Source: an uncultured virus (IMG/VR IMGVR_UViG_3300032117_000007) (taxonomy: Duplodnaviria; Heunggongvirae; Uroviricota; Caudoviricetes). Taken from it: DNA of 64,000 nucleotides. Made by a program: the position numbers and the translations under genes. The notes beneath the pieces are model-generated. The model worked only from the letters and a program-made list of their open reading frames with translations, had not been told where the DNA came from and made no database searches. The DNA lies in IMG/VR virus record IMGVR_UViG_3300032117_000007; one strand, 5' to 3'. How positions within the stretch are numbered: the first letter of the stretch is position 1; each line of letters opens with the position of its first letter. Below are positions 1 to 64,000 of this stretch, piece by piece.

Positions 1-8
1 ATCAATCG

Positions 9-425
9 GTGGCTGCAGCCATTTATCGCGATCTTCCTGATATACATTATCAAGGTCGGGATTGGTCACTGTGGAGTAAAATGACTGAAACTGAGAAAAA
101 GGAATCTATGAAAAACGATAGATTGGCTCCCAGAATAGACAAAACCAGACGCCCATATGAAAAAGACATTGAAGTGATCATGTTTCCCCAGGTGTGGGGA
201 AACACTTCTTTGGGATATGGAGGCATGGGTGGTGCTGCAATGACACCAGCATACACAGTGATAGTTCAAACTCATACTCATGCTTGTGTGTATTTTGGAT
301 CAAGCGGAACATTGGCTTACATGATAAATTTCACCACACAAAGTGCTGAAGGTCGTGAAAAATTCCGACAGGATATGCAATGCCACATTATGAAAGACAA
401 GAAAAATGCAGGTGTATATCTATGA
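9..425 (+). CDS. Conserved phage hypothetical protein; may start upstream of the window
   Basis: 138-aa ORF with motif FPQxWGxTxLGYGGxGGAAMTxAYTV; stop overlaps the next start (ATGAATAA region). Confidence 0.6.
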   Translation: MAAAIYRDLPDIHYQGRDWSLWSKMTETEKKESMKNDRLAPRIDKTRRPYEKDIEVIMFPQVWGNTSLGYGGMGGAAMTPAYTVIVQTHTHACVYFGSSGTLAYMINFTTQSAEGREKFRQDMQCHIMKDKKNAGVYL

Positions 426-691
426 ATAAATTTATTAAAGAATTAGCCAAAGAAGCAGGATTTGATGAATATGATGGGTCCCTTATCAAGGAAGGGCGTG
501 ACTGTGAAGTTTATGTCGATAATGAATTAGAAAAGTTTGCCGAATTAATCATTGAAATGTGTATGGAAATAGTTATAAATTCTGATCCAAGTCCCAAAAT
601 GGTTGTTCATGAACCATACAGAACTATTGTTGAAAATATAAAAGATTACTTCTGGTATGAAGAAGATATCTTTGAAGATAAAGAGGAATAA
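422..691 (+). CDS. Phage hypothetical protein (MNKFIKELAKEAG...LEKFAELII type)
   Basis: ATG at 422 overlaps the upstream stop and follows AGGT; the ORF-track start at 380 looks over-extended. Confidence 0.6.
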   Translation: MNKFIKELAKEAGFDEYDGSLIKEGRDCEVYVDNELEKFAELIIEMCMEIVINSDPSPKMVVHEPYRTIVENIKDYFWYEEDIFEDKEE

Positions 692-694
692 GTA

Positions 695-877
695 ATGGAT
701 GAATATTGGAACACTGTTAATATATTAGGGAATACTATAGGAAGATTGACAATTTCAATGCTCTGCTACGAGGTTGATGAATGTGAACCTCAAAGAATTA
801 GAACAGAGAAAGATATTGAATCAATAAAGCAACAAATGAGAACTTTTATTAAAATGCATAGAGGCAAACAAGTATGA
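695..877 (+). CDS. Hypothetical protein
   Basis: 60-aa ORF after GAGGA, with ATGA overlap into thyX. Confidence 0.45.
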   Translation: MDEYWNTVNILGNTIGRLTISMLCYEVDECEPQRIRTEKDIESIKQQMRTFIKMHRGKQV

Positions 878-1518
878 ATACAGCTAAAATTGTTGCAATT
901 ACACAACCTGTGATTGACTCTGTTAATCTAACTCCAGAAGAATTTATTGCTTATTGTGCAAGAGTTTCAAATCCATCAAATCAAATGAATTCTGAAACAT
1001 CTGATAAGTTATTAAAGTATCTTATTAAAAACAAACATTGGTCCCCGTTCGAAATGTTGTCTGTCACAATGGAAATTAATACCACTCGTGATATTGCTCG
1101 ACAAATTCTTCGGCATCGCTCATTCTCTTTTCAAGAATTCTCTCAACGTTATGCCGATCCAACTAAGGATCTTGGTTTTATTACTAAAGAAGCACGCCTT
1201 CAAGATACAAAGAATAGACAAAATTCTATTGAAACGGATGATGAATTACTCAACAAGAATTGGGAGGCCATGCAAAATGTTGTGAAGAATGCAACACTTG
1301 ATGCATATAAGTGGGCCATTGAACATGGTATTGCTAAGGAACAAGCTCGAGCAGTTCTTCCTGAAGGCCTCGTTCTTTCCAAGTTGTATATGGCAGGAAC
1401 TCTTCGATCGTGGATCCACTATTGTGATCTACGTAGATCAAACGGCACTCAAAAAGAACACAAGGAAGTAGCGGAATCTGCATATAAAGAGTTGACAAAC
1501 TACTTTAAGTTTATATAA
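874..1518 (+). CDS. thyX: Flavin-dependent thymidylate synthase
   Basis: Motifs HWSPFE, RHRSFSFQEFSQRY and EQARAVLP. Confidence 0.95.
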   Translation: MNTAKIVAITQPVIDSVNLTPEEFIAYCARVSNPSNQMNSETSDKLLKYLIKNKHWSPFEMLSVTMEINTTRDIARQILRHRSFSFQEFSQRYADPTKDLGFITKEARLQDTKNRQNSIETDDELLNKNWEAMQNVVKNATLDAYKWAIEHGIAKEQARAVLPEGLVLSKLYMAGTLRSWIHYCDLRRSNGTQKEHKEVAESAYKELTNYFKFI

Positions 1519-1524
1519 TGGGTC

Positions 1525-1532
1525 TATAAATA
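1525..1532 (+). promoter_or_regulatory. T4-type late promoter TATAAATA
   Basis: Exact consensus in the intergenic region upstream of nrdA. Confidence 0.5.
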
Positions 1533-1648
1533 ATTTACTCTATGTTAATTGCGGTGATTGGGTAGAATCTTGCACGGCCATAGTTGAGGATTATGAAAGT
1601 AATTTTAAGGTGTTTGATTACACACCTTAGTTTTAATAGGATATATTA

Positions 1649-3940
1649 ATGACAATTTATGTTCAGAAAAGAAGCGGAGATCGGGAACTTCTTGATCTAA
1701 ATAAATTCCATAAAATGGTAGAGCACGGGTGCCACAATGTTACCGGTGTATCAGTTTCAGAAATTGAATTAAAAACTCAAATTCAATTTTATGACGGAAT
1801 CAAATCTACTGATATTCAGGAAACTCTTATCAAAGCTGCTTCTGAACTTATTTCTGAAGAAACACCGAATTATCAATATGTAGCTTCAAGATTTATCAAT
1901 TATCAACTACGGAAGGAGGTTTATAATAATCATGAACCTCTTAATCTATATTCACACGTAAAGAATGTTGTGAAGGCAGGATATTATGATTCTGAAATTT
2001 TAGGTCATTATACAGAGGAAGAATTTTATCAAATTGATTCTTTTATAGATCATAGGAGAGATTTCAATATTTCCTATGCAGGAATGGAGCAACTTCGCGG
2101 CAAATATCTTATCAAGGATAGAGTTACCAAGAAATATTATGAAACGCCACAAATGGCTTTTATTCTCATTCCTATGGTTCTTTTCAGAAACTATCCAAAG
2201 AATACTAGACTACAGTGGGTTCGAGATTTTTATGATTCACTCTCGAACTTTGAAATTTCACTTCCAACACCAATCATGGCTGGACTTCGTTCACCCGTCA
2301 AGCAATTTAGTTCCTGTGTTCTCATTGAAACAGATGATTCATTAAATTCAATCAATGCCACAACATCTTCGATTGTAAATTATGTTTCACAAAAAGCAGG
2401 AATTGGTATTGGTGCAGGTCGAATTCGCGCTATCAATTCAAAGATTAGAAATGGTGATACATCACATACTGGTGTAATTCCTTTTTATAAACTATTTCAG
2501 TCTGCCGTAAAGTCTTGTTCTCAGGGTGGTGTCCGTGGTGGTGCCGCAACTCTATACTATCCTTTTTGGCATCTTGAAATTGAAGATATGCTTGTTTTAA
2601 AGAACAACAAGGGTGTCGAGGAAAATCGGATCAGACATTTAGACTATGGAGTTCAATTCAATAAAGTAATGTATGAACGTCTATTGACCAATTCAAATAT
2701 TACTTTATTTTCACCACATGATGTTCCAGAACTCTATGAAGCATTTTTTATTGATGTCGATAAGTTTAGAACTCTCTATGAGGAAGCAGAAAACAATCCG
2801 GATATTAGAAAGAAATCTGTTCCTGCTCTAGAACTTTTCACCAAGTTTATGAATGAAAGAAAAGATACAGGTCGTATCTATCTAATGAATGTCGACCATG
2901 CAAATGATCATGGTTCCTTTATTAAAGAATTAGCTCCTATTCGTATGAGCAATTTGTGCTGCGAAATCACACTTACTACCCAACCACTTGAGTCTTTGGA
3001 TGATCCCAATGGTGAAATTTCTCTCTGCACTCTTGCAGCAATCAACTGGGGAAAGATTAAGAATCCAAATGATTTTAAAAAGCCATGTGACTTAGTAGTT
3101 CGAGCACTTGATGAATTGTTAAGTTATCAAAACTATCCTGTATTGGCGGCGCGGAAAGGCACTATGAATAGAAGGCCTTTGGGTGTAGGTATTATCAATC
3201 TTGCTTATTGGTTAGCTAAAAATGATTTATCATATGATAATATTAGTAATGAAGGTCTTCAGAAACTTCATCAATATGCTGAAGCATGGTCATATTATCT
3301 AATCAAAGCAAGTGCCGATCTTGCCGTTGAAAAGGGTGCTTGCCCTCTTTCATCTGAAACCAAGTATTCAAAAGGTATTCTTCCCATTGATACCTACAAG
3401 AAAGATGTTGACAGTTTGGTTGAACCTGTATATAATTATGATTGGGAACAATTAAGGAATCAACTTTGTTCTACAGGTATTCGTAATTCTACTCTCATGG
3501 CTCTGATGCCAGCAGAAACATCTGCTCAGGTATCAAATTCAACAAATGGTATTGAACCAGTACGATCACTTATTACTATTAAACAATCTAAGGATGGTGT
3601 TCTGAAACAGGTAGTGCCGGAAATTAGAAAATTAAAGAATAAATATGATCTCTTATGGGATCAAAAGTCACCTGAAGGATATCTCAAAATTTGTGCAGTT
3701 CTTCAGAAATTTATTGACCAAGCAATTTCCGTGAATACTAGCTATAATCCAAAGCATTATGCTGAAGAAAAAATTTCAATGACTGATATGCTTAAGCATA
3801 TGATCATGCATTATAAGTTTGGTGGTAAGACCTTGTATTATTTCAATACATATGATGGTGCTGGTGAACTAGATGTAAATCTTCCAGAACTTGAAGCTTC
3901 GATTGAAGATGATTATGAATGTGATTCATGCACTATTTAA
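1649..3940 (+). CDS. nrdA: Class Ia ribonucleotide reductase alpha subunit
   Basis: N-terminal ATP cone (VQKRSG), QFSSC, SNLCCEI, KTLYY and C-terminal CDSC. Confidence 0.97.
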   Translation: MTIYVQKRSGDRELLDLNKFHKMVEHGCHNVTGVSVSEIELKTQIQFYDGIKSTDIQETLIKAASELISEETPNYQYVASRFINYQLRKEVYNNHEPLNLYSHVKNVVKAGYYDSEILGHYTEEEFYQIDSFIDHRRDFNISYAGMEQLRGKYLIKDRVTKKYYETPQMAFILIPMVLFRNYPKNTRLQWVRDFYDSLSNFEISLPTPIMAGLRSPVKQFSSCVLIETDDSLNSINATTSSIVNYVSQKAGIGIGAGRIRAINSKIRNGDTSHTGVIPFYKLFQSAVKSCSQGGVRGGAATLYYPFWHLEIEDMLVLKNNKGVEENRIRHLDYGVQFNKVMYERLLTNSNITLFSPHDVPELYEAFFIDVDKFRTLYEEAENNPDIRKKSVPALELFTKFMNERKDTGRIYLMNVDHANDHGSFIKELAPIRMSNLCCEITLTTQPLESLDDPNGEISLCTLAAINWGKIKNPNDFKKPCDLVVRALDELLSYQNYPVLAARKGTMNRRPLGVGIINLAYWLAKNDLSYDNISNEGLQKLHQYAEAWSYYLIKASADLAVEKGACPLSSETKYSKGILPIDTYKKDVDSLVEPVYNYDWEQLRNQLCSTGIRNSTLMALMPAETSAQVSNSTNGIEPVRSLITIKQSKDGVLKQVVPEIRKLKNKYDLLWDQKSPEGYLKICAVLQKFIDQAISVNTSYNPKHYAEEKISMTDMLKHMIMHYKFGGKTLYYFNTYDGAGELDVNLPELEASIEDDYECDSCTI

Positions 3941-3951
3941 AGGAATTTTAA

Positions 3952-5043
3952 ATGTCTGTATTCAATACAATCAACAATCAAAATCATTTAAAAGCAAAAT
4001 GTTTCCTTGATGATTCTGTAACGATTGCACGGTATGACCGTCAGAAATATTCTATTTTTGACAAGCTTACCGAACAGCAACTTGGTTTTTTCTGGAGACC
4101 AAATGAAATTGATGTTACTAGGGATTCGATTGACTTCAAATCTCTTTCATCACATGAAAAGCATATTTTTACATCAAATCTAAAACGCCAGATTCTTCTC
4201 GATTCAGTTCAAGGTAGAGCACCTACTACGGCATTTAGCCCGATTTGTTCTCTACCAGAACTTGAAACATGGATTCAAACATGGGCATTTTCCGAGACTA
4301 TTCATTCTCGTTCTTATACTCATATCATTCGGAATATCTATCCAGATCCATCTAGGATTTTTGATGAAATTACTGACATTCAAGAAATCCTTGATTGTGC
4401 AGTAGATATTAGCAAATACTACGATGATTTGATTTATAAAAATAATGAACTTACATTGTTTGCACCAAAAGATGATTTATATGCTCATAAGAAAGCACTG
4501 TGGCTTGCCTTGATGTCTGTGAATATCCTTGAAGGCATTAGATTTTATGTTTCGTTTGCTTGTTCATGGGCATTTGCAGAATTAAAGAAGATGGAAGGTA
4601 ATGCCAAGATCATCAAGCTTATTTGTCGAGATGAAAACCTTCACCTTGCTTCAACGCAACATCTTCTAAAAATTCTACCAGTGGATGATCCTGACTTTGC
4701 TCAAATTAAAGAAAATACATATCAGGAATGTATTGACATGTTTATTTCAGCAGCAAATCAGGAAAAGAAATGGGCAGAATATCTTTTTAAAGATGGATCA
4801 ATGATTGGTCTAAACTATAAGCTTCTTTCTGATTATGTAGAATGGATTACCAATAGAAGATTGTCTGCTGTTGATTTGACACCACAATTTAAAACAGGAA
4901 CCAATCCTCTCCCATGGACGCAAAAGTGGATTTCTGGTGGGAATGTGCAGGTAGCACCACAGGAAGTAGAACTTTCCTCTTATACTATTGGTGCAGTTAA
5001 GATGGATGTAACATCAGAGTCATTGAGTTCTCTTTCACTCTAG
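3952..5043 (+). CDS. nrdB: Class Ia ribonucleotide reductase beta subunit
   Basis: FFWRP, LLDSVQ, ETIHSRSY, EGIRFY, RDENLH and QVAPQE motifs. Confidence 0.97.
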   Translation: MSVFNTINNQNHLKAKCFLDDSVTIARYDRQKYSIFDKLTEQQLGFFWRPNEIDVTRDSIDFKSLSSHEKHIFTSNLKRQILLDSVQGRAPTTAFSPICSLPELETWIQTWAFSETIHSRSYTHIIRNIYPDPSRIFDEITDIQEILDCAVDISKYYDDLIYKNNELTLFAPKDDLYAHKKALWLALMSVNILEGIRFYVSFACSWAFAELKKMEGNAKIIKLICRDENLHLASTQHLLKILPVDDPDFAQIKENTYQECIDMFISAANQEKKWAEYLFKDGSMIGLNYKLLSDYVEWITNRRLSAVDLTPQFKTGTNPLPWTQKWISGGNVQVAPQEVELSSYTIGAVKMDVTSESLSSLSL

Positions 5044-5080
5044 AGTAATAAATAAAAGGTAATATTATGGATTACCTTTT

Positions 5081-5557
5081 ATGTGGCTTTATGAGAATAA
5101 AGAAGTTGACAAAACCCAACTTATGGTGTATATTGGTTATGTGTATAAGATAACCAATCTTACCAATGGGAAAATGTATATTGGTAAAAAACTTCTGAAG
5201 TTCAAACGAACAAAGATGGTGAAAGGAAAAAAGAAAAAATATGTTGTAGATTCTGATTGGGAAACCTATTATGGATCCAATCTTGAATTACAACAGGATG
5301 TTCAAGCTCTCGGCACAAACAAATTTAAACGAGAGATACTTGCTCTTTGCAAAACTAAAGGTGAATGTAGTTATATTGAAGCTCTTTACCAGTTTCAAGA
5401 AAGAGTCCTTGAACGTGATGATTACTATAATGCATGGATATCTTGTCGGATTCGACGTTCACATTTGAAGAAAGGAAAAGAACATGGCAGCTCCAAAGAA
5501 GAAAGGCCGACGGAAGATCGGCTCGTCAAAGCGGAGAGCTCGGGCTCTCAATCGTAA
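5081..5557 (+). CDS. GIY-YIG (Seg-like) endonuclease family protein
   Basis: GYVYKITNLTNGKMYIGKK...WETYYGS...YYN pattern. Confidence 0.8.
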   Translation: MWLYENKEVDKTQLMVYIGYVYKITNLTNGKMYIGKKLLKFKRTKMVKGKKKKYVVDSDWETYYGSNLELQQDVQALGTNKFKREILALCKTKGECSYIEALYQFQERVLERDDYYNAWISCRIRRSHLKKGKEHGSSKEERPTEDRLVKAESSGSQS

Positions 5558-5564
5558 GCGGTAA
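5484..5564 (+). CDS. Small Lys/Arg-rich peptide MAAPKKKGRRKIGSSKRRARALNRKR (26 aa), not in the ORF track
   Basis: AAAGGAAA RBS upstream of the ATG; overlaps the 3' end of the GIY-YIG gene in another frame. Confidence 0.5.
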   Translation: MAAPKKKGRRKIGSSKRRARALNRKR

Positions 5565-5663
5565 TAAATAAAAAGATTCTATTATTTAATGACATAGCGA
5601 ACCCGCTTTAACAACGGGCACACTGAGGTCCTACTCCTCGAATGTCCATTAAGGAGATACAAC

Positions 5664-6041
5664 TTGAGAAAGCATCTTAAGATGTTTCTCTGTTTGTGTG
5701 TAATATTTTTGATGATCATAACGACTGCACATTCTGGAGAAACACGAAAAGATTCCTTTCATAAGGAATATACTACTAATGCTTCTTGGTATAAAGAAGG
5801 AAAGAAAACAGCTAACGGAGAACGATTTAATCCATACGGTTTGACAGTTGCACATAGGTCATTACCATTTGGAACTCTTTTAAGGCTTACAAACAACGAA
5901 ACAGGAAGATCAATTATAGTTCGTGTGAATGATCGTGGGCCTTTTATTAAGAACAGAACTCTTGATGTAACTTTGGGTTGTGCTCGTATGCTTGGTATGA
6001 ATATTGTGGGAGTAACAAAATTGCAAGTACAAATTTTGTAG
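5664..6041 (+). CDS. rlpA: RlpA-family (double-psi beta-barrel) lytic transglycosylase
   Basis: ASWY...TANGERF...AHRSLPFGT...VRVNDRGPF...LD; N-terminal hydrophobic segment; AAGGAG RBS with TTG start. Confidence 0.9.
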   Translation: MRKHLKMFLCLCVIFLMIITTAHSGETRKDSFHKEYTTNASWYKEGKKTANGERFNPYGLTVAHRSLPFGTLLRLTNNETGRSIIVRVNDRGPFIKNRTLDVTLGCARMLGMNIVGVTKLQVQIL

Positions 6042-6069
6042 AATAAATAAATAAAAAACGAAGGTATCA

Positions 6070-6792
6070 ATGCAATCTTTTAAGAACTTTCTAACTGAGA
6101 CAAAAGTAAGTCTTGAATATCATACAACCTTAAATCCTGTTTTGTGGATTGATGATAAATTAAAACCAGAAGTTAGAAAAGTTCTTTTAAGATTTGCAGA
6201 TACTTGGGCAAAGTTTGCCAATATCAAGTCAGAATTGATTAAAGATGTAATTATGACTGGTGGCAATGCAAACTATAATTATACAAGCAAATCAGATATT
6301 GATGTTCACATTGTCCTTGTTAGAAATGAATTAGGTTCCAATAGAGAACAAGTTGATGACATTCTACAAGACAAGAAAATGCTATGGACTCTTTCACATA
6401 ACGTAAGAGTTTTAGGATATCCTTTAGAGCCATATGCTCAAGATATTTCAGAAAAATATCCTGCTGGTCAAGGTGTTTATTCACTTAAAGATGATGTATG
6501 GATCCAAAAGCCTGAACATGGGAATTACAATTTTTCTGCTGATCCTATGTTGAAACGAAAAGTGATGTATTACGTTCATCTTATCAATACTATGATTAAA
6601 AATAAGATGGATATAAATACTTTTGATATTCTCAAGAAGAAATTGAGAGACATGAGATCAGCCGGTATTGAAAAATCAGGTGAATTCTCACGGGAAAATC
6701 TTATTTTCAAAGAACTTAGAAATAGGGGTATTCTTGATAAGATGAATGCTTATCAGAAATCAATGAAAGATAAGAGTCTATCATTAACTTAA
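6070..6792 (+). CDS. Pol-beta superfamily nucleotidyltransferase, possibly a head-packaged protein
   Basis: hTGGNANYNYTxxSDIDVH motif; N-terminal MQSFKNFLTE. Confidence 0.7.
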   Translation: MQSFKNFLTETKVSLEYHTTLNPVLWIDDKLKPEVRKVLLRFADTWAKFANIKSELIKDVIMTGGNANYNYTSKSDIDVHIVLVRNELGSNREQVDDILQDKKMLWTLSHNVRVLGYPLEPYAQDISEKYPAGQGVYSLKDDVWIQKPEHGNYNFSADPMLKRKVMYYVHLINTMIKNKMDINTFDILKKKLRDMRSAGIEKSGEFSRENLIFKELRNRGILDKMNAYQKSMKDKSLSLT

Positions 6793-6824
6793 TTGTTGAC
6801 AAACTAAAACTATGGAGATATAAT

Positions 6825-7046
6825 ATGGCTAGACCAGTAGTAAATTTATACTTGATTGAAGGTGAGGTTAGACTACAGCCACTACAGGCAGGTGCAAGTT
6901 CAGTTCAGTCAAAGCAGACACGACTTGTTTGGGCAAAGAATTTAAAGGAAGCGGTAGATAAGTATGAAGCTTATTTTGCTTCAATGAATAATGCTTCAGA
7001 GGCATATATTGTTCTCAACACCTCAACCACTGAAGCATTGAAGTAA
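6825..7046 (+). CDS. Hypothetical protein
   Basis: 73-aa ORF with GGAGA RBS. Confidence 0.55.
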   Translation: MARPVVNLYLIEGEVRLQPLQAGASSVQSKQTRLVWAKNLKEAVDKYEAYFASMNNASEAYIVLNTSTTEALK

Positions 7047-7063
7047 TATTAGGAGTTTATATT

Positions 7064-7333
7064 ATGCAAGTTGAGATTTACACGAAGCCATCATGTAGCT
7101 ATTGCTTTAAGGCCAAGGAACTTATGGCCAACAAGAATATAGTTTATACTGAATATAAGCTGAATGAAGATTTTACTCGAGAAGTATTACTAGAAAAGTA
7201 TCCTACAATCAAAACATATCCTGTAATTGTTATTGATGGTATGATGATTGGTGGATATGAACAGTTCAAGACAATGGTTCTTCTTGAAGAACAACGAACC
7301 GGTACTATGAAATTTTTGGCGGAGAATACTTGA
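7064..7333 (+). CDS. Glutaredoxin (NrdC-like)
   Basis: CSYC active site, TYPVI, IGGY. Confidence 0.92.
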   Translation: MQVEIYTKPSCSYCFKAKELMANKNIVYTEYKLNEDFTREVLLEKYPTIKTYPVIVIDGMMIGGYEQFKTMVLLEEQRTGTMKFLAENT

Positions 7334-7334
7334 T

Positions 7335-7604
7335 ATGATGTATGAACGTGATTCTATTTTAAATGATCTTCGTACGAAGGTTATTGAAGTTGTTTTTACC
7401 AAGATGAATGGTGAGGAACGAACTCTTCGTTGCACACTAAAGCCCGAAAGACTTCCTGCTAAGTATCTAGAGGAAGCCGAAGGTGAAAAGACTTTTCATC
7501 GGGAAAATAAAGAAGTCATCCGCGCATGGGATGTTCAAAATAATGGTTGGCGCTCATTCCGTATTGATACGGTAAGTTACGTAGCCGAAGTTCAAGCACA
7601 CTAA
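7335..7604 (+). CDS. Conserved T4-like SH3/WYL_2-type protein
   Basis: VVFTKxNGEERTLRCTL...WDVxxxGWRSFR. Confidence 0.75.
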   Translation: MMYERDSILNDLRTKVIEVVFTKMNGEERTLRCTLKPERLPAKYLEEAEGEKTFHRENKEVIRAWDVQNNGWRSFRIDTVSYVAEVQAH

Positions 7605-7614
7605 AGGATATAAA

Positions 7615-8028
7615 ATGTTATATGTGACTGATAAGGTAACCCCATGGGGTTGGCACTGTATTATGGATGCTGCAGGCTGTAATCACAATTCAATTACAGA
7701 TTATGATAATATCTATAATTTTGCAAAGGAACTGGTCAAGGAAATTGACATGGTTCCATATGGTGAACCACAGATTGTAAAGTTTGGATCAGGAGATAAG
7801 TCTGGATATACTCTAGTTCAACTTATCGAAACTTCAAACATTTGCGCTCATTTTGTGGATGAAAATGATGAAGTCTATCTAGATGTATTCTCATGCAAGC
7901 CATATGATGTAAGAATTGTTGAAAATATGATGGTCAAGTATTTTAATGCTAAGACAATTCGGACTGGTTTTATTGAACGAAAAGCAATATTGCAAACACC
8001 ACCAGCTCATGAAAGTGGAGCTGAATGA
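7615..8028 (+). CDS. speD: Pyruvoyl-dependent S-adenosylmethionine decarboxylase (SpeD-like), copy 1
   Basis: WGWHxxxD, GYTLVQLIETSNICAHF, YLDVFSCKPY. Confidence 0.85.
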   Translation: MLYVTDKVTPWGWHCIMDAAGCNHNSITDYDNIYNFAKELVKEIDMVPYGEPQIVKFGSGDKSGYTLVQLIETSNICAHFVDENDEVYLDVFSCKPYDVRIVENMMVKYFNAKTIRTGFIERKAILQTPPAHESGAE

Positions 8029-8843
8029 TGTTTATTTGGTCTGATTTTGATCATAATTCACTCAATTCACAAAAGATGATTAAGGCTAAACAGGTAAATG
8101 GGCCTGAATATTGGCCAACAATGCGTGAAGTTTTTGAATATGATTGCAAGCATTTACCTCTTTCTCGCTTTAGGCTTTGGGCAAGTGTTCACAATGTTCC
8201 TTTTGTAACTCAATATAGAACAGGCAAATTTTATGCTGCTGCTCTTTCGGAAGCATATAAAAACCCTATTGTAGCAGAAGCGTTAAAAGAAAATTGGATT
8301 GGCATCCCTGTTGAAAAGGCAGAAGTATTTCGTGCTCTGAGTGATTTTGATACATCAATTCAACGAATTCAGGATGTCGGTCATTTGGTCATTACAGACT
8401 TTACACCAGAAAGATTGTCCAGTTATAAAAGCATTATTGAAATTGGTGCTGGATATGGTGACATGTGTTCTGTAGTTCATAAAATGGGGTTTACTGGTAA
8501 ATATACTATTATTGATATTCCAGAAATTAGCCCAATTCAGGATTACTATTTAAAGAAGCAAGGTATCAATGCAAATTTCAGGTTTGAATCTACTGATGTA
8601 GAACCTGCGGATTTGGTTATTGCAACATGGTCTCTTTCGGAAACTCCATTGGAATACCGTGAGAAATTGATGCCTACAATCATCGACTCCAAGAATTGGC
8701 TTGTCATGTATCAAGCTAAGATTTTTGGAAAGGAAGTAAATGATGAATATTTCAGAACTATGTTCAAGGATAGAGATCCTACATTTACAGTCTTTTCAGA
8801 AACACCATGGGATGGAAAGAATACGTATATGGTGATTCAATGA
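8025..8843 (+). CDS. Putative sugar O-methyltransferase
   Basis: IIEIGAGYG SAM-binding motif, YTIIDIPE, IATWSLSE. Confidence 0.7.
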   Translation: MMFIWSDFDHNSLNSQKMIKAKQVNGPEYWPTMREVFEYDCKHLPLSRFRLWASVHNVPFVTQYRTGKFYAAALSEAYKNPIVAEALKENWIGIPVEKAEVFRALSDFDTSIQRIQDVGHLVITDFTPERLSSYKSIIEIGAGYGDMCSVVHKMGFTGKYTIIDIPEISPIQDYYLKKQGINANFRFESTDVEPADLVIATWSLSETPLEYREKLMPTIIDSKNWLVMYQAKIFGKEVNDEYFRTMFKDRDPTFTVFSETPWDGKNTYMVIQ

Positions 8844-9265
8844 TTGTAGGGTTTACATGTTCTGCATTTGATTTATTCCATGCAGGTCATATTGCTATGC
8901 TTAAGGAATGTAAGGAACAATGTGACTATCTTGTTGTAGGCCTCCAAACAGATCCTTCCATTGATAGAAAACACAAGAATAAGCCTATCCAATCAATTTT
9001 AGAACGATATATTCAACTAGAAGCTTGTAAGTATATTGACAAGATTATTCCTTATGATACTGAAAAGGATTTAGAAAATCTGATCGGTATCATAAGGCCT
9101 ACTAAACGATTTGTTGGTGTTGAATATATGAGAATTTCACTTACAGGAACAACAGTCTGTATGCAAGTGGGAACCGAAATTATTTACAATACTAGAAATC
9201 ATTCTTATAGTTCAACAGAATTGAGAAAGAGAATACATGATGCTTCCGTCACCACACACCGATAA
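8840..9265 (+). CDS. TagD/RfaE-like cytidylyl/adenylyltransferase
   Basis: FDLFHAGH (HxGH) motif and YSSTELR; ATGA overlap at 8840. Confidence 0.85.
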   Translation: MIVGFTCSAFDLFHAGHIAMLKECKEQCDYLVVGLQTDPSIDRKHKNKPIQSILERYIQLEACKYIDKIIPYDTEKDLENLIGIIRPTKRFVGVEYMRISLTGTTVCMQVGTEIIYNTRNHSYSSTELRKRIHDASVTTHR

Positions 9266-9845
9266 ATATTTTCAAGAAGTACTTGAAATTGCACAACTCT
9301 GTAATAATAAAGAATTTATTGCTAAGGTAAGTTCTATCAGTAGATTTTTATGGGATGTGCGGGATTCAAAGGGTCGTGTATTTGTTCTTGGTGTAGGTGG
9401 ATCTGCTGGCAATGCATCACACATGGTCAATGATCTTAGAAAACTTTGTGGCATTGAAGCATATTCACCTGTTGATAATGTCTCGGAACTTACTGCTAGA
9501 ACCAATGATGATGGTTTTGAGACCGTATTTTCTGAGTGGCTTAGAACTTCAAAGTTAAATCATACCGATGCCGTTTTATTCTTATCAGTCGGTGGTGGTT
9601 CAAAGGAACGTGGAATTTCTGTAAATCTAATCAATGCTCTTGATCTAGCAAAAGTTAGAGGTGCTTTTACTATTGGCATCGTAGGTAAAGCCGATGGCTA
9701 TATTGCTAAGAATGCCGATATTGCATTGGTTGTTCCTTCTGTAAATCCTGATAGAATTACCCCACACTCTGAAGCATTCCAAAGTATCATCTGGCATTGC
9801 TTTGTTAGCAATCCTTATTTACAAGTGAGAAAGACTACCTGGTAA
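9237..9845 (+). CDS. gmhA: Phosphoheptose isomerase (SIS domain)
   Basis: GVGGSAGNASH, TARTND, SVGGGS, EAFQxxxWH. Confidence 0.85.
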   Translation: MMLPSPHTDKYFQEVLEIAQLCNNKEFIAKVSSISRFLWDVRDSKGRVFVLGVGGSAGNASHMVNDLRKLCGIEAYSPVDNVSELTARTNDDGFETVFSEWLRTSKLNHTDAVLFLSVGGGSKERGISVNLINALDLAKVRGAFTIGIVGKADGYIAKNADIALVVPSVNPDRITPHSEAFQSIIWHCFVSNPYLQVRKTTW

Positions 9846-10369
9846 TGAAGTGTGTATTCCTTGATCGTGACGGCGTAATAAATAAACTTGTAGAAAGACC
9901 AAACGGAGAAAGAACTGCTCCATGGTCTTTTGAGGAATTTGAATTACTTCCAAACGTAAAAGAATCCATTGACAAAATCCACAAAATGGGTTATAGTATT
10001 ATTGTGGTAACAAATCAACCCGACGTAAATGACGGCAAATTATCCCTTGAAGATTTAAGGAAAATGAATGCTGTCATCTATTCAATGGGTGTATTGAATA
10101 TACATTCCTCTATGGGTCGAAATACACCAGAATATAAGCCAAATAATGCTCACGTAGAACTATATATTACCTTATATAGAATTGATAAAATCAAAAGTTT
10201 TATGATCGGTGATAGATGGAAAGACATTGTGTGTGGTCATAGAAGTGGTCTAACTACTATTTTTCTAGGTGAAACTTACACGACATCCGCGGAATTTAGT
10301 GATATTAAACCTACTATGATTGCTAGAGATATTAAAGAAGCTGTTGATCTTATTGAAAGGATTATATAA
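9845..10369 (+). CDS. gmhB: Heptose 1,7-bisphosphate phosphatase (HAD-IIIA)
   Basis: FLDRDGVIN, VTNQ, KP, MIGDRWKD. Confidence 0.9.
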   Translation: MKCVFLDRDGVINKLVERPNGERTAPWSFEEFELLPNVKESIDKIHKMGYSIIVVTNQPDVNDGKLSLEDLRKMNAVIYSMGVLNIHSSMGRNTPEYKPNNAHVELYITLYRIDKIKSFMIGDRWKDIVCGHRSGLTTIFLGETYTTSAEFSDIKPTMIARDIKEAVDLIERII

Positions 10370-11097
10370 TGAATTATTATGTCGACATCTATGCTGATGG
10401 CGCTGATGAAAATGGAATTCTAGAGGCGGCAAAGAATCCCATCGTGAAAGGTTTTACTACAAATCCATCACTTATGCGCGCCGCTGGTATCACAGACTAT
10501 ATGGAATTCTGTAATAGAATTATTCCAAAGCTCAAGGAACTCCGTCCTGATACCAATATCAGTCTTGAAGTATTTTCAGACGATCACGGTGAAATGGTCG
10601 ACCAAGCTCTAAAGCTTGATGCTCTCTCGAAGACTTATGGCTATCCTGTTCTTGTCAAGATTCCTTGTATTGATACAAAAGGTGAAACTACAGGGAATGT
10701 AGTTCGAACTCTTACGCGCGAAGGTGTGTCTGTAAATGTTACTGCTGTATTTACAAATAAGCAATATTCACGTGCTGTTTGGGATCTAGAAGGAACCAAC
10801 TTTGGTATTGTTTCAATTTTTGCAGGAAGAATACAGGATTCCGGAAGAAATGCAAAGAATCTGATTAAGGATTGGCAGGGTGCAAATCCGCCTTCAAAAA
10901 ATATTAAACTCTTGTGGGCATCAACACGTGAAGTAAATCATGTTATTCAAGCCGACTATTGTTTCTCTGATATTATTACTATGACTCCCGATCTCATTAA
11001 GAAGTTACCTCTTCTAGGAAAAAATCTAGATGACTATTCTATTGAGACCGTAAAGATGTTTTACAATGATGCTCAGGCATCTGGATACAAGATTTAA
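10369..11097 (+). CDS. talC: Transaldolase (TalC/FSA family)
   Basis: GFTTNPS, VKIP, NVTAVF, SIFAGR, LLWASTRE. Confidence 0.88.
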   Translation: MNYYVDIYADGADENGILEAAKNPIVKGFTTNPSLMRAAGITDYMEFCNRIIPKLKELRPDTNISLEVFSDDHGEMVDQALKLDALSKTYGYPVLVKIPCIDTKGETTGNVVRTLTREGVSVNVTAVFTNKQYSRAVWDLEGTNFGIVSIFAGRIQDSGRNAKNLIKDWQGANPPSKNIKLLWASTREVNHVIQADYCFSDIITMTPDLIKKLPLLGKNLDDYSIETVKMFYNDAQASGYKI

Positions 11098-11106
11098 GGA
11101 TATATT

Positions 11107-12102
11107 ATGTCATTTGAAGAAAATGAAATTTCAGTAAACGCAAATGGTGGAACTGAAATTGCCAAACGTAAGTTGGCTAGTATTATTGATCCAAATCTAT
11201 TGGAACATTTTCAGATTATCTCGTCGCGACCTAGAGAACTAAAACAGGATAAGATTAGAATATTTTGGGCTCACGACTTGCCCGAAGACCCGGAATCTTC
11301 CAAATTTAAAAATAATAACTTTCTAAATGATATTCATCAATTTGTATTTATTTCAAATTGGCAATATCAACGATATCATCTTATTCATGGTCTTGCATAT
11401 GACCAGAAGTCTATTGTTCTGGAAACTGGTATTGAACCAGCGCCACAATTACAAGATCGTGATGATGAAACCATTCGTCTTGTATATACATCAACCCCAA
11501 ATCGAGGTCTAGAACTTCTTGTTCCTGTTGTAGAAGAGTTATCAAAAATTCATCCTGAAATTCATCTTGATGTATTTTCATCTTTTAAGATTTATGGTTG
11601 GGAAGAATCAGACAAGGCATTTGAACCACTGTATAATCGGATCAGACAACATCCAAATATGACCTATCGTGGATTTGTTCCAAATGCAGAACTTAAGGAA
11701 CATCTAAACAAGTCTCATATTTTTGCTTATCCTTCTATATGGCTTGAGACTAGTTGTAGAGCTATGTTGGAAGCAATGTCTGCTGGACTTATTTGTGTAC
11801 ATCCTGACTATGGTGCTTTGCCTGAAACATCTGGTGGTTTAAATATCATGTATCACGGTGATTCAAATAAGGTAATTCATGCAAATATTTTTGCATCACA
11901 TCTAGATGCAGCAATCAAACTTTATAAAACAAAGCAACATAAGAATATGATTCAGTTGAATAAGGCTTTTGTTGATACTCGGTATAACATTGATCTCATC
12001 AAGAACAAATGGGAGCATATGCTCAAGGGACTTTTGGAAAAATATCCTACACCCGAGAGTAGAAAGAAACCATCAGAAACATTTGTCTATAGGACAGTGT
12101 GA
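11107..12102 (+). CDS. GT-B glycosyltransferase (group 1/GT4-like)
   Basis: GGTE, YTSTPNRGL, FAYPSIWLETSC..LEAMSAG...GALPET. Confidence 0.88.
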   Translation: MSFEENEISVNANGGTEIAKRKLASIIDPNLLEHFQIISSRPRELKQDKIRIFWAHDLPEDPESSKFKNNNFLNDIHQFVFISNWQYQRYHLIHGLAYDQKSIVLETGIEPAPQLQDRDDETIRLVYTSTPNRGLELLVPVVEELSKIHPEIHLDVFSSFKIYGWEESDKAFEPLYNRIRQHPNMTYRGFVPNAELKEHLNKSHIFAYPSIWLETSCRAMLEAMSAGLICVHPDYGALPETSGGLNIMYHGDSNKVIHANIFASHLDAAIKLYKTKQHKNMIQLNKAFVDTRYNIDLIKNKWEHMLKGLLEKYPTPESRKKPSETFVYRTV

Positions 12103-13121
12103 TGATTATTTCAAAAACACCTCTCAGAATCTCATTCTTCTCTGGTGGTTCAGATATGGAATCCTTTTATAAAAAGGAACCTGGTGCTGCTCTTTCATGC
12201 ACGATTGACAAATATATCTACACCCTAGTTCATCAGTCTCGTCATATGAATTTCAAAACAATGTATGATGATATTCAGACTTATGAATCACTTGATGATA
12301 TACAACACGATATTACACGCGAAGCATTAAAATACTATGGCATGAGCAGTATGACTGATACTGTTACTACTGGATCAATTTCTGATATTATAGCAAAAGG
12401 TTCAGGTTTAGGTTCATCATCTGCATTTACTGTAGGTATTCTTAATTGTCTGAAACAAAGTCAAGAAAATACTTTTGGTAAATTTTCAAAATTGTATGAT
12501 AATAAAAGAGTATTAGCTGAAGAGGCATGTAAAATTGAAATTGAAAAATGTGGATTTCCTATCGGCAAGCAGGATCAATATGCTGCGGCGTATGGCGGCT
12601 TTAATCTTTATAGGTTTAATACTGACGGAAGTGTTGATATTACATCTCCTTCTATTCCTGAAAAGGCTCTTAGGAAATTAGAAAATAATCTTTTCCTTGT
12701 ATATTCTGGAAAGCCTAGGTCTGCCAATGCAATTCTTAAAAAGCAAAATGATGCTATGACAGATTCTCATAAGTTTCAGTTAGTTGCCAATTCACGTGAT
12801 AAAGCATATGAAGGAATGAAACTACTTTGTGAAAATAAGGTAGAAGATTTTGCTCATCTTCTTCATAGAGCATGGATGGATAAGAAACAAGTAACAAAAG
12901 ATATTTCGAATACTTTTTTTGATGATATATATGATAAAGCCATTCAAAATGGCGCTATTGGTGGCAAATTGCTTGGTGCTGGTGGCGGTGGTTTTTTCAT
13001 CTTTTATGTTCCACCAGATTCCAGAAGAGATGTTGCGATTGCCATCACTAATGGAACCGGTTGCAAAATCTATGATTTTAACTTTACCTTTAATGGTAGT
13101 ACAATCATCGGAAATGATTGA
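12099..13121 (+). CDS. hddA: D-glycero-alpha-D-manno-heptose-7-phosphate kinase (GHMP)
   Basis: TPLRISFFxGGSD, GSGLGSSS, IGKQDQY, GKLLGAGGGGF. Confidence 0.9.
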   Translation: MMIISKTPLRISFFSGGSDMESFYKKEPGAALSCTIDKYIYTLVHQSRHMNFKTMYDDIQTYESLDDIQHDITREALKYYGMSSMTDTVTTGSISDIIAKGSGLGSSSAFTVGILNCLKQSQENTFGKFSKLYDNKRVLAEEACKIEIEKCGFPIGKQDQYAAAYGGFNLYRFNTDGSVDITSPSIPEKALRKLENNLFLVYSGKPRSANAILKKQNDAMTDSHKFQLVANSRDKAYEGMKLLCENKVEDFAHLLHRAWMDKKQVTKDISNTFFDDIYDKAIQNGAIGGKLLGAGGGGFFIFYVPPDSRRDVAIAITNGTGCKIYDFNFTFNGSTIIGND

Positions 13122-13146
13122 CTTAACCTCAAAAATGTGATAGAAT
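13118..13146 (+). promoter_or_regulatory. Sigma70-type promoter, probably giving a leaderless mRNA
   Basis: TTGACT-17 bp-TAGAAT with the ATG (13153) 7 nt downstream and no SD. Confidence 0.55.
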
Positions 13147-13152
13147 AACACC

Positions 13153-13542
13153 ATGGCAAAATCATCAAACAACATCATTCGATTTCCAATTAAACCTAAT
13201 TTTGGTTCTCCAACAAACATAGAGGAAGTTGAAAATAATATTGAATTTGTAAAACAGTTTCATATTCAAGAAACAATCGAGACCGTCATTCCTTTTCTAT
13301 TTGATAGATTAAACATGGCAGGTTTTGATCTAGATGATGAAAATGATGATGATCTAAGATATGGCGCTTTTATCTGTGAGGCAATTAGATCATTACTTTG
13401 TAGTAAATGTGATATGAATCATATGTTTCAAATATTTGCCAAATCACTTTTTATTGAGGATGAAGATGGTTATCTCAATTTAGTGGAAAATGCCGATATT
13501 AACATTAAGGTAAGTAAAGACAAAGACAAAAAACTTGATTGA
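13153..13542 (+). CDS. Conserved T4-like hypothetical protein upstream of RNase H
   Basis: NNIIRFP N-terminus; position before rnh. Confidence 0.65.
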   Translation: MAKSSNNIIRFPIKPNFGSPTNIEEVENNIEFVKQFHIQETIETVIPFLFDRLNMAGFDLDDENDDDLRYGAFICEAIRSLLCSKCDMNHMFQIFAKSLFIEDEDGYLNLVENADINIKVSKDKDKKLD

Positions 13543-13638
13543 AACTATAATAAGTATAGCAGTAATATCATACTTTGTAGTATGTTTGGTAGCATTTGTT
13601 TTAATAATGTATTCTTTATTTTTCTGAGGAGTATTTAA

Positions 13639-14517
13639 GTGATTATTGTGGATCTATCCCAGGTAGTATTAGCAAATCTAATGGCACAACTTGGGACTCA
13701 TACAAATACTGAGGTCGAGGAAAATATGCTACGGCATATGATTCTCAATTCTCTTCGTATGAATAAAAATAAATTTGGTTCTGAATACGGCCAATTTGTT
13801 ATTGCTTGTGATAATAAAAACTATTGGCGGAAACAAATCTTCCCATATTATAAGGCCAATCGAAAGAAGAATATCGAGAAGTCTGAATTGAATTGGAAGC
13901 AAATATTTGAATGTATGAATAAGATTCGTCAGGAATTGAAGGATCACTTCCCATATACTGTCATTGACATTGAAACAGCAGAGGCCGATGATGTCATTGC
14001 ATCTCTTTGCAGGAAATATGGCGTTACTGATGAATATCTTCCATTTGAAAATGTTGAAAAGATCCTAATCCTTTCAGGTGACCACGATTTTATTCAACTT
14101 CAAAAATACAAGAATGTTGAACAATATGATCCCGTAAAGAAGAAAAAGGTTACTCATCCCAATCCTAAAAATTACCTTCGTGAACACATTCTTCGCGGTG
14201 ATTCTGGCGATGGAATTCCTAATTTTCTCTCAGCTGATAATTGTCTTGTTGTGGGTGAACGACAAAAAGGTGTGTCATCTAAGAAACTTGAGGAATGGAT
14301 GGACAAGGATCCTACACTATTTTGCACAGAGATTATGCTTAGAAACTATCGGAGAAATGAACAACTAATTGATCTTGATAAAGTTCCAAATGATATATAT
14401 AATAGGGTCATTGAAAGTTTTGAAGGTCAAAAGAATAAGAAGTCGAATGATCTGATGAATTACTTTATGTCTCATCGTCTAAAAAATCTTATGGAAAATA
14501 TCGGAGAGTTTGTATGA
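13639..14517 (+). CDS. rnh: T4-type RNase H (5'-3' flap nuclease)
   Basis: IIVDLSQ, YWRKxIFPYYKANRK, EADD, SGDHDFIQL, GDSGDGIPN. Confidence 0.95.
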   Translation: MIIVDLSQVVLANLMAQLGTHTNTEVEENMLRHMILNSLRMNKNKFGSEYGQFVIACDNKNYWRKQIFPYYKANRKKNIEKSELNWKQIFECMNKIRQELKDHFPYTVIDIETAEADDVIASLCRKYGVTDEYLPFENVEKILILSGDHDFIQLQKYKNVEQYDPVKKKKVTHPNPKNYLREHILRGDSGDGIPNFLSADNCLVVGERQKGVSSKKLEEWMDKDPTLFCTEIMLRNYRRNEQLIDLDKVPNDIYNRVIESFEGQKNKKSNDLMNYFMSHRLKNLMENIGEFV

Positions 14518-14930
14518 AATTAGGTGTGGCGGAAATTTTAGAAAATGTTTCAAATCTAAGAACCAAAGAAGAAAAGATTGCTATGCTTCGGGCTAATAAT
14601 ACTGTGGCATTGCAGACAGTTTTGAGAGGTGCTTTTGATCCTACCATTGTATGGGCATTGCCCGAGGGTGCACCTCCATATAAGCCGAATGACCTGGTAG
14701 ACCAGCAACATAGATTCTATGCAGAATGTAGAAAGATGTATCTATTCATTCAAGGTGGTCATTCTTCATTAAAGCAGACTCGACGTGAGCAATTATATGT
14801 TGAATTACTAGAGACTATTGACCCCAAGGATGCCAATCTCCTTATTGCGATTAAAGATAAGAAAATGCCATACAAGGGCATTACCCGTGAACTAGTCAAC
14901 GAAGCAATTCCAGGATTACTGCCGACATGA
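14514..14930 (+). CDS. Conserved T4-like hypothetical protein
   Basis: LPEGAPPY...RREQLYVELLExxxPxDA; usual neighbour of rnh. Confidence 0.7.
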   Translation: MKLGVAEILENVSNLRTKEEKIAMLRANNTVALQTVLRGAFDPTIVWALPEGAPPYKPNDLVDQQHRFYAECRKMYLFIQGGHSSLKQTRREQLYVELLETIDPKDANLLIAIKDKKMPYKGITRELVNEAIPGLLPT

Positions 14931-15091
14931 GTAAAACAAAGAATCCCCGGGCTAGGGATTATGATTACGAAGATGAAGAATATACTCCAAACATTAAAGA
15001 TTTCAATCATAGAAAAAATAAAAGATTGACAAATATTCTCCGATCAAAAAATATTGACCTTCTAATGGAACTTGAAGAGGATGAATGTTAA
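14927..15091 (+). CDS. Small hypothetical protein (54 aa), not in the ORF track
   Basis: ATGA overlap upstream and TAATG overlap downstream; fills the gap exactly. Confidence 0.55.
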   Translation: MSKTKNPRARDYDYEDEEYTPNIKDFNHRKNKRLTNILRSKNIDLLMELEEDEC

Positions 15092-15327
15092 TGCCTACAT
15101 ATACTCTTAGAAATATCTACACAGATGAAGTGTTTGAAGAATATATGAGTTATAGTGAACTACAGGAATACCTGAAGGATAAACCAAATATTGAGCAGAT
15201 TCTTTCGGCACCTGCTATTGTTTCCGGTATTTCAAAAAAGCCAGATTCTGGGTTCAGAGATATTCTCAAGAATATCAAAAAAGAACATTCAAGAGGCCTT
15301 ACAAGATCCACAGTTAACACGTTTTAG
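15091..15327 (+). CDS. FmdB-like putative regulator
   Basis: MPTYT...KPDSGFRDILKNIK. Confidence 0.7.
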   Translation: MPTYTLRNIYTDEVFEEYMSYSELQEYLKDKPNIEQILSAPAIVSGISKKPDSGFRDILKNIKKEHSRGLTRSTVNTF

Positions 15328-15335
15328 CATCATTC

Positions 15336-15343
15336 TATAAATA
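15336..15343 (+). promoter_or_regulatory. T4-type late promoter TATAAATA
   Basis: Exact consensus upstream of phoH. Confidence 0.55.
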
Positions 15344-15416
15344 CCCTTGTAACAAAGGGAAAGGAGGTAAAGAAACATCATTCTTTACGTCAATAACTTT
15401 ATAGAAAGATAATTAC

Positions 15417-16160
15417 ATGACTTCAACCGCTATCCGCCGGCAATCAAGAAAAGAAAGAAGAAGAAACAATCAAGATCAAGGGAATTCTAGACAAGCTCCA
15501 AACTTTGAACTTATGGAAGTCAAACCAAAGACAGACAATCAAAGAATAGCTTTTGATGCTTATGATCGTGGTAAAAATTTGATGCTTAATGGAATTGCGG
15601 GTACTGGTAAAACATTTTTATCAATGTATCTATCTCTGTTGGATGTTCTAGATGCAAATACAGATTATGAAAAACTGTATATCATCAGATCAGTTGTTCC
15701 TACTAGAGATATGGGATTTCTCCCCGGTAACAATAAAGAAAAAACCAAAGTCTATGAAGCACCGTATTATGCTATCTGCACAGAACTTTTTGATCGGTCA
15801 GATGCATATGAATATCTAAAATCAAAAGGCCTAGTTGAATTTATTTCAACGTCATTTGTTCGCGGTATTACATTGAGTAATTGTGTAGTAATTGTGGATG
15901 AAATGCAAAATCTTACACTTCATGAAAGTGACTCAGTCATCACACGCGTAGGTCATAATTGTAAGATCATTTTTTCGGGTGATTATACTCAATCTGATTT
16001 TATTTACGATCGTGATAAGAATGGCATCAATGAATTCATTCGTATCATCAAGAAAATAAAACAGTTTGAATTTATTACTTTTACAAAAGAAGATATCCTT
16101 CGGTCTGATCTTGTAAAGGATTATATCATCGAAAAGGATAAGTTAGGAATTATCACATAA
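15417..16160 (+). CDS. phoH: PhoH-family ATPase
   Basis: GIAGTGKT, RSxVPTRDMGFLPG, RGITL, VDEMQN, GDYTQSD, RSDLV. Confidence 0.95.
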   Translation: MTSTAIRRQSRKERRRNNQDQGNSRQAPNFELMEVKPKTDNQRIAFDAYDRGKNLMLNGIAGTGKTFLSMYLSLLDVLDANTDYEKLYIIRSVVPTRDMGFLPGNNKEKTKVYEAPYYAICTELFDRSDAYEYLKSKGLVEFISTSFVRGITLSNCVVIVDEMQNLTLHESDSVITRVGHNCKIIFSGDYTQSDFIYDRDKNGINEFIRIIKKIKQFEFITFTKEDILRSDLVKDYIIEKDKLGIIT

Positions 16161-16161
16161 T

Positions 16162-16836
16162 ATGTTTAATATGATGCCAAAAAGGGAGAGGTTTTTTGAC
16201 CTCTCCCTACTTGATTGTGAAGATTTAAAGGATAATACTACAGAGAATGGTAGGTATTACACTACACCGACTGGAGAGATATATCCATCGGTCACAACTG
16301 TAATAGGTAGAAAACTTGATAAGTCTGGTCTTCTCAAATGGCAAAAGGATGTTGGAGAAGAAAAGGCAAAGAAAATACTTATTCAGGCAGGAAATAGAGG
16401 CACTGCCATTCACAAACTTTGTGAAAAATATCTTTTAAATGAAACAAACTATACTGAAGGTTCTATGCCTATCAATATAGCTACATTCAAAGATATTAGA
16501 CCAATTCTAAATGAAAATATCGGCACAATTCTAGGATCTGAATTAGCACTATATTCACATACTTTAAAGACTGCCGGAAGAACTGATCTTCTAGCAGAGT
16601 ATAATGGTATACTCTCGATTGTTGACTTCAAGACTTCATTGAAGATTAAAAAGGAAGAATGGATTGAAGGATATTTTCTTCAAGCCACTACTTATTCTCT
16701 CATGGCAGAAGAACGTATTCCTTCCATAAAGGTTCCACAAATAGTAATCATCATTGCTGTTGACAATGAGAAACCACAGGTATTTGTAAAAAATCGTGAT
16801 GACTATGTTGAAAAGGTATTAGAAATTTTTACTTAA
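16162..16836 (+). CDS. PD-(D/E)XK exonuclease of T4-like phages
   Basis: YPSVTTV, RGTAIH, AGRTD, IVDFKTS, YFLQxxxY. Confidence 0.88.
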   Translation: MFNMMPKRERFFDLSLLDCEDLKDNTTENGRYYTTPTGEIYPSVTTVIGRKLDKSGLLKWQKDVGEEKAKKILIQAGNRGTAIHKLCEKYLLNETNYTEGSMPINIATFKDIRPILNENIGTILGSELALYSHTLKTAGRTDLLAEYNGILSIVDFKTSLKIKKEEWIEGYFLQATTYSLMAEERIPSIKVPQIVIIIAVDNEKPQVFVKNRDDYVEKVLEIFT

Positions 16837-16845
16837 AACAATTCT

Positions 16846-16853
16846 TATAAATA
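16846..16853 (+). promoter_or_regulatory. T4-type late promoter TATAAATA
   Basis: Exact consensus just upstream of the second SpeD-like gene. Confidence 0.6.
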
Positions 16854-16872
16854 AGAAAAAGAAGGATTGTTT

Positions 16873-17316
16873 ATGGAAAAATTTAAAAAATTTTCTGATT
16901 TTATAAAACCTGAAGAATTAGATGATGCTCCAAGAAAACCTAATCGCAAGTTACATTGGGGGTATCATCTTCTTTTGGATATGAGTCTGTGTAATAAAAA
17001 CATAGACAATGAAAATGTTGTTCGAGCATTCTTAAAAGAGCTTATTAGAGAATTAAAGATGACACCAATTGGTGATCCTTTAATAGCAAAAGTTGATGGT
17101 GAAGATGGTCGAGGTCTTTCGGCAATACAACTTATTACCACCTCTTCTATCACGTTTCACGGTGATGATGAAAAAATGTCAGTATATCTAGACATTTTTT
17201 CTTGTAAATCTTATGATCCTAAACAAGCTATGCAAACAGTGATTAAATATTTCAATCCTAAGCATATAGGCCATAAATTCATCACAAGAGATGCAGGAGA
17301 TTATCCCAAAAAATGA
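16873..17316 (+). CDS. Pyruvoyl-dependent decarboxylase (SpeD-like), copy 2
   Basis: WGYHLLLD, GLSAIQLITTSSITFH, YLDIFSCKSY; ATG at 16873 after AAGGA. Confidence 0.8.
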   Translation: MEKFKKFSDFIKPEELDDAPRKPNRKLHWGYHLLLDMSLCNKNIDNENVVRAFLKELIRELKMTPIGDPLIAKVDGEDGRGLSAIQLITTSSITFHGDDEKMSVYLDIFSCKSYDPKQAMQTVIKYFNPKHIGHKFITRDAGDYPKK

Positions 17317-18161
17317 TTAAAAAAACACCTTCGGAATTGTCCGAATCAGCTTTTTTAATGAATTTTCCTTTTACAGTGGATAACAGAGAACCAAATAATG
17401 TTCTCATGAATAAATTTTCAGAAAAATATAATTACGAAAGAGCATTTTCTCAATTTATGTCTCTTTATAAAATTGTGACTGCCAACGCCCTCGTGTATAT
17501 ACTCCCCAGTGAAAAAGATCTTCAAGATTTATTCTACGTTGCTAATCTTGGATGTTACCTCCCTCATTTAAATAATAATACTATACTCTTAGCAAATTTT
17601 CAATCTCCACCAAGAATCGGTGAAGATTATGTTGGTCAAAAATTCTTTGAAAGTATGCGTTATAATGTATATCAGTCACCGTATTATTGGGAAGGTGAGG
17701 CAGATTTAAAATATATCAGAGATAACATCTATGTTTCTTGTTATGGCGCTAGAACTGTTAAGGAAAGTCATGCATGGATGGAAAATAATTTCAATATGCA
17801 TATAATTGATATTGAAACACCTGATCCTAATCTTTATCATCTTGATTGTTCTTTTTTCCCTCTCAATGAAACTCAAGCTTTGGTTGTTACTTCTTCTCTT
17901 TCTAAGAAAGACATCAAAAAACTAGAAAAGGTACTGGAAGTTATTCCAGTACCCGAAAAGCACAAATATGATGATTGGACAAATATAGTAAGAATTAAAA
18001 ATAAGATCTTATATTCACCAGTAAATGATAGTCATAAAGAATTAGAAAAAACATTGGGAAAGCTTAATTTAGAAGTAGTTCCCGTGGATATGAGCGAATT
18101 TGCAAAGTCTGGTGCTGCTTTGAGTTGTATGATGATGCATTTAAATTATAATAATAGATAG
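17313..18161 (+). CDS. Amidinotransferase / arginine deiminase / DDAH (pentein) superfamily protein
   Basis: WEGEAD, YHLDC and C-terminal EFxKSGAALSC catalytic Cys. Confidence 0.85.
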   Translation: MIKKTPSELSESAFLMNFPFTVDNREPNNVLMNKFSEKYNYERAFSQFMSLYKIVTANALVYILPSEKDLQDLFYVANLGCYLPHLNNNTILLANFQSPPRIGEDYVGQKFFESMRYNVYQSPYYWEGEADLKYIRDNIYVSCYGARTVKESHAWMENNFNMHIIDIETPDPNLYHLDCSFFPLNETQALVVTSSLSKKDIKKLEKVLEVIPVPEKHKYDDWTNIVRIKNKILYSPVNDSHKELEKTLGKLNLEVVPVDMSEFAKSGAALSCMMMHLNYNNR

Positions 18162-18169
18162 TATCATTA

Positions 18170-18277
18170 TCACCATTTATACCATTCTTCTAGATCAACA
18201 TTTAGATCGTCTTTTACATCAGCTATAATTTGTGTTAAACACTTGCCTTTAACACCATTAATTTTATGGACTACCAT
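18170..18277 (-). CDS. Degenerate terminal QV-array unit, 35 aa (MVVHKING...EEWYKW)
   Basis: Starts in the ATGGTAG junction and ends in TGGTGA. Confidence 0.5.
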   Translation of the reverse strand: MVVHKINGVKGKCLTQIIADVKDDLNVDLEEWYKW

Positions 18278-18453
18278 CTCAGTTCCTCTAGGGTTTGAAA
18301 AAAGATTTGATTCTCGATACGGTGTCTGATCCGATCCCAGATTTGATTATGAACCTGACCTCTGATCTGACCATTGACTTGTTCCTTTATCAGACATCCG
18401 ACTTGATATTCAAATCTACTTCGGGCGTAATGCCATATCTTATTCTTCACCAT
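18271..18453 (-). CDS. QV-array mini-protein (diverged), 60 aa
   Basis: MVKNKI...QVxx...EELRW. Confidence 0.65.
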   Translation of the reverse strand: MVKNKIWHYARSRFEYQVGCLIKEQVNGQIRGQVHNQIWDRIRHRIENQIFFQTLEELRW

Positions 18454-18650
18454 CTCAGATCATCCTTGACCTGATCCCAGACCTGATCTTTGACCTGATA
18501 CCAGACCTGATCTTTGACCTGATACCAGACCTGATACCCAACCTGATACCAGACCTGATCTTTGACCTGATACCAGACCTGATACCCAACCTGACAATAG
18601 ACCTGATCCCAGACCTGATACCTGATTTTACCAATCTTATTCTTCACCAT
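18447..18650 (-). CDS. QV-repeat mini-protein, 67 aa
   Basis: MVKNKI-(QVWD/QVWY/QVKD/QVGY)n-DDLRW. Confidence 0.7.
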   Translation of the reverse strand: MVKNKIGKIRYQVWDQVYCQVGYQVWYQVKDQVWYQVGYQVWYQVKDQVWYQVKDQVWDQVKDDLRW

Positions 18651-18895
18651 CTCAGATCATCCTTGACCTGATCCCAGACCTGATCTTTGACCTGATACCA
18701 GACCTGATCTTTGACCTGATCTTTGACCTGATACCAGACCTGTCGGATGACCTGATCCCTGACCTGATTATAGACCTGATCCCAGACCTGATTCCTGACC
18801 TGATACCAGACCTGATTCCTGACCTGATTATAGACCTGATTCCTGACCTGATCCCTGACCTGATTATAGACTTTATCAATACTTTGCCTTACCAT
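18644..18895 (-). CDS. QV-repeat mini-protein, 83 aa
   Basis: MVRQSIDK-(QVxx)n-DDLRW. Confidence 0.7.
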   Translation of the reverse strand: MVRQSIDKVYNQVRDQVRNQVYNQVRNQVWYQVRNQVWDQVYNQVRDQVIRQVWYQVKDQVKDQVWYQVKDQVWDQVKDDLRW

Positions 18896-19020
18896 TTCAA
18901 ATCATCCTTGACCTGATCCCAGACCTGATCTTTGACCTGATACCATACTCTAGTCGATACCTGATATCTGACCTGATCTTTGACCTGATACCAGACTTTA
19001 TCAATACTATTCTTCACCAT
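18889..19020 (-). CDS. QV-repeat mini-protein, 43 aa, not in the ORF track
   Basis: MVKNSIDKVWYQVKDQVRYQVSTRVWYQVKDQVWDQVKDDLKW; bridges its neighbours with exact 7-nt overlaps. Confidence 0.7.
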   Translation of the reverse strand: MVKNSIDKVWYQVKDQVRYQVSTRVWYQVKDQVWDQVKDDLKW

Positions 19021-19205
19021 CTCAGATCATCCCAACACTGATCCCTGACCTGATACCCAACCTGAATATAGACCTGAATATGGACCTGATCCCAGGTCTG
19101 ACCCTTGACATGATTCCAGGCCCGACTCCAGACCTGATCGCCGACCTGAATATAGACCTGATCCAAGATCTGACTCCAGGTCTGGTTAATATTTTCTTTT
19201 ACCAT
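19014..19205 (-). CDS. QV-repeat mini-protein, 63 aa
   Basis: MVKENI...DDLRW. Confidence 0.7.
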   Translation of the reverse strand: MVKENINQTWSQILDQVYIQVGDQVWSRAWNHVKGQTWDQVHIQVYIQVGYQVRDQCWDDLRW

Positions 19206-19426
19206 CTCAGATCATCCCTAACTTGATCAAATATTTGATACCTCACCTGTCGTCTGACCTGATACCAGACCTGATTCCAGACCTGATACCAGACCTGATC
19301 CCTGACCTGATTATAGACCTGATCCCAGACCTGATTCCTGACCTGATTATAGTCTTGATTCCTGACCTGAATCAAGACCTGATTATAGACTTTAACCATT
19401 GCTATATCAATACTTTTCCTCACCAT
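19199..19426 (-). CDS. QV-repeat mini-protein, 75 aa
   Basis: MVRKSID...DDLRW. Confidence 0.7.
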   Translation of the reverse strand: MVRKSIDIAMVKVYNQVLIQVRNQDYNQVRNQVWDQVYNQVRDQVWYQVWNQVWYQVRRQVRYQIFDQVRDDLRW

Positions 19427-19635
19427 CTTAGATTATCTTTAATCTGAACCTCAACCTGATTCAAGACGCGATCCCTGACCTGATACCTGACCTGATGCAA
19501 GACCTGATTCAAGACGCGATCCCTGACCTGATACCTGACCGGACCCCAGACCCGATCCCTGACCTGATGCAAGACCTGATACCTGACCGGACCCCAGACC
19601 TGATACCTGACGCTATCAATACTATTCTTCACCAT
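19420..19635 (-). CDS. QV-repeat mini-protein, 71 aa
   Basis: MVKNSIDS...DNLRW. Confidence 0.7.
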   Translation of the reverse strand: MVKNSIDSVRYQVWGPVRYQVLHQVRDRVWGPVRYQVRDRVLNQVLHQVRYQVRDRVLNQVEVQIKDNLRW

Positions 19636-19763
19636 CTTAGATCATCTCCAATTTGATCCCAGCCCCGATCCAAGATCTGATACCAGACCTGATACCTGAC
19701 CTGATACTTGACTTGGTCCCAAATCTGATCTCTGATTGCTTGCTGGATAACATTTTGTCTCAT
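19629..19763 (-). CDS. First QV-array unit, 44 aa (MRQNVIQQ...DDLRW)
   Basis: ATG at 19763 after GAAGG; the longer ORF-track call runs through a terminator. Confidence 0.65.
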   Translation of the reverse strand: MRQNVIQQAIRDQIWDQVKYQVRYQVWYQILDRGWDQIGDDLRW

Positions 19764-19779
19764 ATCAAAAACCTTCAAT

Positions 19780-19803
19780 AAAAAACCGGGGATTTCTCCC
19801 CGG
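19780..19803 (-). terminator. Rho-independent terminator
   Basis: CCGGGGA-GAAA-TCCCCGG stem-loop followed by TTTTTT on the minus strand. Confidence 0.85.
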
Positions 19804-19813
19804 CTCTTCAATG

Positions 19814-20164
19814 TTAGTCGGCAGCCTTTCGCCATCCCTCTGGCGTATATTCTCGCTGTCGCCGAATACGGTAAATGCCAGGATCAACCATAATTGACTC
19901 GTGGGTGTGATAACTCCGCAGATGTTCAATCGGAGTAGGTGCTTCCACATTCAAGAACAATTCGTAGATATCCTGACCACTATCAACCTCAAGTTCATAT
20001 GCCTTGACTCGAGAAGCTTCCATCACGTGATTGTGACCCGTCTCAGAGTGAGCAACCACAATCTGGCCTTGCTCAGGAGCCACAGCCTTGATATTAGTAG
20101 GCAATTCTGCAATCTTAATGATAACAAAATCACCCTGGGCAGCCATCTTAGTAAAAGTACGCAT
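19814..20164 (-). CDS. Small His-motif protein, probable partner of DUF6745
   Basis: QGDF...AHSETGHNH...HLRSYHTH...PGIYRIRRQREYTP...AD. Confidence 0.7.
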   Translation of the reverse strand: MRTFTKMAAQGDFVIIKIAELPTNIKAVAPEQGQIVVAHSETGHNHVMEASRVKAYELEVDSGQDIYELFLNVEAPTPIEHLRSYHTHESIMVDPGIYRIRRQREYTPEGWRKAAD

Positions 20165-20197
20165 TTTGTAATCCTTTCAATATTGGTTTATAGTCTC

Positions 20198-20225
20198 ATT
20201 ATAACACATTAGGAAAATTTGTCAA
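20198..20225 (-). promoter_or_regulatory. Strong sigma70-type early promoter
   Basis: TTGACA-16 bp-TATAAT with extended -10 TG. Confidence 0.75.
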
Positions 20226-20784
20226 CAATTATTTTCCTAATCTTTTCCTTGTCGTATTTAATAAATGGTGTGTATTTCTTAAACTTAAGAGAGAATGTTT
20301 CCCATATTGGATTGTCCTTGAGCATCTTATTCCAATATTTCATACATCCTGTTAAATCAGAAAGAACACATATAGTTTCTAAGGAGATTTGTTTACCCAA
20401 ATACAAATTAAAAATATATGGTGGTTGATTATCAATTACAGCAAAATTCGAATTAAAATCATCATTAAATTTTGATAAGTCATTTGTTATAAGATATGTA
20501 AGTGATTGAGTTTTTTTGATCCATTCACTATATATGGTTTCAGCTTCCTCGGAGTATACTATATCTTTAACCCATGCAGTATCTTTTTCTACAAAATTTG
20601 AAAGCATCAAATCGTGTGGATCTTTATGTTTTGATAACTTTTCAAAGAAAATTTTATCTTTTCTTTTATTAAAACTATCCAATGAAGCAGATGATTTACC
20701 AGAATATCTGTGATAATCATAAGTTTTGCTTTGAAAATGATTCTTCAAAGCAAGATAGTCTTTATAGCATTCAAACGGTGTCAT
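20209..20784 (-). CDS. 59: Helicase loader gp59
   Basis: YLALKNHF..YDY..Y.GK...F.KRKDK.FFEKL; ISLET; follows gp33. Confidence 0.88.
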   Translation of the reverse strand: MTPFECYKDYLALKNHFQSKTYDYHRYSGKSSASLDSFNKRKDKIFFEKLSKHKDPHDLMLSNFVEKDTAWVKDIVYSEEAETIYSEWIKKTQSLTYLITNDLSKFNDDFNSNFAVIDNQPPYIFNLYLGKQISLETICVLSDLTGCMKYWNKMLKDNPIWETFSLKFKKYTPFIKYDKEKIRKIIVDKFS

Positions 20785-21011
20785 ATAGGTAGCTGTGCGG
20801 TCTTCTTAAGAATATTTAAAGATTCTGCTTCTGCTTGTATCTTTAATTTAATAATAGAATCCTTCTTAATAAGAGCAGCAGCATATTCAACATCGAGTTC
20901 ATGGTTCTCACACCAATGTACTACAGCATCAATGTAATCCATTTTCTTCTCAAGCCGAATGGATTCTATATCAGATATGAATGTGGTATTATGTTCTAAA
21001 ACTGGCATCAA
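20781..21011 (-). CDS. 33: Late-transcription coactivator gp33
   Basis: YIDAVVHWCE...IKLKIQAEAExLN...LPI. Confidence 0.88.
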   Translation of the reverse strand: MMPVLEHNTTFISDIESIRLEKKMDYIDAVVHWCENHELDVEYAAALIKKDSIIKLKIQAEAESLNILKKTAQLPI

Positions 21012-21016
21012 ATCTC

Positions 21017-22156
21017 CTATATTGCTTTAAGTAGAATGGTATCTTCATTGATCCGCTTTTGTAGCGCACCAACATTCAATTCCTTCATGAGTTTGTCTAG
21101 AACCCTTTTACCACCATTTTGTAATTTTGTCAATAGGTCATCGGCCTTTCTACCGAATCGGAACGTTTTACTTTTGTTCTCATCATATTTCGTGATGGTT
21201 ACTCCCTTAACGTCCAATCCTCCGCGGTCTAGTGCATAGAATACGGTAGCCGTTTTATATCTGGTATTAAAGAGCCAGAATTCCTGAGCACCAACCAATT
21301 TCTCTGGAGCAATAGAAACCAATTTAAATTCCTTGCTTTCCTTAAGATACTTTACATTCTTAAGTTTTTTATCCAAAGAAACTGGTCGGGGCTTTCGTAT
21401 CTGAACATTCTTCTTTTTAGTATTTGAAGAATATTTTTCTGCATCAGATACAACGGAAGTGTAGAATGTCGACCGTTCCTTATGTTGTTCTTTCGTGTAT
21501 GAATAACCTTCTGCAAGAGATGCAGGACAACCCTTAGATGCAAGGATTACTGCCTCATCTGCAATAGGTTTATAATATTCTGCGACTCTGAGTGCCAAAT
21601 TAGGCGGCAATTCATGTTTCTGCAGAGTTTCATACATTGATACAGACCAACCAGATGTGTCGATCATTTTCTCAAACATAGCAATAAAATCAGAAACACG
21701 ATCAGTAATACGATCCTGAATTGAAGGTTTTTCTTTTACTTCTTCTGATTTAAGTTCTTCTTTATCTTTGAGATGCTTATAACTTTCCTTGATATACCTA
21801 TCAAGTTGTTCATAACGAACTTCAGGGAGCTTGGCGCCACGTGTAATCATCCTGGCAATCCAACCAGCATTTACAGGGAACCAAGTATCCGAGACGTTTT
21901 TCATTTTCTTGGCATCTTCAGTACGATTTACGTTCCGAAGATATGCATCCAGATACTTACGAGCATCATCCCTAGTACACATATAGTGATACCAGTTCTG
22001 TGCTCTGCCATAAGCAATATCATCAAGAAAAGAAGTGGATTGGAATAATGGCTCATCGCCCATGTACTTAGAATTGATGAGTTGTGTTTCAGTAAAGGTT
22101 AACTTTACTTTTTTCATCTTCTTTGCAGCAAGACTAGGTACTGGACGACGAGCCAT
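21017..22156 (-). CDS. Conserved T4-like hypothetical protein
   Basis: 379 aa; LVSIxPxKLVGAxExWLFNTRYK...RINEDTILLK. Confidence 0.7.
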   Translation of the reverse strand: MARRPVPSLAAKKMKKVKLTFTETQLINSKYMGDEPLFQSTSFLDDIAYGRAQNWYHYMCTRDDARKYLDAYLRNVNRTEDAKKMKNVSDTWFPVNAGWIARMITRGAKLPEVRYEQLDRYIKESYKHLKDKEELKSEEVKEKPSIQDRITDRVSDFIAMFEKMIDTSGWSVSMYETLQKHELPPNLALRVAEYYKPIADEAVILASKGCPASLAEGYSYTKEQHKERSTFYTSVVSDAEKYSSNTKKKNVQIRKPRPVSLDKKLKNVKYLKESKEFKLVSIAPEKLVGAQEFWLFNTRYKTATVFYALDRGGLDVKGVTITKYDENKSKTFRFGRKADDLLTKLQNGGKRVLDKLMKELNVGALQKRINEDTILLKAI

Positions 22157-22215
22157 GATATATCCTCTATCAGCGTATATTGTATATTATATCAAATAAA
22201 AGGAAATGTCAAGGG

Positions 22216-22449
22216 TTAATTTAGGTTTACAATGCTATCTTTCAAATTTTCTTCATCAACAAGCTCAAGATGACGATTATTTGTATTTAAAACATATCCG
22301 ATAGCAGTAAGAAGTTGCTCGAATTTCTCCAGATGAACATCGTACGTATCTTCATCTGAAGCAAAATATGTATGAGAATAATTCTCAAGCATATGCTGCT
22401 CCTTATCGTCAAGACGTTCAAATGATAGAGTCACTCTGATATTGTTCAT
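22216..22449 (-). CDS. Hypothetical protein
   Basis: 77-aa ORF with AAAGGAA RBS. Confidence 0.55.
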   Translation of the reverse strand: MNNIRVTLSFERLDDKEQHMLENYSHTYFASDEDTYDVHLEKFEQLLTAIGYVLNTNNRHLELVDEENLKDSIVNLN

Positions 22450-22469
22450 TTTAATTCCTTTCTATTAAA

Positions 22470-23429
22470 TTAGGCGGCTTCTGCCATTTCAATGGCAGTT
22501 TCAAGGGCATGGGTTTTCAGGTTCCGATTAGAACCATACCATGCCGATTGCAGACGGTTTTCCTGACTCCGACCGGCAAGATGATCGGTGTAATACGTAG
22601 TGGCATTAAATAGCTGCCAAAAGGTACCACGAGCATATTCTGCACCAGGCTGAGTATCGACAATTTCAAGAACTGTCTTAGCGGGCTTGGACAATTCCTT
22701 CTTGGAATCCGTCTTAGATGTAGCAACCGGGAACACACGCTTGAAGTATTCAACCATGTTCTCGTTTGTGTAACGCTTTTGACCCAAGAATTGAGCCATT
22801 TCCTTATACTTGGCAAGCTTGTCGGCGGCAACACCGAGCATTAGCTTGACAGAGTCGCCGTTGAATTCACGACGATGCGAAAACTTGACCATCCGCTCAA
22901 CCTTGGTATTCAAGGAAAGTGTCAGGGTATTGTTACACACCACACGGATCGGGGTAAACCGAACGTCGGTAGAAAAGCCATATTTGTGGAAATTCGAGAA
23001 GTGAAGATACGATTCCACTTCATCACCCTTGAAAAGGGAAAAGCCGTCCTTGACCTTTGCAAGCGCCCAGACAATTTGGCCATCCTTCAGCGACCCTGCC
23101 GTGTGCATTTCCATGTCACCTTCGGCAATAAAGTCGTTGAAGAATTCAAATGCTTCCGAATTTTGAACGGGATTCCAGTCATCAGAAACAATGTCAAGAA
23201 TTGTATTATCAGAGGTGCGTACCAGAGCAGACCGACCGACGGAAACGTCCTTACCGCCGACGTTAGCAAAGGCCGGGATCTTCTCGACCTTCCAATTTAG
23301 GTCTGCTGCCTCGAGCATCTGCTCGGGGGTCAGGTCATCGGGGACGCAAGTGCCCAGACCATGCCAAGGTGTAGGTCCAGCATAAGCCATAGAGGCCTTG
23401 CCATTCTTAATTTCAAGTTCGTGTGCCAT
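22470..23429 (-). CDS. DUF932 / phage-plasmid TIGR03299-like protein
   Basis: MAHELE, PWHGLG, ADLNWKV, PVQN, TAGSL, TPIRVVCNNTL, GTxWQxFNAxT. Confidence 0.85.
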   Translation of the reverse strand: MAHELEIKNGKASMAYAGPTPWHGLGTCVPDDLTPEQMLEAADLNWKVEKIPAFANVGGKDVSVGRSALVRTSDNTILDIVSDDWNPVQNSEAFEFFNDFIAEGDMEMHTAGSLKDGQIVWALAKVKDGFSLFKGDEVESYLHFSNFHKYGFSTDVRFTPIRVVCNNTLTLSLNTKVERMVKFSHRREFNGDSVKLMLGVAADKLAKYKEMAQFLGQKRYTNENMVEYFKRVFPVATSKTDSKKELSKPAKTVLEIVDTQPGAEYARGTFWQLFNATTYYTDHLAGRSQENRLQSAWYGSNRNLKTHALETAIEMAEAA

Positions 23430-23464
23430 TTTAACCCTTCACTGTAGTTGTTAATTACAAAACA

Positions 23465-23493
23465 AATATATCATATAAAATAAAATAAGTCAA
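23465..23493 (-). promoter_or_regulatory. Sigma70-type early promoter
   Basis: TTGACT-17 bp-TATATT with TG extension, upstream of the DUF932 gene. Confidence 0.65.
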
Positions 23494-23714
23494 TCGTTTT
23501 TTAATTATTTCATCAAACCCCATGTAACTTTTTTAATGTCAAAAAAATGAACTCATTAACTAGGTCATCATGCATTTTTTGCGCTACTGACTTCTTAAGA
23601 TTTGTGCGCCGAGCAACACGGCCGTCATTAAGTACAATTTCAACGTAGTACATCATTAAGAACCTCTCAACATCATAGTTGGATCTTAACCTATTTTTAA
23701 AAATAAGTCAACCC

Positions 23715-23951
23715 CTATTTTTTGGCCAGCCATTCGGGCATAGTGATCCGGGCCCGTCGGACGGCGATCGGCCCGAGAGGGCGACCTTTCCGATCCTTAC
23801 CGCCAGGTACCAGGTACTCGTCGGAGATATACTCCACCGAGCAGAGGCTTTTGGGGCGATATTCACCGCCCAGGATACACCACCCCTTGGCAGTTTCATT
23901 GCCTGGGACAAGGAGGGTCTCGAAGGTAACCAATTGTCGCTTCATCATCAT
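23715..23951 (-). CDS. Hypothetical early protein (MMMKRQL...ITMPEWLAKK)
   Basis: Starts inside the left 55-bp inverted repeat, just after its promoter; GC-rich coding. Confidence 0.6.
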   Translation of the reverse strand: MMMKRQLVTFETLLVPGNETAKGWCILGGEYRPKSLCSVEYISDEYLVPGGKDRKGRPLGPIAVRRARITMPEWLAKK

Positions 23952-23988
23952 ATATGCATCTTATACCAATTAAAGAAAAAAGTCAAAC
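23934..23988 (-). repeat. 55-bp perfect inverted repeat, left copy (promoter plus start codons)
   Basis: Reverse complement is identical to 24379-24433; contains TTGACT-17-TATAAG and ATGATGATGAAGCGACAA. Confidence 0.92.
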
Positions 23989-23994
23989 TAATCA

Positions 23995-24372
23995 TATCAA
24001 TACGTTAGTGCTAACCCATTGATTTTATTAAGAAAATATTTTCAACTTTTTTAAAAAAAATATTTCCCAATTATATCAACACGTTATGTGAGAGACGATG
24101 CTAGAGGTTTCTAGGCTGTATAAACCCACACTTAGCATGCTTAGTATCGTTAGAATTGGGCACTTCCGGCTAACGTATTGATTCTATTAGTATTCTCTGG
24201 CTTCGACCTATAGCCTAACGTATTGATATGATTGGAGAATTTTGAGAAATTCCCAGGAACGTCGACGAGGTCGAGGTGCTAACCTATTGATTCTATTAGA
24301 ACGAAAAAAGGTTTAAAAAATTTACTTTTTTATTCCCATTCATATCAATACGTTAGTGCTAACCCATTGATT
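23995..24372. promoter_or_regulatory. Cluster of eight IHF-consensus sites (WATCAANNNNTTR)
   Basis: Plus strand at 23995, 24074 and 24343; minus strand at about 24012, 24171, 24216, 24280 and 24360; non-coding with A/T tracts. Confidence 0.65.
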
Positions 24373-24378
24373 TCCTTG

Positions 24379-24433
24379 GTTTGACTTTTTTCTTTAATTG
24401 GTATAAGATGCATATATGATGATGAAGCGACAA
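24379..24433 (+). repeat. 55-bp perfect inverted repeat, right copy
   Basis: GTTTGACTTTTTTCTTTAATTGGTATAAGATGCATATATGATGATGAAGCGACAA. Confidence 0.92.
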
Positions 24434-24571
24434 ATGTTTGACCTGGTTTTCTTTACCTGCCGCGATGCCCTCCTGGGCGCCGCCCTCTCGGCCGCGGTGT
24501 TCTGCGCCGCTTTGCGCTACGGTGGGGCTAACGCCCTGCCCATCTTCTTCGAACTTTTGTTTAAAAACTGA
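24416..24571 (+). CDS. Small hydrophobic early protein, 51 aa (MMMKRQMFDLVFF...), not in the ORF track
   Basis: Starts in the right inverted repeat; possible TM segment ALLGAALSAAVFCAAL. Confidence 0.55.
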   Translation: MMMKRQMFDLVFFTCRDALLGAALSAAVFCAALRYGGANALPIFFELLFKN

Positions 24572-24640
24572 CCGGTATGGGGTTGACTTATTTCTCGGAA
24601 TAAGTTAAGATGCATATATGATGGTTTGAAAGGGTTTCTA

Positions 24641-25513
24641 ATGCCTCGTGGCGTTCCTAAGTCTGGTTTTCGTAATACCAAGAATAACATTGCTCGGATG
24701 ATGACCGTGCGATCTGACGTTCCGGCCGAACCGCTGGTCGTCGAGTCTGACTCTGATATTGAGGTCAAGCTGCAAGAACGGTTTGACGTCCTTTCGATGA
24801 TGACGGATGCCGCCATCGCCGGTGACGTTCGTGCCCTGGTTGTGTCTGGTCCGGCTGGTCTAGGCAAGTCATTCACCGTCGAAAAGGCGCTCGAGCTGCA
24901 TGATCCGTCTGAGGCTAATCATCGGATCGTGAAGGGTTACGTTCGGGCCCCTGGCTTGTTCAAACTGCTGTATCAGCACCGTCAGGCAGGCAAAGTGCTT
25001 GTGTTCGATGATGCTGACGCCATTTGGTTCGATGACGTCTCGATTAATCTGCTCAAGGCCGTGTGTGACAGCAACGACAAACGTATCGTATCATACATCA
25101 CCGAAGGTGCTTTGGTCGACGAAGAGTCTGCCGAACTTCTGCCCAAGAGCTTTCAGTTCGACGGCACGATCATTTTCATCACGAACCACGATTTCGATGC
25201 AATGATCGACCGCGGTGACAAACGTGCGCCTCATATGCAGGCCATGATGTCTCGCGCGCATTATATCGACCTTGCCATGAAAACCACACGCGATTACCTG
25301 ATCCGTATTCGTCAAGTCGTGCGCGATGGTCTCCTCGAGAATATCGGTCTGGATAAAACTGGTCAGTCTGATGTTCTTGCATACGTCGAGGATAATCACA
25401 ACAAATTGCGTGAACTTTCTCTCCGTATGGTTCTTAAAATTGGTAAGATCCGTAAGACAAATGCGACCAATTGGCGTAAAATTGTCAAGATCACCTGCAC
25501 GAAGGGGGTTTAA
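24641..25513 (+). CDS. P-loop (AAA-like) ATPase
   Basis: Walker A GPAGLGKS, Walker B VLVFDDAD, IIFITN; likely start MPRGVPKSGFR after AAAGGG; own promoter at about 24583. Confidence 0.8.
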   Translation: MPRGVPKSGFRNTKNNIARMMTVRSDVPAEPLVVESDSDIEVKLQERFDVLSMMTDAAIAGDVRALVVSGPAGLGKSFTVEKALELHDPSEANHRIVKGYVRAPGLFKLLYQHRQAGKVLVFDDADAIWFDDVSINLLKAVCDSNDKRIVSYITEGALVDEESAELLPKSFQFDGTIIFITNHDFDAMIDRGDKRAPHMQAMMSRAHYIDLAMKTTRDYLIRIRQVVRDGLLENIGLDKTGQSDVLAYVEDNHNKLRELSLRMVLKIGKIRKTNATNWRKIVKITCTKGV

Positions 25514-25514
25514 T

Positions 25515-25712
25515 ATGAACAAGAATATTTCCGCGATTGTTTCCCATATTATGGGGATTGCTGAGACTACACCAGATGACCGTGAGTCTGTGAAACTTTC
25601 CAGACTTGCAAATCGTCTGATGCATCAGGGTGCGCCATTTGAGGCGCCTCTTACAACTTCAGAAATTGCAGATGTTATGTTTTATCTAAAAGGTTCTTCT
25701 GCTCCGTGCTAG
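25515..25712 (+). CDS. Hypothetical protein, 65 aa
   Basis: ATG right after the ATPase stop, with AAGGGGG RBS. Confidence 0.55.
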   Translation: MNKNISAIVSHIMGIAETTPDDRESVKLSRLANRLMHQGAPFEAPLTTSEIADVMFYLKGSSAPC

Positions 25713-25797
25713 AAAGGTTTGGTAGATACAATGATGGCATTCACTATTACTACTTTCTTAAAGGATAATTGCTTTGACTTTGCTTTTGTGAGGTGTC

Positions 25798-25911
25798 ATG
25801 TTTGTTTCCAAGTATGGGGAAAAGTCAACGAAGGTGTTTTTGATCATAGAACAAGTCATATTTCAATTAATTGAAATATTTGATCAAGTTAGGGATGATC
25901 TGAGATGGTAA
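25798..25911 (+). CDS. First right-array unit, 37 aa (MFVSKYG...DQVRDDLRW)
   Basis: GAGGTG RBS; ends in the conserved junction. Confidence 0.55.
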   Translation: MFVSKYGEKSTKVFLIIEQVIFQLIEIFDQVRDDLRW

Positions 25912-26075
25912 AGAACGAGATTAGGCGTATGAACACAAATCAGGCCTTGGATCAAGTCAATCGTCATGTCTGGCATCCAGTCTGGTATCAGGTCAGATAT
26001 CAGGTCTGGGATCAGGTCTGGTATCAGGTCTGGGATCAGGTCTGGGATCAGGTCGAGGATGATCTAAGATGGTAA
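25905..26075 (+). CDS. QV-repeat mini-protein, 56 aa, not in the ORF track
   Basis: MVKNEIRR...QVWDQVWDQVEDDLRW. Confidence 0.7.
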   Translation: MVKNEIRRMNTNQALDQVNRHVWHPVWYQVRYQVWDQVWYQVWDQVWDQVEDDLRW

Positions 26076-26284
26076 TGAATAGAATTAAGAAAGTTAGGAA
26101 TCAGGTCAGATATCAGGTCTATAATCAGGTCTATAATCAGGTCAGATATCAGGTCTGGGATCAGGTCTGGGATCAGGTCAGATATCAGGTCTATAATCAG
26201 GTCAGGAATCAGGTCTGGGATCAGGTCAGGAATCAGGTCTGGGATCAGGTCAGGTGGCAGTTTGAAAATGATCTAAGATGGTGA
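26069..26284 (+). CDS. QV-repeat mini-protein, 71 aa
   Basis: MVMNRIKK-(QVxx)n-NDLRW. Confidence 0.7.
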   Translation: MVMNRIKKVRNQVRYQVYNQVYNQVRYQVWDQVWDQVRYQVYNQVRNQVWDQVRNQVWDQVRWQFENDLRW

Positions 26285-26292
26285 AAAAACCA

Positions 26293-26321
26293 TTGACAAT
26301 ATCAGCAACCAATGGTATTAT
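26293..26321 (+). promoter_or_regulatory. Sigma70-type promoter for the DUF6745 gene
   Basis: TTGACA-17 bp-TATTAT with TG extension. Confidence 0.75.
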
Positions 26322-26354
26322 GCCTTTATTGAAACACTGTGAAAGGAACTTAAA

Positions 26355-27212
26355 ATGATTACGGAACTTACCAAGGAACAGCAGGATCAGATGCCGATCT
26401 ACCGTGACAAGTGGATTGACATTGGTCTCTCTACTGAGACGATTGATCGTGATGCTGCTGTTGCAGCATTGAATATGGCTTATCAGGCTGCAGATCTTGC
26501 TCCTCCCAAGACGGTTTTGTTTGCGTCTGGTCCCAAGGATATGGTTCGGGTATTTCGTGAGACTTTTCCCAACGCTACTTGGGACGAATTCAATTCCAAT
26601 ATCATCTTCGGTGGTCACGAAGCTGACTGGGCTTCTTACATTGACTACTTCCAGGAAGTTGTTGGTCTTGATCTTAACAAGGCCAATGGTCTGATTGAAC
26701 TTGCCAAGAGTTCGGGTTGGGTCTGGGTTTCACAGGATCTTGCCATTATTATGGATCGTCCTTCTCATATTCGTATGGATGAGAACAATGTTCTTCATGC
26801 AGAGGATCGTCCATCTGTTCTCTATCGCGATGGCTTTGCTGTTTATAGTTGGCATGGTCTTCGTGTTCCTCGTGAATGGATCATGGAAAAGGAAACGCTT
26901 ACTGCTGCAAAGGCTCTGGGTCAAGATAATATCGAGATGCGTCGTGCAGCATGTGAAATTGTTGGATGGAGCAAAATTCTTGAGGATCTAAACTATTCTG
27001 TTGTTGAAAAGGACGAGGACGAACAGATCGGCACTCTCGTTGAGGTTGATTTGCCTGATGCCGGTAAGGAAAAGTTTTTGATGGTCAAGTGCGGGACTGG
27101 TCGTGATTTTGCAATCCCAGTACCTCCTGATATGAAGACTGCTTTAGAAGCCAATGCCTGGACTTTTGGTCTCAATCCGGAAGATCTTCGTGAGCTCGAA
27201 GTTCGTACCTGA
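26355..27212 (+). CDS. DUF6745-like protein
   Basis: STExIDRxAA...GxHEAxW...GWVW...DRP...LHxEDRPxxxYRDGFxVYxWHGxRVP...NIEMRR...TGRxFAIPVPPDxxTAxEAxAWTFG; family recognised from motifs. Confidence 0.75.
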   Translation: MITELTKEQQDQMPIYRDKWIDIGLSTETIDRDAAVAALNMAYQAADLAPPKTVLFASGPKDMVRVFRETFPNATWDEFNSNIIFGGHEADWASYIDYFQEVVGLDLNKANGLIELAKSSGWVWVSQDLAIIMDRPSHIRMDENNVLHAEDRPSVLYRDGFAVYSWHGLRVPREWIMEKETLTAAKALGQDNIEMRRAACEIVGWSKILEDLNYSVVEKDEDEQIGTLVEVDLPDAGKEKFLMVKCGTGRDFAIPVPPDMKTALEANAWTFGLNPEDLRELEVRT

Positions 27213-27375
27213 GACTGTAAAGGATCACATCTTTAAATCATGGGACTGTGGCCTCCTCATAAGTGATAGTGCTTATGAGGAGGTTGCTTCATTGAGAAAT
27301 GATGTGATGATTAAAGTCTATTGGAATTTTAGTTGTGATCTTTTATGGGCAATGATGGATCAGTTGGAATGGTAA
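27190..27375 (+). CDS. Diverged array unit ending DQLEW; start uncertain
   Basis: Ends in an ATGGTAA junction coupled to the next unit. Confidence 0.4.
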   Translation: MSSKFVPETVKDHIFKSWDCGLLISDSAYEEVASLRNDVMIKVYWNFSCDLLWAMMDQLEW

Positions 27376-27536
27376 AGAGTGATATTAACAAAGCCAAATG
27401 GCAAGTCCGGGATAAGCACTGGATTTATACGAATGAACTGATCAGAAATCAGGTTTGGGATCAGGTCAGTGATCAGGTTTGGGATCACATCAGAATTCAT
27501 GTTAGGTATCAGGCCGAGGATGATCTGAAATGGTAA
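27369..27536 (+). CDS. QV-array mini-protein, 55 aa
   Basis: MVKSDINK...QVWDQVSDQVWD...DDLKW. Confidence 0.65.
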   Translation: MVKSDINKAKWQVRDKHWIYTNELIRNQVWDQVSDQVWDHIRIHVRYQAEDDLKW

Positions 27537-27733
27537 AGAAAGATATTGATAGTGTCAGATATCAGATCACCCATCAGGTCAGGTATCATGTCAGGGAACA
27601 GGTCTTGGATCATGTCAGGGAACAGGTCTTGGATCAGGTTGGGCATCAGTTTGGGCATCAGGTTTGGTTTCAGGTTTGGTTTCAGGTCATAGAACCGGTC
27701 TTGATTCAAATCTGGGATGATCTAAGATGGTAA
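27530..27733 (+). CDS. QV-repeat mini-protein, 67 aa
   Basis: MVKKDIDS...DDLRW. Confidence 0.7.
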   Translation: MVKKDIDSVRYQITHQVRYHVREQVLDHVREQVLDQVGHQFGHQVWFQVWFQVIEPVLIQIWDDLRW

Positions 27734-27897
27734 GAAATAAAATTGATCGCACAATACTTCAAATTAATAATACATTTCATGATGAGTTCTCTGATTCCGT
27801 TATGAATAAAATTTGGTGGGATGTTACTGGACAAGACGTATATCAAAATTTGAAATATCTTTTATGGGAGCAAATTAGAATTGATCTAAAATGGTAG
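27727..27897 (+). CDS. Diverged array unit, 56 aa (MVRNKID...IDLKW)
   Basis: Conserved termini and 7-nt overlaps, with no regular repeat. Confidence 0.6.
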   Translation: MVRNKIDRTILQINNTFHDEFSDSVMNKIWWDVTGQDVYQNLKYLLWEQIRIDLKW

Positions 27898-27965
27898 AAA
27901 AAAACTATACTCGTCAAATTTGGAATCCTATTTGGAGTCAAGTTATAGAAGATTTGAGATGGTAA
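27891..27965 (+). CDS. Minimal terminal array unit, 24 aa (MVEKNYTRQIWNPIWSQVIEDLRW)
   Basis: Conserved termini and junction. Confidence 0.5.
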   Translation: MVEKNYTRQIWNPIWSQVIEDLRW

Positions 27966-27972
27966 TTTTTTG

Positions 27973-28003
27973 TTGACAATACCATTTAAATGGTGTATAA
28001 ATA
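27973..28003 (+). promoter_or_regulatory. Composite promoter for tmRNA/gp32
   Basis: TTGACA-17 bp-TATAAA; the -10 box is also an exact TATAAATA late promoter. Confidence 0.7.
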
Positions 28004-28007
28004 TAAA

Positions 28008-28297
28008 TGTTGCTGTTGATTGCAATCAAATAGACTTGCTGAGACGGGAGTGCGACTCTCCCCACCTCCACCATAAGCACACGGTATGTCAGAACACTGG
28101 ATGCAAGTCGTGTGTTTATGATGGGGGTGACTAGGTTCGATCAGCTGTGGTAAGGGTTGAGGTAGGCAATGAGTAAGACACGACTCACAATCAGTTCAAA
28201 AACTATAAATGCCAACGATAATGTTGCATTTGAGGGAACTGCCCTAGCGGCATAACCTCATTGGGTATGGGCTCCACCTAGAAACAGAACGGGCCCA
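28008..28297 (+). ncRNA. ssrA: Circularly permuted (two-piece) tmRNA; outer ends approximate
   Basis: T-arm and CACCTCCACCA acceptor end (28073) lie upstream of the GGGGGTG 5' strand (28123) and give G3.U70; tag reading frame 28211-28255 encodes ANDNVAFEGTALAA. Confidence 0.92.
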
Positions 28298-28341
28298 ATA
28301 TACTAACATACTAAAATATACTAATATATACGAGGTTACAT

Positions 28342-29253
28342 ATGAATTCTTTTTCTGCACTAAAATCTTCTTCTAAGAGTTCCTTGGAGAAGTTGACACA
28401 AGAACTTTCAAAGCTAAATTCTGGTACTGAATCATCTAAGGATACTCGCTTCTGGTATCCCAATGTTGATAAGGCAGGTAATGGATTTGCTATGATCCGA
28501 TTCCTACCTCCTTCTGCTAATGAAGATGTTCCATTCATTCGTATGTTTGAACATGCTTTCAAAGGCCCAACTGGACTTTGGTATTTTGAAAATTCTCTAA
28601 CTACTATCGGCAAGAATGATCCTGTCGGTGAATTGAATTCCGTTCTTTGGAATCAATCATCTGATGAAAATTCACCTGGTCGTAAGCAGGCACGAGAACA
28701 AAAGCGTAAGCTAAGTTATATCTCAAACATTTATGTTATCCAAGACTCTGCCAATCCAGAGAATAACGGAAAGGTTTTTCTCTTTAAGTATGGCAAGAAA
28801 ATCTTTGATAAGCTAAATGAGGTCATGAATCCTCAGTTTGAAGATGAAAAGCCAATGAATCCTTTTGACTTCTGGGCTGGTGCTACATTCAAGCTCAAGA
28901 TTCGGAATGTTGAAGGGTATCGCAATTATGATAAGTCAGAATTTGCAACACCTGGCCCTCTATTTGATGATGACGATGCTATGGAGAAGGTTTGGAATCA
29001 GCAACATTCTCTGCAAGCATTCCTTGACCCTAGCAACTTCAAGAGTTATGAAGAACTCAAGAAGAAGCTTGATAAGGTTTTGGGACTTGATGATGCATCT
29101 AAGCTTACAAAGGCTCGGACAAAGACACCTGAGCCTGAGGATGATGAACTACCATGGACACCACCTAAGGTTGAACGTGCGGCAGTTCAGTCTTCTACGT
29201 CAGATGATGAAGATGATGACTTAGAATTCTTCAAACGTCTTTCAAAGGACTAA
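28342..29253 (+). CDS. 32: Single-stranded DNA-binding protein gp32
   Basis: DKAGNGFAMIRFLP, HAFKGPxGxWY, FKYGKKIFDK, NPFDFWxGA, YRNYDKSEF; acidic tail. Confidence 0.97.
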   Translation: MNSFSALKSSSKSSLEKLTQELSKLNSGTESSKDTRFWYPNVDKAGNGFAMIRFLPPSANEDVPFIRMFEHAFKGPTGLWYFENSLTTIGKNDPVGELNSVLWNQSSDENSPGRKQAREQKRKLSYISNIYVIQDSANPENNGKVFLFKYGKKIFDKLNEVMNPQFEDEKPMNPFDFWAGATFKLKIRNVEGYRNYDKSEFATPGPLFDDDDAMEKVWNQQHSLQAFLDPSNFKSYEELKKKLDKVLGLDDASKLTKARTKTPEPEDDELPWTPPKVERAAVQSSTSDDEDDDLEFFKRLSKD

Positions 29254-29258
29254 TAAAG

Positions 29259-29290
29259 AAAGCCCTGGGGAAACTCAGGGCTTTTCTTTT
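29259..29290. terminator. Bidirectional intrinsic terminator between convergent genes
   Basis: AAAGCCCTGGG-GAAA-CTCAGGGCTTTTCTTTT. Confidence 0.8.
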
Positions 29291-29293
29291 ATC

Positions 29294-31282
29294 CTATAAA
29301 TCAAATATGTTTTTATATCGTTCGGCTGAATCTGCTGGTTCAAGATTCCCGGGATCATCTTTACTCAAAGGAAATTGGACAGAGCCTAAGCCAGGCATAG
29401 GTTCGGCCGATGGCATTGCAATAGGATTAACAGAAACATTAGGTGTGGCATTAGACCTTGCAGACATTTCACTTTGCGTTGATGCAACTATGGCTTGTGC
29501 ACCAGTAGATGGTTCTGAAGTTTGTGGTGTAGCAGGTTTTGGTTGAAGTTCCTCAAGAGGAACTCCATTTTGTTCAAAACTAATATTATCTGCCGAAAAT
29601 TTAATTTCACTTGCTTTCACACCTACTTTTTTATCCTCAACATTCACATCAATATTATTACCTTGACTTTGTAATAATGAAGAAGATGCTGAAGGTGATT
29701 CTTTTGATAAAGGCATTGCGGAAGGTGGAATATCACCTGGCTCGGGTAAAGCAGGTTGTGGCATAGAAGATTGTGCATCCGAAAATTGTTTCATATTTTT
29801 CAGATGAGCACGTTGTGGATCATCGTATAAATCATCAGGCACTTCTTGGCCATTAATAGATACTGGTATATTACCAATCATTTTATATTGTAAATTATCT
29901 GTGTCTTCTATACCCATACGTTTTGCAAAATTTTGAGCCGAACTTTGTCTAATATTCAATGCTAAATGATTTTCTAGAGAATCAAGCATAGATGGAGTCT
30001 GTTGATAAAAAGATGAACCATAATTGTGTTGTTTTGCATAACCATAAGCAACTTCTTTGGCTTCATCGTCATCACTAAGTTTCATATGTGAAAGAGTTCT
30101 TTTGACTAATGCATCAATTCTTTTATTTTTTTCTGCATCGGAATCTAATCTCCAAGCATCCATCCACTTTTTCATAATATCTTCAGATGGAGCATAAGAT
30201 TGTATTAATGCTTTTGCCTGTTCTTCAGATAAACTTGATACGTCAGGGGAAGAAGGAGATGGAAGATCACCAAATGCTTCTTGTGTTGTTCTCTCACCTT
30301 TTGCAGTTTGCTCAAGATTTCTGAATGATTGTTGTGTTTCTGCAATACCTTCAGGTGTATTTCTTGCTTTATAAAGACCAAGACCAGTTAATGCAGCAAC
30401 AGAAGCACCTGCAGCAATAGTACCACCTGCTGCACTTGTTGCAAATTCCGCAACGGTACCACCTGCTTCTGCTAATGCTGAACCAGCACTACTAAGAAAT
30501 GGAACAGCTTTTGAAAATATATTTGCACCAGTTGCTAGTGCAGAAGAACCAATTCTTTTTGCAAATCCACCAACACCACTTGCAGCGCCGGAAATTAAAT
30601 TTTTACCTTTACTTAAAAGTGAAGAAGTACCTGATTCAGCAAGTAAATTTTCAACCATATCACCTATATTACCTAAAGATCCATGACTTCCTTTTTTGAT
30701 TACTTCTAAAAGTTTTTCAAGAAGAGATGTTGTGGTAGTTTGTTCATCTGTAAGTTCTGTAAGAAGTTTATTTGTATTTGATATTTGAATTGCCACAGAT
30801 CCAATTTCAGAGGCTTTTTTTCTCTCAGCAGTATCAAATCCTTTTTCTGTTGCTTTATTTTGTGATTCAAATGCATTAATAAGTTTTGACAACTGAGGAA
30901 ACATGAAGTCAAATACTTTACCGCCAAATGATGTATCACCAGAAGAAGCAGAAGAACCACCATTTTTTAATGTATTCTTTAAACCTTGTTTTGCTAAAAC
31001 TTCAGGTGATATTTTTGATTCTTCACCTGTATTTCTATCAACAACAACTATATCATCTCGAGAACCAATATCTGACTTTGTTTTTCTTTCTTTTTTCTTC
31101 TTTTCAATACCCATTTCAACAACAGATTCAACTGTTGGTTCAGTTGGTTCTGGGATTTCAGGTTTTAAATTCTGTTCTTCAGCCAGTCTTTTTAAAAGAG
31201 CTTGAAAATTCTCTAATTCCTCAGGTGTAACACCACCAGAACTTGAAGAAGTAACTTTAAATGAAGAATTTTTCTTTGCCAT
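29294..31282 (-). CDS. Tape-measure/baseplate-hub-like protein
   Basis: 662 aa, Ala/Gly/Ser-rich helical middle; located downstream of gp26/gp51. Confidence 0.5.
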   Translation of the reverse strand: MAKKNSSFKVTSSSSGGVTPEELENFQALLKRLAEEQNLKPEIPEPTEPTVESVVEMGIEKKKKERKTKSDIGSRDDIVVVDRNTGEESKISPEVLAKQGLKNTLKNGGSSASSGDTSFGGKVFDFMFPQLSKLINAFESQNKATEKGFDTAERKKASEIGSVAIQISNTNKLLTELTDEQTTTTSLLEKLLEVIKKGSHGSLGNIGDMVENLLAESGTSSLLSKGKNLISGAASGVGGFAKRIGSSALATGANIFSKAVPFLSSAGSALAEAGGTVAEFATSAAGGTIAAGASVAALTGLGLYKARNTPEGIAETQQSFRNLEQTAKGERTTQEAFGDLPSPSSPDVSSLSEEQAKALIQSYAPSEDIMKKWMDAWRLDSDAEKNKRIDALVKRTLSHMKLSDDDEAKEVAYGYAKQHNYGSSFYQQTPSMLDSLENHLALNIRQSSAQNFAKRMGIEDTDNLQYKMIGNIPVSINGQEVPDDLYDDPQRAHLKNMKQFSDAQSSMPQPALPEPGDIPPSAMPLSKESPSASSSLLQSQGNNIDVNVEDKKVGVKASEIKFSADNISFEQNGVPLEELQPKPATPQTSEPSTGAQAIVASTQSEMSARSNATPNVSVNPIAMPSAEPMPGLGSVQFPLSKDDPGNLEPADSAERYKNIFDL

Positions 31283-31283
31283 A

Positions 31284-33524
31284 TTATGCTGCCAATGCTT
31301 GCCCTAGTCGTTGTTTTATTGATATATCTGTTGTGTTTGTTGCTTGTGCTGAAGAAGGAGTAGTGCCAGAACCTTGTTGAACTGGAACAGGAACATTTGC
31401 GGCTATATTTTTAGGTGCTGTAGTTGCTGCTTGATCTGCTGTAGAAGCTTGTGCTAATTGTTGACCGGAACGCTTAGCATAATCTTGCATCCAATGTGCT
31501 TGATATTGTTGTGGAGTAAGACCACGATTTTCTGCTAATGCCGCTTCAGATATTTTCCCTTGAGCATTACCAGTATACCAAACAAGAGGTACTTTTGACA
31601 CATCATTGTTATTTGCTTTTAAAATATCAGAAATAAAATTACCAGCAATTTGATCTTGAATGCCTGGTGGAGCATCTGCTGCACTTTTATATTCTGTTCC
31701 GACACCAAATTTCTTTGTTAAACTCTGCCATGTAGAATCAATAAACTGATATGCACCAGAAGCCGATGAACCTTTAGCATGTATCTTATAATTGCCACCG
31801 GATTCTCGACCTTTGATAGTATCAAGAATTGCTTGAACACCAGATGAAGCAGTAAAGCCAATAAAATCACCTACGGCCGAGGCAGCAGATGATACAGCAG
31901 TTCCGACGGCTGATGCCGCAGATGATAGACCAGAACCAACGGCTTCAGCACCCGAAACAAGTGACTTACCAAGTCTAGAAAAGAAACTGTCGGAACTACC
32001 ATCGGAACTATCAATTACAATCTTTTTTGCATCAAGATTCAAAGCTTCCACTTTTGAATCACCTTCATTTTTATTGACAATTTCATTCACGGCTTTGGGT
32101 AAGGTGATAGGTATACCTTCAGGCGTAAATAATAATTCTGGAACATCTTTATCTTTACCTACTGCTGTGGTAGAAGTTTTTGCAGCAATTTGATCTATAA
32201 TTGAATCAACAAGATCATCAACACTTTTACCTAAAAATTCCGAAGCAACATATCCACCTGCAAAGCCACCAATAAGACCGACCGCAGCACCTACTAAATT
32301 CCCAAATCCAGGAACAACAGAACCTGCCATAGCGCCAATGTATGTTCCTATAACACCACCAACCCAAGCCAAACCAAATTGATCCACTAAATGTGCTATA
32401 ACTTTTGTAACATTTACCTTATAATTTGGATCATTTGAATCTAATTCCATTATTTCAACAAAACCATCATATATTGTCTTTGCAATTAGAGCAGGCATTA
32501 ACACCTTACCTGCAACAGTCTCAACAGCGCCAGCAAGTGCACTGTCAACTGCACCGACGGCTTTACCAGCTATTTTTAAACTTTTTCTTCCAATTTCAGC
32601 GCCTTCACTTGCAACAGAAGAAATACCAGATTTGGCTGATTCCGCAACATTACCTAGTGTTCTTGTTGTTCGTTGCCAAAAACTTTCAGGTGGTGCTTCT
32701 ACAGGTCTGGGTGCTTCTACTTTTGTTGAAGGAGCAGGAGTCTCTACAGGTGCTGGTTCTGGTGCTGGTGTTGTTTCTGCTCTTGAACGTGCAATCTTTT
32801 CAAGACGAGCATCTCTTGCAGAACCTTTTAATTCATTACCATTTTTATCAAATAAATTTATTTTACCTTCGCGTTCAAGTTTCTCAATTCGAGCATCTCT
32901 TGCAGAACCTTTTAATTCATTACCATTTTTATCTAGAAGATCCTCGGGTGAAATTACTCGTTCTTCTTTTAAATCTATCTTTTTGGATGGCTTGTTCGGA
33001 TTCTTTTCAACAGGTTTTTTAAGATTTTCTTCAGGTGTTTCTTGCTCAGCTGTTTTCTGAGCATTTCTTCTTGCTTCTTCTTCTGCAACTCTTTTCCCTT
33101 CCTCAGCTTTTCTTCTGGCTTCTTCTTCCTCAGTTGCTTTTGCTTTTGATTGTTTAACTCTTCTTAAAGCATCAATCAGTCCAGCATTTGAAGAAGCAGA
33201 ACCAGAATCATATTCCGAAATAATATGATTGAGAATTTCATTCTGTTTGACTATATTTGAATGTGCAAGTTCCAACAAGGAATTGCTATTCTCAATCAAT
33301 GAAGCTACACGTTCAACAGAACCCGTAAATGTTCTTTCAATATTATATTCTTCTCGTTCCTCACCTTGCTCCTCAGTATCAAGGGTATCCAAATTTTTAG
33401 AAATTAAAGCATTAAGATTTGGAAACAATGCACTAAAAGTAGCACCGCCAATTTGCTTCAAAGCAGATTTTGCAAATCCAGGAGTATTATTTTGTTTTGG
33501 GAGAGAAGTCTCCTCATTAGCCAC
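31284..33524 (-). CDS. Tape-measure-like protein with C-terminal lysozyme/transglycosylase domain
   Basis: ESGGNY...SSASGAYQFIDSTW...QD; Gly-rich hydrophobic segment; likely GTG start at 33524 after AGAAGGA. Confidence 0.65.
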   Translation of the reverse strand: MANEETSLPKQNNTPGFAKSALKQIGGATFSALFPNLNALISKNLDTLDTEEQGEEREEYNIERTFTGSVERVASLIENSNSLLELAHSNIVKQNEILNHIISEYDSGSASSNAGLIDALRRVKQSKAKATEEEEARRKAEEGKRVAEEEARRNAQKTAEQETPEENLKKPVEKNPNKPSKKIDLKEERVISPEDLLDKNGNELKGSARDARIEKLEREGKINLFDKNGNELKGSARDARLEKIARSRAETTPAPEPAPVETPAPSTKVEAPRPVEAPPESFWQRTTRTLGNVAESAKSGISSVASEGAEIGRKSLKIAGKAVGAVDSALAGAVETVAGKVLMPALIAKTIYDGFVEIMELDSNDPNYKVNVTKVIAHLVDQFGLAWVGGVIGTYIGAMAGSVVPGFGNLVGAAVGLIGGFAGGYVASEFLGKSVDDLVDSIIDQIAAKTSTTAVGKDKDVPELLFTPEGIPITLPKAVNEIVNKNEGDSKVEALNLDAKKIVIDSSDGSSDSFFSRLGKSLVSGAEAVGSGLSSAASAVGTAVSSAASAVGDFIGFTASSGVQAILDTIKGRESGGNYKIHAKGSSASGAYQFIDSTWQSLTKKFGVGTEYKSAADAPPGIQDQIAGNFISDILKANNNDVSKVPLVWYTGNAQGKISEAALAENRGLTPQQYQAHWMQDYAKRSGQQLAQASTADQAATTAPKNIAANVPVPVQQGSGTTPSSAQATNTTDISIKQRLGQALAA
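32806..32933. repeat. 44-bp exact direct repeat, 84 nt apart (DKNGNELKGSARDAR twice)
   Basis: 32806-32849 equals 32890-32933. Confidence 0.9.
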
Positions 33525-33711
33525 CAGATAAATTCCTTCTTTGTTCTTCAAGATCTTTTAAATATTTCAGAAGCATATCAACAAAGAAATCACGTTCAAA
33601 TGGCATCATATCCTCAATTTCACTCAATGAATACTTATGGTGTTGTATGAGTGAAAAATTAGTAAGGTAAAAGTTTTCAAGTGTATTATGGCTTAACCCA
33701 ACGTAAAAAAA
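33517..33711 (-). CDS. 51: Baseplate hub assembly protein gp51, probably expressed as a -1 frameshift extension of gp26
   Basis: Frame reads HNTLENFYLTNFSLIQHHKYSLSEIEDMMPFERDFFV; no start codon upstream of the conserved part. Confidence 0.8.
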   Translation of the reverse strand, partial: FFYVGLSHNTLENFYLTNFSLIQHHKYSLSEIEDMMPFERDFFVDMLLKYLKDLEEQRRNLSGG

Positions 33712-34400
33712 TCTGATAACGTAGTCAGCTCAATCACTCTGTCCTTTCCATTTGCATTTTTGTATTCAAGCTTGTGATATAGTTTTGGAGTCGATTCCAT
33801 AAATTTTATAATTTCTTGATATGTCAATACACCTAGACTATCCAAGAATTCTTCGATTTCTTCTGGTGTATAATTTTTTGGATCGTAAATTTCATCACCA
33901 TCGTAAATCTTATCAATACATCGGACAATCAATTCATAGAATGAATTATCACCACTCTTTAGAAAGTCCTTATCATCAAAAAGTGATGCTGCAGGATATT
34001 TCATAAGAATACCAACATCCTTATTTACTTTAATATTCTTATTTGCATTTTCTGGAAATTTAACTTCTACAGAATTCAAATCAACTTCAAAATTATATAC
34101 TTGATTGTCTTCGTTATCCTTATAGGCAAGCTTTGCAATATTTGAGACCGAAAATGCTCTGATACGTAAAAATAGATATTCAAGATCAAAGATGGGAAGA
34201 ATATCAACATCAAATTTATCTGAAATAGCACAATTATTTACTACTTGCTTGATTGCCTTGAAATAATCAGCTGGATCAGAACTTGTTTTTGCCATAAGAA
34301 GTAATTTTTCTTCTTTCACAAGAAAAGGTCGAAATGTTTCCATCTTTTTAGTCGATGGAATACAAATATCATTCATAGGATATTTCAGTTTAGGTAACAT
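33693..34400 (-). CDS. 26: Baseplate hub subunit gp26
   Basis: LPKL, FRPFLVKEEKLLL, FDLEYLFLRIRAxS, PKL, ends DFF. Confidence 0.92.
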   Translation of the reverse strand: MLPKLKYPMNDICIPSTKKMETFRPFLVKEEKLLLMAKTSSDPADYFKAIKQVVNNCAISDKFDVDILPIFDLEYLFLRIRAFSVSNIAKLAYKDNEDNQVYNFEVDLNSVEVKFPENANKNIKVNKDVGILMKYPAASLFDDKDFLKSGDNSFYELIVRCIDKIYDGDEIYDPKNYTPEEIEEFLDSLGVLTYQEIIKFMESTPKLYHKLEYKNANGKDRVIELTTLSDFFTLG

Positions 34401-34415
34401 ACTAAAGCCTCTCTT

Positions 34416-35042
34416 TTATTGTATAAGTTGCCATCTCTTAAATGAAAATTCTACTGATACTCTGTAAAGTTTATCAGTATCACTCCAATCAACCGTTGTA
34501 TCATCTATAGCTGTTGGAAATGCCTCAATAACTTTTATATTCTTGGAAATATTTCCAAGATTATCACAAACTGTAATGGATATATCTTGCACAATATCAT
34601 TTCTATATGCCACAGAATATTGTGGTTGACTTTCAACACCAGTAAAAATACCGGTATAATCAAACGCAGAGGTAGTCCAAAGATAAAAAAGTTTGAAAAT
34701 ATCACTTGCTTTATTTTCTAGAAAAGTAATATGCATTTTGCTAAATCTAGCATTTGTTGTAAATTGTTTATTGATACCTACACCATACGTGCGATTGTCA
34801 ATAGTGTCCAATGTAATACCAGGAATTCTAACTTGCTCTGCTCTAAATTGAAGTAGTCTATCCAATGGGTATTGAAATTTAAATCTAGTTTGTTTCTGAA
34901 ATAATGCAGGGAGCATGAAATTACAAAAATATCTATTAGTCTGAATTGTGCCAGTTTGATTTAAATGCTCCGTAAAATTGGATATATTAAACCCTTGATC
35001 TGCGCTAATGGTTTGATCCGTGCTTATGGGTGTAAGTGCCAT
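34416..35042 (-). CDS. Tail tube-like / baseplate-tube initiator (gp54/gp19 family)
   Basis: VxIPG...EAFPxxI...W...VEFSF. Confidence 0.65.
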   Translation of the reverse strand: MALTPISTDQTISADQGFNISNFTEHLNQTGTIQTNRYFCNFMLPALFQKQTRFKFQYPLDRLLQFRAEQVRIPGITLDTIDNRTYGVGINKQFTTNARFSKMHITFLENKASDIFKLFYLWTTSAFDYTGIFTGVESQPQYSVAYRNDIVQDISITVCDNLGNISKNIKVIEAFPTAIDDTTVDWSDTDKLYRVSVEFSFKRWQLIQ

Positions 35043-35043
35043 A

Positions 35044-35652
35044 TTATCCTACCATTTCCTGTGATTCTTTCCAGACAGTTGTATTTGATGCTTTCTTGAA
35101 ACGAGCAGAAGGAAGCATAAGTGCTGCATCCCACATTCTAGGTTGAATATTCAAGAAATTACTTCTTACATGATCATGTAGATACATTTTAAAACATGGT
35201 TTAAAATATTTAAATTTTGAAGCATTATTTAAAATCTCATATGATAGTTTCAATTTTGTATCGGCATTAAATTTTGTATCTTGTGAAATGGTGTAAAGTC
35301 TATCCATTAGTTTTGCTCTAAGAATTGGTGGAAGATAATGGAGATTGATACCTTGAAAGCCACCATGGGTAAAACCTACCAAGAAAATAAGCGGGAATGT
35401 ATCATAATACGGAAGTGTATCTTTATGCTTGGGATCATAAAAATACATATACATTTTTCCAATATCGTTCATTGTTATCTTTGAATATAGATTTTCCTTA
35501 TCATTCATCATCCGATTCTTGTTTACACTCGAAACGGTTGCTGCTGCATTTCTAAACCATGATCTTGTATCACGTTGACGAACATCGTCGGTGATACCTT
35601 CTGCACGGCCTTTCCGTGCTAATTGTGTGAAGATATAAGATTCGTTGGCCAA
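35044..35652 (-). CDS. 2: DNA end protector gp2
   Basis: GKMYMYFYDPKHKxTLPYYDxFPL, GINLHYLPP; TTG start. Confidence 0.92.
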   Translation of the reverse strand: MANESYIFTQLARKGRAEGITDDVRQRDTRSWFRNAAATVSSVNKNRMMNDKENLYSKITMNDIGKMYMYFYDPKHKDTLPYYDTFPLIFLVGFTHGGFQGINLHYLPPILRAKLMDRLYTISQDTKFNADTKLKLSYEILNNASKFKYFKPCFKMYLHDHVRSNFLNIQPRMWDAALMLPSARFKKASNTTVWKESQEMVG

Positions 35653-35687
35653 AAGTTAAATCCAATAAAGTTGTGAACTATTTATTG

Positions 35688-36116
35688 TTAAATCCCAAGT
35701 TCTTTCTCTGTAAAGATCACAAATTCATATCCGCGGTCTTTTGCGTATTCCGTTGCTGCTTTCCATTTTGCTTGATTTATACCCCACGTCATTACTTCTC
35801 TCAAATATTTCTTTGATTTCTTTTTTTCTTCTGTAATGACTGGTGGTATAGTCTGATGTTTAGGTTTTACTTCTATAAGAAGAATTTTGTTTTGATTAGT
35901 TTTGACAATAAAATCTATGAAATAACGATGTATCTTACCATCGACTGGTGATCTATATCTGACAATGGTTTCTTCAGATCCCCACCATAATATATTTGGA
36001 TCTTTGTCAAGTCTCATCATAAGTTTACATTCCCACAAACTCCTATAAATTATATTTGTGGGGTTACCTTTATATTTAGAAGGATTAATTGGTTTAAATT
36101 TTCCGGAATATGCCAT
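35688..36116 (-). CDS. 4: Head completion nuclease gp4 (TnsA-like)
   Basis: YxGKFKPxNPxKYKG, YRSLWE, HRYFxDF, EVKP, NQAKW. Confidence 0.95.
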   Translation of the reverse strand: MAYSGKFKPINPSKYKGNPTNIIYRSLWECKLMMRLDKDPNILWWGSEETIVRYRSPVDGKIHRYFIDFIVKTNQNKILLIEVKPKHQTIPPVITEEKKKSKKYLREVMTWGINQAKWKAATEYAKDRGYEFVIFTEKELGI

Positions 36117-36123
36117 AGTTTTA

Positions 36124-36149
36124 TATAAATATCAAAAACACTATTTATA
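36124..36149. promoter_or_regulatory. Pair of oppositely oriented T4 late promoters between gp4 and gp48
   Basis: TATAAATA at 36124-36131 (+) and 36142-36149 (-). Confidence 0.8.
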
Positions 36150-36160
36150 GAGAAGTGTAT

Positions 36161-37222
36161 ATGGCTTCAGTTTTCCAATATTTATCCGCAGCAGGTTCCG
36201 ATTTAGCTCGAATTGGTCGTGGTGTTTTCGCGGCAGGTGGTGCAGTCTCTGCACTTTCTGCATTTGCGGCCGCAGCAAAACTTGCTGGACAAGGTTCTGG
36301 ATTTCCTGGTGCTTCTCTTATATTTCCAGGTGATGTTTTAGATAACTATACAATGACCATAAGATTCATGCAATATCAGAAAAGATCCATTGGTTCAAAT
36401 GCTTCTCTGACATCTACCGGGTCAAATATAATTTTACCCATACCCAAAAATCTGATGGATACTATCCATTTAAATTATAGCACAGAAAATTTAGGTTCAG
36501 CAGTTGGTGCAGCAGTTCAAAGTTTGTCACAATCTGGAATATCTTCTTCTTCTTTTTCTTCTTTTGAAAAAGGTATAGGCGCTTTAGAAGCAGGGGCTGG
36601 AGCAGTTGCGGCCGGTGCTGCTGGATCAGCCATTAGTAAATTGCAAAGTGCTAATACACAAATAGCAGGTGCTGTTAGCGCTGTTTCTGGTCTTGCAATC
36701 AATCCATTCCAAACAGTATTATTTCAAAATGTAAATTTCAAGAATCATTCTTTTGAATGGCTTCTTACACCTTCAAATAAAGCAGAATCAGAAACTTTAC
36801 AGAAAATTATTACTGTATTAAAACAAAATTCACTTCCCGGTGTTCCAAATTCAAGTGATGGTTTGTTTTTTACCTATCCAAATATTGTTCAAATTCAACT
36901 TAGTTCTCCTGTATCACAATATACATATTCTTTTAAACCGGCAGTAATAGAAAGTTTATCATTCAATTATGCTGCCGGTGGCACACCATCGTTCTTTAGT
37001 GAGACCAATGCACCTACAGCAGTAAGTCTGAATATGCAATGCAAAGAAATTGAACTTTGGACACAATTGGATTATGGAGGATCTACATCACATGCATCTA
37101 TATTGTCTGAACTTGTGAATAACATTACACCAAACAATTCAAGTCCAGTCCCTGGTCCAGTCCCTGGTCCAGTCCCTGGTCCAGTCCCTGGTCCAGTTCC
37201 TGGTCAAGTTTCCGGTCAATAA
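36161..37222 (+). CDS. 48: Baseplate tail-tube cap gp48, with C-terminal (PGPV)n tail
   Basis: LPIP, NPFxxVLFxxxxFKxHSFxWxLxP, YP, KPAV, ELWT. Confidence 0.8.
   Translation: MASVFQYLSAAGSDLARIGRGVFAAGGAVSALSAFAAAAKLAGQGSGFPGASLIFPGDVLDNYTMTIRFMQYQKRSIGSNASLTSTGSNIILPIPKNLMDTIHLNYSTENLGSAVGAAVQSLSQSGISSSSFSSFEKGIGALEAGAGAVAAGAAGSAISKLQSANTQIAGAVSAVSGLAINPFQTVLFQNVNFKNHSFEWLLTPSNKAESETLQKIITVLKQNSLPGVPNSSDGLFFTYPNIVQIQLSSPVSQYTYSFKPAVIESLSFNYAAGGTPSFFSETNAPTAVSLNMQCKEIELWTQLDYGGSTSHASILSELVNNITPNNSSPVPGPVPGPVPGPVPGPVPGQVSGQ
37145..37215 (+). repeat. 12-bp tandem repeat CCAGTCCCTGGT (PVPG)
   Basis: About five copies visible. Confidence 0.9.
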
Positions 37223-37224
37223 TC

Positions 37225-38106
37225 ATGTCAGAAAAATATTTTTCTAAATTTCCCATCATCATTTATGCAGGGCAGAATGTTATTAACATTACTGAACGTG
37301 CTGCAGTACTTCAGAGTGTATATAATAATCCCAACTTGTATTATCAATATGATGTTAAGAATAGTGAAAGACCAGACAACATTTCTGATAGATATTACGA
37401 AGATGAATATGCTTCGTGGGTATTATATCTCTGTAATAATATAGTAGATCCGTATTATCAATGGTATATGGATCAGGACACTTTCAATGCTTATATTTCC
37501 AAGAAATATGGATCAGTCCAATTAGCACAAAGTAAGATCAAATACTACAGAAACAACTGGTATATCAATCAGAATCCAATTTCCGTTGCAGTTTATAACA
37601 ATCTTTCATCATCTCTCCAAACATACTATCAACCATTGTATGTCGACCAATATAAGTCATTAACACCACAATCTTATATCAGAGCGCAATCAGATCAGAT
37701 TGTTACAACAAATCAAATTGTTTCTTATAACGTATTCAATGGTTCTACTTTTATTCAAGATGAACCTGTAAATGTGGTATTTGATTCTAATAACAGTGGT
37801 CATGGTCAGGTTTGTTTTGCAAACTCATCTGTTTTAAATATTCAACATACATCTGGTATTGTAACCACTGGAACAATCGGCAGTCTAAGTTATATCTATG
37901 GCAAACAAAGTTTCACAAATACTGCATTTACTTCTGCCTCATCTTTGGTCACTACTATACCTTCTGATGAAGTTGTGTATTGGACTCCTGTATATTACTA
38001 TGATTATGAAACTGAACTAAATGAAGCAAATAAATCAATACAAGTTCTCAATTCAACTTATTTGAATTCCATTTCGGACCAATTATCAGCACTTCTTTCG
38101 AGTTAG
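37225..38106 (+). CDS. 53: Baseplate wedge protein gp53
   Basis: YFSKFP, ERPDxISxRYY, WV..NNIVDPYYQW, YDYExELNE. Confidence 0.88.
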   Translation: MSEKYFSKFPIIIYAGQNVINITERAAVLQSVYNNPNLYYQYDVKNSERPDNISDRYYEDEYASWVLYLCNNIVDPYYQWYMDQDTFNAYISKKYGSVQLAQSKIKYYRNNWYINQNPISVAVYNNLSSSLQTYYQPLYVDQYKSLTPQSYIRAQSDQIVTTNQIVSYNVFNGSTFIQDEPVNVVFDSNNSGHGQVCFANSSVLNIQHTSGIVTTGTIGSLSYIYGKQSFTNTAFTSASSLVTTIPSDEVVYWTPVYYYDYETELNEANKSIQVLNSTYLNSISDQLSALLSS

Positions 38107-38107
38107 C

Positions 38108-39343
38108 ATGGCAAATTATACACCTGGTGATCTTCAAGTATCAAAACTAATTGTGATGTCTGAAAGAGGCATCCTGGATCTTACAACATCATTTGTTGCA
38201 ATGTCAATATATGAAAGTATTTTTACTCCAGGTATGGTTGCAGATATTGTAGTTCTAGATACTCAGGATCAACTTGGAACCTTGAAAATCCAAGGTGATG
38301 AAATGGTTACCTTTACATGTGCAATACCAGGTGGAACTAAATCATCCTTTGTTTTTGCTCTATATACACTTACGGATGTAAAAGCCGCTGGTGCTCAAAA
38401 GTCAAAGATGTATACTATTCAATGTGTTTCACAAGAAGCAATGTTTGCCAAAACACATTATATTCAAAAGAGTTATACAGATACATGTGCAAATATCGTG
38501 AAAGATATTCATACTAATTCCATCTTTTTAAACAGTCAAAAACCACTCACGGTCGAGGATACTCTTGGGCCACAGACCATCACAGTTCCTCATAAGTCTC
38601 CATATCAAGCAATCAATCTTGTCAAGAAAAGAGCAGTATCTGCTAATACTCAATCATCTTCATACGTATATTTTGAATCCAGAAATAATGGAAAACAGCA
38701 ATTCAATTTTGTTACCGTTGAATCATTATTCAAAGGCAATGCTGTAAAGAAATTCCAACAATCAGATGCTATCAATACAAATATTCTTGCTCAACAAGAT
38801 AACAATATTTTAGCATATACTGTTCCAAAACAATTATCATCTATTGATCTAATTGATCTTGCAGGTCCAAGAAGAACTACTGTGTTTAATTTCACAACAC
38901 AGCAATTCACATCAAATGTTGCACAAACATCGACAACAAAATTTAATACGGCAGGCATTTCATCTGCCAAAAGTATATCTACTTCATTCATGAATACTTA
39001 TTTTGATACACAAAATCCTCGATTTACACTATCACCTATGAGTTATTCTCAGGTTCCAGATTCAAATATTCCTGGTTCTCTTGCTGATAAACAAGCATAT
39101 ATTGCACTTCTTCTTCAAAATGCTATTAAAATTAGAGTTCCAGGTGATATTGTTCTTACTGCTGGTTCAATGATAAATTGTTTAATACCAAATAAACAAG
39201 GTCTTACTGGGTCTGTGAAAATGGATCCGTTACTTTCAGGTAATTTTTTGATTACAAGAATTCATCATCGTATCGGTCAGGTAATTGAAAAACCTAGATA
39301 TACATGCATTATAGAAGGAATTAAGGGGACTTATAATTCATGA
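38108..39343 (+). CDS. Baseplate hub protein (gp27-like)
   Basis: IYESIF, YFE, VPGD, SGNFLITRIHH; position between gp53 and gp5. Confidence 0.65.
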   Translation: MANYTPGDLQVSKLIVMSERGILDLTTSFVAMSIYESIFTPGMVADIVVLDTQDQLGTLKIQGDEMVTFTCAIPGGTKSSFVFALYTLTDVKAAGAQKSKMYTIQCVSQEAMFAKTHYIQKSYTDTCANIVKDIHTNSIFLNSQKPLTVEDTLGPQTITVPHKSPYQAINLVKKRAVSANTQSSSYVYFESRNNGKQQFNFVTVESLFKGNAVKKFQQSDAINTNILAQQDNNILAYTVPKQLSSIDLIDLAGPRRTTVFNFTTQQFTSNVAQTSTTKFNTAGISSAKSISTSFMNTYFDTQNPRFTLSPMSYSQVPDSNIPGSLADKQAYIALLLQNAIKIRVPGDIVLTAGSMINCLIPNKQGLTGSVKMDPLLSGNFLITRIHHRIGQVIEKPRYTCIIEGIKGTYNS

Positions 39344-40923
39344 TGTATAATATGGGAGAAACACCATTTGCTTGGTTTATTGCAACAGTTGTAAATGTTC
39401 AGGATCCCCATCAATCTGGTCGTGTTCAAATTCGTGTATACGGAAGACATGACGATACAACAAACATTCCTGATTCAGCATTACCTTGGGCACTTCCTCA
39501 ACAATCCGTAACATCTGCTGCCGTAGGAAGAATGGGCACTGCTCCTGTTGGACTTATGAAAGGTTCTCAGGTCATTGGTTTCTGGCTTGATGCAGATTTT
39601 CAATATCCAATTATTACAGGTTCGATTGGAAAATCTGGTGATCTTGTTCAAGGTGAAACATCTGGCGGCGCACCAACAATCGACACAACAGTAGGAAGTA
39701 TTCCTCCCGGAGCACAAGGTCAAGCAGTCAATTATAGATCACAATTAAATTCATCTGCTGCTTCTGTTGCATCTTTGGATTCCACTGGTGTTCCTCCGTC
39801 AATTTCAAATACTCTTGGTTCTATTATTACCAAAGCAGTTGAAAAGGATATGAAGAATGCCAAAACACCAACTGTAGCATATGCAAATAAAAACAATACT
39901 TCTGACATTCTAACTATACTTAAAACTGTTGATCCAAATAATTTGAATGCTTCTATTTCATGCCTTGGTTCGGCAATGTTTAATATTACAAATATTCTTA
40001 ATTCTGCACTTGCAATGATTAAGAAAATTGCAGGTCAATTTGAAAGTATTGTAATTCGTTCTATACAGAATGCTATTTTAAGTCTTGCTCAAAAATATGG
40101 TGTCTTTAAAGTTCTTGGTCTAATCAATGCCGCGGCAGCAGGAATAGCAGAAGTCGGTCAAGCACTTAATGCTTTGGCAAATATAAAAATATGCGGTGTG
40201 AATTTAATCAACCAGCAGGCAATAGATCAGACAAATCTTGCTATTGCAAAAGTATTAGATGGTTTGAATTCACTTACAAGTTTTGCCGTTGGTGCTGTAA
40301 ATACCGTAACAAATGCTGTTTCATCCGTAGTGTCAAGTGCTTTTGATACTATAGTCAATGAACCTCTTGCAAGTGTTCAAACAGCAACATCTGCTATACC
40401 ACCAGCAGTAATTGATTCCTCTAATGTTCCATCATCTTATGTTCAACAATTTTCAACTAATGATCCTTATCCAGGCTTCATTGTGTGGAATGATCCTACT
40501 GGTGTTAATCCTCCAGTATATACAGAAAGAAATGGTGAACCAAATTATACATCTGCTGATCAAGCATCTTTCTTTTCAACACAAAATCATTTTACAAATC
40601 AAATTGAAACATCAATAATTTCAGGAAATCTTTCATCATCATTTCTTACTAATATATTTTCATCATCTATTTCACATGCCGCAGGATCTATTATCTCAAA
40701 TAATCTAGGTAAAGGTTTTGCTATTGTAGGTGCTGCTGTTCTTGCATCTCAGTTTCTTCCTAAAATTAGTGATAATATCAATTCAAATTTTCTTCCTAAG
40801 CTTAAGCAAAGTGTAGTATTAAATACTGGAAATATTTCCTCTGCTGTTGATGGATTTGCAAGTAAACAACTAATGCTTTCTAGACAAATGCAAAATATGA
40901 GAATAGGTGTAGGTGTAAGTTAA
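39340..40923 (+). CDS. 5: gp5 N-terminal OB-fold protein with long helical extension
   Basis: WFxxxVxxxxDPxxxGRVQIRVYGxH...LPWA...GFWLD...P.I.G. Confidence 0.75.
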   Translation: MMYNMGETPFAWFIATVVNVQDPHQSGRVQIRVYGRHDDTTNIPDSALPWALPQQSVTSAAVGRMGTAPVGLMKGSQVIGFWLDADFQYPIITGSIGKSGDLVQGETSGGAPTIDTTVGSIPPGAQGQAVNYRSQLNSSAASVASLDSTGVPPSISNTLGSIITKAVEKDMKNAKTPTVAYANKNNTSDILTILKTVDPNNLNASISCLGSAMFNITNILNSALAMIKKIAGQFESIVIRSIQNAILSLAQKYGVFKVLGLINAAAAGIAEVGQALNALANIKICGVNLINQQAIDQTNLAIAKVLDGLNSLTSFAVGAVNTVTNAVSSVVSSAFDTIVNEPLASVQTATSAIPPAVIDSSNVPSSYVQQFSTNDPYPGFIVWNDPTGVNPPVYTERNGEPNYTSADQASFFSTQNHFTNQIETSIISGNLSSSFLTNIFSSSISHAAGSIISNNLGKGFAIVGAAVLASQFLPKISDNINSNFLPKLKQSVVLNTGNISSAVDGFASKQLMLSRQMQNMRIGVGVS

Positions 40924-41693
40924 TGACAGATTTATCAGATAATTTCAATGCAAAACATCCGGATTCCATTTTTGCAACGACATATCCCTACAATCAAGCA
41001 ACAATTACCAGAAGCGGTCATGAATTCCATATCAATGATGCAGATAACAATCAATCGTTAAAAGTTGCACATACGGCAGGAACATATGTTGAAATCGACA
41101 AATTTGGTAACTGGACCAAGACTGTTGTAGGAAAAGCATACGACTATTATAAGGATGGAATTTCCGAAACAGTTGATGGTCATAAAGATGTGAAGGTTGC
41201 TGGTGTTCTAAACACAAACGTCGATGGTTCAATGAATGAACAGGTAAACGGAAATAAGTATGTAGGTATCTCAGGGAATCTTCAGACTGGTATCGGCGGT
41301 CACAACTATGTTCATACAGAACTAGATATGCATGAAACGATTGGTGGTGATTACTCTACTAGTACTGAAGGCTCTAAATATGAGAATATAATACAGAATT
41401 CTGTTACTAATATCAATGGCGTAAAGGCTGATATTCTTAAATCTGATTGGTTTGTTACTTCATCTGGTTCTGTTGAATTGAATATGACAGGTTCTTTTCA
41501 TATCAAATGTAAAAATTTTGTTATTGATGCAGAATCTATTACATTCAATACACCAAATGGTCCATTTACTATCAATTCAAATTCCATTGCACTTAATACT
41601 CCAAATGGTCCTTTTACTCTTGTGTGTTCAACTGGAAATACTACTTCTTCCGGTGTATACAGTATTACAGGTTCACCTTTCAATCATAATTAA
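40923..41693 (+). CDS. gp5 C-terminal beta-helix spike protein
   Basis: YPYN...SGH...D...HxxGTYxEI followed by VxG repeats. Confidence 0.75.
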   Translation: MTDLSDNFNAKHPDSIFATTYPYNQATITRSGHEFHINDADNNQSLKVAHTAGTYVEIDKFGNWTKTVVGKAYDYYKDGISETVDGHKDVKVAGVLNTNVDGSMNEQVNGNKYVGISGNLQTGIGGHNYVHTELDMHETIGGDYSTSTEGSKYENIIQNSVTNINGVKADILKSDWFVTSSGSVELNMTGSFHIKCKNFVIDAESITFNTPNGPFTINSNSIALNTPNGPFTLVCSTGNTTSSGVYSITGSPFNHN

Positions 41694-41717
41694 ACCACTC
41701 ATATTCGGATAAAGAAA

Positions 41718-42143
41718 ATGTCAGGTTCAAGATCAGATTATGCAACACAATTAAAGAAAACTCCTGTAGTTTATTCAGATTTTCTTGATGATTTCACACC
41801 TCATCCTGCAACGGGTGATATTGGTAGAATAACAAATAGTCAATCAATTAAACAGTCTATTCAAAATCTTATTTTTACTAATTACGGTGAAAGACTATTT
41901 CAACCTACTATTGGTTCGAACGTGAATAGAATTCTTTTTGAACCAAATGATATTATAGCTCAACAGGATCTCCAATTTCATATCACAAATACACTTACAC
42001 AGAATGAACCAAGAATTATTCTTCTTGGTGTTACTGTTACGCCAGATGTTCAAAATGACTATGTATATGTAAATATTGTTTTTTCAATAATAAATAGTGT
42101 GGAAGTTCAATCTGTTTCAGTATATCTTCAGAGAGTTCGATAA
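41718..42143 (+). CDS. 25: Baseplate wedge subunit gp25
   Basis: YSDF, SIxNLIxTxxGERLFQPxIG, EPR. Confidence 0.92.
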   Translation: MSGSRSDYATQLKKTPVVYSDFLDDFTPHPATGDIGRITNSQSIKQSIQNLIFTNYGERLFQPTIGSNVNRILFEPNDIIAQQDLQFHITNTLTQNEPRIILLGVTVTPDVQNDYVYVNIVFSIINSVEVQSVSVYLQRVR

Positions 42144-42149
42144 CAAATC

Positions 42150-43970
42150 ATGGCATCAAATACATCAATCACTTTAGCTACACTTGATTTCGACACTCTC
42201 AAGTCGAACTTAGTTTCATTTTTACAGAGTCAACCACAGTTTGCAGATTATAATTTCTCCGGTTCAAATCTATCTGTGCTGTTGGATGTTCTTTCATATA
42301 ATACATATCTAAATGCATTCTATTTAAATATGGCAATTTCTGAATCATTCCTTGATTCTGCACAATTATTAAGTTCGGTCATTTCAAAAGCAAAAGAACT
42401 CAATTACGTTCCAAGATCATATCGTTCATCACAGGCTTTTTTGACTTGTGTATTTCCTCAGAGCAATCTTTCTGTATTAAAACTTCCTCGGGGAACACGC
42501 TTTGCTGGTAAAAATCAGAATGGAACATTTCAGTATGTTACAGAAGAAGCATTAGTGCAATATCCTGCAGGTGGTGTTTTCACATTTGCCAATCTTCAGG
42601 TGTTTGAAGGTAAGTATGTTACAGATGCTTATGTTGTGGATTCTACCATTCAGAATCAACAGTTTATCTTAAGCAATCAAAATGTTGATACAAATAGCAT
42701 CACTGTAAATGTCGTTGCAAATTCAGGTTCAAGCAATGTTCTTTATACACCTGCTTCAAGTCTCTTTGGTGTAAGTAATACATCTCCTGTATATTTCCTT
42801 CAAGCCACTGCAAATGGTTATTATCAACTACAATTCGGTGATGGTGTATTTGGTTTAGCACCAACCAATGGTTCTACTATTATTGCAAATTACGTCATCA
42901 CATCTGGTACTGATGGGAATGAAGCTTCAAACTTTACATTAGTTGATAATATAGGTGTTATCAATGGTTACGGTGGAGCAATCATTCCTACTATTAGTGC
43001 AAATAATTCATTTGGTGGTGCTAATTCCGAAACAATCGAGTCAATCCGATTTAATGCCCCAAGAAGTTTTCAGACACAGGAACGTGCAGTCACTGTAAAT
43101 GATTTTCAACAACTAGTTCTTGCCAATTTCCCTGATGTTCGTGCATGTTATGCATATGGCGGTGAAACAACAAACACTGTAAGTTTTGGAACTGTATTTG
43201 TTTCTGCCATTTCAAATGCAGGTTATAATCTATCAAATGGTGAAAAGAATGATATTGAAGCATTCCTTCTTGATAGAGTAACTCTTGGCATTACACCTAA
43301 GATGATTGATCCTGAATACATCTATCTAGATTTGAATGTAAATGTAGAATATGATCCTAATCAGACTTCATATACTTCTGTTGATATTCAGAATCTTACA
43401 TCGAATACTATTGTTGCTTATAATTCTTCTTCCTTAGAAGACTTCAATACAGAGTTTAAATATTCTCAACTTACACAAGCAATCAATAATGAGGATCCAT
43501 GCATTTCATCATGTGAAATGTCTGTAGTGATGAAACAGTCTGTATCACCATCCTTAAATACTTCTCAGACTCTTTCTGTTTCATTCCAGAATCCACTTAA
43601 GCCTGGCTCTATTCTTTCATCACAATTTACCTCAAATGGTCAGATATATTCATTTACTGATTACAATCCTAATAATAATACATTCCAATTTGAACAGTCA
43701 ACCTCTGGACTTTCAATCATAAATACTTCAAATAAACTCTACCTTCAGAATATTACTGTTGCAAATCAACAATCATATGCAGCTATAGGAACAGTTAATT
43801 ATGAAAATGGTCAAATCAGCATTGGTAATATTACTATTAATGATTTTATGGGTGGAGCTGGTGTCGTATTTTATGCCTCACCAGTAAATGAAAATATTTT
43901 TGTGACAGGGAATACTATCCTAGAGATTGATATTGAAACAGGCCTTACCATTAGCACATCGACTGTATAA
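42150..43970 (+). CDS. 6: Baseplate wedge subunit gp6
   Basis: LDFDxLKxNL, DYNFxGSxLSVLLDVLSYNT, FGDG, QERAVT. Confidence 0.95.
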   Translation: MASNTSITLATLDFDTLKSNLVSFLQSQPQFADYNFSGSNLSVLLDVLSYNTYLNAFYLNMAISESFLDSAQLLSSVISKAKELNYVPRSYRSSQAFLTCVFPQSNLSVLKLPRGTRFAGKNQNGTFQYVTEEALVQYPAGGVFTFANLQVFEGKYVTDAYVVDSTIQNQQFILSNQNVDTNSITVNVVANSGSSNVLYTPASSLFGVSNTSPVYFLQATANGYYQLQFGDGVFGLAPTNGSTIIANYVITSGTDGNEASNFTLVDNIGVINGYGGAIIPTISANNSFGGANSETIESIRFNAPRSFQTQERAVTVNDFQQLVLANFPDVRACYAYGGETTNTVSFGTVFVSAISNAGYNLSNGEKNDIEAFLLDRVTLGITPKMIDPEYIYLDLNVNVEYDPNQTSYTSVDIQNLTSNTIVAYNSSSLEDFNTEFKYSQLTQAINNEDPCISSCEMSVVMKQSVSPSLNTSQTLSVSFQNPLKPGSILSSQFTSNGQIYSFTDYNPNNNTFQFEQSTSGLSIINTSNKLYLQNITVANQQSYAAIGTVNYENGQISIGNITINDFMGGAGVVFYASPVNENIFVTGNTILEIDIETGLTISTSTV

Positions 43971-43972
43971 TA

Positions 43973-46900
43973 ATGCTTGATAATAAATTTATTTCACCAT
44001 TAATTCCTGCACAATTCCCTAGTTTTTATAGGGATCAGAATAATGGTCAAGCATTATTCATTGCCTTTGTGAAGGCATATTATGAATGGCTTGAACAACC
44101 ATCAAACATTGGTTATCAATCAAGATCACTTTATGATTTGACAGACATTGACAATACAGAACAAGCATTCATTAGTCACTTTAAGAATACATATTTAACC
44201 TCTATCCCAGAAACTATTATATCAAGCCCTCAGTTACTTGTCAAACATATTCTTGATCTATATCGGTCAAAAGGTTCAAGAAGATCGTATGAACTTCTGT
44301 TTCGACTTTTATTTGATGAGGATATTGATGTTTATATTCCAAATAATTACTTATTAAAACCATCTGATGGTATTTGGCAAGTTCCAAAATATATTGAAGT
44401 CAATAACAATCCATATCTTCCCAAATTAATTGGAAATAGAATATATTCATCTTCTGGGTCTGCATTTGCAACTTGTGAAAACTATTATCAAAAAATTGAA
44501 AACAATAAGGTTGTGAACGTCCTGTATCTTTCCTCTCTTGAAGGAAGATTCAAATATGGCGAGCAGATCCTTTGTGAAGCTGTTCCAGAAATAACACTTA
44601 AAAATGCACCTGTCATTACAGGTTCACTTACGACCATTTCGATTGTAGAAGGTGGTTATAATTTTAAAGTAGGCGATGAATTAAATGTTTTGGGTTCGGG
44701 CTCAGGTGCACGTGCAACTGTTGCTTCGACATATGATTTAAATGGTGAAGTAGTATTCACACTTGTGAATGGTGGTCAGGGTATTAGTTTAAATGCAAAT
44801 GTTGTTGTTTCAGGTGGATCAGGCGCTGGTGCTACATTTAAGATTGGTGCTATTCAAGATGCTATAACATGGGTTGTGAATATAGACCAAGTCAATAACT
44901 TTTCATCGACTGTTCTCTCAAATTATACAACGATTGATGCCAATACAACATCTGTAAATGCTGCGGCAAATACCATTCTTGTTGGTTCTGCAAATACACT
45001 TTATCCTGTAGGCACATATGTTTATTATTCAGTCCCTGCAGGGAATACGGCAATACCTTCCCTCACTGCAAATAGTTATTATTATGTTACTTTTGCAAAT
45101 TCATCTGCTCTTGCACTTTCATCTTCTCTAGGTGGCGCTAATATTGCACTTACACCTTCTGGTACTTCTCATGAAATACATTCACTTCAATACAATCCAA
45201 ATTGGTCTGGATTCTTTGCTGGTGTATCTGCTAATTTAAATACACAGATTGGTCAAGTATTATCGTATGAAAATATCCAGGCAGGCACCGTTAGTTATCT
45301 TACAAGAATAAATCCAGGTGCTGGATATTCATCAAATCCAACCGTTACAATTATAGAACCATATATTGCTTCCCTCGGACTTCCTGATGGTTCTGGTGGT
45401 ATTATTGGTGAGGACGTACTTGTTACGGCCACAGCAACATATGCCAATGGCATTGTATCTGCCGTTCATCTACAAGATTCGGGATTTGGTCATACACAAG
45501 GTGAACTATTATCTCTTTCGGCAGCAAATACACTCAATCAAACTGTAGTGACTGGAACGGCCGTTCTTAATTTGGACGGCACTGGTTCAGGAAGTTGGTT
45601 GAATAATCAAGGCTTTGTCTCTGATGTTAACTTCATACAAGATAGTTATCTATATCAGAATATGTCATATGAAATTGTTGCAGAACGGATGCTTTCAACG
45701 TATGAAAAATTTGTTCGAGATATTGTCCATCCTGCTGGTATTGCTTTATTTGGGAAATATAGATACAAAGATACCCAAGCAAATAATGCACCTACCCCAT
45801 CAAGTATTTTACTTACACAAGGTAGATATGCAAGCCCTTATTGGATTGTAGAATATGGCGACATTCCTCTTGAAAATAATGTTAGTTATTCACAAGGTGT
45901 ATTAGTCGATAGTCAAGGCAATTCATATATTGTTGGTTCTAGTATTACTTCTACATCTCAGTTTGTATTCATTACAAAATTTGATATTCTTGGAAATGTA
46001 GTATGGCAATATATTCTTAATGATTATGTTGGTTCATATGATAATGCATGTGGTATTGCAATCGACTCAAATGATAATATTATCATAACAATGTCTGAAA
46101 CAGCTAGTCCATTTAATAGTTTCATTTTAAAACTAAATTCTAATGGAAATATTCTTTGGCAAAAACGTGTAAATTTAAATATTGCTTTTCTGGGCCAATA
46201 TCTTAATGTTTTGGTGTGTGTCGATGCCTTAAATAACATTTATCTATCAGGAACCAATGGTAATTCTTCTGGAATAGAATACATTTTATTTAAATATGAT
46301 TCTTCAGGTAATCTATTGTGGGAGTATATTCTTGATACGTATGATAATAACAATCCTATCTTCTGTATGGCAGTTGATGCATCAGGAAACATTTACACTT
46401 CTTGTTCAGACAGACAACATAGTAGCTTAATCAATACTATAACCAAAACAAATACTTCAGGATCTTTTGTATGGTCTATTGATATAACTTCAATAAAATT
46501 GGATAATTATTTAATTAGTTCCATAGATGTTGATAATGAAGGTAATTGTTATGCATTGGTGATTACTTCCAGTGGTAATAATCAACTCATTAAATTTAAT
46601 TCAAGTGGAACTATAGTTTGGTGTGAGGACATTCAATCAAGTGGTATAAAATTTACCGGTGTGTCTATAGATAAAAGTGATAACATATGGTTGGTAGGAA
46701 GCGATAGTGTTCGTTCTACCACATTTGCTAAAATGAATACATCTGGTTCGATTGCATTTACTAACGGTTTATTACCATATTCTTCAAATGGTTCAATTCA
46801 AGGATATACATATCCTTCATCACAAATAGGACCTACCAGATCCAATGCGGTTTATTATAACGGTGCCGTTATTTTAAGTGGTTATGTTGTAGATAATAGT

Positions 46901-47194
46901 AATGATTTTAACGGGAATGCATTGATTATAAAAGTGCCAGCCGATGGATCCTTGACATCATCTAATAATACTGCTTGGGGCATTTATCTATATCAAACCG
47001 ATTCTGAATTGGGTGAAACCGTGACTGCAACTGCTAATACGTCGATGACTACTGCTCCTTATTCTATGATATATACACCAGGGACTATTGTAAGTTCACC
47101 AAGTAATATAGTATTAAGCAATAATAGTTACACAACCGCTCTTACTGTTGTAGGCCAGCAGAATACATTCATCACTACTACCATACCTATATAG
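43973..47194 (+). CDS. Baseplate wedge gp7-like protein with C-terminal beta-propeller repeats
   Basis: FVKAYYEW, LYRSKGS, IQDSYxYQxxSY, VHPAG; then repeated VDxxGNxY...KxxxxGxxxW. Confidence 0.75.
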   Translation: MLDNKFISPLIPAQFPSFYRDQNNGQALFIAFVKAYYEWLEQPSNIGYQSRSLYDLTDIDNTEQAFISHFKNTYLTSIPETIISSPQLLVKHILDLYRSKGSRRSYELLFRLLFDEDIDVYIPNNYLLKPSDGIWQVPKYIEVNNNPYLPKLIGNRIYSSSGSAFATCENYYQKIENNKVVNVLYLSSLEGRFKYGEQILCEAVPEITLKNAPVITGSLTTISIVEGGYNFKVGDELNVLGSGSGARATVASTYDLNGEVVFTLVNGGQGISLNANVVVSGGSGAGATFKIGAIQDAITWVVNIDQVNNFSSTVLSNYTTIDANTTSVNAAANTILVGSANTLYPVGTYVYYSVPAGNTAIPSLTANSYYYVTFANSSALALSSSLGGANIALTPSGTSHEIHSLQYNPNWSGFFAGVSANLNTQIGQVLSYENIQAGTVSYLTRINPGAGYSSNPTVTIIEPYIASLGLPDGSGGIIGEDVLVTATATYANGIVSAVHLQDSGFGHTQGELLSLSAANTLNQTVVTGTAVLNLDGTGSGSWLNNQGFVSDVNFIQDSYLYQNMSYEIVAERMLSTYEKFVRDIVHPAGIALFGKYRYKDTQANNAPTPSSILLTQGRYASPYWIVEYGDIPLENNVSYSQGVLVDSQGNSYIVGSSITSTSQFVFITKFDILGNVVWQYILNDYVGSYDNACGIAIDSNDNIIITMSETASPFNSFILKLNSNGNILWQKRVNLNIAFLGQYLNVLVCVDALNNIYLSGTNGNSSGIEYILFKYDSSGNLLWEYILDTYDNNNPIFCMAVDASGNIYTSCSDRQHSSLINTITKTNTSGSFVWSIDITSIKLDNYLISSIDVDNEGNCYALVITSSGNNQLIKFNSSGTIVWCEDIQSSGIKFTGVSIDKSDNIWLVGSDSVRSTTFAKMNTSGSIAFTNGLLPYSSNGSIQGYTYPSSQIGPTRSNAVYYNGAVILSGYVVDNSNDFNGNALIIKVPADGSLTSSNNTAWGIYLYQTDSELGETVTATANTSMTTAPYSMIYTPGTIVSSPSNIVLSNNSYTTALTVVGQQNTFITTTIPI

Positions 47195-47209
47195 TAATTT
47201 GGAGACAAA

Positions 47210-50200
47210 ATGGCTATTCTGACAACCAAGTATAACATCAATATGGCCAATGCTTTCATTAATAGTGTTGAAAGCGGAGAGAATTCGTATTATGTATATA
47301 CAGCATATTCAACCGAGTTTTCTTCAGGTTATGCTCCAAGTCCCGATAATTCTGTTGCCAATACACAACAAAATGTGTATAATGATATTCTCTATGGAAA
47401 ACTAATTACTTCTTCTAATATCAAAAATGTTGTTCCCAGACATACTTGGACAGCAGGAACAGTCTATGCTCGTTACGATCAGAATGTAAATAATCTCTAC
47501 AGCACCAATTATTATGTAGTAACAAATACGTATGATGTTTATAAGTGCATCAACAATAACAATGGTGCACCATCGACAATTCAACCATCTTTGAAAGCAA
47601 CCTCAGGCACATTTGTTACAGGTGATGGATATGTGTGGAAATACATGTATACTATTGATTCCATTTCCAATTCATATTTCACATCGACTAATTTCATTCC
47701 TGTAGTTCCCAATACAGCAGTTCAGAATAATGCTGTTACAGGAACAATCGACTCGTTTTTTGTTGCAAATGGTGGTTCTGGTTATATTACAGAAACTGGT
47801 TTAGTTCAATCATTTATTAATGCATATTCAATTCAACTACCTTCTACTTCTTCTTCACTTGATAACTATTATACTGGTTCATCAATCTATTTGAACTCTG
47901 GTGTTGGTCCGGGTCAGATCAGACAAATTCAGTCTTATTCTGGTTCTACCAAGAAAGTAATTGTATCAAATCAAACACCATTCCTAAATTATGCTTATAT
48001 TGAATTAAGTAATATTCAAGGTGCAAATCCTGTAGTTGGTCAGACTGCTTATCAAGCATATGATAATATCAACTATGTTTATCCCTCAGGTTATATCAAT
48101 ACAGGTGATACAGTTATTCAAACGGATACTGGTATCACAGGATACGTAATTGCTGCAAATGCAACATATATTGATATTACCAAAACATCTTCGGGCTTTG
48201 ATTTTTCTCTCAATTATCCTATTGTTGATACAGTTTCAGCTGGTGTTCTCAATAGTGGCACTGCAATAATTTACAACAATAACACATACGTATTTGCTTC
48301 AGGGTTTACAGCAAATTCAGTGTATCCCTCAGGAGCTTATATAAGAGTAGGAACAAATGCTAATACCAATGTGCGAAGAGTAGTTTCTTCTAATACAACT
48401 GTAATCATTACGGACATTCCATTCTCTGTATCAGTAACAAATACAGCAAGTATTATTGCCAATTCTGCATATGTTGTGTCAAATACTATTGCTATTTCAA
48501 ATGCCAATACAAACTATTATGTTGGCGATTATATCTACTATTCAGTGCCTGCAGGTAATACGGCAATTCCTGGTCTTACTGCAAATAGTTATTATTATGT
48601 TTCATTCTCAAATACTACAGTGTTGGCCTTGGCATCAACACGGAATGGCGCTAATTTGGCTTTAACACCTGCAACAACAAATCCTGGTCAGGTTCATTCA
48701 TTACTTAATTACACAAATCATGCGCAAAATCATTATACAATTCCAAATGCTATCGAGCCATATTCAATCACTGATGTATATGCTGAAGGTTCCATTTCAC
48801 AGGTCAATATTAATTCTGTAACACTAAGTATTGCAAATACTATTCCTATTCTTGGTTCATCATTTACTATTGGTGAAAGTGTTATTATGGTCAATAGTTC
48901 AAATGTTGCTATTGGTGCAAATGGAACGGTTGCATATGCCAACAGTACCTCTGTTATTCTTTCAAATGTATTAGGATCATGGACAGCAGGTTCAGGTTAT
49001 TACATTTTAGGAACTTCTTCTGAACTAAGATCAACCATTTCATCTGTTCTGACTGTTCCTAATATTACTGTGTCACAACCTGTAGGTCAATTTAATTCTG
49101 GCCAGGCAGTGTATTTCCAAACTGCTGGTGTAAGCACTGGTAATGCTACAATTATTGCAGAAACCACCGTTCCTAATAGTCTTACACAATATACGATTGC
49201 GCCTACTATTACTGTCACAGGTGATGGTACTAATTCGGTATCACTTGCACTTGTCAATACATCTGTTGACGCTGCAAATTCCATATATGGAACACTTACA
49301 ATCAATCCTGGCATTGGATATACTTATGCAAATGTTACGGTCACTGCAAATTCTAGTTACGGAACAGGTGCAAATCTAATGCCAATTATTGCTCCAATTG
49401 GTGGTCATGGTGGTGATGCAGTGACTGAACTTGGTGGTTTCTATTGTTGCATTTCAGAAATTTTTACCAATACAGATCCATTCTATCAATATCTTTCTTA
49501 TAATAAGTTGGGTATTCTAAACACACCTTCTTATACAAATGTATTAGTAAATATCAATGATTTTGATAGAGTAAAACTTACTCTTACGGGATCTTCTGGC
49601 ACATTTGCAACAAATGAAATTGTTATTTCTTCGTCGAATGGAAGTTCTGTTCCCGTATCAAATGCTGCTGGTGTTTGTGTATATTCCAATTCAACATATC
49701 TTGAATTAAAGAATGTTATTGGATCATTCTCAAATGTCTCACCCAATAATGTTGTGTATGGTCTTTCATCAGGAACTTATGCAAATATTGCACTTGCCAA
49801 TGTTGCAACATTCAAGATCAATTCTACATCAGGTATTGAATTCATTTCAGAGGTGACTTCTGGTGCATCTGCTTATATTGATGGTGTATCTGCAAACAAT
49901 ACACAACTTCAGTTGACAAACGTTGTTGGTAGATTTGATTCAAATGATGTTATTGTAGATGCTACAACAAATTCATATGCAACCATTGCTTCAATTTACA
50001 CATCAAACGGTCTGATTAATGCTACATCATCATTTGGTCAAACATTTAATCAAACTGCCAGACTTACTATTACCTCAAATACCGCACCATTTGATTTATA
50101 TGAAACAGTGCTTCAGAGCACTACAAATGCCTCTGGTAAAATACTTTCATTGACAGGTGAAGTCGATGTTTCTCTTTCATCTGTCACAGGCACATTCTCG

Positions 50201-50593
50201 AATGGTCAATATGTAAGTACTTCTTCTGCAAATGGCTACATTAAGTATTCAAACAATTCATATTTGATGATAACAAATGTATTAGGAACATTTACTCCTG
50301 GTGCAACTATTTCAACAGCTGTTGGTGCTTCTGCAACAATTAGTTCAACCCTTCCAGTATTACTCCTAAATAACATTGATGGTCCAGAACCTTTCCAGGC
50401 TTCTGCGGTATCACCATTAACAATAACAGGATTAACTTCCGGTTCAACGGGGATATGTAATAATGCAAATCTTATTCTGTATCCAGATTTGGTAAGGAAC
50501 TCAGGTACTGTGATTTATTACGAAAATCTAAAAAATCCTGTTACAATAACAAGAACATCACAAGAACAAGTGCAGCTGGTTATTCAATTCTAG
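47210..50593 (+). CDS. 8: Baseplate wedge gp8-like protein (extended)
   Basis: RxTWxxGxVY, VYKCIxNN, DGYVWKYMY, PxGGHG, SGxVIYxEN. Confidence 0.8.
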   Translation: MAILTTKYNINMANAFINSVESGENSYYVYTAYSTEFSSGYAPSPDNSVANTQQNVYNDILYGKLITSSNIKNVVPRHTWTAGTVYARYDQNVNNLYSTNYYVVTNTYDVYKCINNNNGAPSTIQPSLKATSGTFVTGDGYVWKYMYTIDSISNSYFTSTNFIPVVPNTAVQNNAVTGTIDSFFVANGGSGYITETGLVQSFINAYSIQLPSTSSSLDNYYTGSSIYLNSGVGPGQIRQIQSYSGSTKKVIVSNQTPFLNYAYIELSNIQGANPVVGQTAYQAYDNINYVYPSGYINTGDTVIQTDTGITGYVIAANATYIDITKTSSGFDFSLNYPIVDTVSAGVLNSGTAIIYNNNTYVFASGFTANSVYPSGAYIRVGTNANTNVRRVVSSNTTVIITDIPFSVSVTNTASIIANSAYVVSNTIAISNANTNYYVGDYIYYSVPAGNTAIPGLTANSYYYVSFSNTTVLALASTRNGANLALTPATTNPGQVHSLLNYTNHAQNHYTIPNAIEPYSITDVYAEGSISQVNINSVTLSIANTIPILGSSFTIGESVIMVNSSNVAIGANGTVAYANSTSVILSNVLGSWTAGSGYYILGTSSELRSTISSVLTVPNITVSQPVGQFNSGQAVYFQTAGVSTGNATIIAETTVPNSLTQYTIAPTITVTGDGTNSVSLALVNTSVDAANSIYGTLTINPGIGYTYANVTVTANSSYGTGANLMPIIAPIGGHGGDAVTELGGFYCCISEIFTNTDPFYQYLSYNKLGILNTPSYTNVLVNINDFDRVKLTLTGSSGTFATNEIVISSSNGSSVPVSNAAGVCVYSNSTYLELKNVIGSFSNVSPNNVVYGLSSGTYANIALANVATFKINSTSGIEFISEVTSGASAYIDGVSANNTQLQLTNVVGRFDSNDVIVDATTNSYATIASIYTSNGLINATSSFGQTFNQTARLTITSNTAPFDLYETVLQSTTNASGKILSLTGEVDVSLSSVTGTFSNGQYVSTSSANGYIKYSNNSYLMITNVLGTFTPGATISTAVGASATISSTLPVLLLNNIDGPEPFQASAVSPLTITGLTSGSTGICNNANLILYPDLVRNSGTVIYYENLKNPVTITRTSQEQVQLVIQF

Positions 50594-50601
50594 AGGAATA
50601 A

Positions 50602-53600
50602 ATGACGCAAGAATTTCAAACAAACCTATCTACGTCTCCATATTTTGATGATTATGATGAGACAAAGAATTATTACAGAATTCTTTATAAGCCAGCTACT
50701 GCTGTTCAAGTTCGTGAACTAAACCAGACACAAAGTATTCTTCAGGATCAGATCAATAAATTTGGTCGAAACGTTTTCCGTGAAGGTTCGGTTGTTCAAG
50801 GTTGTGCTATCACCTTTGATAATGCTTATAATTATGTAATGCTTAATGATAACTATTCAAATGGCACTGCAATCGGTTCTGTGTCTAGTTTTATTGGCGA
50901 TTACGTAACAAATCAGAATGGTCTAAATTCAACAGTTGTAAATGCTATAACTGGTTACCAGTCTCAATATCCCAATTTAAATACATTATACATCAAGTAT
51001 CTAAATTCTGTTACATTATCGAATGGATATAATCAGAGCACATATTCTGCAAATGATACTCTTTCTATTACTTCATCTGCAAATGTTTTAATCGGAACTG
51101 TATCTGTATACGGAAATCCTACTTCTGTAAATGCTTCTGGTCAAGGTTATGCCTTTACTGTGACTGATGGTGTTATCTTTAAAAAAGGAACATTCATTGA
51201 CGTTGCAGCACAAACACTTGTTGTCTCAAAGTATTCAAATGTTCCTGATAATATTTCAGTTGGGTTTGATGCAACAGAGACTATTGTTACGGCTCTTTCT
51301 GATTCTTCTCTTTATGACAATGCAGCAGGTGCTCAAAACTATTCTGCACCAGGTGCTGATAGACTTCAACTAACACCAACGTTGGTTACTAGAGCAACTT
51401 CAGACATTGCAAATACTTCTTCATTCTTCTCTATTTGTGATTTTGTGAATGGTCTTCCTGTCACAATCAATAACAATCCACAACTAGTTGCTGTGACAGC
51501 ACAGGCTGCACAACGAACATTTGAAACATCTGGTAACTATGTTACTACACCATTCTTATTGTCAACAACCAATAAGGGTTCACAAGATCCCAATCAACAA
51601 AATTATTTGAATCTTGTTTGCTCACCTGGTGTCGGTTACGTCCAAGGTTACAGAGTTCAATTCATCAATAATAATATTGTGAATCTTCGAAAGGGCTTAG
51701 ACACTGCTTCTGTAGCATCACAATCTGTAACGGCAAATTATGGTTACTATGTAATCGTAAATCAATTCTGTGGTGATTTCAATAACCAGAATCTTATTCA
51801 ATTAGAACTACATTCTGTTGCAAATCAGGCACTTTCAAATCATACATTCCTAAATTCTGGTGTGTCTGGTGAATTCTCTTCCGCAACAAAAATTGGTACT
51901 GCATATTGCCGCGGTGTTCAGTATGTTTCTGGAACACCTGGTACTGCTACAGCACAGTATTACATTTATCTTTCTGATGTTCAGATGAATTCTGGTTATA
52001 ACTTCAATCAGGTTCTAAGCATTCTTTACAATTCAGGCACATCAGGGTCTTATACTGTTAATGCTGTAGCAGATATAGTTCCTACTCAGTACTATACTTC
52101 CGCCACTGGAACCATTTCTTATATTCCACAGATCCAAGATACTATCAATGAAATAATGGTTCATCCTTTTGGTCAAAAGGGAATTGATCCTGCAGGATTT
52201 GGATCCACTTCACAGTTTGTTTATAGAAATAGACTTACTGCCACTGTGAATACTGCCGGTGGTTCTACTCTTACACTTCCTTCTGTTACGGGTTCGGCAA
52301 CAGAACAGTTTGACTATACAGGATCACTTCCTACTTCTACGGAATATAGTTACATTATCATTCCAACGGCAAATGGTTATTCTGCAAACAAGACTGGTAC
52401 TGTATCAATCTATTCAAATACTACTGTAACAGGTTCATCTACATCATTCCTCACGGATTATAATGTTGGTGATTACATCTATATTACAGGGAATACCAGA
52501 AATATTGTTGCAATTTCTAATAATACAAGTCTCACAGTTGATAGCAATTTCTCTGGGTCTACTTCTGGTGTTGTTTCACAGAAGGTCTATCCAGCAGGTG
52601 TTCCTATTAATATGTCTTCTTCTACTAGAACAATTACAGCTACGGCAACAAATGCTGTAATTGCCTTGGGTGAATCCACCAATGCAGCATTTGGTATTTC
52701 TGCATATGTTGATATTCTAAGAAGTTCAACTTATCCAACATCTAAGATTATCAATAGAAATACACTTATTGAAATCAATGTTGGAACAAACCCTGGCGGT
52801 CCATCTGGCCCATGGTGTTTGGGTATTCCTGATATTCTAAATTTAAATCATGTTTACGTAGGATCTGGTAGTTATTCAACAAACAATCCAGATCAGGTAG
52901 GATCATTTATTCTTGATAATGGTCAACGAGATTCATACTATGGTCTAGCATATCTTTCATCAACACATCCTTTACCAAATACAGCAACACTTCTAGTATC
53001 TGTTGACAATTTCACATATTCTGAATCTCAGGGTGTTGGTTTCTTTACTGCCGCATCATATCCTATTGATGATGCCAATACAGCAAATACCAATGCAATC
53101 AGAACATATCAAATTCCTCAATATACTTCTATCAATTCAAAGACCACAACTGATCTTCGTGATGTGGTTGATTTTAGACCATATGCCGCAAATACAGCAG
53201 TTGCTAATAATGCAGGAAATGTTTCTTCCGCAACATTGAATCCAAGTGCTAATCTTGTGTTCCATGTTCCTTCTGGTGGTTCTCATCTACCTTCTCCAGG
53301 AACAAATTTCCAATCTGCTGTAGAATATTATCTACCGCGGCAGGATAGAATTGCTCTGACAACAGGTGGCAAACTTCTAGTAACAGAAGGTTTATCTAGT
53401 TCCAATCCACAACCACCAAATGAAGTTCCAGGGACAATGACAATCGGCATTGCATCAGTACCTGCATATCCTTCACTTGTTCCTTCAGATGCCAAGACTT
53501 ATAAGCGTTACGATTATGCTGTTCAGTTAACAATTCAACAGACCAAGACTTATCGTATGTCTGATATTGGAACACTTGCAAATCGTATTTCTACTCTTGA

Positions 53601-55020
53601 ATATTATACATCTCTAAGTTTACTTGAAGCATCCACTGCTTCACTTACAATGACATCATCTGTTACAGGTCAGAATCAATTCCAGAATGGCATCCTTGTT
53701 GATCCATTCAAGGATTTTACAATTTGTAATACAAAAGATAAACATTTCTTTGCTTCTATTGATACCAATAATTGTGTTCTAAGACCTGCATTTATTCCAT
53801 TTAGATCACAACTTTATTTTGATCCAAATTCATCAACTGGTGTTCAACAGACTGGTAATATTATTACACTTCCATATACGTCAGCAGTTCAACAAACACA
53901 GATATATGCTTCGCAATATAGAAATTGTGAGGAAAGTGCTTTCTATACATATTCTGGTAGAATGCTTCTTTCACCTCAGGGAACTGTCAATCCTGATTAT
54001 ACTCAGGGCCCCGCGGTTATTTCAAATCTAAATCAAAATTCAAATTTTGCTAATCTTCCAAATGCTTTCCCAACACAATGGGGTGCTTGGACTAGTGTTG
54101 GTGTTCCAAACGGTCTCAATGCTACAACTGGTGCTGGCACCGTTACAAACCCAGATGGCACTATCACACAAGCATTCCTTTCACAGACTACATCCACTTC
54201 TACACAACTTCAGCAATCTGTAGGTAATCAGATTACAGTTCAACAGAGTGGTTCTACTGTAACGATTGGGAATATTGTAACAGGTGTAAATCTACTCACC
54301 TATATTCCTTCAACACCTGTTATGTTCTCTGTTACAGGTTTGAAACCATCAACAGTTGTGTATGCTTATTTTGATAACGTTCCTGTTATTAATTGCTGCA
54401 TTCAGCTTACACCATGGAATTCTGGTGGTTCCTCACTTTCACATTCTTATACGGATGTTTATGGGAATCAATACGGTTATAATTCAACATATGGAACTTT
54501 AAAGACTGATTCATCAGGAAATCTATATGGTGTATTCATCATTCCTCCCGGTGTGTTCCCGAATGGTGAATTGCAATTTGTTATTAATGATGTTCCAAAT
54601 CTTGTTACAGGTGCAAACGCAATTACTACACAGGCTTCTGCAACATATTATGCAAGCGCAATTTCTGTTCAACTTGGGACTGCACAGTTCCAGGTAACAT
54701 CAAATCAGGTTAATGCTCAACAGGTAGCACAACAGCAATCAATTCAACAGTCACCATTCTCTTCAGTTTTCTACGATTCCATTTCACCATCAGTTCCTTC
54801 TGTTATTCCTTCTGTTCAAGATAATAGTTATTGTGATAATGGCTCTGATGGTGGTGACCATGCTATTCCTTCTGGAGATCATGATGGTGGTGATGGTGGT
54901 GGCGGTGGTGGTGATGGTGGTGGCGGTGGTGGTGGTGATGGTGGTGGCGGTGGTGGTGATGGTGGTGGCGGTGGTGGTGGTGATGGTGGTGGCGGTGGTG
55001 GTGATGGTGGTGCGGGTTAA
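50602..55020 (+). CDS. Large virion structural protein (DUF4815/VrlC-like), N-terminal part
   Basis: SPYFDDY, VQVRELNQxQ, APGADRL, DFRP, LEYYTSLSLLE, GILVDPF. Confidence 0.8.
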   Translation: MTQEFQTNLSTSPYFDDYDETKNYYRILYKPATAVQVRELNQTQSILQDQINKFGRNVFREGSVVQGCAITFDNAYNYVMLNDNYSNGTAIGSVSSFIGDYVTNQNGLNSTVVNAITGYQSQYPNLNTLYIKYLNSVTLSNGYNQSTYSANDTLSITSSANVLIGTVSVYGNPTSVNASGQGYAFTVTDGVIFKKGTFIDVAAQTLVVSKYSNVPDNISVGFDATETIVTALSDSSLYDNAAGAQNYSAPGADRLQLTPTLVTRATSDIANTSSFFSICDFVNGLPVTINNNPQLVAVTAQAAQRTFETSGNYVTTPFLLSTTNKGSQDPNQQNYLNLVCSPGVGYVQGYRVQFINNNIVNLRKGLDTASVASQSVTANYGYYVIVNQFCGDFNNQNLIQLELHSVANQALSNHTFLNSGVSGEFSSATKIGTAYCRGVQYVSGTPGTATAQYYIYLSDVQMNSGYNFNQVLSILYNSGTSGSYTVNAVADIVPTQYYTSATGTISYIPQIQDTINEIMVHPFGQKGIDPAGFGSTSQFVYRNRLTATVNTAGGSTLTLPSVTGSATEQFDYTGSLPTSTEYSYIIIPTANGYSANKTGTVSIYSNTTVTGSSTSFLTDYNVGDYIYITGNTRNIVAISNNTSLTVDSNFSGSTSGVVSQKVYPAGVPINMSSSTRTITATATNAVIALGESTNAAFGISAYVDILRSSTYPTSKIINRNTLIEINVGTNPGGPSGPWCLGIPDILNLNHVYVGSGSYSTNNPDQVGSFILDNGQRDSYYGLAYLSSTHPLPNTATLLVSVDNFTYSESQGVGFFTAASYPIDDANTANTNAIRTYQIPQYTSINSKTTTDLRDVVDFRPYAANTAVANNAGNVSSATLNPSANLVFHVPSGGSHLPSPGTNFQSAVEYYLPRQDRIALTTGGKLLVTEGLSSSNPQPPNEVPGTMTIGIASVPAYPSLVPSDAKTYKRYDYAVQLTIQQTKTYRMSDIGTLANRISTLEYYTSLSLLEASTASLTMTSSVTGQNQFQNGILVDPFKDFTICNTKDKHFFASIDTNNCVLRPAFIPFRSQLYFDPNSSTGVQQTGNIITLPYTSAVQQTQIYASQYRNCEESAFYTYSGRMLLSPQGTVNPDYTQGPAVISNLNQNSNFANLPNAFPTQWGAWTSVGVPNGLNATTGAGTVTNPDGTITQAFLSQTTSTSTQLQQSVGNQITVQQSGSTVTIGNIVTGVNLLTYIPSTPVMFSVTGLKPSTVVYAYFDNVPVINCCIQLTPWNSGGSSLSHSYTDVYGNQYGYNSTYGTLKTDSSGNLYGVFIIPPGVFPNGELQFVINDVPNLVTGANAITTQASATYYASAISVQLGTAQFQVTSNQVNAQQVAQQQSIQQSPFSSVFYDSISPSVPSVIPSVQDNSYCDNGSDGGDHAIPSGDHDGGDGGGGGGDGGGGGGGDGGGGGGDGGGGGGGDGGGGGGDGGAG
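54883..55011 (+). repeat. Low-complexity (GGT)n repeat encoding (DG5-7)n
   Basis: Tandem GATGGTGGTGGCGGTGGT units at the C-terminus. Confidence 0.9.
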
Positions 55021-55045
55021 ATATATCTAAACTATAGGATACTTT

Positions 55046-56059
55046 ATGATGAATGAAATTGAAACATATGAAAACTTTTTCCCCGAGGATCTTCGAATCA
55101 GTTTAATCGAAGTAATCGAGGAAAAAGGATGGAAATACGGATGGTTATCAAATAATAAGATGGGCTTTGGTCATTGGAATTGTTTGATTTCACCTGCACG
55201 TGCTGAGAATGGAATTGATATTTCTGATACACTTCCAGAACCTTTTCTTTCTGCCTGGAATCATGTAAAAGAAAACTATTGCAAAAATTCCATTCTTCTT
55301 AGATGTTATGCAAATGCACATACATATGGCATTGAAGGATATCCTCATAGAGATTCATCACGAAATAATGATCGTACATATGTTGTATATTTGAATAGAG
55401 ATTGGAAAGATGAATGGGGTGGTGAAACAACTGTATATGATGAAAATGGAATTATTCATTCCGAACTTCCATCATATAATAGAGGGCTTTCGTTTCCATC
55501 TAAGATGAAACATGTTGCTCGAGGTGTCACACGAATTTGCCCTCAACTAAGAGTTACGTTGATGTTTAAAACAAGCACTGAAGTTGATTTAACAAGAAAT
55601 AAAGTTCAAACTTTACTTACTCAACTCGGTGCCGATAAAATAAAACATAGTCATTCCAACTTCATGGCACATCTGTTAAATACATATGATCTTTTGAAAA
55701 ATAAAAATCTAGATTCTGATATTTGTGTAGGTGGTGCAATTCATTCCATTTTTGGAACAGAATTTTTCTCTGAAGCATTGTTACAGAATACACCAGAAAC
55801 CAAACAAGATTTAATGTCTGTGTTAGGTTTTGATGCTGTAATGTATGCGGATGTATTTTCAAAGATCAATAGACCTGATACTCTAGAGAATAACATTGGT
55901 TCTGATAATCCAATGCTTCAGTTGAGAAATTCTGACGTTGAATTAGCAATACCAATGGATAAATTTAAAGCTCTTTGTGCAATCGAGGGTGCAAATCTAG
56001 AAGATCAAAATACGTTGAATAAATATACCAAGCTCAATGAATTTTGGAAAAATCTTTAA
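55046..56059 (+). CDS. 2OG-Fe(II) oxygenase (prolyl-4-hydroxylase-like) fused to an HD-like domain
   Basis: HRD...YLN..W...WGGE...H...R; then HS...HLxxT...HSIFGT. Confidence 0.8.
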   Translation: MMNEIETYENFFPEDLRISLIEVIEEKGWKYGWLSNNKMGFGHWNCLISPARAENGIDISDTLPEPFLSAWNHVKENYCKNSILLRCYANAHTYGIEGYPHRDSSRNNDRTYVVYLNRDWKDEWGGETTVYDENGIIHSELPSYNRGLSFPSKMKHVARGVTRICPQLRVTLMFKTSTEVDLTRNKVQTLLTQLGADKIKHSHSNFMAHLLNTYDLLKNKNLDSDICVGGAIHSIFGTEFFSEALLQNTPETKQDLMSVLGFDAVMYADVFSKINRPDTLENNIGSDNPMLQLRNSDVELAIPMDKFKALCAIEGANLEDQNTLNKYTKLNEFWKNL

Positions 56060-56078
56060 TTAACGGAATGAAAAGAAT

Positions 56079-58595
56079 ATGCCTTTAGCTCAAACGTTTC
56101 TTGTTTCACAGCCAACAAATGGTGTGAGTGCTGTATATCTTACATCTGTTGATCTTTATTTTCAATCTAGTGATCCTGTCTTTGGTGTAGAACTTCAGAT
56201 TAAAACAACAGAGAATGGCGCCCCAACTGCGTATACTGTTCCAAACGGTACTGCATATTTAACTGCAAATCAAGTTTCAACAAGTACAAATGCATCGGTT
56301 CCCACAACATTCACATTTGCAACACCAATAGTCATTCAGACTAATCAACAATATGCTCTTGTTGTGTTGCCTTCTGGTGGGAATCCAAATTATACTCTCT
56401 GGACAGGTGTATTGTCTGCAAATGATATTACAACTGGCGTTCCAATTTATAATAATAATCAATTAGGTTCTTTGTTTCTTTCGTCTAATGATTTGAATTA
56501 TGTTCCAAGTCAATTAGAAAGCATGAAATATACCTTAAGAGTTGCAAATTTTACCGGTAGTTCTGGCACTGCCGTATATCGGAATTCAAATTCAGATTTC
56601 TTTAAGATTTCATCTGTTGTAGGAACATTTACAGAAGGTGAGAAAATTGTAGTTTCCAATTCAGTATTGAGTCTTGCCAGAGTTTCATTATCTGGCGCAA
56701 ATACTTTTACCGTAGGTGAATATGTCTATCAGACATCATCAGGTTCAAGTCCCAATACTGCTGTAGGCACTGTATATACTGGATCAAATTCTTCTGTTCT
56801 TCTTTTGTCTAATGTTACAGGATCCTTTGTCAATTCTGGTAATACTACTATTGTTGGTACATCATCTAGCAAATCATCAACAATCACGGCTTCTGTAAAT
56901 TCAATAAGTGCTACCGCATCGTCAAATACCGTTACGGTGCCGTTTATCACATACACTGATTTTGCAAACGGCAATTATATCTTTGTGTCGACAAATACAT
57001 TTTCAAATGCTCAGATGCTTCAGATTGTAGGGAATAATGCTACAACAAATACTCTGATACTTTCTGCAAATGTAAAATTTTCCGATTCAAACACAATCAT
57101 CGGTCGGGTAAAGAGTGATGGTGCTTTATATGGATATCTTTCATCAATCACAAAATTGAATTCAAATCCTAAGATTATTTTGGATTCAGTAACTTCTAAT
57201 GCTGCTTCAAATTTTGTTGATTCCGGAAATAGTTATCTAATCGGTCTATCTTCTGGTGCAACATCATTGGTTGTGGACACTAGAAATAGAGTATATGATA
57301 GCATCACATCTCAGTTTACACAAATTGTTCCAACACAGACTTCAGCAACTTGGTCATTCTCTGGAACATCAAATACATATGTTCTTGATACATCAAACAC
57401 TGTATTGCAACCAGATTTGCCGTATGAGTTTATTGATGAAGAAAGAACATTGGTTTCTAGAAGTAAGGAACAAGCCGCTTTGTCTGGTGCTAGTTCACTT
57501 CACATTCAGGCAAATTTGAATACGTCTAATAATCTTATTTCACCATATATTAATAATTTGAGAACAACGGCAACAATGACATATAACGTTGTTACGCCTG
57601 ATCAAAATCTTCAAGGATATGCAATTACTGGAAATAATATTGGTATTTTTGGTGCTGGTACTATTGTTACTCAATCAAACTCAACTGTAACAACGTCTGG
57701 TACTGTTATCACATCCAATTCTTCTACAATTTTGGTATCAAATATTGTATCATCAAATGTTAATAATATTGGCGCATTTATTGCAAATGGTTCTGCAACG
57801 GTAAGCAATGGTAGTTCTAGTGTTGTTGCAACAACTGTTTCATACTTCAATGAAGCAAATAATGCTGCTATCCATACAACATCACGGTATATCTCTAAGA
57901 ATGTAATTCTTGCAACAGGTCAAAATTCAGAAGATCTTTTGGTATATCTTGCTGCATATAGACCACCAGGAACAAACCTCAGAGTATATGGTAAATTCTC
58001 CTCTACTGGTGATTCAAATCCATTTGCCAACAATGATTGGTCTAGACTACCCGAAACATCATCTCCTGCACTACAGAGCAGTTTGGTAAATCAAACAGAT
58101 TATGTTCAACTTCAGTATGATCTTCCATCATCTGTTCAGGTATATGGTTCTGGTGTAACAACTAGCAATGCAAATCCTGGAACTGGTGCAAGTGCTAATG
58201 TTGTTCTAGGAGCAGGTCAGACTACTGCACAATTTTCCTTAGGTCAATTCGTGTATATCTCAGACACAGGTTATACAGGCGCTTCAAATACATTCAATGT
58301 TCGGCAAGTTATTGCTATTCCAAATGCAAATACACTTGTTCTTTCATCAAATCTTACAATCGGTAATACAACTACTGGATCCACAAATGCTGCCATCGGT
58401 ATCATCCCAGGTCTAGAATCTCAGGCAGGTGCATTTAAATATGCAAATAATTCAGGTATTGCTCGATATGTAACTTATAATGATGTTCCTTTTGATACTT
58501 TCATCAATTTTGCCGTGAAGATTGTCATGGTTGCAAATGCGTCGATGATTGTTCCCAGAGTATCAAATATGCGTGCTATTGCTGTGCAGGTTTAA
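56079..58595 (+). CDS. Virion structural protein (DUF4815/VrlC-like C-terminal part)
   Basis: PLAQTF, TSVDLYF, GSLFxS, RYISK, FAVKIV...PRV..MRAIA. Confidence 0.75.
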   Translation: MPLAQTFLVSQPTNGVSAVYLTSVDLYFQSSDPVFGVELQIKTTENGAPTAYTVPNGTAYLTANQVSTSTNASVPTTFTFATPIVIQTNQQYALVVLPSGGNPNYTLWTGVLSANDITTGVPIYNNNQLGSLFLSSNDLNYVPSQLESMKYTLRVANFTGSSGTAVYRNSNSDFFKISSVVGTFTEGEKIVVSNSVLSLARVSLSGANTFTVGEYVYQTSSGSSPNTAVGTVYTGSNSSVLLLSNVTGSFVNSGNTTIVGTSSSKSSTITASVNSISATASSNTVTVPFITYTDFANGNYIFVSTNTFSNAQMLQIVGNNATTNTLILSANVKFSDSNTIIGRVKSDGALYGYLSSITKLNSNPKIILDSVTSNAASNFVDSGNSYLIGLSSGATSLVVDTRNRVYDSITSQFTQIVPTQTSATWSFSGTSNTYVLDTSNTVLQPDLPYEFIDEERTLVSRSKEQAALSGASSLHIQANLNTSNNLISPYINNLRTTATMTYNVVTPDQNLQGYAITGNNIGIFGAGTIVTQSNSTVTTSGTVITSNSSTILVSNIVSSNVNNIGAFIANGSATVSNGSSSVVATTVSYFNEANNAAIHTTSRYISKNVILATGQNSEDLLVYLAAYRPPGTNLRVYGKFSSTGDSNPFANNDWSRLPETSSPALQSSLVNQTDYVQLQYDLPSSVQVYGSGVTTSNANPGTGASANVVLGAGQTTAQFSLGQFVYISDTGYTGASNTFNVRQVIAIPNANTLVLSSNLTIGNTTTGSTNAAIGIIPGLESQAGAFKYANNSGIARYVTYNDVPFDTFINFAVKIVMVANASMIVPRVSNMRAIAVQV

Positions 58596-58597
58596 AT

Positions 58598-58819
58598 ATG
58601 ACAGAACCAGAATATTATAAGGTCAGAGAAAATCCAGATCTTGTTCGACAAGTCTCGTCAAGTGCTATTTTAAATACAAATGATAAAGAATTAAATAAAT
58701 ACAGACAAGAAAGAGAAACAAGATTAAAATTATTACGTGTGGTTGAAGATACTGAAAATTTAAAGAATGATGTATCAGAAATCAAATCAATGTTAAAACA
58801 ACTATTAGGGCAGAAGTAA
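58598..58819 (+). CDS. Conserved small T4-like coiled-coil protein
   Basis: LVR..SxAILN...LKNDVSEIKSMLKQL. Confidence 0.7.
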   Translation: MTEPEYYKVRENPDLVRQVSSSAILNTNDKELNKYRQERETRLKLLRVVEDTENLKNDVSEIKSMLKQLLGQK

Positions 58820-60345
58820 TGGCCATCAGCATCATACAAGTATCTAATAATTCAACGTTCGGTGGTTGGTTGAGTGTTACCAATCAGCTTGTAAATGCTG
58901 TTACACAAAATACTGTATCCATTGATAGCACCTCAGGTGGCAATCAAACCACTGGTAACGGATATGTTACCGGTCATTTAGGTGCTTCTTATATTCATGT
59001 CGGGAATGGTGTTGTAGGTGGTAATATTTCGACGGCAAATAGCATTTACATGCTATCAAATACTGTATTCTATAACACGACAACAAATGCCATTCTAACA
59101 GTTAGTTCTAATACAACCAATTCTGGTGTTACATTATCTCCGAATTCAATTAATCTAACACCTTCAAACAACACAAATATTACAGGTCAATATCTTGTAG
59201 TCACTACACTTTCTCAATTCAATAATACTGTCACTGTTGCAAATACACTTTCTGTAACAGGGAATGGAACATTCTCTAATGCCGTTACAATTACCGGGAA
59301 TACTACATTCTCTAATACTATTTCTGTAGTGGGGAATGGAACATTTTCTAATGCCGTTACAATTACCGGGAATACTACATTCTCTAATGTCGTATATATT
59401 GGTGCAAATGTTCAGCTTACAACCACACAGTTGTTTGTTGGTAATACTACCGCAAATTCTGTATATACTGGTGGATCCATTCAGGTTGCCAATACTACAA
59501 ATACTGTAACAATCAACCCGACTTCTGTTACTGTAGGGACTACTGTAGTCAATACAACTACCATTGCCGTTGGAACTACAACTGTCAATTCATCACTAGT
59601 CAATGCTACTTCTGTAACAGGAACAAGTGTCAATACAGTAACATTATATTCCTCTGGTCATGCCAATGTAGAATCACTTAATATTGCAAATACTTCTGCA
59701 ACAAGCACTGTTAACGGTAGTTTGGTAGTTAATAACTTAACAATCAACGGAACCTTGACTTATTCATCATCTGGTACTGCAACGGGTAATCTTGTTCCTG
59801 CTGCAAATAGTTTCTATCTTCTAGGTAATTCTTCATATGTTTGGGCTTCAATATATTCAACCAATACATATTCAAATAACATAACGGTATATAATACATT
59901 ATCTTCTAATAACATTTCTGTCTCTGGGAATGCTACATTCTCTAATATCATTACAGTGACAGGAAATGCAACATTCTCTAATGTTGTAACATTCTCTAAT
60001 AATATTAATTCTGGAACAATTTCACAATCTGGAACTGGTTCTCGAACATTTTCAAATTCATCTCCTGCAAATGTGGATGTTGTATCAGTATCTTCTTTTA
60101 GATCATTAGAATATCTTGTTCAACTTACTGATTCTACTTTACCAACTCCAAGTTATCATCTTACAAAAATCCTTGTATTGTCTGACGGAACAAATCCATA
60201 TATCACGGAATATGGAACAGTGTATTCAAATATCAATCTTGGAACATTTACTGCAATTATCAACGGAGGTAATATTGCACTACAACTCACACCAAATAGT
60301 GCGAATGTTGTGTGCAAATTTACAAGAACTGCTATAACGGTATAA
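58819..60345 (+). CDS. Fibre/fibritin-like structural protein
   Basis: TFxxWxxxTN N-terminus; (VTGNxTFSN)n beta repeats; EYG C-terminal domain. Confidence 0.65.
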   Translation: MAISIIQVSNNSTFGGWLSVTNQLVNAVTQNTVSIDSTSGGNQTTGNGYVTGHLGASYIHVGNGVVGGNISTANSIYMLSNTVFYNTTTNAILTVSSNTTNSGVTLSPNSINLTPSNNTNITGQYLVVTTLSQFNNTVTVANTLSVTGNGTFSNAVTITGNTTFSNTISVVGNGTFSNAVTITGNTTFSNVVYIGANVQLTTTQLFVGNTTANSVYTGGSIQVANTTNTVTINPTSVTVGTTVVNTTTIAVGTTTVNSSLVNATSVTGTSVNTVTLYSSGHANVESLNIANTSATSTVNGSLVVNNLTINGTLTYSSSGTATGNLVPAANSFYLLGNSSYVWASIYSTNTYSNNITVYNTLSSNNISVSGNATFSNIITVTGNATFSNVVTFSNNINSGTISQSGTGSRTFSNSSPANVDVVSVSSFRSLEYLVQLTDSTLPTPSYHLTKILVLSDGTNPYITEYGTVYSNINLGTFTAIINGGNIALQLTPNSANVVCKFTRTAITV

Positions 60346-60379
60346 TAAATAGAAATAAAATAATTACTTAGGAAGCGTT

Positions 60380-60706
60380 ATGGCTCAGAATATCAATATA
60401 GTAATAGATCAGGGCACTACGTTCTCGGCATCTTTTAATATTGTGGATATCAATGGGACTCCTATTGATTTATCAACTTATACAGCAAATTCCGTATTTA
60501 AAAAGTCATATATGTCTTGTAATTCATTTGCATTTACTGCTAATGCATATGCAAATGGTGTCATTACACTTTCGATGAATGCTGAAACAACCAGCACTGT
60601 ATGGCCTGGTAGATATGTTTATGACGTTGATGTAACAGATCAGAGTGGTAATATTTCAAGAGTAATTCAAGGCTTAGTAACAGTCACACCAAGCGTTACA
60701 AACTAA
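60380..60706 (+). CDS. Conserved virion protein (IDQG...GRYVYDV family)
   Basis: NIVIDQGTTF...GRYVYDV...RVIQGxVTVTPxVT. Confidence 0.75.
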   Translation: MAQNINIVIDQGTTFSASFNIVDINGTPIDLSTYTANSVFKKSYMSCNSFAFTANAYANGVITLSMNAETTSTVWPGRYVYDVDVTDQSGNISRVIQGLVTVTPSVTN

Positions 60707-60972
60707 TGACAACATTACCAGAATACAATGTTACGGTTGCAAATACTAAGCAATACACTGTAACAGTTATCAACAATAATGGTATTCTACAACCATCATC
60801 TACCAATCCACCAACAGTTACAACACAAGCTGTTGCTGTTGGTGCAAATGCAGTAGGTTATAATGTGGCAACAAGTTTCTATGTTCCTGCTCTTACTGGT
60901 CAGGGTGCCTTTGGCACTGTTACCGTTGGTTCGCAACCACTTCAGAGCACATTTATTAAAGCAGCTATGTAA
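60706..60972 (+). CDS. Hypothetical protein
   Basis: TAATG-coupled 88-aa ORF. Confidence 0.5.
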   Translation: MTTLPEYNVTVANTKQYTVTVINNNGILQPSSTNPPTVTTQAVAVGANAVGYNVATSFYVPALTGQGAFGTVTVGSQPLQSTFIKAAM

Positions 60973-60980
60973 AGAGGTAT

Positions 60981-61205
60981 TTGATGTTTGCCTATATAAT
61001 ACAGGACAATGGTTACTATGGTGGAACAATTACGTTGCCAGATGATCCCAATCACGTCAATGGGATTCCATATGGCACTACGCTAACTGCTCCACCAGAT
61101 AATCCTAATAATCTATATCTTTATTGGGGTGGTTCTTCTTGGAATCTAATTTCTACTCCACCATACGATCCAACTGCAAATACTGACACTACAACATCTT
61201 CTTAA
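60981..61205 (+). CDS. Small tail-fibre-assembly-like protein
   Basis: TxxAPP...WxGxxW motif; AGAGG RBS. Confidence 0.5.
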   Translation: MMFAYIIQDNGYYGGTITLPDDPNHVNGIPYGTTLTAPPDNPNNLYLYWGGSSWNLISTPPYDPTANTDTTTSS

Positions 61206-61217
61206 TGGGATTATATA

Positions 61218-61931
61218 ATGATTAATGTTTTGGTTGCAACACCTGCTTATGGTGGCATGTGCACTATGGGTTATACTTCATCAATGATTGAACTTTTTAA
61301 AAAAGCCGCTATCTATGATGAGTTTGAAATTGAGTTCATGTATGGTCTGAATGAAGCCTTGATAACATATGCCAGAAATATGTGTGCAAATATATTCCTC
61401 AAATCTGATGCTACTCATCTATTATTCATTGATTCCGATATTCAGTTTAATGCTGATCAGGTAATTGATATGATACTGACTGGTAAAGATTTGGTATGTG
61501 GAATTTATCCTAAGAAGAAACTTGATTGGTATAAAATCAAATCAATGGCATCTACACTTAGCCCTGAAGCATTGAAAAGTGCATCAAATGAATATCTCTT
61601 TGAACCATCGCTAAACTCTGAACCAACTGAAGATGGTTTGATTGAAATAGAACGTGCTGGAACTGGTATGATGCTTATCAGTAGAAAAGTATTTGAAACA
61701 CTCAGTGATAAAGTAAAATCATTCAATCTAGTATCACCAGTTCAATCAAATGTAGAATTTGAACAGGATGAATCCTATAAGGAATTCTTCTTTACTTCAA
61801 CAGATTCAGAAAGAAATATCTTCCTTCATGAAGATTTCAATTTTTGTAAGATGTGGAGAGAAGCAGGTGGAAAGATATATGGTGCACCATGGGTTAAATT
61901 ATATCATATCGGCAATCACGTATATGGATAA
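61218..61931 (+). CDS. GT-A fold glycosyltransferase-like protein
   Basis: VATPAYGG, ARN, LLFIDSD (DxD), GTGMMLI, EDFxFC, HIG. Confidence 0.8.
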   Translation: MINVLVATPAYGGMCTMGYTSSMIELFKKAAIYDEFEIEFMYGLNEALITYARNMCANIFLKSDATHLLFIDSDIQFNADQVIDMILTGKDLVCGIYPKKKLDWYKIKSMASTLSPEALKSASNEYLFEPSLNSEPTEDGLIEIERAGTGMMLISRKVFETLSDKVKSFNLVSPVQSNVEFEQDESYKEFFFTSTDSERNIFLHEDFNFCKMWREAGGKIYGAPWVKLYHIGNHVYG

Positions 61932-61965
61932 ATAAAAGAAAAATATCGGGGAAAGGGAACCGAAT

Positions 61966-63588
61966 ATGGCTGATCTATCTTTTAATGCAAAAAATGGTAT
62001 TGTAGCAAATGGCATATTCATTGCCAATAGCACAACAACTCAAGGCAATGGATTTGTTACAAATTCCACAGGCATGTATATTACAGGTGTGGTCAATGCT
62101 ACATCTATTCAGGTTGGTTCCTCTGATGTAATTAATTCCACAGGCATTTTTACGAGTGGCATTGTAAATGCCACCACTGTATATGTCGGTTCCGTGAATG
62201 TTAATACTGCTATTACAAGTAATGCTGCAACAGCATATTCAAATGCCACAACATATTCTGCAACTCAATTAGCATCAAATATTGCAACTGTTAATACTGC
62301 TATTACAGGAAATGCGGCAACGGCATATACAAATGCCACAACATATGCCGCAACAATAGCAGGTACTGCATATTCAAATGCCATATCATATGCCGCAACA
62401 ATAGCAGGTACTGCATATTCAAATGCCATATCATATGCCGCAACAATAGCAGGTACTGCATATTCAAATGCTGTAGCAAATGCGGCCGCACTTTATTATC
62501 CAACAACAAATCCTTATGGTTTTGCCAATTCAACCAATAGTAATAATATTAATGGCAATGCTTATAATATTACACAATATACTATTAATCAAAATTTAGG
62601 TACTAGTAATTCACCGACATTTAATAATGCATATGTTTCTGGCACTGTTGCCATGGGTTCTTCATTTTTAAGAAATCGTATTATCAATGGTGCAATGCAG
62701 ATCGCGCAGCGGGGAACAAGTTTTAGTTCACCGGTAAATGGTTCATATACATTAGATAGATGGTTTGTAAATTGGACTTCGGCTTCTCCGGGAAGTATTG
62801 CTCAGGTTGCCGGGCCAAGTGGCCCGGCCGGGGTAACTGGTTATCAGTATGCTCTTGAAATTGCTGGCGGATCAGGAAATTCGCAAACACAAATTACGCA
62901 ACGTATTGAATCTTATAATATTGCAGATCTTGCTGGAACAACAGTTACATTATCAGTAACAATGTTAGCTTCAAGTGCACAAACAGTTGCTTGGAGAATA
63001 GCTTATCCACCATCACGAGATACTTGGACATCTCAAACAAATTTTGCATCAGGGACGTTTAGTGTTACAACCTCGGCTCAAACTTTTTCCGCGCAAATAT
63101 CCTTGCCTTCGCAAGCGGCATATGGGTTGTCAATTTCTTTTTTGCCTAACAATGCTGGTGCTTTTACATCTGGCACATTAGATATAACCGGCGTCCAACT
63201 TGAAGCTGGGTCTGTCGCCACGCCGTTTGAACGGCGACAAATCGGAACAGAATTGGCGTTGTGCCAACGGTATTATTACAAGCTAAAAGCAGCAACTGCA
63301 TTTGCTAACGCTGGCGTGGGTCGGGCATATTCTACCACAAACGCCCAAGCGATGATTGGGCTTCCGGTGTCTATGCGAACTGGTCCTACTGGTTCTTATT
63401 CCGCACTATCAGATTGGAATGATTCTGGAGGCGGAACGCCATCTGCAATCGACCCTGTAAGTCAATATTCTTCGGACTGTCGTTGGATGACGGTTAATTT
63501 GACTGGAACTTACACAAGTGGTCAGAGCATTGTTTTGAACGCTAATAACACAACAAATGCTTATATTGCTTGGAGTGCTGAACTATGA
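61966..63588 (+). CDS. Tail fibre protein
   Basis: (AYSNAISYAATIAGT)n repeats; RNRIINGxMxIAQRG...GVQLExGxVATPFE...ELALCQRYY. Confidence 0.8.
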   Translation: MADLSFNAKNGIVANGIFIANSTTTQGNGFVTNSTGMYITGVVNATSIQVGSSDVINSTGIFTSGIVNATTVYVGSVNVNTAITSNAATAYSNATTYSATQLASNIATVNTAITGNAATAYTNATTYAATIAGTAYSNAISYAATIAGTAYSNAISYAATIAGTAYSNAVANAAALYYPTTNPYGFANSTNSNNINGNAYNITQYTINQNLGTSNSPTFNNAYVSGTVAMGSSFLRNRIINGAMQIAQRGTSFSSPVNGSYTLDRWFVNWTSASPGSIAQVAGPSGPAGVTGYQYALEIAGGSGNSQTQITQRIESYNIADLAGTTVTLSVTMLASSAQTVAWRIAYPPSRDTWTSQTNFASGTFSVTTSAQTFSAQISLPSQAAYGLSISFLPNNAGAFTSGTLDITGVQLEAGSVATPFERRQIGTELALCQRYYYKLKAATAFANAGVGRAYSTTNAQAMIGLPVSMRTGPTGSYSALSDWNDSGGGTPSAIDPVSQYSSDCRWMTVNLTGTYTSGQSIVLNANNTTNAYIAWSAEL

Positions 63589-63761
63589 ACACATATTCAA
63601 ACGCTCAATATGTTATTGGATATGGCGGTGTTGTTAGCTCAATTCGCGTTGATATTAACGATGTCACAAGTTATGTCCCGATTGATCCGGCAAACACCGA
63701 CTACCAAAACATCCTGGTTCTAGTGGGCCAGGGCGCACTTACCATAGTTCCGGTGGCATAA
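63585..63761 (+). CDS. Small fibre-associated protein, 58 aa, not in the ORF track
   Basis: ATGA overlap; VPxDPANxDYQ motif. Confidence 0.65.
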   Translation: MNTYSNAQYVIGYGGVVSSIRVDINDVTSYVPIDPANTDYQNILVLVGQGALTIVPVA

Positions 63762-63855
63762 TTTTTGATTTGTAATATTGATCTGTATCAAAAATTTCCG
63801 CTGTTATTAATACAAATTCATAATATAAATATTATAAACAACCGCGGATAGTAAA

Positions 63856-64000
63856 ATGGCACTTCCTACTTCTAGACAACAATTCAAGTATTACTGCCTT
63901 CGGAAACTTGGAGCTCCAGTAATTGAAATCAATGTTGATGATGATCAAGTGGAAGATCGTATTGATGATGCACTTACTTATTATGCCGATTATCACTTTG
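63856..64000 (+). CDS. 13: Neck protein gp13 (5' part; runs off the window)
   Basis: MALPTSRQQFKYYCLRKLGAPVIEINVDDDQVEDRIDDAL. Confidence 0.9.
   Translation, partial: MALPTSRQQFKYYCLRKLGAPVIEINVDDDQVEDRIDDALTYYADYHF

Follow-up and report, generated by a model that had tools for sequence, protein, structure and literature searches.

The window, a 64,000-nucleotide stretch of DNA from an uncultured virus, carries on its minus strand nine consecutive mini-ORFs that run from 19763 to 18170 and are chained by eight ATGGTRR stop/start overlaps. The units of this first array (array 1) are as follows.

19629-19763, minus strand, unit 1, 44 aa
19420-19635, minus strand, unit 2, 71 aa
19199-19426, minus strand, unit 3, 75 aa
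19014-19205, minus strand, unit 4, 63 aa
18889-19020, minus strand, unit 5, 43 aa
18644-18895, minus strand, unit 6, 83 aa
18447-18650, minus strand, unit 7, 67 aa
18271-18453, minus strand, unit 8, 60 aa
18170-18277, minus strand, unit 9, 35 aa

The units begin with the N-cap MVKNxIDK, continue into an (x-x-Q-V)n tract and close with the C-cap DDLRW-stop. Eight of the nine units start with MV and seven end in D-x-L-(R/K)-W, the last two terminating in EELRW and EWYKW. The overlap reads ATGGTGA at five junctions, ATGGTAA at two and ATGGTAG at one, so that the frame shifts by -1 from one unit to the next. A GGA-containing Shine-Dalgarno (SD)-like element is located 9-13 nt upstream of the ATG at every junction but that between units 2 and 3. 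These observations confirm the original prediction, which had described nine ORFs of 35-83 aa with eight MV starts and these C-termini, an invariant W-stop/M-V junction with -1 frame steps and SD-like elements at several junctions.

In translationally coupled genes, the stop codon of one ORF overlaps the start codon of the next (ATGA-type). Array 1 displays this arrangement, with an overlap at 8/8 junctions and an upstream SD-like element at 7/8. It differs from ATGA-type genes in that the overlap spans 7 nt, is embedded in a conserved W-stop/M-V peptide junction, is found 14 times in the window and joins paralogous units. Stop/start overlaps of other lengths (-4, -8, -11 and -17 nt) also recur in unrelated lineages. 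The 18-nt junction pattern GATNATYTRARATGGTRR, with at most one mismatch, occurs 13 times in the window for 0.06 expected from shuffles, none of 100 shuffles reaching this count. Since the units are paralogous copies, the features common to them are not independent events.

Array 1 lies just downstream of a gene that we call the partner gene. Two further arrays, both on the plus strand and missed by the original prediction, are found at 25798-26284 and 27307-27965, on either side of a repeat-less gene of the DUF6745 family. The elements concerned are listed below, the two promoters being consensus matches only.

19779..19812, minus strand, terminator-like GC hairpin with a trailing T6, separating the partner gene from unit 1
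19814..20164, minus strand, partner gene, 116 aa, all-beta, with invariant QGD, HSET..H and H.R....H motifs
20198..20225, minus strand, putative sigma-70-like promoter upstream of the partner gene, 12/12 (TTGACA-16-TATAAT, with TG)
25798..26284, plus strand, array 2, three chained mini-ORFs (25798-25911, 25905-26075 and 26069-26284)
26293..26321, plus strand, putative sigma-70-like promoter upstream of the DUF6745 gene, 11/12 with TG
26355..27212, plus strand, repeat-less DUF6745 gene, 285 aa (PF20530, E 4.8e-35)
27307..27965, plus strand, array 3, units 27369-27536 (or from an ATG at 27345), 27530-27733, 27727-27897 and 27891-27965
27307-27375, plus strand, possible leader ORF of array 3, 22 aa, with a LEW-stop end at an ATGGTAA junction

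Together, the three arrays contain at least 16 free-standing units of 24-83 aa, and each of them abuts a gene of the DUF6745 module. The hairpin between the partner gene and unit 1 has a folding energy of -26.5 kcal/mol (z -5.6), and none of 200 shuffles was equally stable. It was not listed by a consensus terminator scan, presumably because its stem can extend into the T run. Since the hairpin immediately precedes unit 1, transcription of array 1 would depend on read-through or on a separate promoter, and the hairpin weighs in this respect against the explanation that we favor below.

Of 78 related viral loci, 73 contain the partner gene together with DUF6745; the two genes share a strand in 72 of these pairs and lie within 150 nt of each other in 57. 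The partner gene was also found in 20 of 24 bacterial-genome loci. In the window, the DUF6745 gene is instead 6.2 kb away from both the partner gene and array 1, on the opposite strand. An AAA ATPase encoded at 24626-25513 was considered as a member of the system and rejected, being present in only 12 of the 78 loci. No Pfam match to a reverse transcriptase, the sign of a diversity-generating retroelement (DGR), was obtained among the approximately 50 larger ORFs of the window that were scanned.

The cores of the array 1 units are 12-nt tandem repeats coding for (x-x-Q-V)n, with the plus-strand consensus GACCTGATCCCA. The consensus tetrad, TGGGATCAGGTC (W-D-Q-V), was derived from 134 tetrads of 12 units, four degenerate units (unit 9 of array 1, unit 1 of array 2 and units 3 and 4 of array 3) being excluded. 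The share of non-consensus bases at positions 1 to 12 was 50, 36, 34, 60, 17, 7.5, 2.2, 10, 16, 14, 4.5 and 16%. In the CAGGTC half, which is conserved, variation peaks at the third codon positions (16.4% and 15.7%) and is lowest at position 7 (2.2%) and position 11 (4.5%). In addition, lineages differ in their Q codon, some using CAG and others CAA. The QV frame of the 134 tetrads contains no stop codon, against 23.6 expected from 2000 column shuffles, of which the lowest count was 13, while the other two same-strand frames contain 9 stops for 6.6 expected and 16 for 17.6 expected. Among the same-strand frames, QV is thus the only one kept open, and the proposed set of paralogous mini-ORFs with an intact frame is borne out. 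The reverse-strand 'DLIP' frame of the tracts is also free of stops, for 1.9 expected. Slippage of a 12-nt repeat preserves the frame without selection, which weighs against our favored explanation. Orthologous units harbored too few changes for a dN/dS analysis, with no difference in units 2, 8 and 9 of array 1 or in unit 4 of array 3. Unit 4 showed two differences from its ortholog, both non-synonymous and both at variable positions.

Comparison with other assemblies revealed a turnover of whole units, close relatives differing by entire cassettes. A contig whose flanks are 99.9-100% identical to the window lacks exactly unit 7, the indel being bounded by an 87-nt perfect repeat. In a relative with 94-97% identity, unit 2 is base-identical but sited in array 3, and a chimeric unit is present. 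The proposal that the array expands and contracts at its junctions is consistent with these data, since unit content differs at the junction region between near-identical genomes. The claim that the distal units are decayed is doubtful, because units 8 and 9 are base-identical in a relative whose middle units differ; they look like stable end units rather than decaying ones. Gain or loss of units between assemblies could also reflect repeat collapse during short-read assembly. Among the 24 sequencing runs listed, none is recorded as RNA. Short-read (Logan) contigs break inside array 1 and none spans it entirely. Zero-mismatch contigs from run X1, with at least 31 nt on each side, bridge five of the eight junctions (18277, 18895, 19020, 19426 and 19635), leaving those at 18453, 18650 and 19205 unbridged. 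Apparent joints at 90% likeness were discarded, as they may stem from other arrays or phages.

The mini-proteins tested against Pfam gave nothing above the cut-off, and the DNA of the locus matched no public phage record by megablast or blastn. Similarity appeared with longer proteins: unit 6 matched 174 of 310 candidates at E≤1e-3, and among the 120 of these longer matches that were listed, 89 carried PF20530, with E-values that are inflated because repeat is compared against repeat. In 15 tract-bearing longer proteins devoid of PF20530, Pfam returned only sub-threshold or repeat-driven rows, among them a Macro domain (19.9 bits for a cut-off of 22). The units thus resemble the internal tracts of PF20530 proteins: a 12-nt repeat encodes a period-4 peptide in which two positions are conserved and two vary. 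They are free-standing, however, and are not part of one polypeptide with an N-domain and a DUF6745 core. Conversely, in the DUF6745 protein of the window the N-domain (residues 1-80) joins the core directly, with no tetrad tract.

The DUF6745 family comprises 9151 cluster representatives at E≤1e-3, from phages, prophages and bacterial genomes of several phyla, and a clear period-4 tract beginning near residue 75-90 was observed in 39 of the best 150 representatives. Across 115 non-redundant viral loci, mini-tracts outside the gene were found beside 29 of 42 repeat-less DUF6745 genes versus 1 of 73 genes with an internal tract (Fisher p 4.8e-16), the repeat-less and fused sets having been selected with different queries. 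In the remaining 13 of the 42 repeat-less loci, no array was present within the DNA examined. Arrays and internal tracts are thus almost mutually exclusive across loci. The original prediction had missed that the array corresponds to the detached internal repeat of DUF6745 and is located beside the partner gene of this family. As for the statement that no such system had been described, literature searches found no paper on the DUF6745 family and no description of such arrays, but the fused form is catalogued in Pfam.

No solved fold was matched by DUF6745 (Foldseek best E 0.19, VIA best Z 4.1) or by the partner (best E 0.37, best Z 4.1), and sequence searches of the PDB returned nothing below E 0.35. 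PADLOC and NCBIfam gave no significant match for the module proteins. Unit 6 gave two PADLOC rows (E 0.0023 and 0.0058), which were set aside as repeat-driven. In the ESM Atlas, the partner retrieved only unnamed viral clusters. Unit 6 had no named match there by features; by structure it retrieved unnamed viral clusters (71-79 aa) and one DUF6745 cluster with a TM of 0.66, which we treat as a lead only.

Fused DUF6745 proteins include gp38 of the Mycobacterium prophage prophiGD102-1 (481 aa, (x-x-Q-L)n tract), with gp37 alongside, and a 425-aa protein of MW202476 with an (x-S-S-L)n tract. These proteins are all annotated as hypothetical. The N-domain and core are the same as in the window protein encoded at 26355-27212, and the tract, like the window units, has a period of four, in which two positions are fixed and two vary. 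In these proteins the tract is a single internal segment, whereas the window combines a tract-less core with at least 16 mini-genes in three arrays. The partner gene is next door in MW202476 (E 1.5e-23); for prophiGD102-1 gp37, the QGD and RRQRE motifs were recognized by eye only and tblastn gave nothing at E≤1. The cultured Microcystis phage Ma-LMM01 encodes a DUF6745-like protein, gp174 (25% identity, E 9e-10), with the partner immediately upstream (gp174/gp175 pair, tblastn E 1e-11). Unlike the fused relatives, gp174 has no clear tetrad tract on reading its sequence.

A comparable repeat has been described in gp54 of the mycobacteriophage Tweety, as well as in Che8 gp57 and PMC gp51. These proteins contain central tetrapeptide repeats encoded by 12 nt, in which two positions are fixed (Ala-Ala) and two vary; the variation falls at the first and second codon positions, and the copy number differs between related phages (PMC2884959). 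Mutants that escape the Phrann gp29/gp30 defence carry different numbers of repeats (PMC9262239). Tweety gp54 was rejected as a member of the family, with no Pfam match at E≤0.01 and a probability of 0.1% in hhalign against the DUF6745 profile, and gp55 reached 0.2% against the partner profile. In contrast to the window arrays, the gp54 tract is internal rather than detached, and its flanking domains show no detectable homology, so that the likeness serves as a working analogy only. VR2 of bbp36 from a Bordetella phage, named BMP-1 in the Tweety paper, is described as a variable-copy tandem repeat within a non-essential gene (PMC2884959); by this description, its 24-bp unit and internal position set it apart from the window arrays.

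A complex model was computed with custom alignments for one unit (unit 5) and the window DUF6745 alone. The ipSAE values, which express the model's own confidence, were 0.82, 0.82 and 0.84, against 0.01 for the best control; in the calibration of the tool, 116 of 157 solved complexes and 2 of 215 mismatched pairs had attained the mark. Contacts agreed by at least 99% between runs, the pLDDT of the docking partner was 86, and all 25 lowest-error pairs involved V21, V25, V29, Q32, V33, Q36, V37 or L41 of unit 5. The mini-proteins are thus predicted to plug onto the repeat-less DUF6745 of the phage itself, though the model may simply reproduce what it learned from fused relatives, namely how the tract packs within its own chain.

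Overall, we consider it probable that this freshwater T4-like phage has at least three arrays encoding the hypervariable tetrad tract of DUF6745 as free-standing mini-proteins. An early-type promoter would drive the partner gene, and transcription continuing through the hairpin would then reach array 1. Translation of unit 1 would begin at its own SD (GAAGG), whereas termination-reinitiation would start each later unit at the ATG located 4 nt ahead of the preceding stop. The peptides, of 35-83 aa, would each form a helix whose conserved Q/V face occupies a groove of DUF6745 built from the N-domain, the linker (the site of the tract in relatives) and the beta region. On the outer side, the variable residues x1 (W/R/Y/K/L/G) and x2 (D/Y/N) would be exposed, so that one core could carry many interchangeable surfaces, and recombination between units would add, remove and move cassettes. 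Translation of the units, their binding and a counter-defence role are inferred; by analogy only, the whole could be an early host-interaction or counter-defence module in which the tract sets specificity.

Several other readings were weighed. The mini-proteins might act alone, as decoys, sponges or inhibitors of host factors, the link with DUF6745 being evolutionary only and reflecting the origin of the detached tract. The distance and strand of array 1 relative to DUF6745 would fit, as would the arrays of other lineages, which reach 18 units and lie 0.5-6 kb from the core gene, and the units' own conserved N- and C-caps. Such stand-alone action nevertheless appears unlikely, given that arrays are nearly confined to loci with a tract-less DUF6745, that all three window arrays abut a module gene, and that the model places the conserved Q/V face, not the variable one, on the core. 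Less probable still are silent, unexpressed cassette stores serving as recombination donors for the DUF6745 tract, as in antigenic variation of the pilin/VlsE type. The shift of cassettes between arrays, the chimeras of close relatives and the existence of both fused and detached forms agree with this idea, but every unit retains its own ATG and stop, SD-like elements occur at 7/8 array 1 junctions, and in the 29 repeat-less loci with arrays the acceptor gene is entirely devoid of a tract. Stop avoidance specific to one frame also argues against it, although a donor of a coding tract would show the same.

We regard as very improbable that the array consists of repeat DNA without a coding role, be it a satellite-like or iteron-like sequence or a recombination element, and that its ORFs are incidental. 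The bias against stops is confined to QV among same-strand frames, the same peptide repeat occurs within thousands of longer proteins, CAG/CAA switches between lineages are synonymous, and start/stop overlaps recur with differing junction sequences; this outweighs the ability of a 12-nt repeat to keep frames open by itself, the stop-free 'DLIP' frame and the position of array 1 at a convergent gene junction behind a terminator. Finally, the -1 frame of successive units and the high conservation of the junction would suit programmed frameshifting that fuses the units into one long protein. This hardly credible reading was rejected: a slippery heptamer (X XXY YYZ) is missing from the junction CTG AGA TGG TGA, each junction offers a full ATG, with an SD-like element at 7/8, and plain ATGA overlaps occur in other lineages.

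Beyond the favored reading of free-standing tract proteins, we tentatively suggest, as a possibility of rather low probability, that the arrays form an encoded library. At least 16 mini-proteins would plug their invariant Q/V face into a single conserved DUF6745/partner core, each showing a different W/R/Y/K-D/N surface. One infection would then field many variants of a host-targeting or counter-defence complex, and junction recombination would reshuffle the library within populations. Repeat-tunable proteins, of which Tweety gp54 is an example, would then have a counterpart that is both split and combinatorial.

DUF6745 and its partner constitute a very large module. The detached arrays represent a natural experiment in which the hypervariable tract is separated from the core and marked as the specificity-bearing part, and they provide natural constructs, namely the core, the partner and a set of units, with which binding and structure could be studied. 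Should the units dock in trans, they would represent a new viral route to protein-surface diversity, by cassette shuffling and co-expression and without mutagenic retroelements, which might explain the recurrence of tetrapeptide-repeat proteins in unrelated phages.

Array 1 is a chain of nine minus-strand ORFs, and further QV mini-gene chains lie around the phage's DUF6745 gene and upstream of the window:

19763 to 18170, minus strand: array 1, nine consecutive ORFs (units 1 to 9) of 44, 71, 75, 63, 43, 83, 67, 60 and 35 aa
19814-20164, minus strand: partner ORF, 116 aa, directly upstream of array 1 on the same strand
25798-26284, plus strand: array 2, three units
26355-27212, plus strand: DUF6745 protein, 285 aa, between arrays 2 and 3, without a repeat tract (PF20530 match, E 4.8e-35)
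27307-27965, plus strand: array 3, four units and a possible 22-aa leader
2351-2673 of contig L012, roughly 0.8-1.1 kb before window position 1: fourth QV array, units of 55 and 53 aa with the same junction

The next 1726 bases of L012 match window positions 1-1726 at 99.9%. The two-gene module is split in this phage, the partner and array 1 occupying one strand and array 2, DUF6745 and array 3 the other, 6 kb off; therefore all three arrays of the window abut a module gene. Array 1 is located at a convergent gene junction. A sigma-70-like promoter matching the consensus at 12 of 12 positions precedes the partner ORF, and a GC hairpin with a T6 run (-26.5 kcal/mol, z -5.6) lies between this ORF and unit 1.

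The original prediction had described the chain as nine ORFs of 35-83 aa with recurring starts, ends, junctions, -1 frame steps and repeat cores; this description proved correct on the minus strand. Eight of the nine units start with MV and seven end in D-x-L-(R/K)-W, the last two ending in EELRW and EWYKW, while the cores are built of 12-nt tandem repeats. All eight junctions carry ATGGTRR (ATGGTGA five times, ATGGTAA twice, ATGGTAG once), a 7-nt overlap in which the W-stop of one unit covers the M-V of the next, placing each unit in the -1 frame relative to the preceding one. The SD-like elements proposed for several junctions were found at seven of the eight, as GGA-containing elements 9-13 nt upstream. 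An 18-nt junction pattern is present 13 times in the window, where 0.06 occurrences are expected and none of 100 shuffles reaches the observed count. Contigs from one sequencing run (X1) bridge five of the eight junctions.

Selection on the QV frame was analysed with 134 in-register tetrads taken from 12 units, four degenerate units being excluded. In the conserved CAGGTC half, the most variable sites are the third codon positions (16.4% and 15.7%) and the V-to-I site (14.2%), and positions 7 (2.2%) and 11 (4.5%) are the least variable; in the variable half, changes fall at first and second codon positions. The same kind of codon-position bias is described for Tweety gp54, a tetrapeptide-repeat protein (PMC2884959). 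When each of the 12 columns was shuffled independently (2000 shuffles), the QV frame contained no stops against 23.6 expected (shuffle minimum 13), whereas the other two same-strand frames stayed near expectation (9 versus 6.6 and 16 versus 17.6). Across 15 lineages, some encode Q almost exclusively by CAG and others by CAA, with the Q-V peptide retained, and successive mini-ORFs overlap stop-to-start in every lineage, by a lineage-specific length (-4, -7, -8, -11 or -17 nt). The absence of stops, the codon-position bias, the CAG/CAA switch and the recurrent overlaps together point to protein-level selection on the QV frame, whose translation is predicted, in line with the proposal of a selected cassette with an intact frame.

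Of 135 candidate proteins comparable in length to the units, 38 are short QV-repeat proteins, and seven of these 38 (P0003, P0008, P0010, P0016, P0019, P0026 and P0032) start with the DUF6745 N-domain. Among longer proteins, 174 of 310 candidates matched at E<=1e-3, and PF20530 was present in 89 of the 120 longer matches listed. A search of 1.84 billion cluster representatives with the phage DUF6745 protein itself gave 9151 relatives at E<=1e-3, of which 951 reached E<=1e-30. A clear period-4 tract, beginning near residue 75-90, is found in 39 of the top 150 relatives, the tract types being QVxx, SVxx, ATxx, SLxx, QLxx, AVxx and NLxx. On sequence comparison, the PF20530 matches, N-domain starts and period-4 tracts of relatives identify the array units as the internal tract of the DUF6745 family in detached form.

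The distribution of arrays was examined in 80 viral loci retrieved with a repeat-less alignment and 80 with a fused-protein alignment; excluding near-copies of the window (L024, L025), 156 loci were analysed; a core hit was obtained in 153, and removal of near-duplicates left 115. An array was scored as a periodic 12-nt tract that lies beyond the DUF6745 ORF and is not contained in any ORF of at least 170 aa. With thresholds set by us, locus sets drawn from different queries and many flanks ending at contig edges, such tracts occurred in 29 of 42 repeat-less loci versus 1 of 73 internal-tract loci (p 4.8e-16), or 28 of 39 versus 2 of 76 (p 1.2e-15) when three long, doubtful "repeat-less" ORFs were reclassed as fused. 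In loci of other lineages (L054-L059, L085-L086), arrays lie between DUF6745 and the partner, or 13-18 units lie downstream; their caps differ (MKQV...KENLK, MNSVK...EDLENE) and their overlaps are of 4 or 8 nt.

A relative of the partner ORF is encoded in 73 of 78 DUF6745 viral loci, on the strand of DUF6745 in 72 and within 150 nt in 57; in the other five, the DUF6745 match is at the locus edge (L071, L073, L077, L083) or near the end of the sequence (L062). Of 24 DUF6745 loci in bacterial genome assemblies from several phyla, 20 likewise encode such a relative. The partner is strongly conserved (invariant A9, Q10, G11, H39, S40, E41, T42, H46, H81, R83, H88 and R104-E-Y), with a predicted all-beta fold (pLDDT 85.9).

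Close relatives differ by whole units. Exactly unit 7 is missing from a contig that matches the window at 99.9-100% identity, and an 87-nt perfect direct repeat flanks the indel. In a 94-97% relative, array 2 has two units, not three, and array 3 contains a base-identical copy of array 1 unit 2 and a chimera (P0018) of an array 3 head and a unit 1 tail. A third relative, in which an 849-nt neighbouring gene is identical, keeps units 4, 8 and 9 with different units between them; its unit 4 shows two changes, both at variable positions. These differences agree with the proposed expansion and contraction of the array, but all come from short-read assemblies, in which repeats may collapse. The suggested decay of promoter-distal units is doubtful, because the end units are the stable ones.

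The DUF6745 model is confident (pLDDT 95.5, 50-sequence alignment); sequence and fold searches found no solved structure that matches either DUF6745 or the partner. A complex of the DUF6745 core (alignment A1) with the 43-aa unit 5 (alignment A2, 18 units) gave ipSAE values of 0.82, 0.82 and 0.84, against 0.01 for the best control; in the calibration of the ipSAE mark, which applies only approximately to custom alignments, 116 of 157 solved complexes attained it, as did 2 of 215 mismatched pairs. The unit chain had a pLDDT of 86, and contacts agreed between runs at 99% or more. Unit 5 contacts core residues 2-25, 60-68, 76-99 and 136-170, including the linker where relatives have the tract. 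All 25 lowest-error pairs involve V21, V25, V29, Q32, V33, Q36, V37 or L41 of unit 5, its conserved face, and the spacing of contacts at i, i+3/i+4 is consistent with a helical unit. The model supports predicted unit-DUF6745 binding, although the docking score may reflect tract packing learned from fused relatives.

The window belongs to a T4-like myovirus genome (nrdA/B, ThyX, PhoH, two AdoMet decarboxylases, transaldolase, RNase H, gp59, gp32 and baseplate genes), and the runs containing it are lake-water and freshwater metagenomes. The two S-adenosylmethionine decarboxylase (AdoMet_dc) genes are separate (7615-8028 and 16867-17316, plus strand). A permuted, alphaproteobacterial-type tmRNA gene (27956-28346, plus strand; Rfam tmRNA_permuted 107 bits, cut-off 47; alpha_tmRNA 79 bits) begins where array 3 ends and reaches the start of gp32; ARAGORN reads its tag as ANDNVAFEGTALAA, and its type hints at an alphaproteobacterial host. 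Between divergent gene blocks, the GC-richer region 23670-24623 has no long ORF and holds promoter-like modules repeated in both orientations (TTGACT..TAAGAT..ATATGATG). Two 128-nt stretches (23928-24055 / 24312-24439) form an inverted repeat there, and a 23-nt direct repeat is present in four copies; the region may serve as a divergent early promoter or as an origin. The AAA-type ATPase upstream of array 2 (phrog_1250, 24626-25513, plus strand) was rejected as a regular DUF6745 companion, being found at just 12 of the 78 related loci. A SegE-like GIY-YIG endonuclease immediately following nrdB (5081-5557, plus strand) and a TnsA-like endonuclease N-domain ORF adjoining baseplate genes (35688-36116, minus strand) are likely mobile or homing elements. 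Two plus-strand genes encode a 1472-aa structural protein with a long Gly/Asp low-complexity C-terminal tail (50602-55020) and a 353-aa protein with a C-terminal (PVPG)n (36161-37222).

In cultured phages the module is known as hypothetical proteins only (prophiGD102-1 gp37/gp38, Ma-LMM01 gp175/gp174). The nearest studied look-alike is Tweety gp54, whose tetrapeptide repeats resemble the DUF6745 tract; no homology to DUF6745 was found. Its repeat number is altered in mutants escaping the Phrann gp29/gp30 defence (PMC9262239). A full-text literature search for DUF6745 or PF20530 returned no paper, in line with the earlier claim that no such system had been described. Overlapping mini-gene chains encoding a detached, hypervariable DUF6745 tract are a real, selected and recurrent architecture, which appears to be undescribed. 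Based on the distribution statistics and one modelled complex, the mechanism we favour is that the unit peptides would dock in trans on the DUF6745 core via their conserved face.

Follow-up and report, generated by a model that had tools for sequence, protein, structure and literature searches.

A lake-water (freshwater) T4-like phage carries, in the 64,000-nucleotide stretch of DNA analysed here (the window), a DUF6745 gene and a small gene, p116, each flanked by chained mini-genes that code for tetrapeptide repeats. Our best overall explanation, which we hold to be somewhat better than an even bet, is a three-part module in which a repeat tract has been detached from DUF6745 into separate small proteins (minis) that would act on the DUF6745 core. 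We are much surer of the architecture and of the homology of the tract, both of which we regard as highly probable. If the explanation is true, the tract that relatives carry inside DUF6745 exists here as about 18 separate variable mini-genes serving one core.

Core genes and mini-gene arrays

The open frame at 26355-27212 (+ strand), which the first-pass annotation had called DUF6745-like, encodes 285 aa and is assigned to DUF6745 by Pfam PF20530 (E 4.8e-35; 121.2 bits, cut-off 27). As had also been remarked, this copy has a short linker in place of a repeat: residues 60-84 (PKDMVRVFRETFPNATWDEFNSNII, 25 residues) are non-repetitive and are followed by the motif G86-x-H88-x-A90-x-W92. The AF2 model of the protein has a pLDDT of 95.3 and a pTM of 0.85, and RNA-library contigs for the gene fall within 26352-27143. 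The p116 gene, found as an open frame at 19814-20164 (- strand) just as first annotated, encodes a 116-aa all-beta partner whose sole family match is phrog_27831 (function unassigned, E 4e-11); its AF2 model reaches a pLDDT of 85.7, and the gene is covered by RNA-library contigs of a ~92% identical relative. Across 46 sequences p116 is invariant at A9, Q10, G11, D12, H39, S40, E41, T42, H44, H46, H81, R83, H88, R102, Q103, R104 and E105. The invariant His/Glu/Asp cluster suggests a putative metal site; we infer metal binding and, with the same caution, any role of p116 alongside the minis. Both proteins model confidently but neither matches a solved fold (best VIA Z 4.2 in both cases; best Foldseek E 0.16/0.28 across the two), neither matches a PADLOC or NCBIfam model, and a search of the literature found no account of DUF6745 or of detached arrays among searchable papers.

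Both genes are preceded by a sigma-70-type promoter-like site, in keeping with the near-consensus promoters first reported. Upstream of p116 the site runs 20225->20198 on the - strand (TTGACA-16-TATAAT, with TG, 12/12), its -10 hexamer ending 34 nt before the ATG at 20164; upstream of DUF6745 it lies at 26293-26321 on the + strand (TTGACA-17-TATTAT, with TG, 11/12) and ends 34 nt before the ATG at 26355. These are the two best-ranked sites in a 10.7-kb scan that found 41 promoter-like sites against 29.0 expected; a third, within array A, likewise scores 11/12.

The claim that each of the two genes abuts a QV array holds, and we locate three arrays with 18 chained small ORFs. Immediately downstream of p116, nine - strand ORFs make up array A (18170-19835). 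Its unit 1 (19629-19835) has seven tetrads and ends in DDLRW-stop; the longest ORF overlaps the end of p116, and from a later ATG, at 19763, the mini would be 44 aa long. Units 2 to 7 are chained ORFs with tetrads, of 71 aa (19420-19635), 75 aa (19199-19426), 63 aa (19014-19205), 43 aa (18889-19020), 83 aa with 17 tetrads (18644-18895) and 67 aa (18447-18650), and are followed by a chained 60-aa unit 8 with a degenerating tract (18271-18453) and by a 35-aa terminal remnant without a tract (18170-18277) that keeps the MV start and the W-stop end. Array B, upstream of DUF6745 (four ORFs, + strand, 25798-26358), consists of a 37-aa leader ORF that is mini-like only at its C-terminus, DQVRDDLRW (25798-25911), two chained units with tetrads of 56 aa (25905-26075) and 71 aa (26069-26284), and a 26-aa remnant with an MVKK start and no tract (26278-26358), which houses the promoter of DUF6745 and overlaps that gene's ATG. 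Downstream of DUF6745, array C (five ORFs, + strand, 27154-27965) opens with a tract-less leader ORF of up to 73 aa, its start uncertain, that ends in QLEW-stop with an ATGGTAA junction (27154-27375), and continues with chained ORFs of 55 aa (27369-27536), 67 aa with tetrads (27530-27733) and 56 aa with a degenerate tract (27727-27897) before a last 24-aa remnant ending in EDLRW-stop (27891-27965). At least four consecutive period-4 Q[V/I/L] tetrads are present in 11/18 chained ORFs and weaker tracts in 2 more, and 5/18 are remnants or chimeras; the earlier figure of about 17 minis is thus right with remnants counted and too high otherwise (13 recognisable units plus 5 remnants).

Successive ORFs are joined by a 7-nt junction, ATGGT(A/G)(A/G), in which the stop overlaps the ATG that opens the following ORF (or a trailing ATG) and which closes 14/18 ORFs. 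The longer motif GAT[CT]T[AG]A[GA]ATGGT[AG] occurs 13 times in the window, every time inside the arrays, and TRF finds 12-nt-period arrays with scores up to 319. All 113 tetrads of this window have Q (113/113), and their fourth residue is V in 100 cases and I in the other 13. The third codon positions hardly vary (T at nt 6 in 105, G at nt 9 in 100, C at nt 12 in 94), and the first codon positions of both variable residues vary, codon 2 being GAT in 34, TAT in 32 and AAT in 22. From a like codon pattern the 2007 Tweety paper inferred selection for variation (PMC2884959); the conserved third positions could alternatively stem from recent expansion plus gene conversion or from constraint acting on the DNA itself.

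Whole units are gained, lost and exchanged between near-identical phages. One record (G001) is 100% identical to the window over 16.4 kb yet is without unit 7 of array A (18447-18650), and in a 97-98% identical relative (L005) unit 2 of array A (19420-19635) stands inverted in array C. Single contigs of one DNA run (X16) show a joint of 26073->26286, about one unit, and opposite-strand joints at 19120/25991 and 19421/27733. The arrays have inverted repeats in common, which reach 320 nt at 72-80% and 104 nt at 91%.

Tracts and minis among homologues

An internal xxQ[V/I/L] tract, at the very site of this copy's linker, is present in 30 of the best 150 DUF6745 homologues, as the first-pass annotation had said of many of them. 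Counted by locus, an internal QV-type tract in one of several dialects is found in 8/80 viral and 35/80 bacterial loci. The records of the tract-bearing relatives are all annotated 'hypothetical protein'. The expectation that p116 and DUF6745 are normally neighbours also holds, with a p116 homologue beside DUF6745 in 75/80 viral and 75/80 bacterial loci; the two lie on the same strand at most 300 nt apart in 58/80 viral loci (14 more within 2 kb) and within 300 nt of each other in 72/80 bacterial loci. Bacterial DUF6745 copies lie among prophage early genes (HNH, Dam, C5 methylase, ERF, YqaJ, RusA, RdgC, integrase, S24 repressor).

Stand-alone minis occur beside repeat-less DUF6745 in 52/73 viral loci and beside tract-bearing DUF6745 in 0/7. 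A generic period-4 detector gives 48/72 versus 0/8 for the same comparison (Fisher p 3.6e-4, computed on raw loci ignoring relatedness, and with near-duplicates among the loci: 143 different rows among 159). The association is one-way: 21/73 repeat-less viral DUF6745 genes have no minis in the DNA examined around the locus, and Streptomyces copies have neither tract nor minis. The idea that genomes with repeat-less DUF6745 are those with stand-alone QV arrays is thus borne out in part, for most viral loci and not for those 21, nor for bacteria, where none of 80 loci holds a phage-type mini-gene array. Five of the 80 bacterial loci were flagged by the detector and proved to be artefacts or other proteins.

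In the DUF6745 tree, 72 rows form a single clade (SH-like support 99) in which DUF6745 has no tract and to which all 39 rows scored as mini-bearing belong; its neighbours mostly carry tract-bearing DUF6745. The tree is unrooted, and the direction implied by a tract that was 'split out' would depend on its root.

A predicted complex and its rivals

Modelled as a complex with DUF6745, the 71-aa mini of array B scores 0.73 (runs 0.83, 0.73 and 0.71), compared with 0.00 for the best of three controls; the 0.73 mark is reached by 116/157 solved complexes and by 2/215 mismatched pairs. At least 65% of contacts agree between runs, with a partner pLDDT of at least 77, and the contact list, read against the mini sequence, includes 12/13 Q and 13/13 V and only 2/11 of the second variable residues. 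Going by this model, which speaks for the interaction first suggested, a mini rather probably docks in trans onto repeat-less DUF6745, and the predicted docking may also be a replay of intramolecular contacts learned from fused homologues.

We propose that the freshwater T4-like phage has an accessory module of three parts, with probable early expression and a constant core that would consist of DUF6745 and its near-universal neighbour p116. Most of the wider family would carry a tetrad tract inside DUF6745, between the N-terminal helices and G-x-H-x-A-x-W, each tetrad combining two invariant residues (here Q and V) with two that vary; in the clade of phages to which this window belongs DUF6745 lacks the tract, which would instead be encoded as putative translationally coupled mini-gene chains. 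According to the model, a mini would run alongside the N-terminal helices and across the former insertion site, its Q/V stripe holding it in place. Most tetrads would leave their second variable residue free, so that one core could display many alternative surfaces, and we infer that the minis act on DUF6745 in trans. The arrays change fast, through whole units gained or lost at the conserved junction and through swaps between inverted arrays. As for function, variable target recognition in phage-host conflict may be the likeliest role; such counter-defence is a tentative suggestion, made because of an analogy with the non-homologous Tweety gp54.

It is unlikely, in our judgement, that the minis are independent small (helical or fibrous) proteins whose module is shared with DUF6745 by recombination and which do not act on it. 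Tetrad tracts do occur in unrelated proteins (Tweety gp54 and two other prophage ORFs, L084:5074-5916 and L094:1898-2653), so the tetrad module is not tied to one scaffold, and the 21 repeat-less viral loci without minis nearby fit such independence as well; but no viral locus counted has both a tract and minis, the minis sit directly against DUF6745 or p116, often in between, and the complex model stands well apart from its controls. Less probable again is that a broken tract left the arrays as repeat DNA that expands selfishly or decays, with ORFs as by-products that are not maintained. This would suit a repeat unit with several open frames on both strands, the remnants, third codon positions as uniform as recent expansion would make them, and units that appear and vanish between near-identical phages. 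Against it, each junction moves the frame by one base, and each time an ATG and a stop accompany a return to the QV frame; start and stop overlap at 90/101 distinct adjacent mini pairs of viral loci despite terminal motifs that vary by lineage across diverse phages; variation is focused on the first codon positions of two residues, with Q and V unchanged; and minis are still present in a clade with DUF6745 identity as low as about 45%.

We give very little credence to the reading in which the minis are silent cassettes that serve as donors for a tract-bearing gene that is expressed, in the manner of pilS/pilE or vls antigenic variation. The numerous divergent cassettes, their conserved junction repeat and their exchange between arrays recall such systems, but there is no expression site, DUF6745 being tract-less here and throughout the 72-row clade, and every cassette has its own start, stop and upstream purine-rich stretch. 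Just as improbable is that the arrays act as DNA (protein-binding or methylation-site arrays, recombination hot spots) with coding secondary, even with GATC present 38 times in 1565 nt of array A versus 300 times in the whole 64 kb, YN units that spell TATAAT and so place -10-like hexamers inside array A, and inverted arrays either side of a 6-kb segment: GATC arises in array A because of the D-Q codon pair and is not found in the other dialects of relatives (SQV, AQV, SQL, AAT), whereas the peptide pattern is kept. We count against our preferred three-part module that it can work without minis nearby, as at the 21 viral loci and in Streptomyces. The three-component reading of the first-pass annotation is nevertheless supported: QV-like repeats are present in homologues, the three components co-occur, and the modelled interaction is favourable.

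Comparison with known systems

Within the DUF6745 family (PF20530; phrog_31813), Mycobacterium phage prophiGD102-1 gp38 resembles the protein studied here in its N-terminal region and DUF6745 domain and carries several dozen xxQL tetrads at the site of our linker; it differs in that this phage has no tract in DUF6745 and encodes the tract in separate mini-genes. The gene downstream of it, gp39, encodes a Cys/His-rich protein of 114 aa that is not p116-like by eye, judged from the translation only. A cultured phage with the core pair is Microcystis phage Ma-LMM01, whose gp175 shows the p116 motifs QGD...GEVTGHKHE...HEEH...QQEY in its translation and whose gp174 matches DUF6745 (25% identity, E 9e-10), with the difference that its insert is non-repetitive.

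Diversity-generating retroelements likewise target a few residues of a phage protein for diversification. Unlike in those systems, variation here is not adenine-specific (nt 5 is A in 97/113 tetrads; nt 1 and nt 4 vary) and diversity lies in many paralogous units and not in a single variable region; no reverse transcriptase is found among the PHROG matches of the 64 window ORFs scanned. The VR2 repeat of Bordetella phage BMP-1 bbp36, cited as similar in the Tweety paper (PMC2884959), is also a variable-copy tandem repeat in a non-essential phage gene, and by that description differs in being internal with a 24-bp unit.

The closest analogue on record is mycobacteriophage Tweety gp54, a non-homologous protein that has the same kind of tetrapeptide tract and is implicated in counter-defence. 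We rejected it as a DUF6745 homologue (no Pfam family, hhalign probability 0.1%), so the functional analogy is one of tract design; its tract is internal, there are no minis, and its neighbours do not include p116 (gp55 has no Pfam family and gp56 is DUF732). The design is nonetheless close. Tweety gp54, with Che8 gp57 and PMC gp51, has a 12-bp unit with invariant third codon positions, its tetrads pair two invariant residues (A-A) with two variable ones as the minis do, copy number is 48, 26 and 15 in these close relatives, and the gp54 gene is non-essential (PMC2884959). Tweety escape mutants with a changed number of gp54 tetrads are reported to overcome the Phrann gp29/gp30 defence (PMC9262239).

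The DUF6745 gene, its partner and the mini-genes

We find that the gene at 26355-27212 (+), which the first-pass annotation had called DUF6745-like, passes the Pfam model PF20530 with 121.2 bits against a gathering score of 27 (E 4.8e-35, residues 83-278), which confirms the assignment. Residues 1-285, the whole protein, align in phmmer to full-length homologues, with the N-terminal region, the G-x-H-x-A-x-W motif and CGTGR common to both, and G86, C246, G247, T248, G249 and R250 are near-invariant. A phmmer search of 1.84 billion representatives finds, at E <= 0.001, 9151 hits that each represent a cluster. Of the 150 best-matching ones, 104 are at least 300 aa long, many match as two stretches around an insert, and 30 have an insert made up of four or more consecutive xxQ[V/I/L] tetrads (maximum 42). 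This run separates the N-terminal region from G-x-H-x-A-x-W and begins at about residue 73-158 in 29 of the 30, the other being a fragment truncated at its N-terminus. The statement in the first-pass annotation that homologues carry an internal QV-type repeat is thus borne out, and the repeat falls at the site of the 25-residue linker of the window copy. That copy is indeed repeat-less, as had been seen from the sequence: a search for period-4 Q[V/I/L] runs gives a maximum length of 0, and residues 60-84 form a non-repetitive linker. The tract is a frequent feature of the family rather than a defining trait. Among bacterial loci (the best 80 of 505 confirmed), 35 have an internal period-4 tract, in dialects that include xxQV, xSQL, SAVx, xxNL, AATx, NATx, SATx and GSGR.

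The 116-aa protein p116, encoded at 19814-20164 (-), hits only phrog_27831 (unknown function), with E 4e-11. It carries the invariant motifs QGD, HSETGHxH, H..R, DTH and RQRE; 21 columns are invariant in 46 sequences, all of them present in the window copy, and from the invariant His, Glu and Asp residues p116 may bind metal. The first-pass annotation had taken the two genes to be normal neighbours, and a p116 homologue does accompany DUF6745 in 75 of the 80 loci of each set, viral and bacterial, lying within 300 nt on the same strand in 58/80 and 72/80, respectively; in seven of the ten loci that lack p116, DUF6745 sits at a contig edge. The window is unusual here, with p116 6.2 kb from DUF6745 and on the opposite strand, an arrangement seen in only 3 of the 80 viral loci, two of them from the window phage's own lineage. 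In one uncultured phage (L061:7776-8852) the first 76 residues of p116 are joined in frame to DUF6745 in a 359-aa ORF, and a near-identical relative (L062:7611-8849) has them as separate genes; the fusion may reflect a natural deletion or be an error of assembly. The fused DUF6745 of the Mycobacterium phage prophiGD102-1 is followed by a gene (L165:3067-3411) for a Cys/His-rich 114-aa protein which, in translation, does not resemble p116 and may be an alternative metal-binding partner.

AlphaFold2 models DUF6745 as a compact, confident fold (pLDDT 95.3, pTM 0.85) and p116 as all-beta (pLDDT 85.7). Neither has a relative in the PDB by sequence (best E 0.41 and 0.83, respectively), and comparison with the PDB by fold gave nothing convincing for DUF6745 (Foldseek best E 0.16; VIA best Z 4.2, over residues 204-280 only) or p116 (Foldseek best E 0.28, VIA best Z 4.2). 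Weak hits of p116 to zinc-binding beta-sheet DNA-binding folds (AFT2, WRKY, GCM, yippee; Z 2.9-4.2) fall below the tool's meaningful level, and we build nothing on them. In the ESM Atlas, p116 and one mini-protein match only unnamed viral clusters.

Both genes abut chains of small ORFs, the QV arrays of the first-pass annotation: nine after p116 (array A, 18170-19835, -), four before DUF6745 (array B, 25798-26358, +) and five after it (array C, 27154-27965, +). Because 14 of the 18 ORFs end in the junction ATGGT(A/G)(A/G), the W-stop of each of these shares 7 nt with the start of the ORF that follows, or with a trailing ATG; every such junction shifts the reading frame by one base, and the (xxQV)n frame resumes in each recognisable unit. 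The longer junction motif GAT[CT]T[AG]A[GA]ATGGT[AG] occurs 13 times in the 64-kb window, always within the arrays. Across viral loci the ATG overlaps the end of the previous gene in 90 of 101 distinct pairs of adjacent mini-genes, most commonly by -4 (59 pairs), the window type being -7, and the terminal peptides vary by lineage (DDLRW, KENLK, EDLENE, KELKK). A read-through or frameshift polyprotein was considered as a reading of the chains and set aside: purine-rich sequence precedes an ATG at each junction, and the chains show no evident slippery site. The earlier count of about 17 mini-proteins stands if remnants are included, in which case there are 18 ORFs, and fails if they are set aside, since 11 ORFs have runs of at least four tetrads, two have weaker tracts and five are remnants or chimeras.

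Q is present in all 113 window tetrads, and the fourth residue is V in 100 of them and I in 13. Of the two variable residues, the first is usually W, R, Y or K and the second usually D, Y or N (GAT, TAT, AAT). Third codon positions are nearly fixed, and the first codon positions of two residues vary. The alphabet is restricted: WD, WY, RY, YN, RN and KD account for 69 of the 113 units.

Fused and detached tracts

We now consider how the internal tract and the stand-alone mini-genes are distributed. Stand-alone QV mini-genes accompany 52 of 73 repeat-less viral DUF6745 genes, with up to 18-19 per locus, versus none of the seven with an internal QV run of at least five. A dialect-blind period-4 detector gives 48/72 versus 0/8 (Fisher p 3.6e-4, kinship ignored). 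The proposed co-occurrence of repeat-less DUF6745 with stand-alone arrays is therefore found in viral loci, as a one-way link: repeat-less copies also occur without nearby mini-genes in 21 of the 73 viral loci and in Streptomyces. None of the 80 bacterial loci has a phage-type mini-gene array. Five apparent bacterial stand-alone arrays were set aside as runs of N, other tract frames, a frameshifted fused gene, or other tract-bearing proteins. Two prophage-region ORFs outside the DUF6745 family also have an internal period-4 tract (L084:5074-5916 and L094:1898-2653), and together with Tweety gp54, a mycobacteriophage protein with an AAxx tetrapeptide tract, they suggest that the tetrad tract is a module of several unrelated phage proteins.

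In a DUF6745-domain tree (FastTree, 159 rows of which 143 are different, midpoint root), one clade of 72 rows with SH-like support of 99 holds all 39 mini-bearing rows, along with 33 repeat-less rows without detected mini-genes and 0 tract-bearing rows; the mini-gene criterion here is stricter than that behind the 52/73, so that mini-bearing rows are undercounted. The clades neighbouring it are mostly tract-bearing. The simplest reading of this midpoint-rooted tree, which falls short of proof, would be a single detachment of the tract at the base of the 72-row clade.

The arrays also differ between close relatives. Over 16.4 kb one contig (G001) matches the window at 100% identity, yet it does not have the unit at 18447-18650, and in a relative 97-98% identical to the window (L003/L005) the array A piece 19406-19735 sits inverted within array C. 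In one DNA sequencing run (X16), single contigs carry a joint 26073->26286, the loss of about one unit, and opposite-strand joints 19120/25991 and 19421/27733. This run comes from another study and year than the possible source samples, and because its contigs were matched at 90% likeness, we take the joints as hints from related strains and not as counts. Inverted repeats connect arrays A and B, reaching 320 nt in length at 72-80%, with 104 nt at 91%, and would be substrates for inverting the intervening 6 kb. Such an inversion would bring p116, a QV array and DUF6745 onto one strand, the order seen in relatives (e.g. L019, L041-L045).

Promoters, transcription and genome setting

T4-type early genes carry sigma-70-type promoters, and predicted promoters of this type precede both core genes of the module. 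A 10.7-kb scan finds one 12/12 site, 20225->20198 (-), and two 11/12 sites, one with an upstream TG at 26293-26321 (+) and the other within array A. The 12/12 site and the site at 26293-26321 both end 34 nt 5' of an ATG, that of p116 and that of DUF6745, respectively, so that the near-consensus promoter noticed for each gene is upheld; a similar TGAAAGGA stretch follows each of the two. In array A, Y-N tetrads are encoded as TATAAT and yield -10-like hexamers (19346-19410, -), and the 11/12 site there (19410->19382) is either an internal promoter or a by-product of coding.

Contigs of three metatranscriptome libraries fall on both genes: on DUF6745 within 26352-27143, with 0-10 differences per contig, and on p116 over 19747-20167, where they derive from a relative with about 92% identity. 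The contigs fit transcription of DUF6745 and p116, DNA carry-over being another possible source of them. No RNA-library contigs fall on the arrays, and because contigs break in repeats this gap has no bearing on transcription of the mini-genes.

The window belongs to a freshwater myovirus of the T4-like group. The genes for gp59 (20209-20784, -) and gp33, the late-transcription coactivator (20781-21011, -), lie on the p116 side, and gp32 at 28342-29253 (+). Elsewhere there are baseplate and tail genes, ribonucleotide reductase, ThyX, PhoH, transaldolase and two separate S-adenosylmethionine-decarboxylase-like genes (phrog_3125; 7615-8025 and 16867-17313, +). The window also encodes a protein like heptose-phosphate kinase/adenylyltransferase and, at 17313-18161, a DDAH-like one, and auxiliary metabolic genes are abundant in it. 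The G+C content is 0.32-0.37 in the backbone and higher, 0.40-0.46, at 18-20 kb and 22-28 kb. A phage tmRNA lies at 27956-28346 (+), between array C and gp32; ARAGORN calls it permuted, with the tag ANDNVAFEGTALAA, and Rfam scores are 107.4 bits for tmRNA_permuted and 79.4 bits for alpha_tmRNA; this points to an alphaproteobacterial host.

Three further genes between p116 and array B, those for phrog_11903 (21017-22156, -; in 29/80 viral loci), DUF932/TIGR03299, a phage/plasmid-like protein (22470-23429, -; 25/80), and an AAA ATPase, phrog_1250 (24626-25513, +; 14/80), are frequent neighbours in T4-like relatives and lie outside the module core. Between the last two, the stretch 23670-24625 looks non-coding and may be an origin or regulatory region. 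It holds a 23-nt iteron-like repeat in four copies (GTGCTAACCCATTGATT...), a 128-nt inverted repeat and four TTGACT-17-TAAGAT promoter-like units, two of which point outward into G+C-rich small ORFs, 23715-23951 (-) and 24416-24571 (+), both beginning MMMKRQ.

Megablast of 18000-28300 against deposited named phages gives no DNA-level match. Two IMG/VR contigs are near-identical to the window, and half or more of its sampled words are present in at least 17 lake or freshwater DNA runs. DUF6745 itself is widely distributed among lake phages and across prophages from many phyla, and in Proteobacteria the DUF6745/p116 pair lies in prophage early regions with HNH, Dam, C5 methylase, ERF, YqaJ, RusA, RdgC, integrase and S24 repressor genes. 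In the deposited collection the family occurs only in Microcystis phages and, beyond these, in a single Mycobacterium prophage and a single uncultured phage; every record calls it a 'hypothetical protein'.

Predicted docking, and likeness to known systems

We modelled DUF6745, with its alignment, together with the 71-aa mini-protein of 26069-26281. The complex scores 0.73 (runs 0.83, 0.73 and 0.71), a mark attained by 116 of the 157 solved complexes and by 2 of the 215 mismatched pairs; the best control scores 0.00. Contact agreement between runs is at least 65% and partner pLDDT at least 77. The predicted interface on DUF6745 covers residues 1-25, 42-48, 60-68, 76-110 and 125-170, that is, the N-terminal helices and the former insertion site. 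In our own reading of the contact list, the mini-protein makes contact through all 13 of its V and 12 of its 13 Q residues, but through only 2 of 11 second variable residues, a pattern that fits a constant Q/V docking stripe with an exposed variable face. The model thus supports the interaction proposed from the sequence, at the level of prediction. Its contacts have another possible origin, since the model may replay intramolecular contacts learned from fused homologues.

What might such a module do? PADLOC assigns no family to DUF6745, p116, the AAA protein or DUF932 and gives one mini-protein only weak low-complexity hits (E 0.002-0.006), and NCBIfam has no model for DUF6745 or p116. A literature search by family, by repeat sequence and by hypervariable coupled small phage genes turned up no description of the DUF6745/p116 pair, of DUF6745 tracts or of detached arrays; for hypervariable, translationally coupled small phage genes nothing was relevant by title or abstract, and among the matches listed for tetrapeptide repeats in phage only the Tweety line of work is relevant. 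Published descriptions of phage proteins with an internal tetrapeptide tract go back to 2007 (PMC2884959). There the AAxx tract of Tweety gp54 has fixed synonymous sites and two varying first positions, read as selection for variation, and another paper describes mutants that escape the Phrann gp29/gp30 defence and have an altered tetrad number (PMC9262239). Tweety gp54 is the only tract-bearing phage protein with a phenotype that we found. From this analogy in tract design, we tentatively suggest that the module most likely acts in the conflict between phage and host, probably in counter-defence. It seems to us quite improbable that the tetrads are a modular reading code, in which each helical turn would present two specificity residues, a mini-protein of 10-17 tetrads would recognise a linear stretch of nucleic acid or peptide, and the phage would carry a library of exchangeable encoded protein 'guides' for a constant DUF6745-p116 effector.

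If the mini-proteins dock, this would be a route to protein diversity of which we found no description, with the variable segment kept as a fast-evolving library of coupled mini-genes, and a single conserved core of two proteins could present many different surfaces simultaneously. Since Tweety gp54 ties tracts of like design to counter-defence, the DUF6745 module makes a tangible candidate for an anti-defence or host-targeting phage system of a new class. It would also offer a natural scaffold-plus-variable-helix design for binder engineering, and its two core proteins have high-confidence models, yet no solved fold matched them.

Among known phages, gp175/gp174 of the Microcystis phage Ma-LMM01 represent the core pair in a cultured phage, and gp38 of prophiGD102-1 the fused form, with several dozen xxQL tetrads. 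Unlike a diversity-generating retroelement, the window has no reverse transcriptase in the PHROG hits of the 64 ORFs scanned, and its tetrad variation is not at adenines. Tweety gp54 is different in its flanks, which are not homologous to those of DUF6745 (gp54 has no Pfam family, and hhalign against our DUF6745 alignment gives a probability of 0.1%). The tract itself is much alike in the two: as in the Tweety gp54 tract of PMC2884959, the window tetrads have two invariant and two variable residues with third codon positions fixed, and, as in gp54, repeat content varies among close relatives, in the window arrays by whole units.
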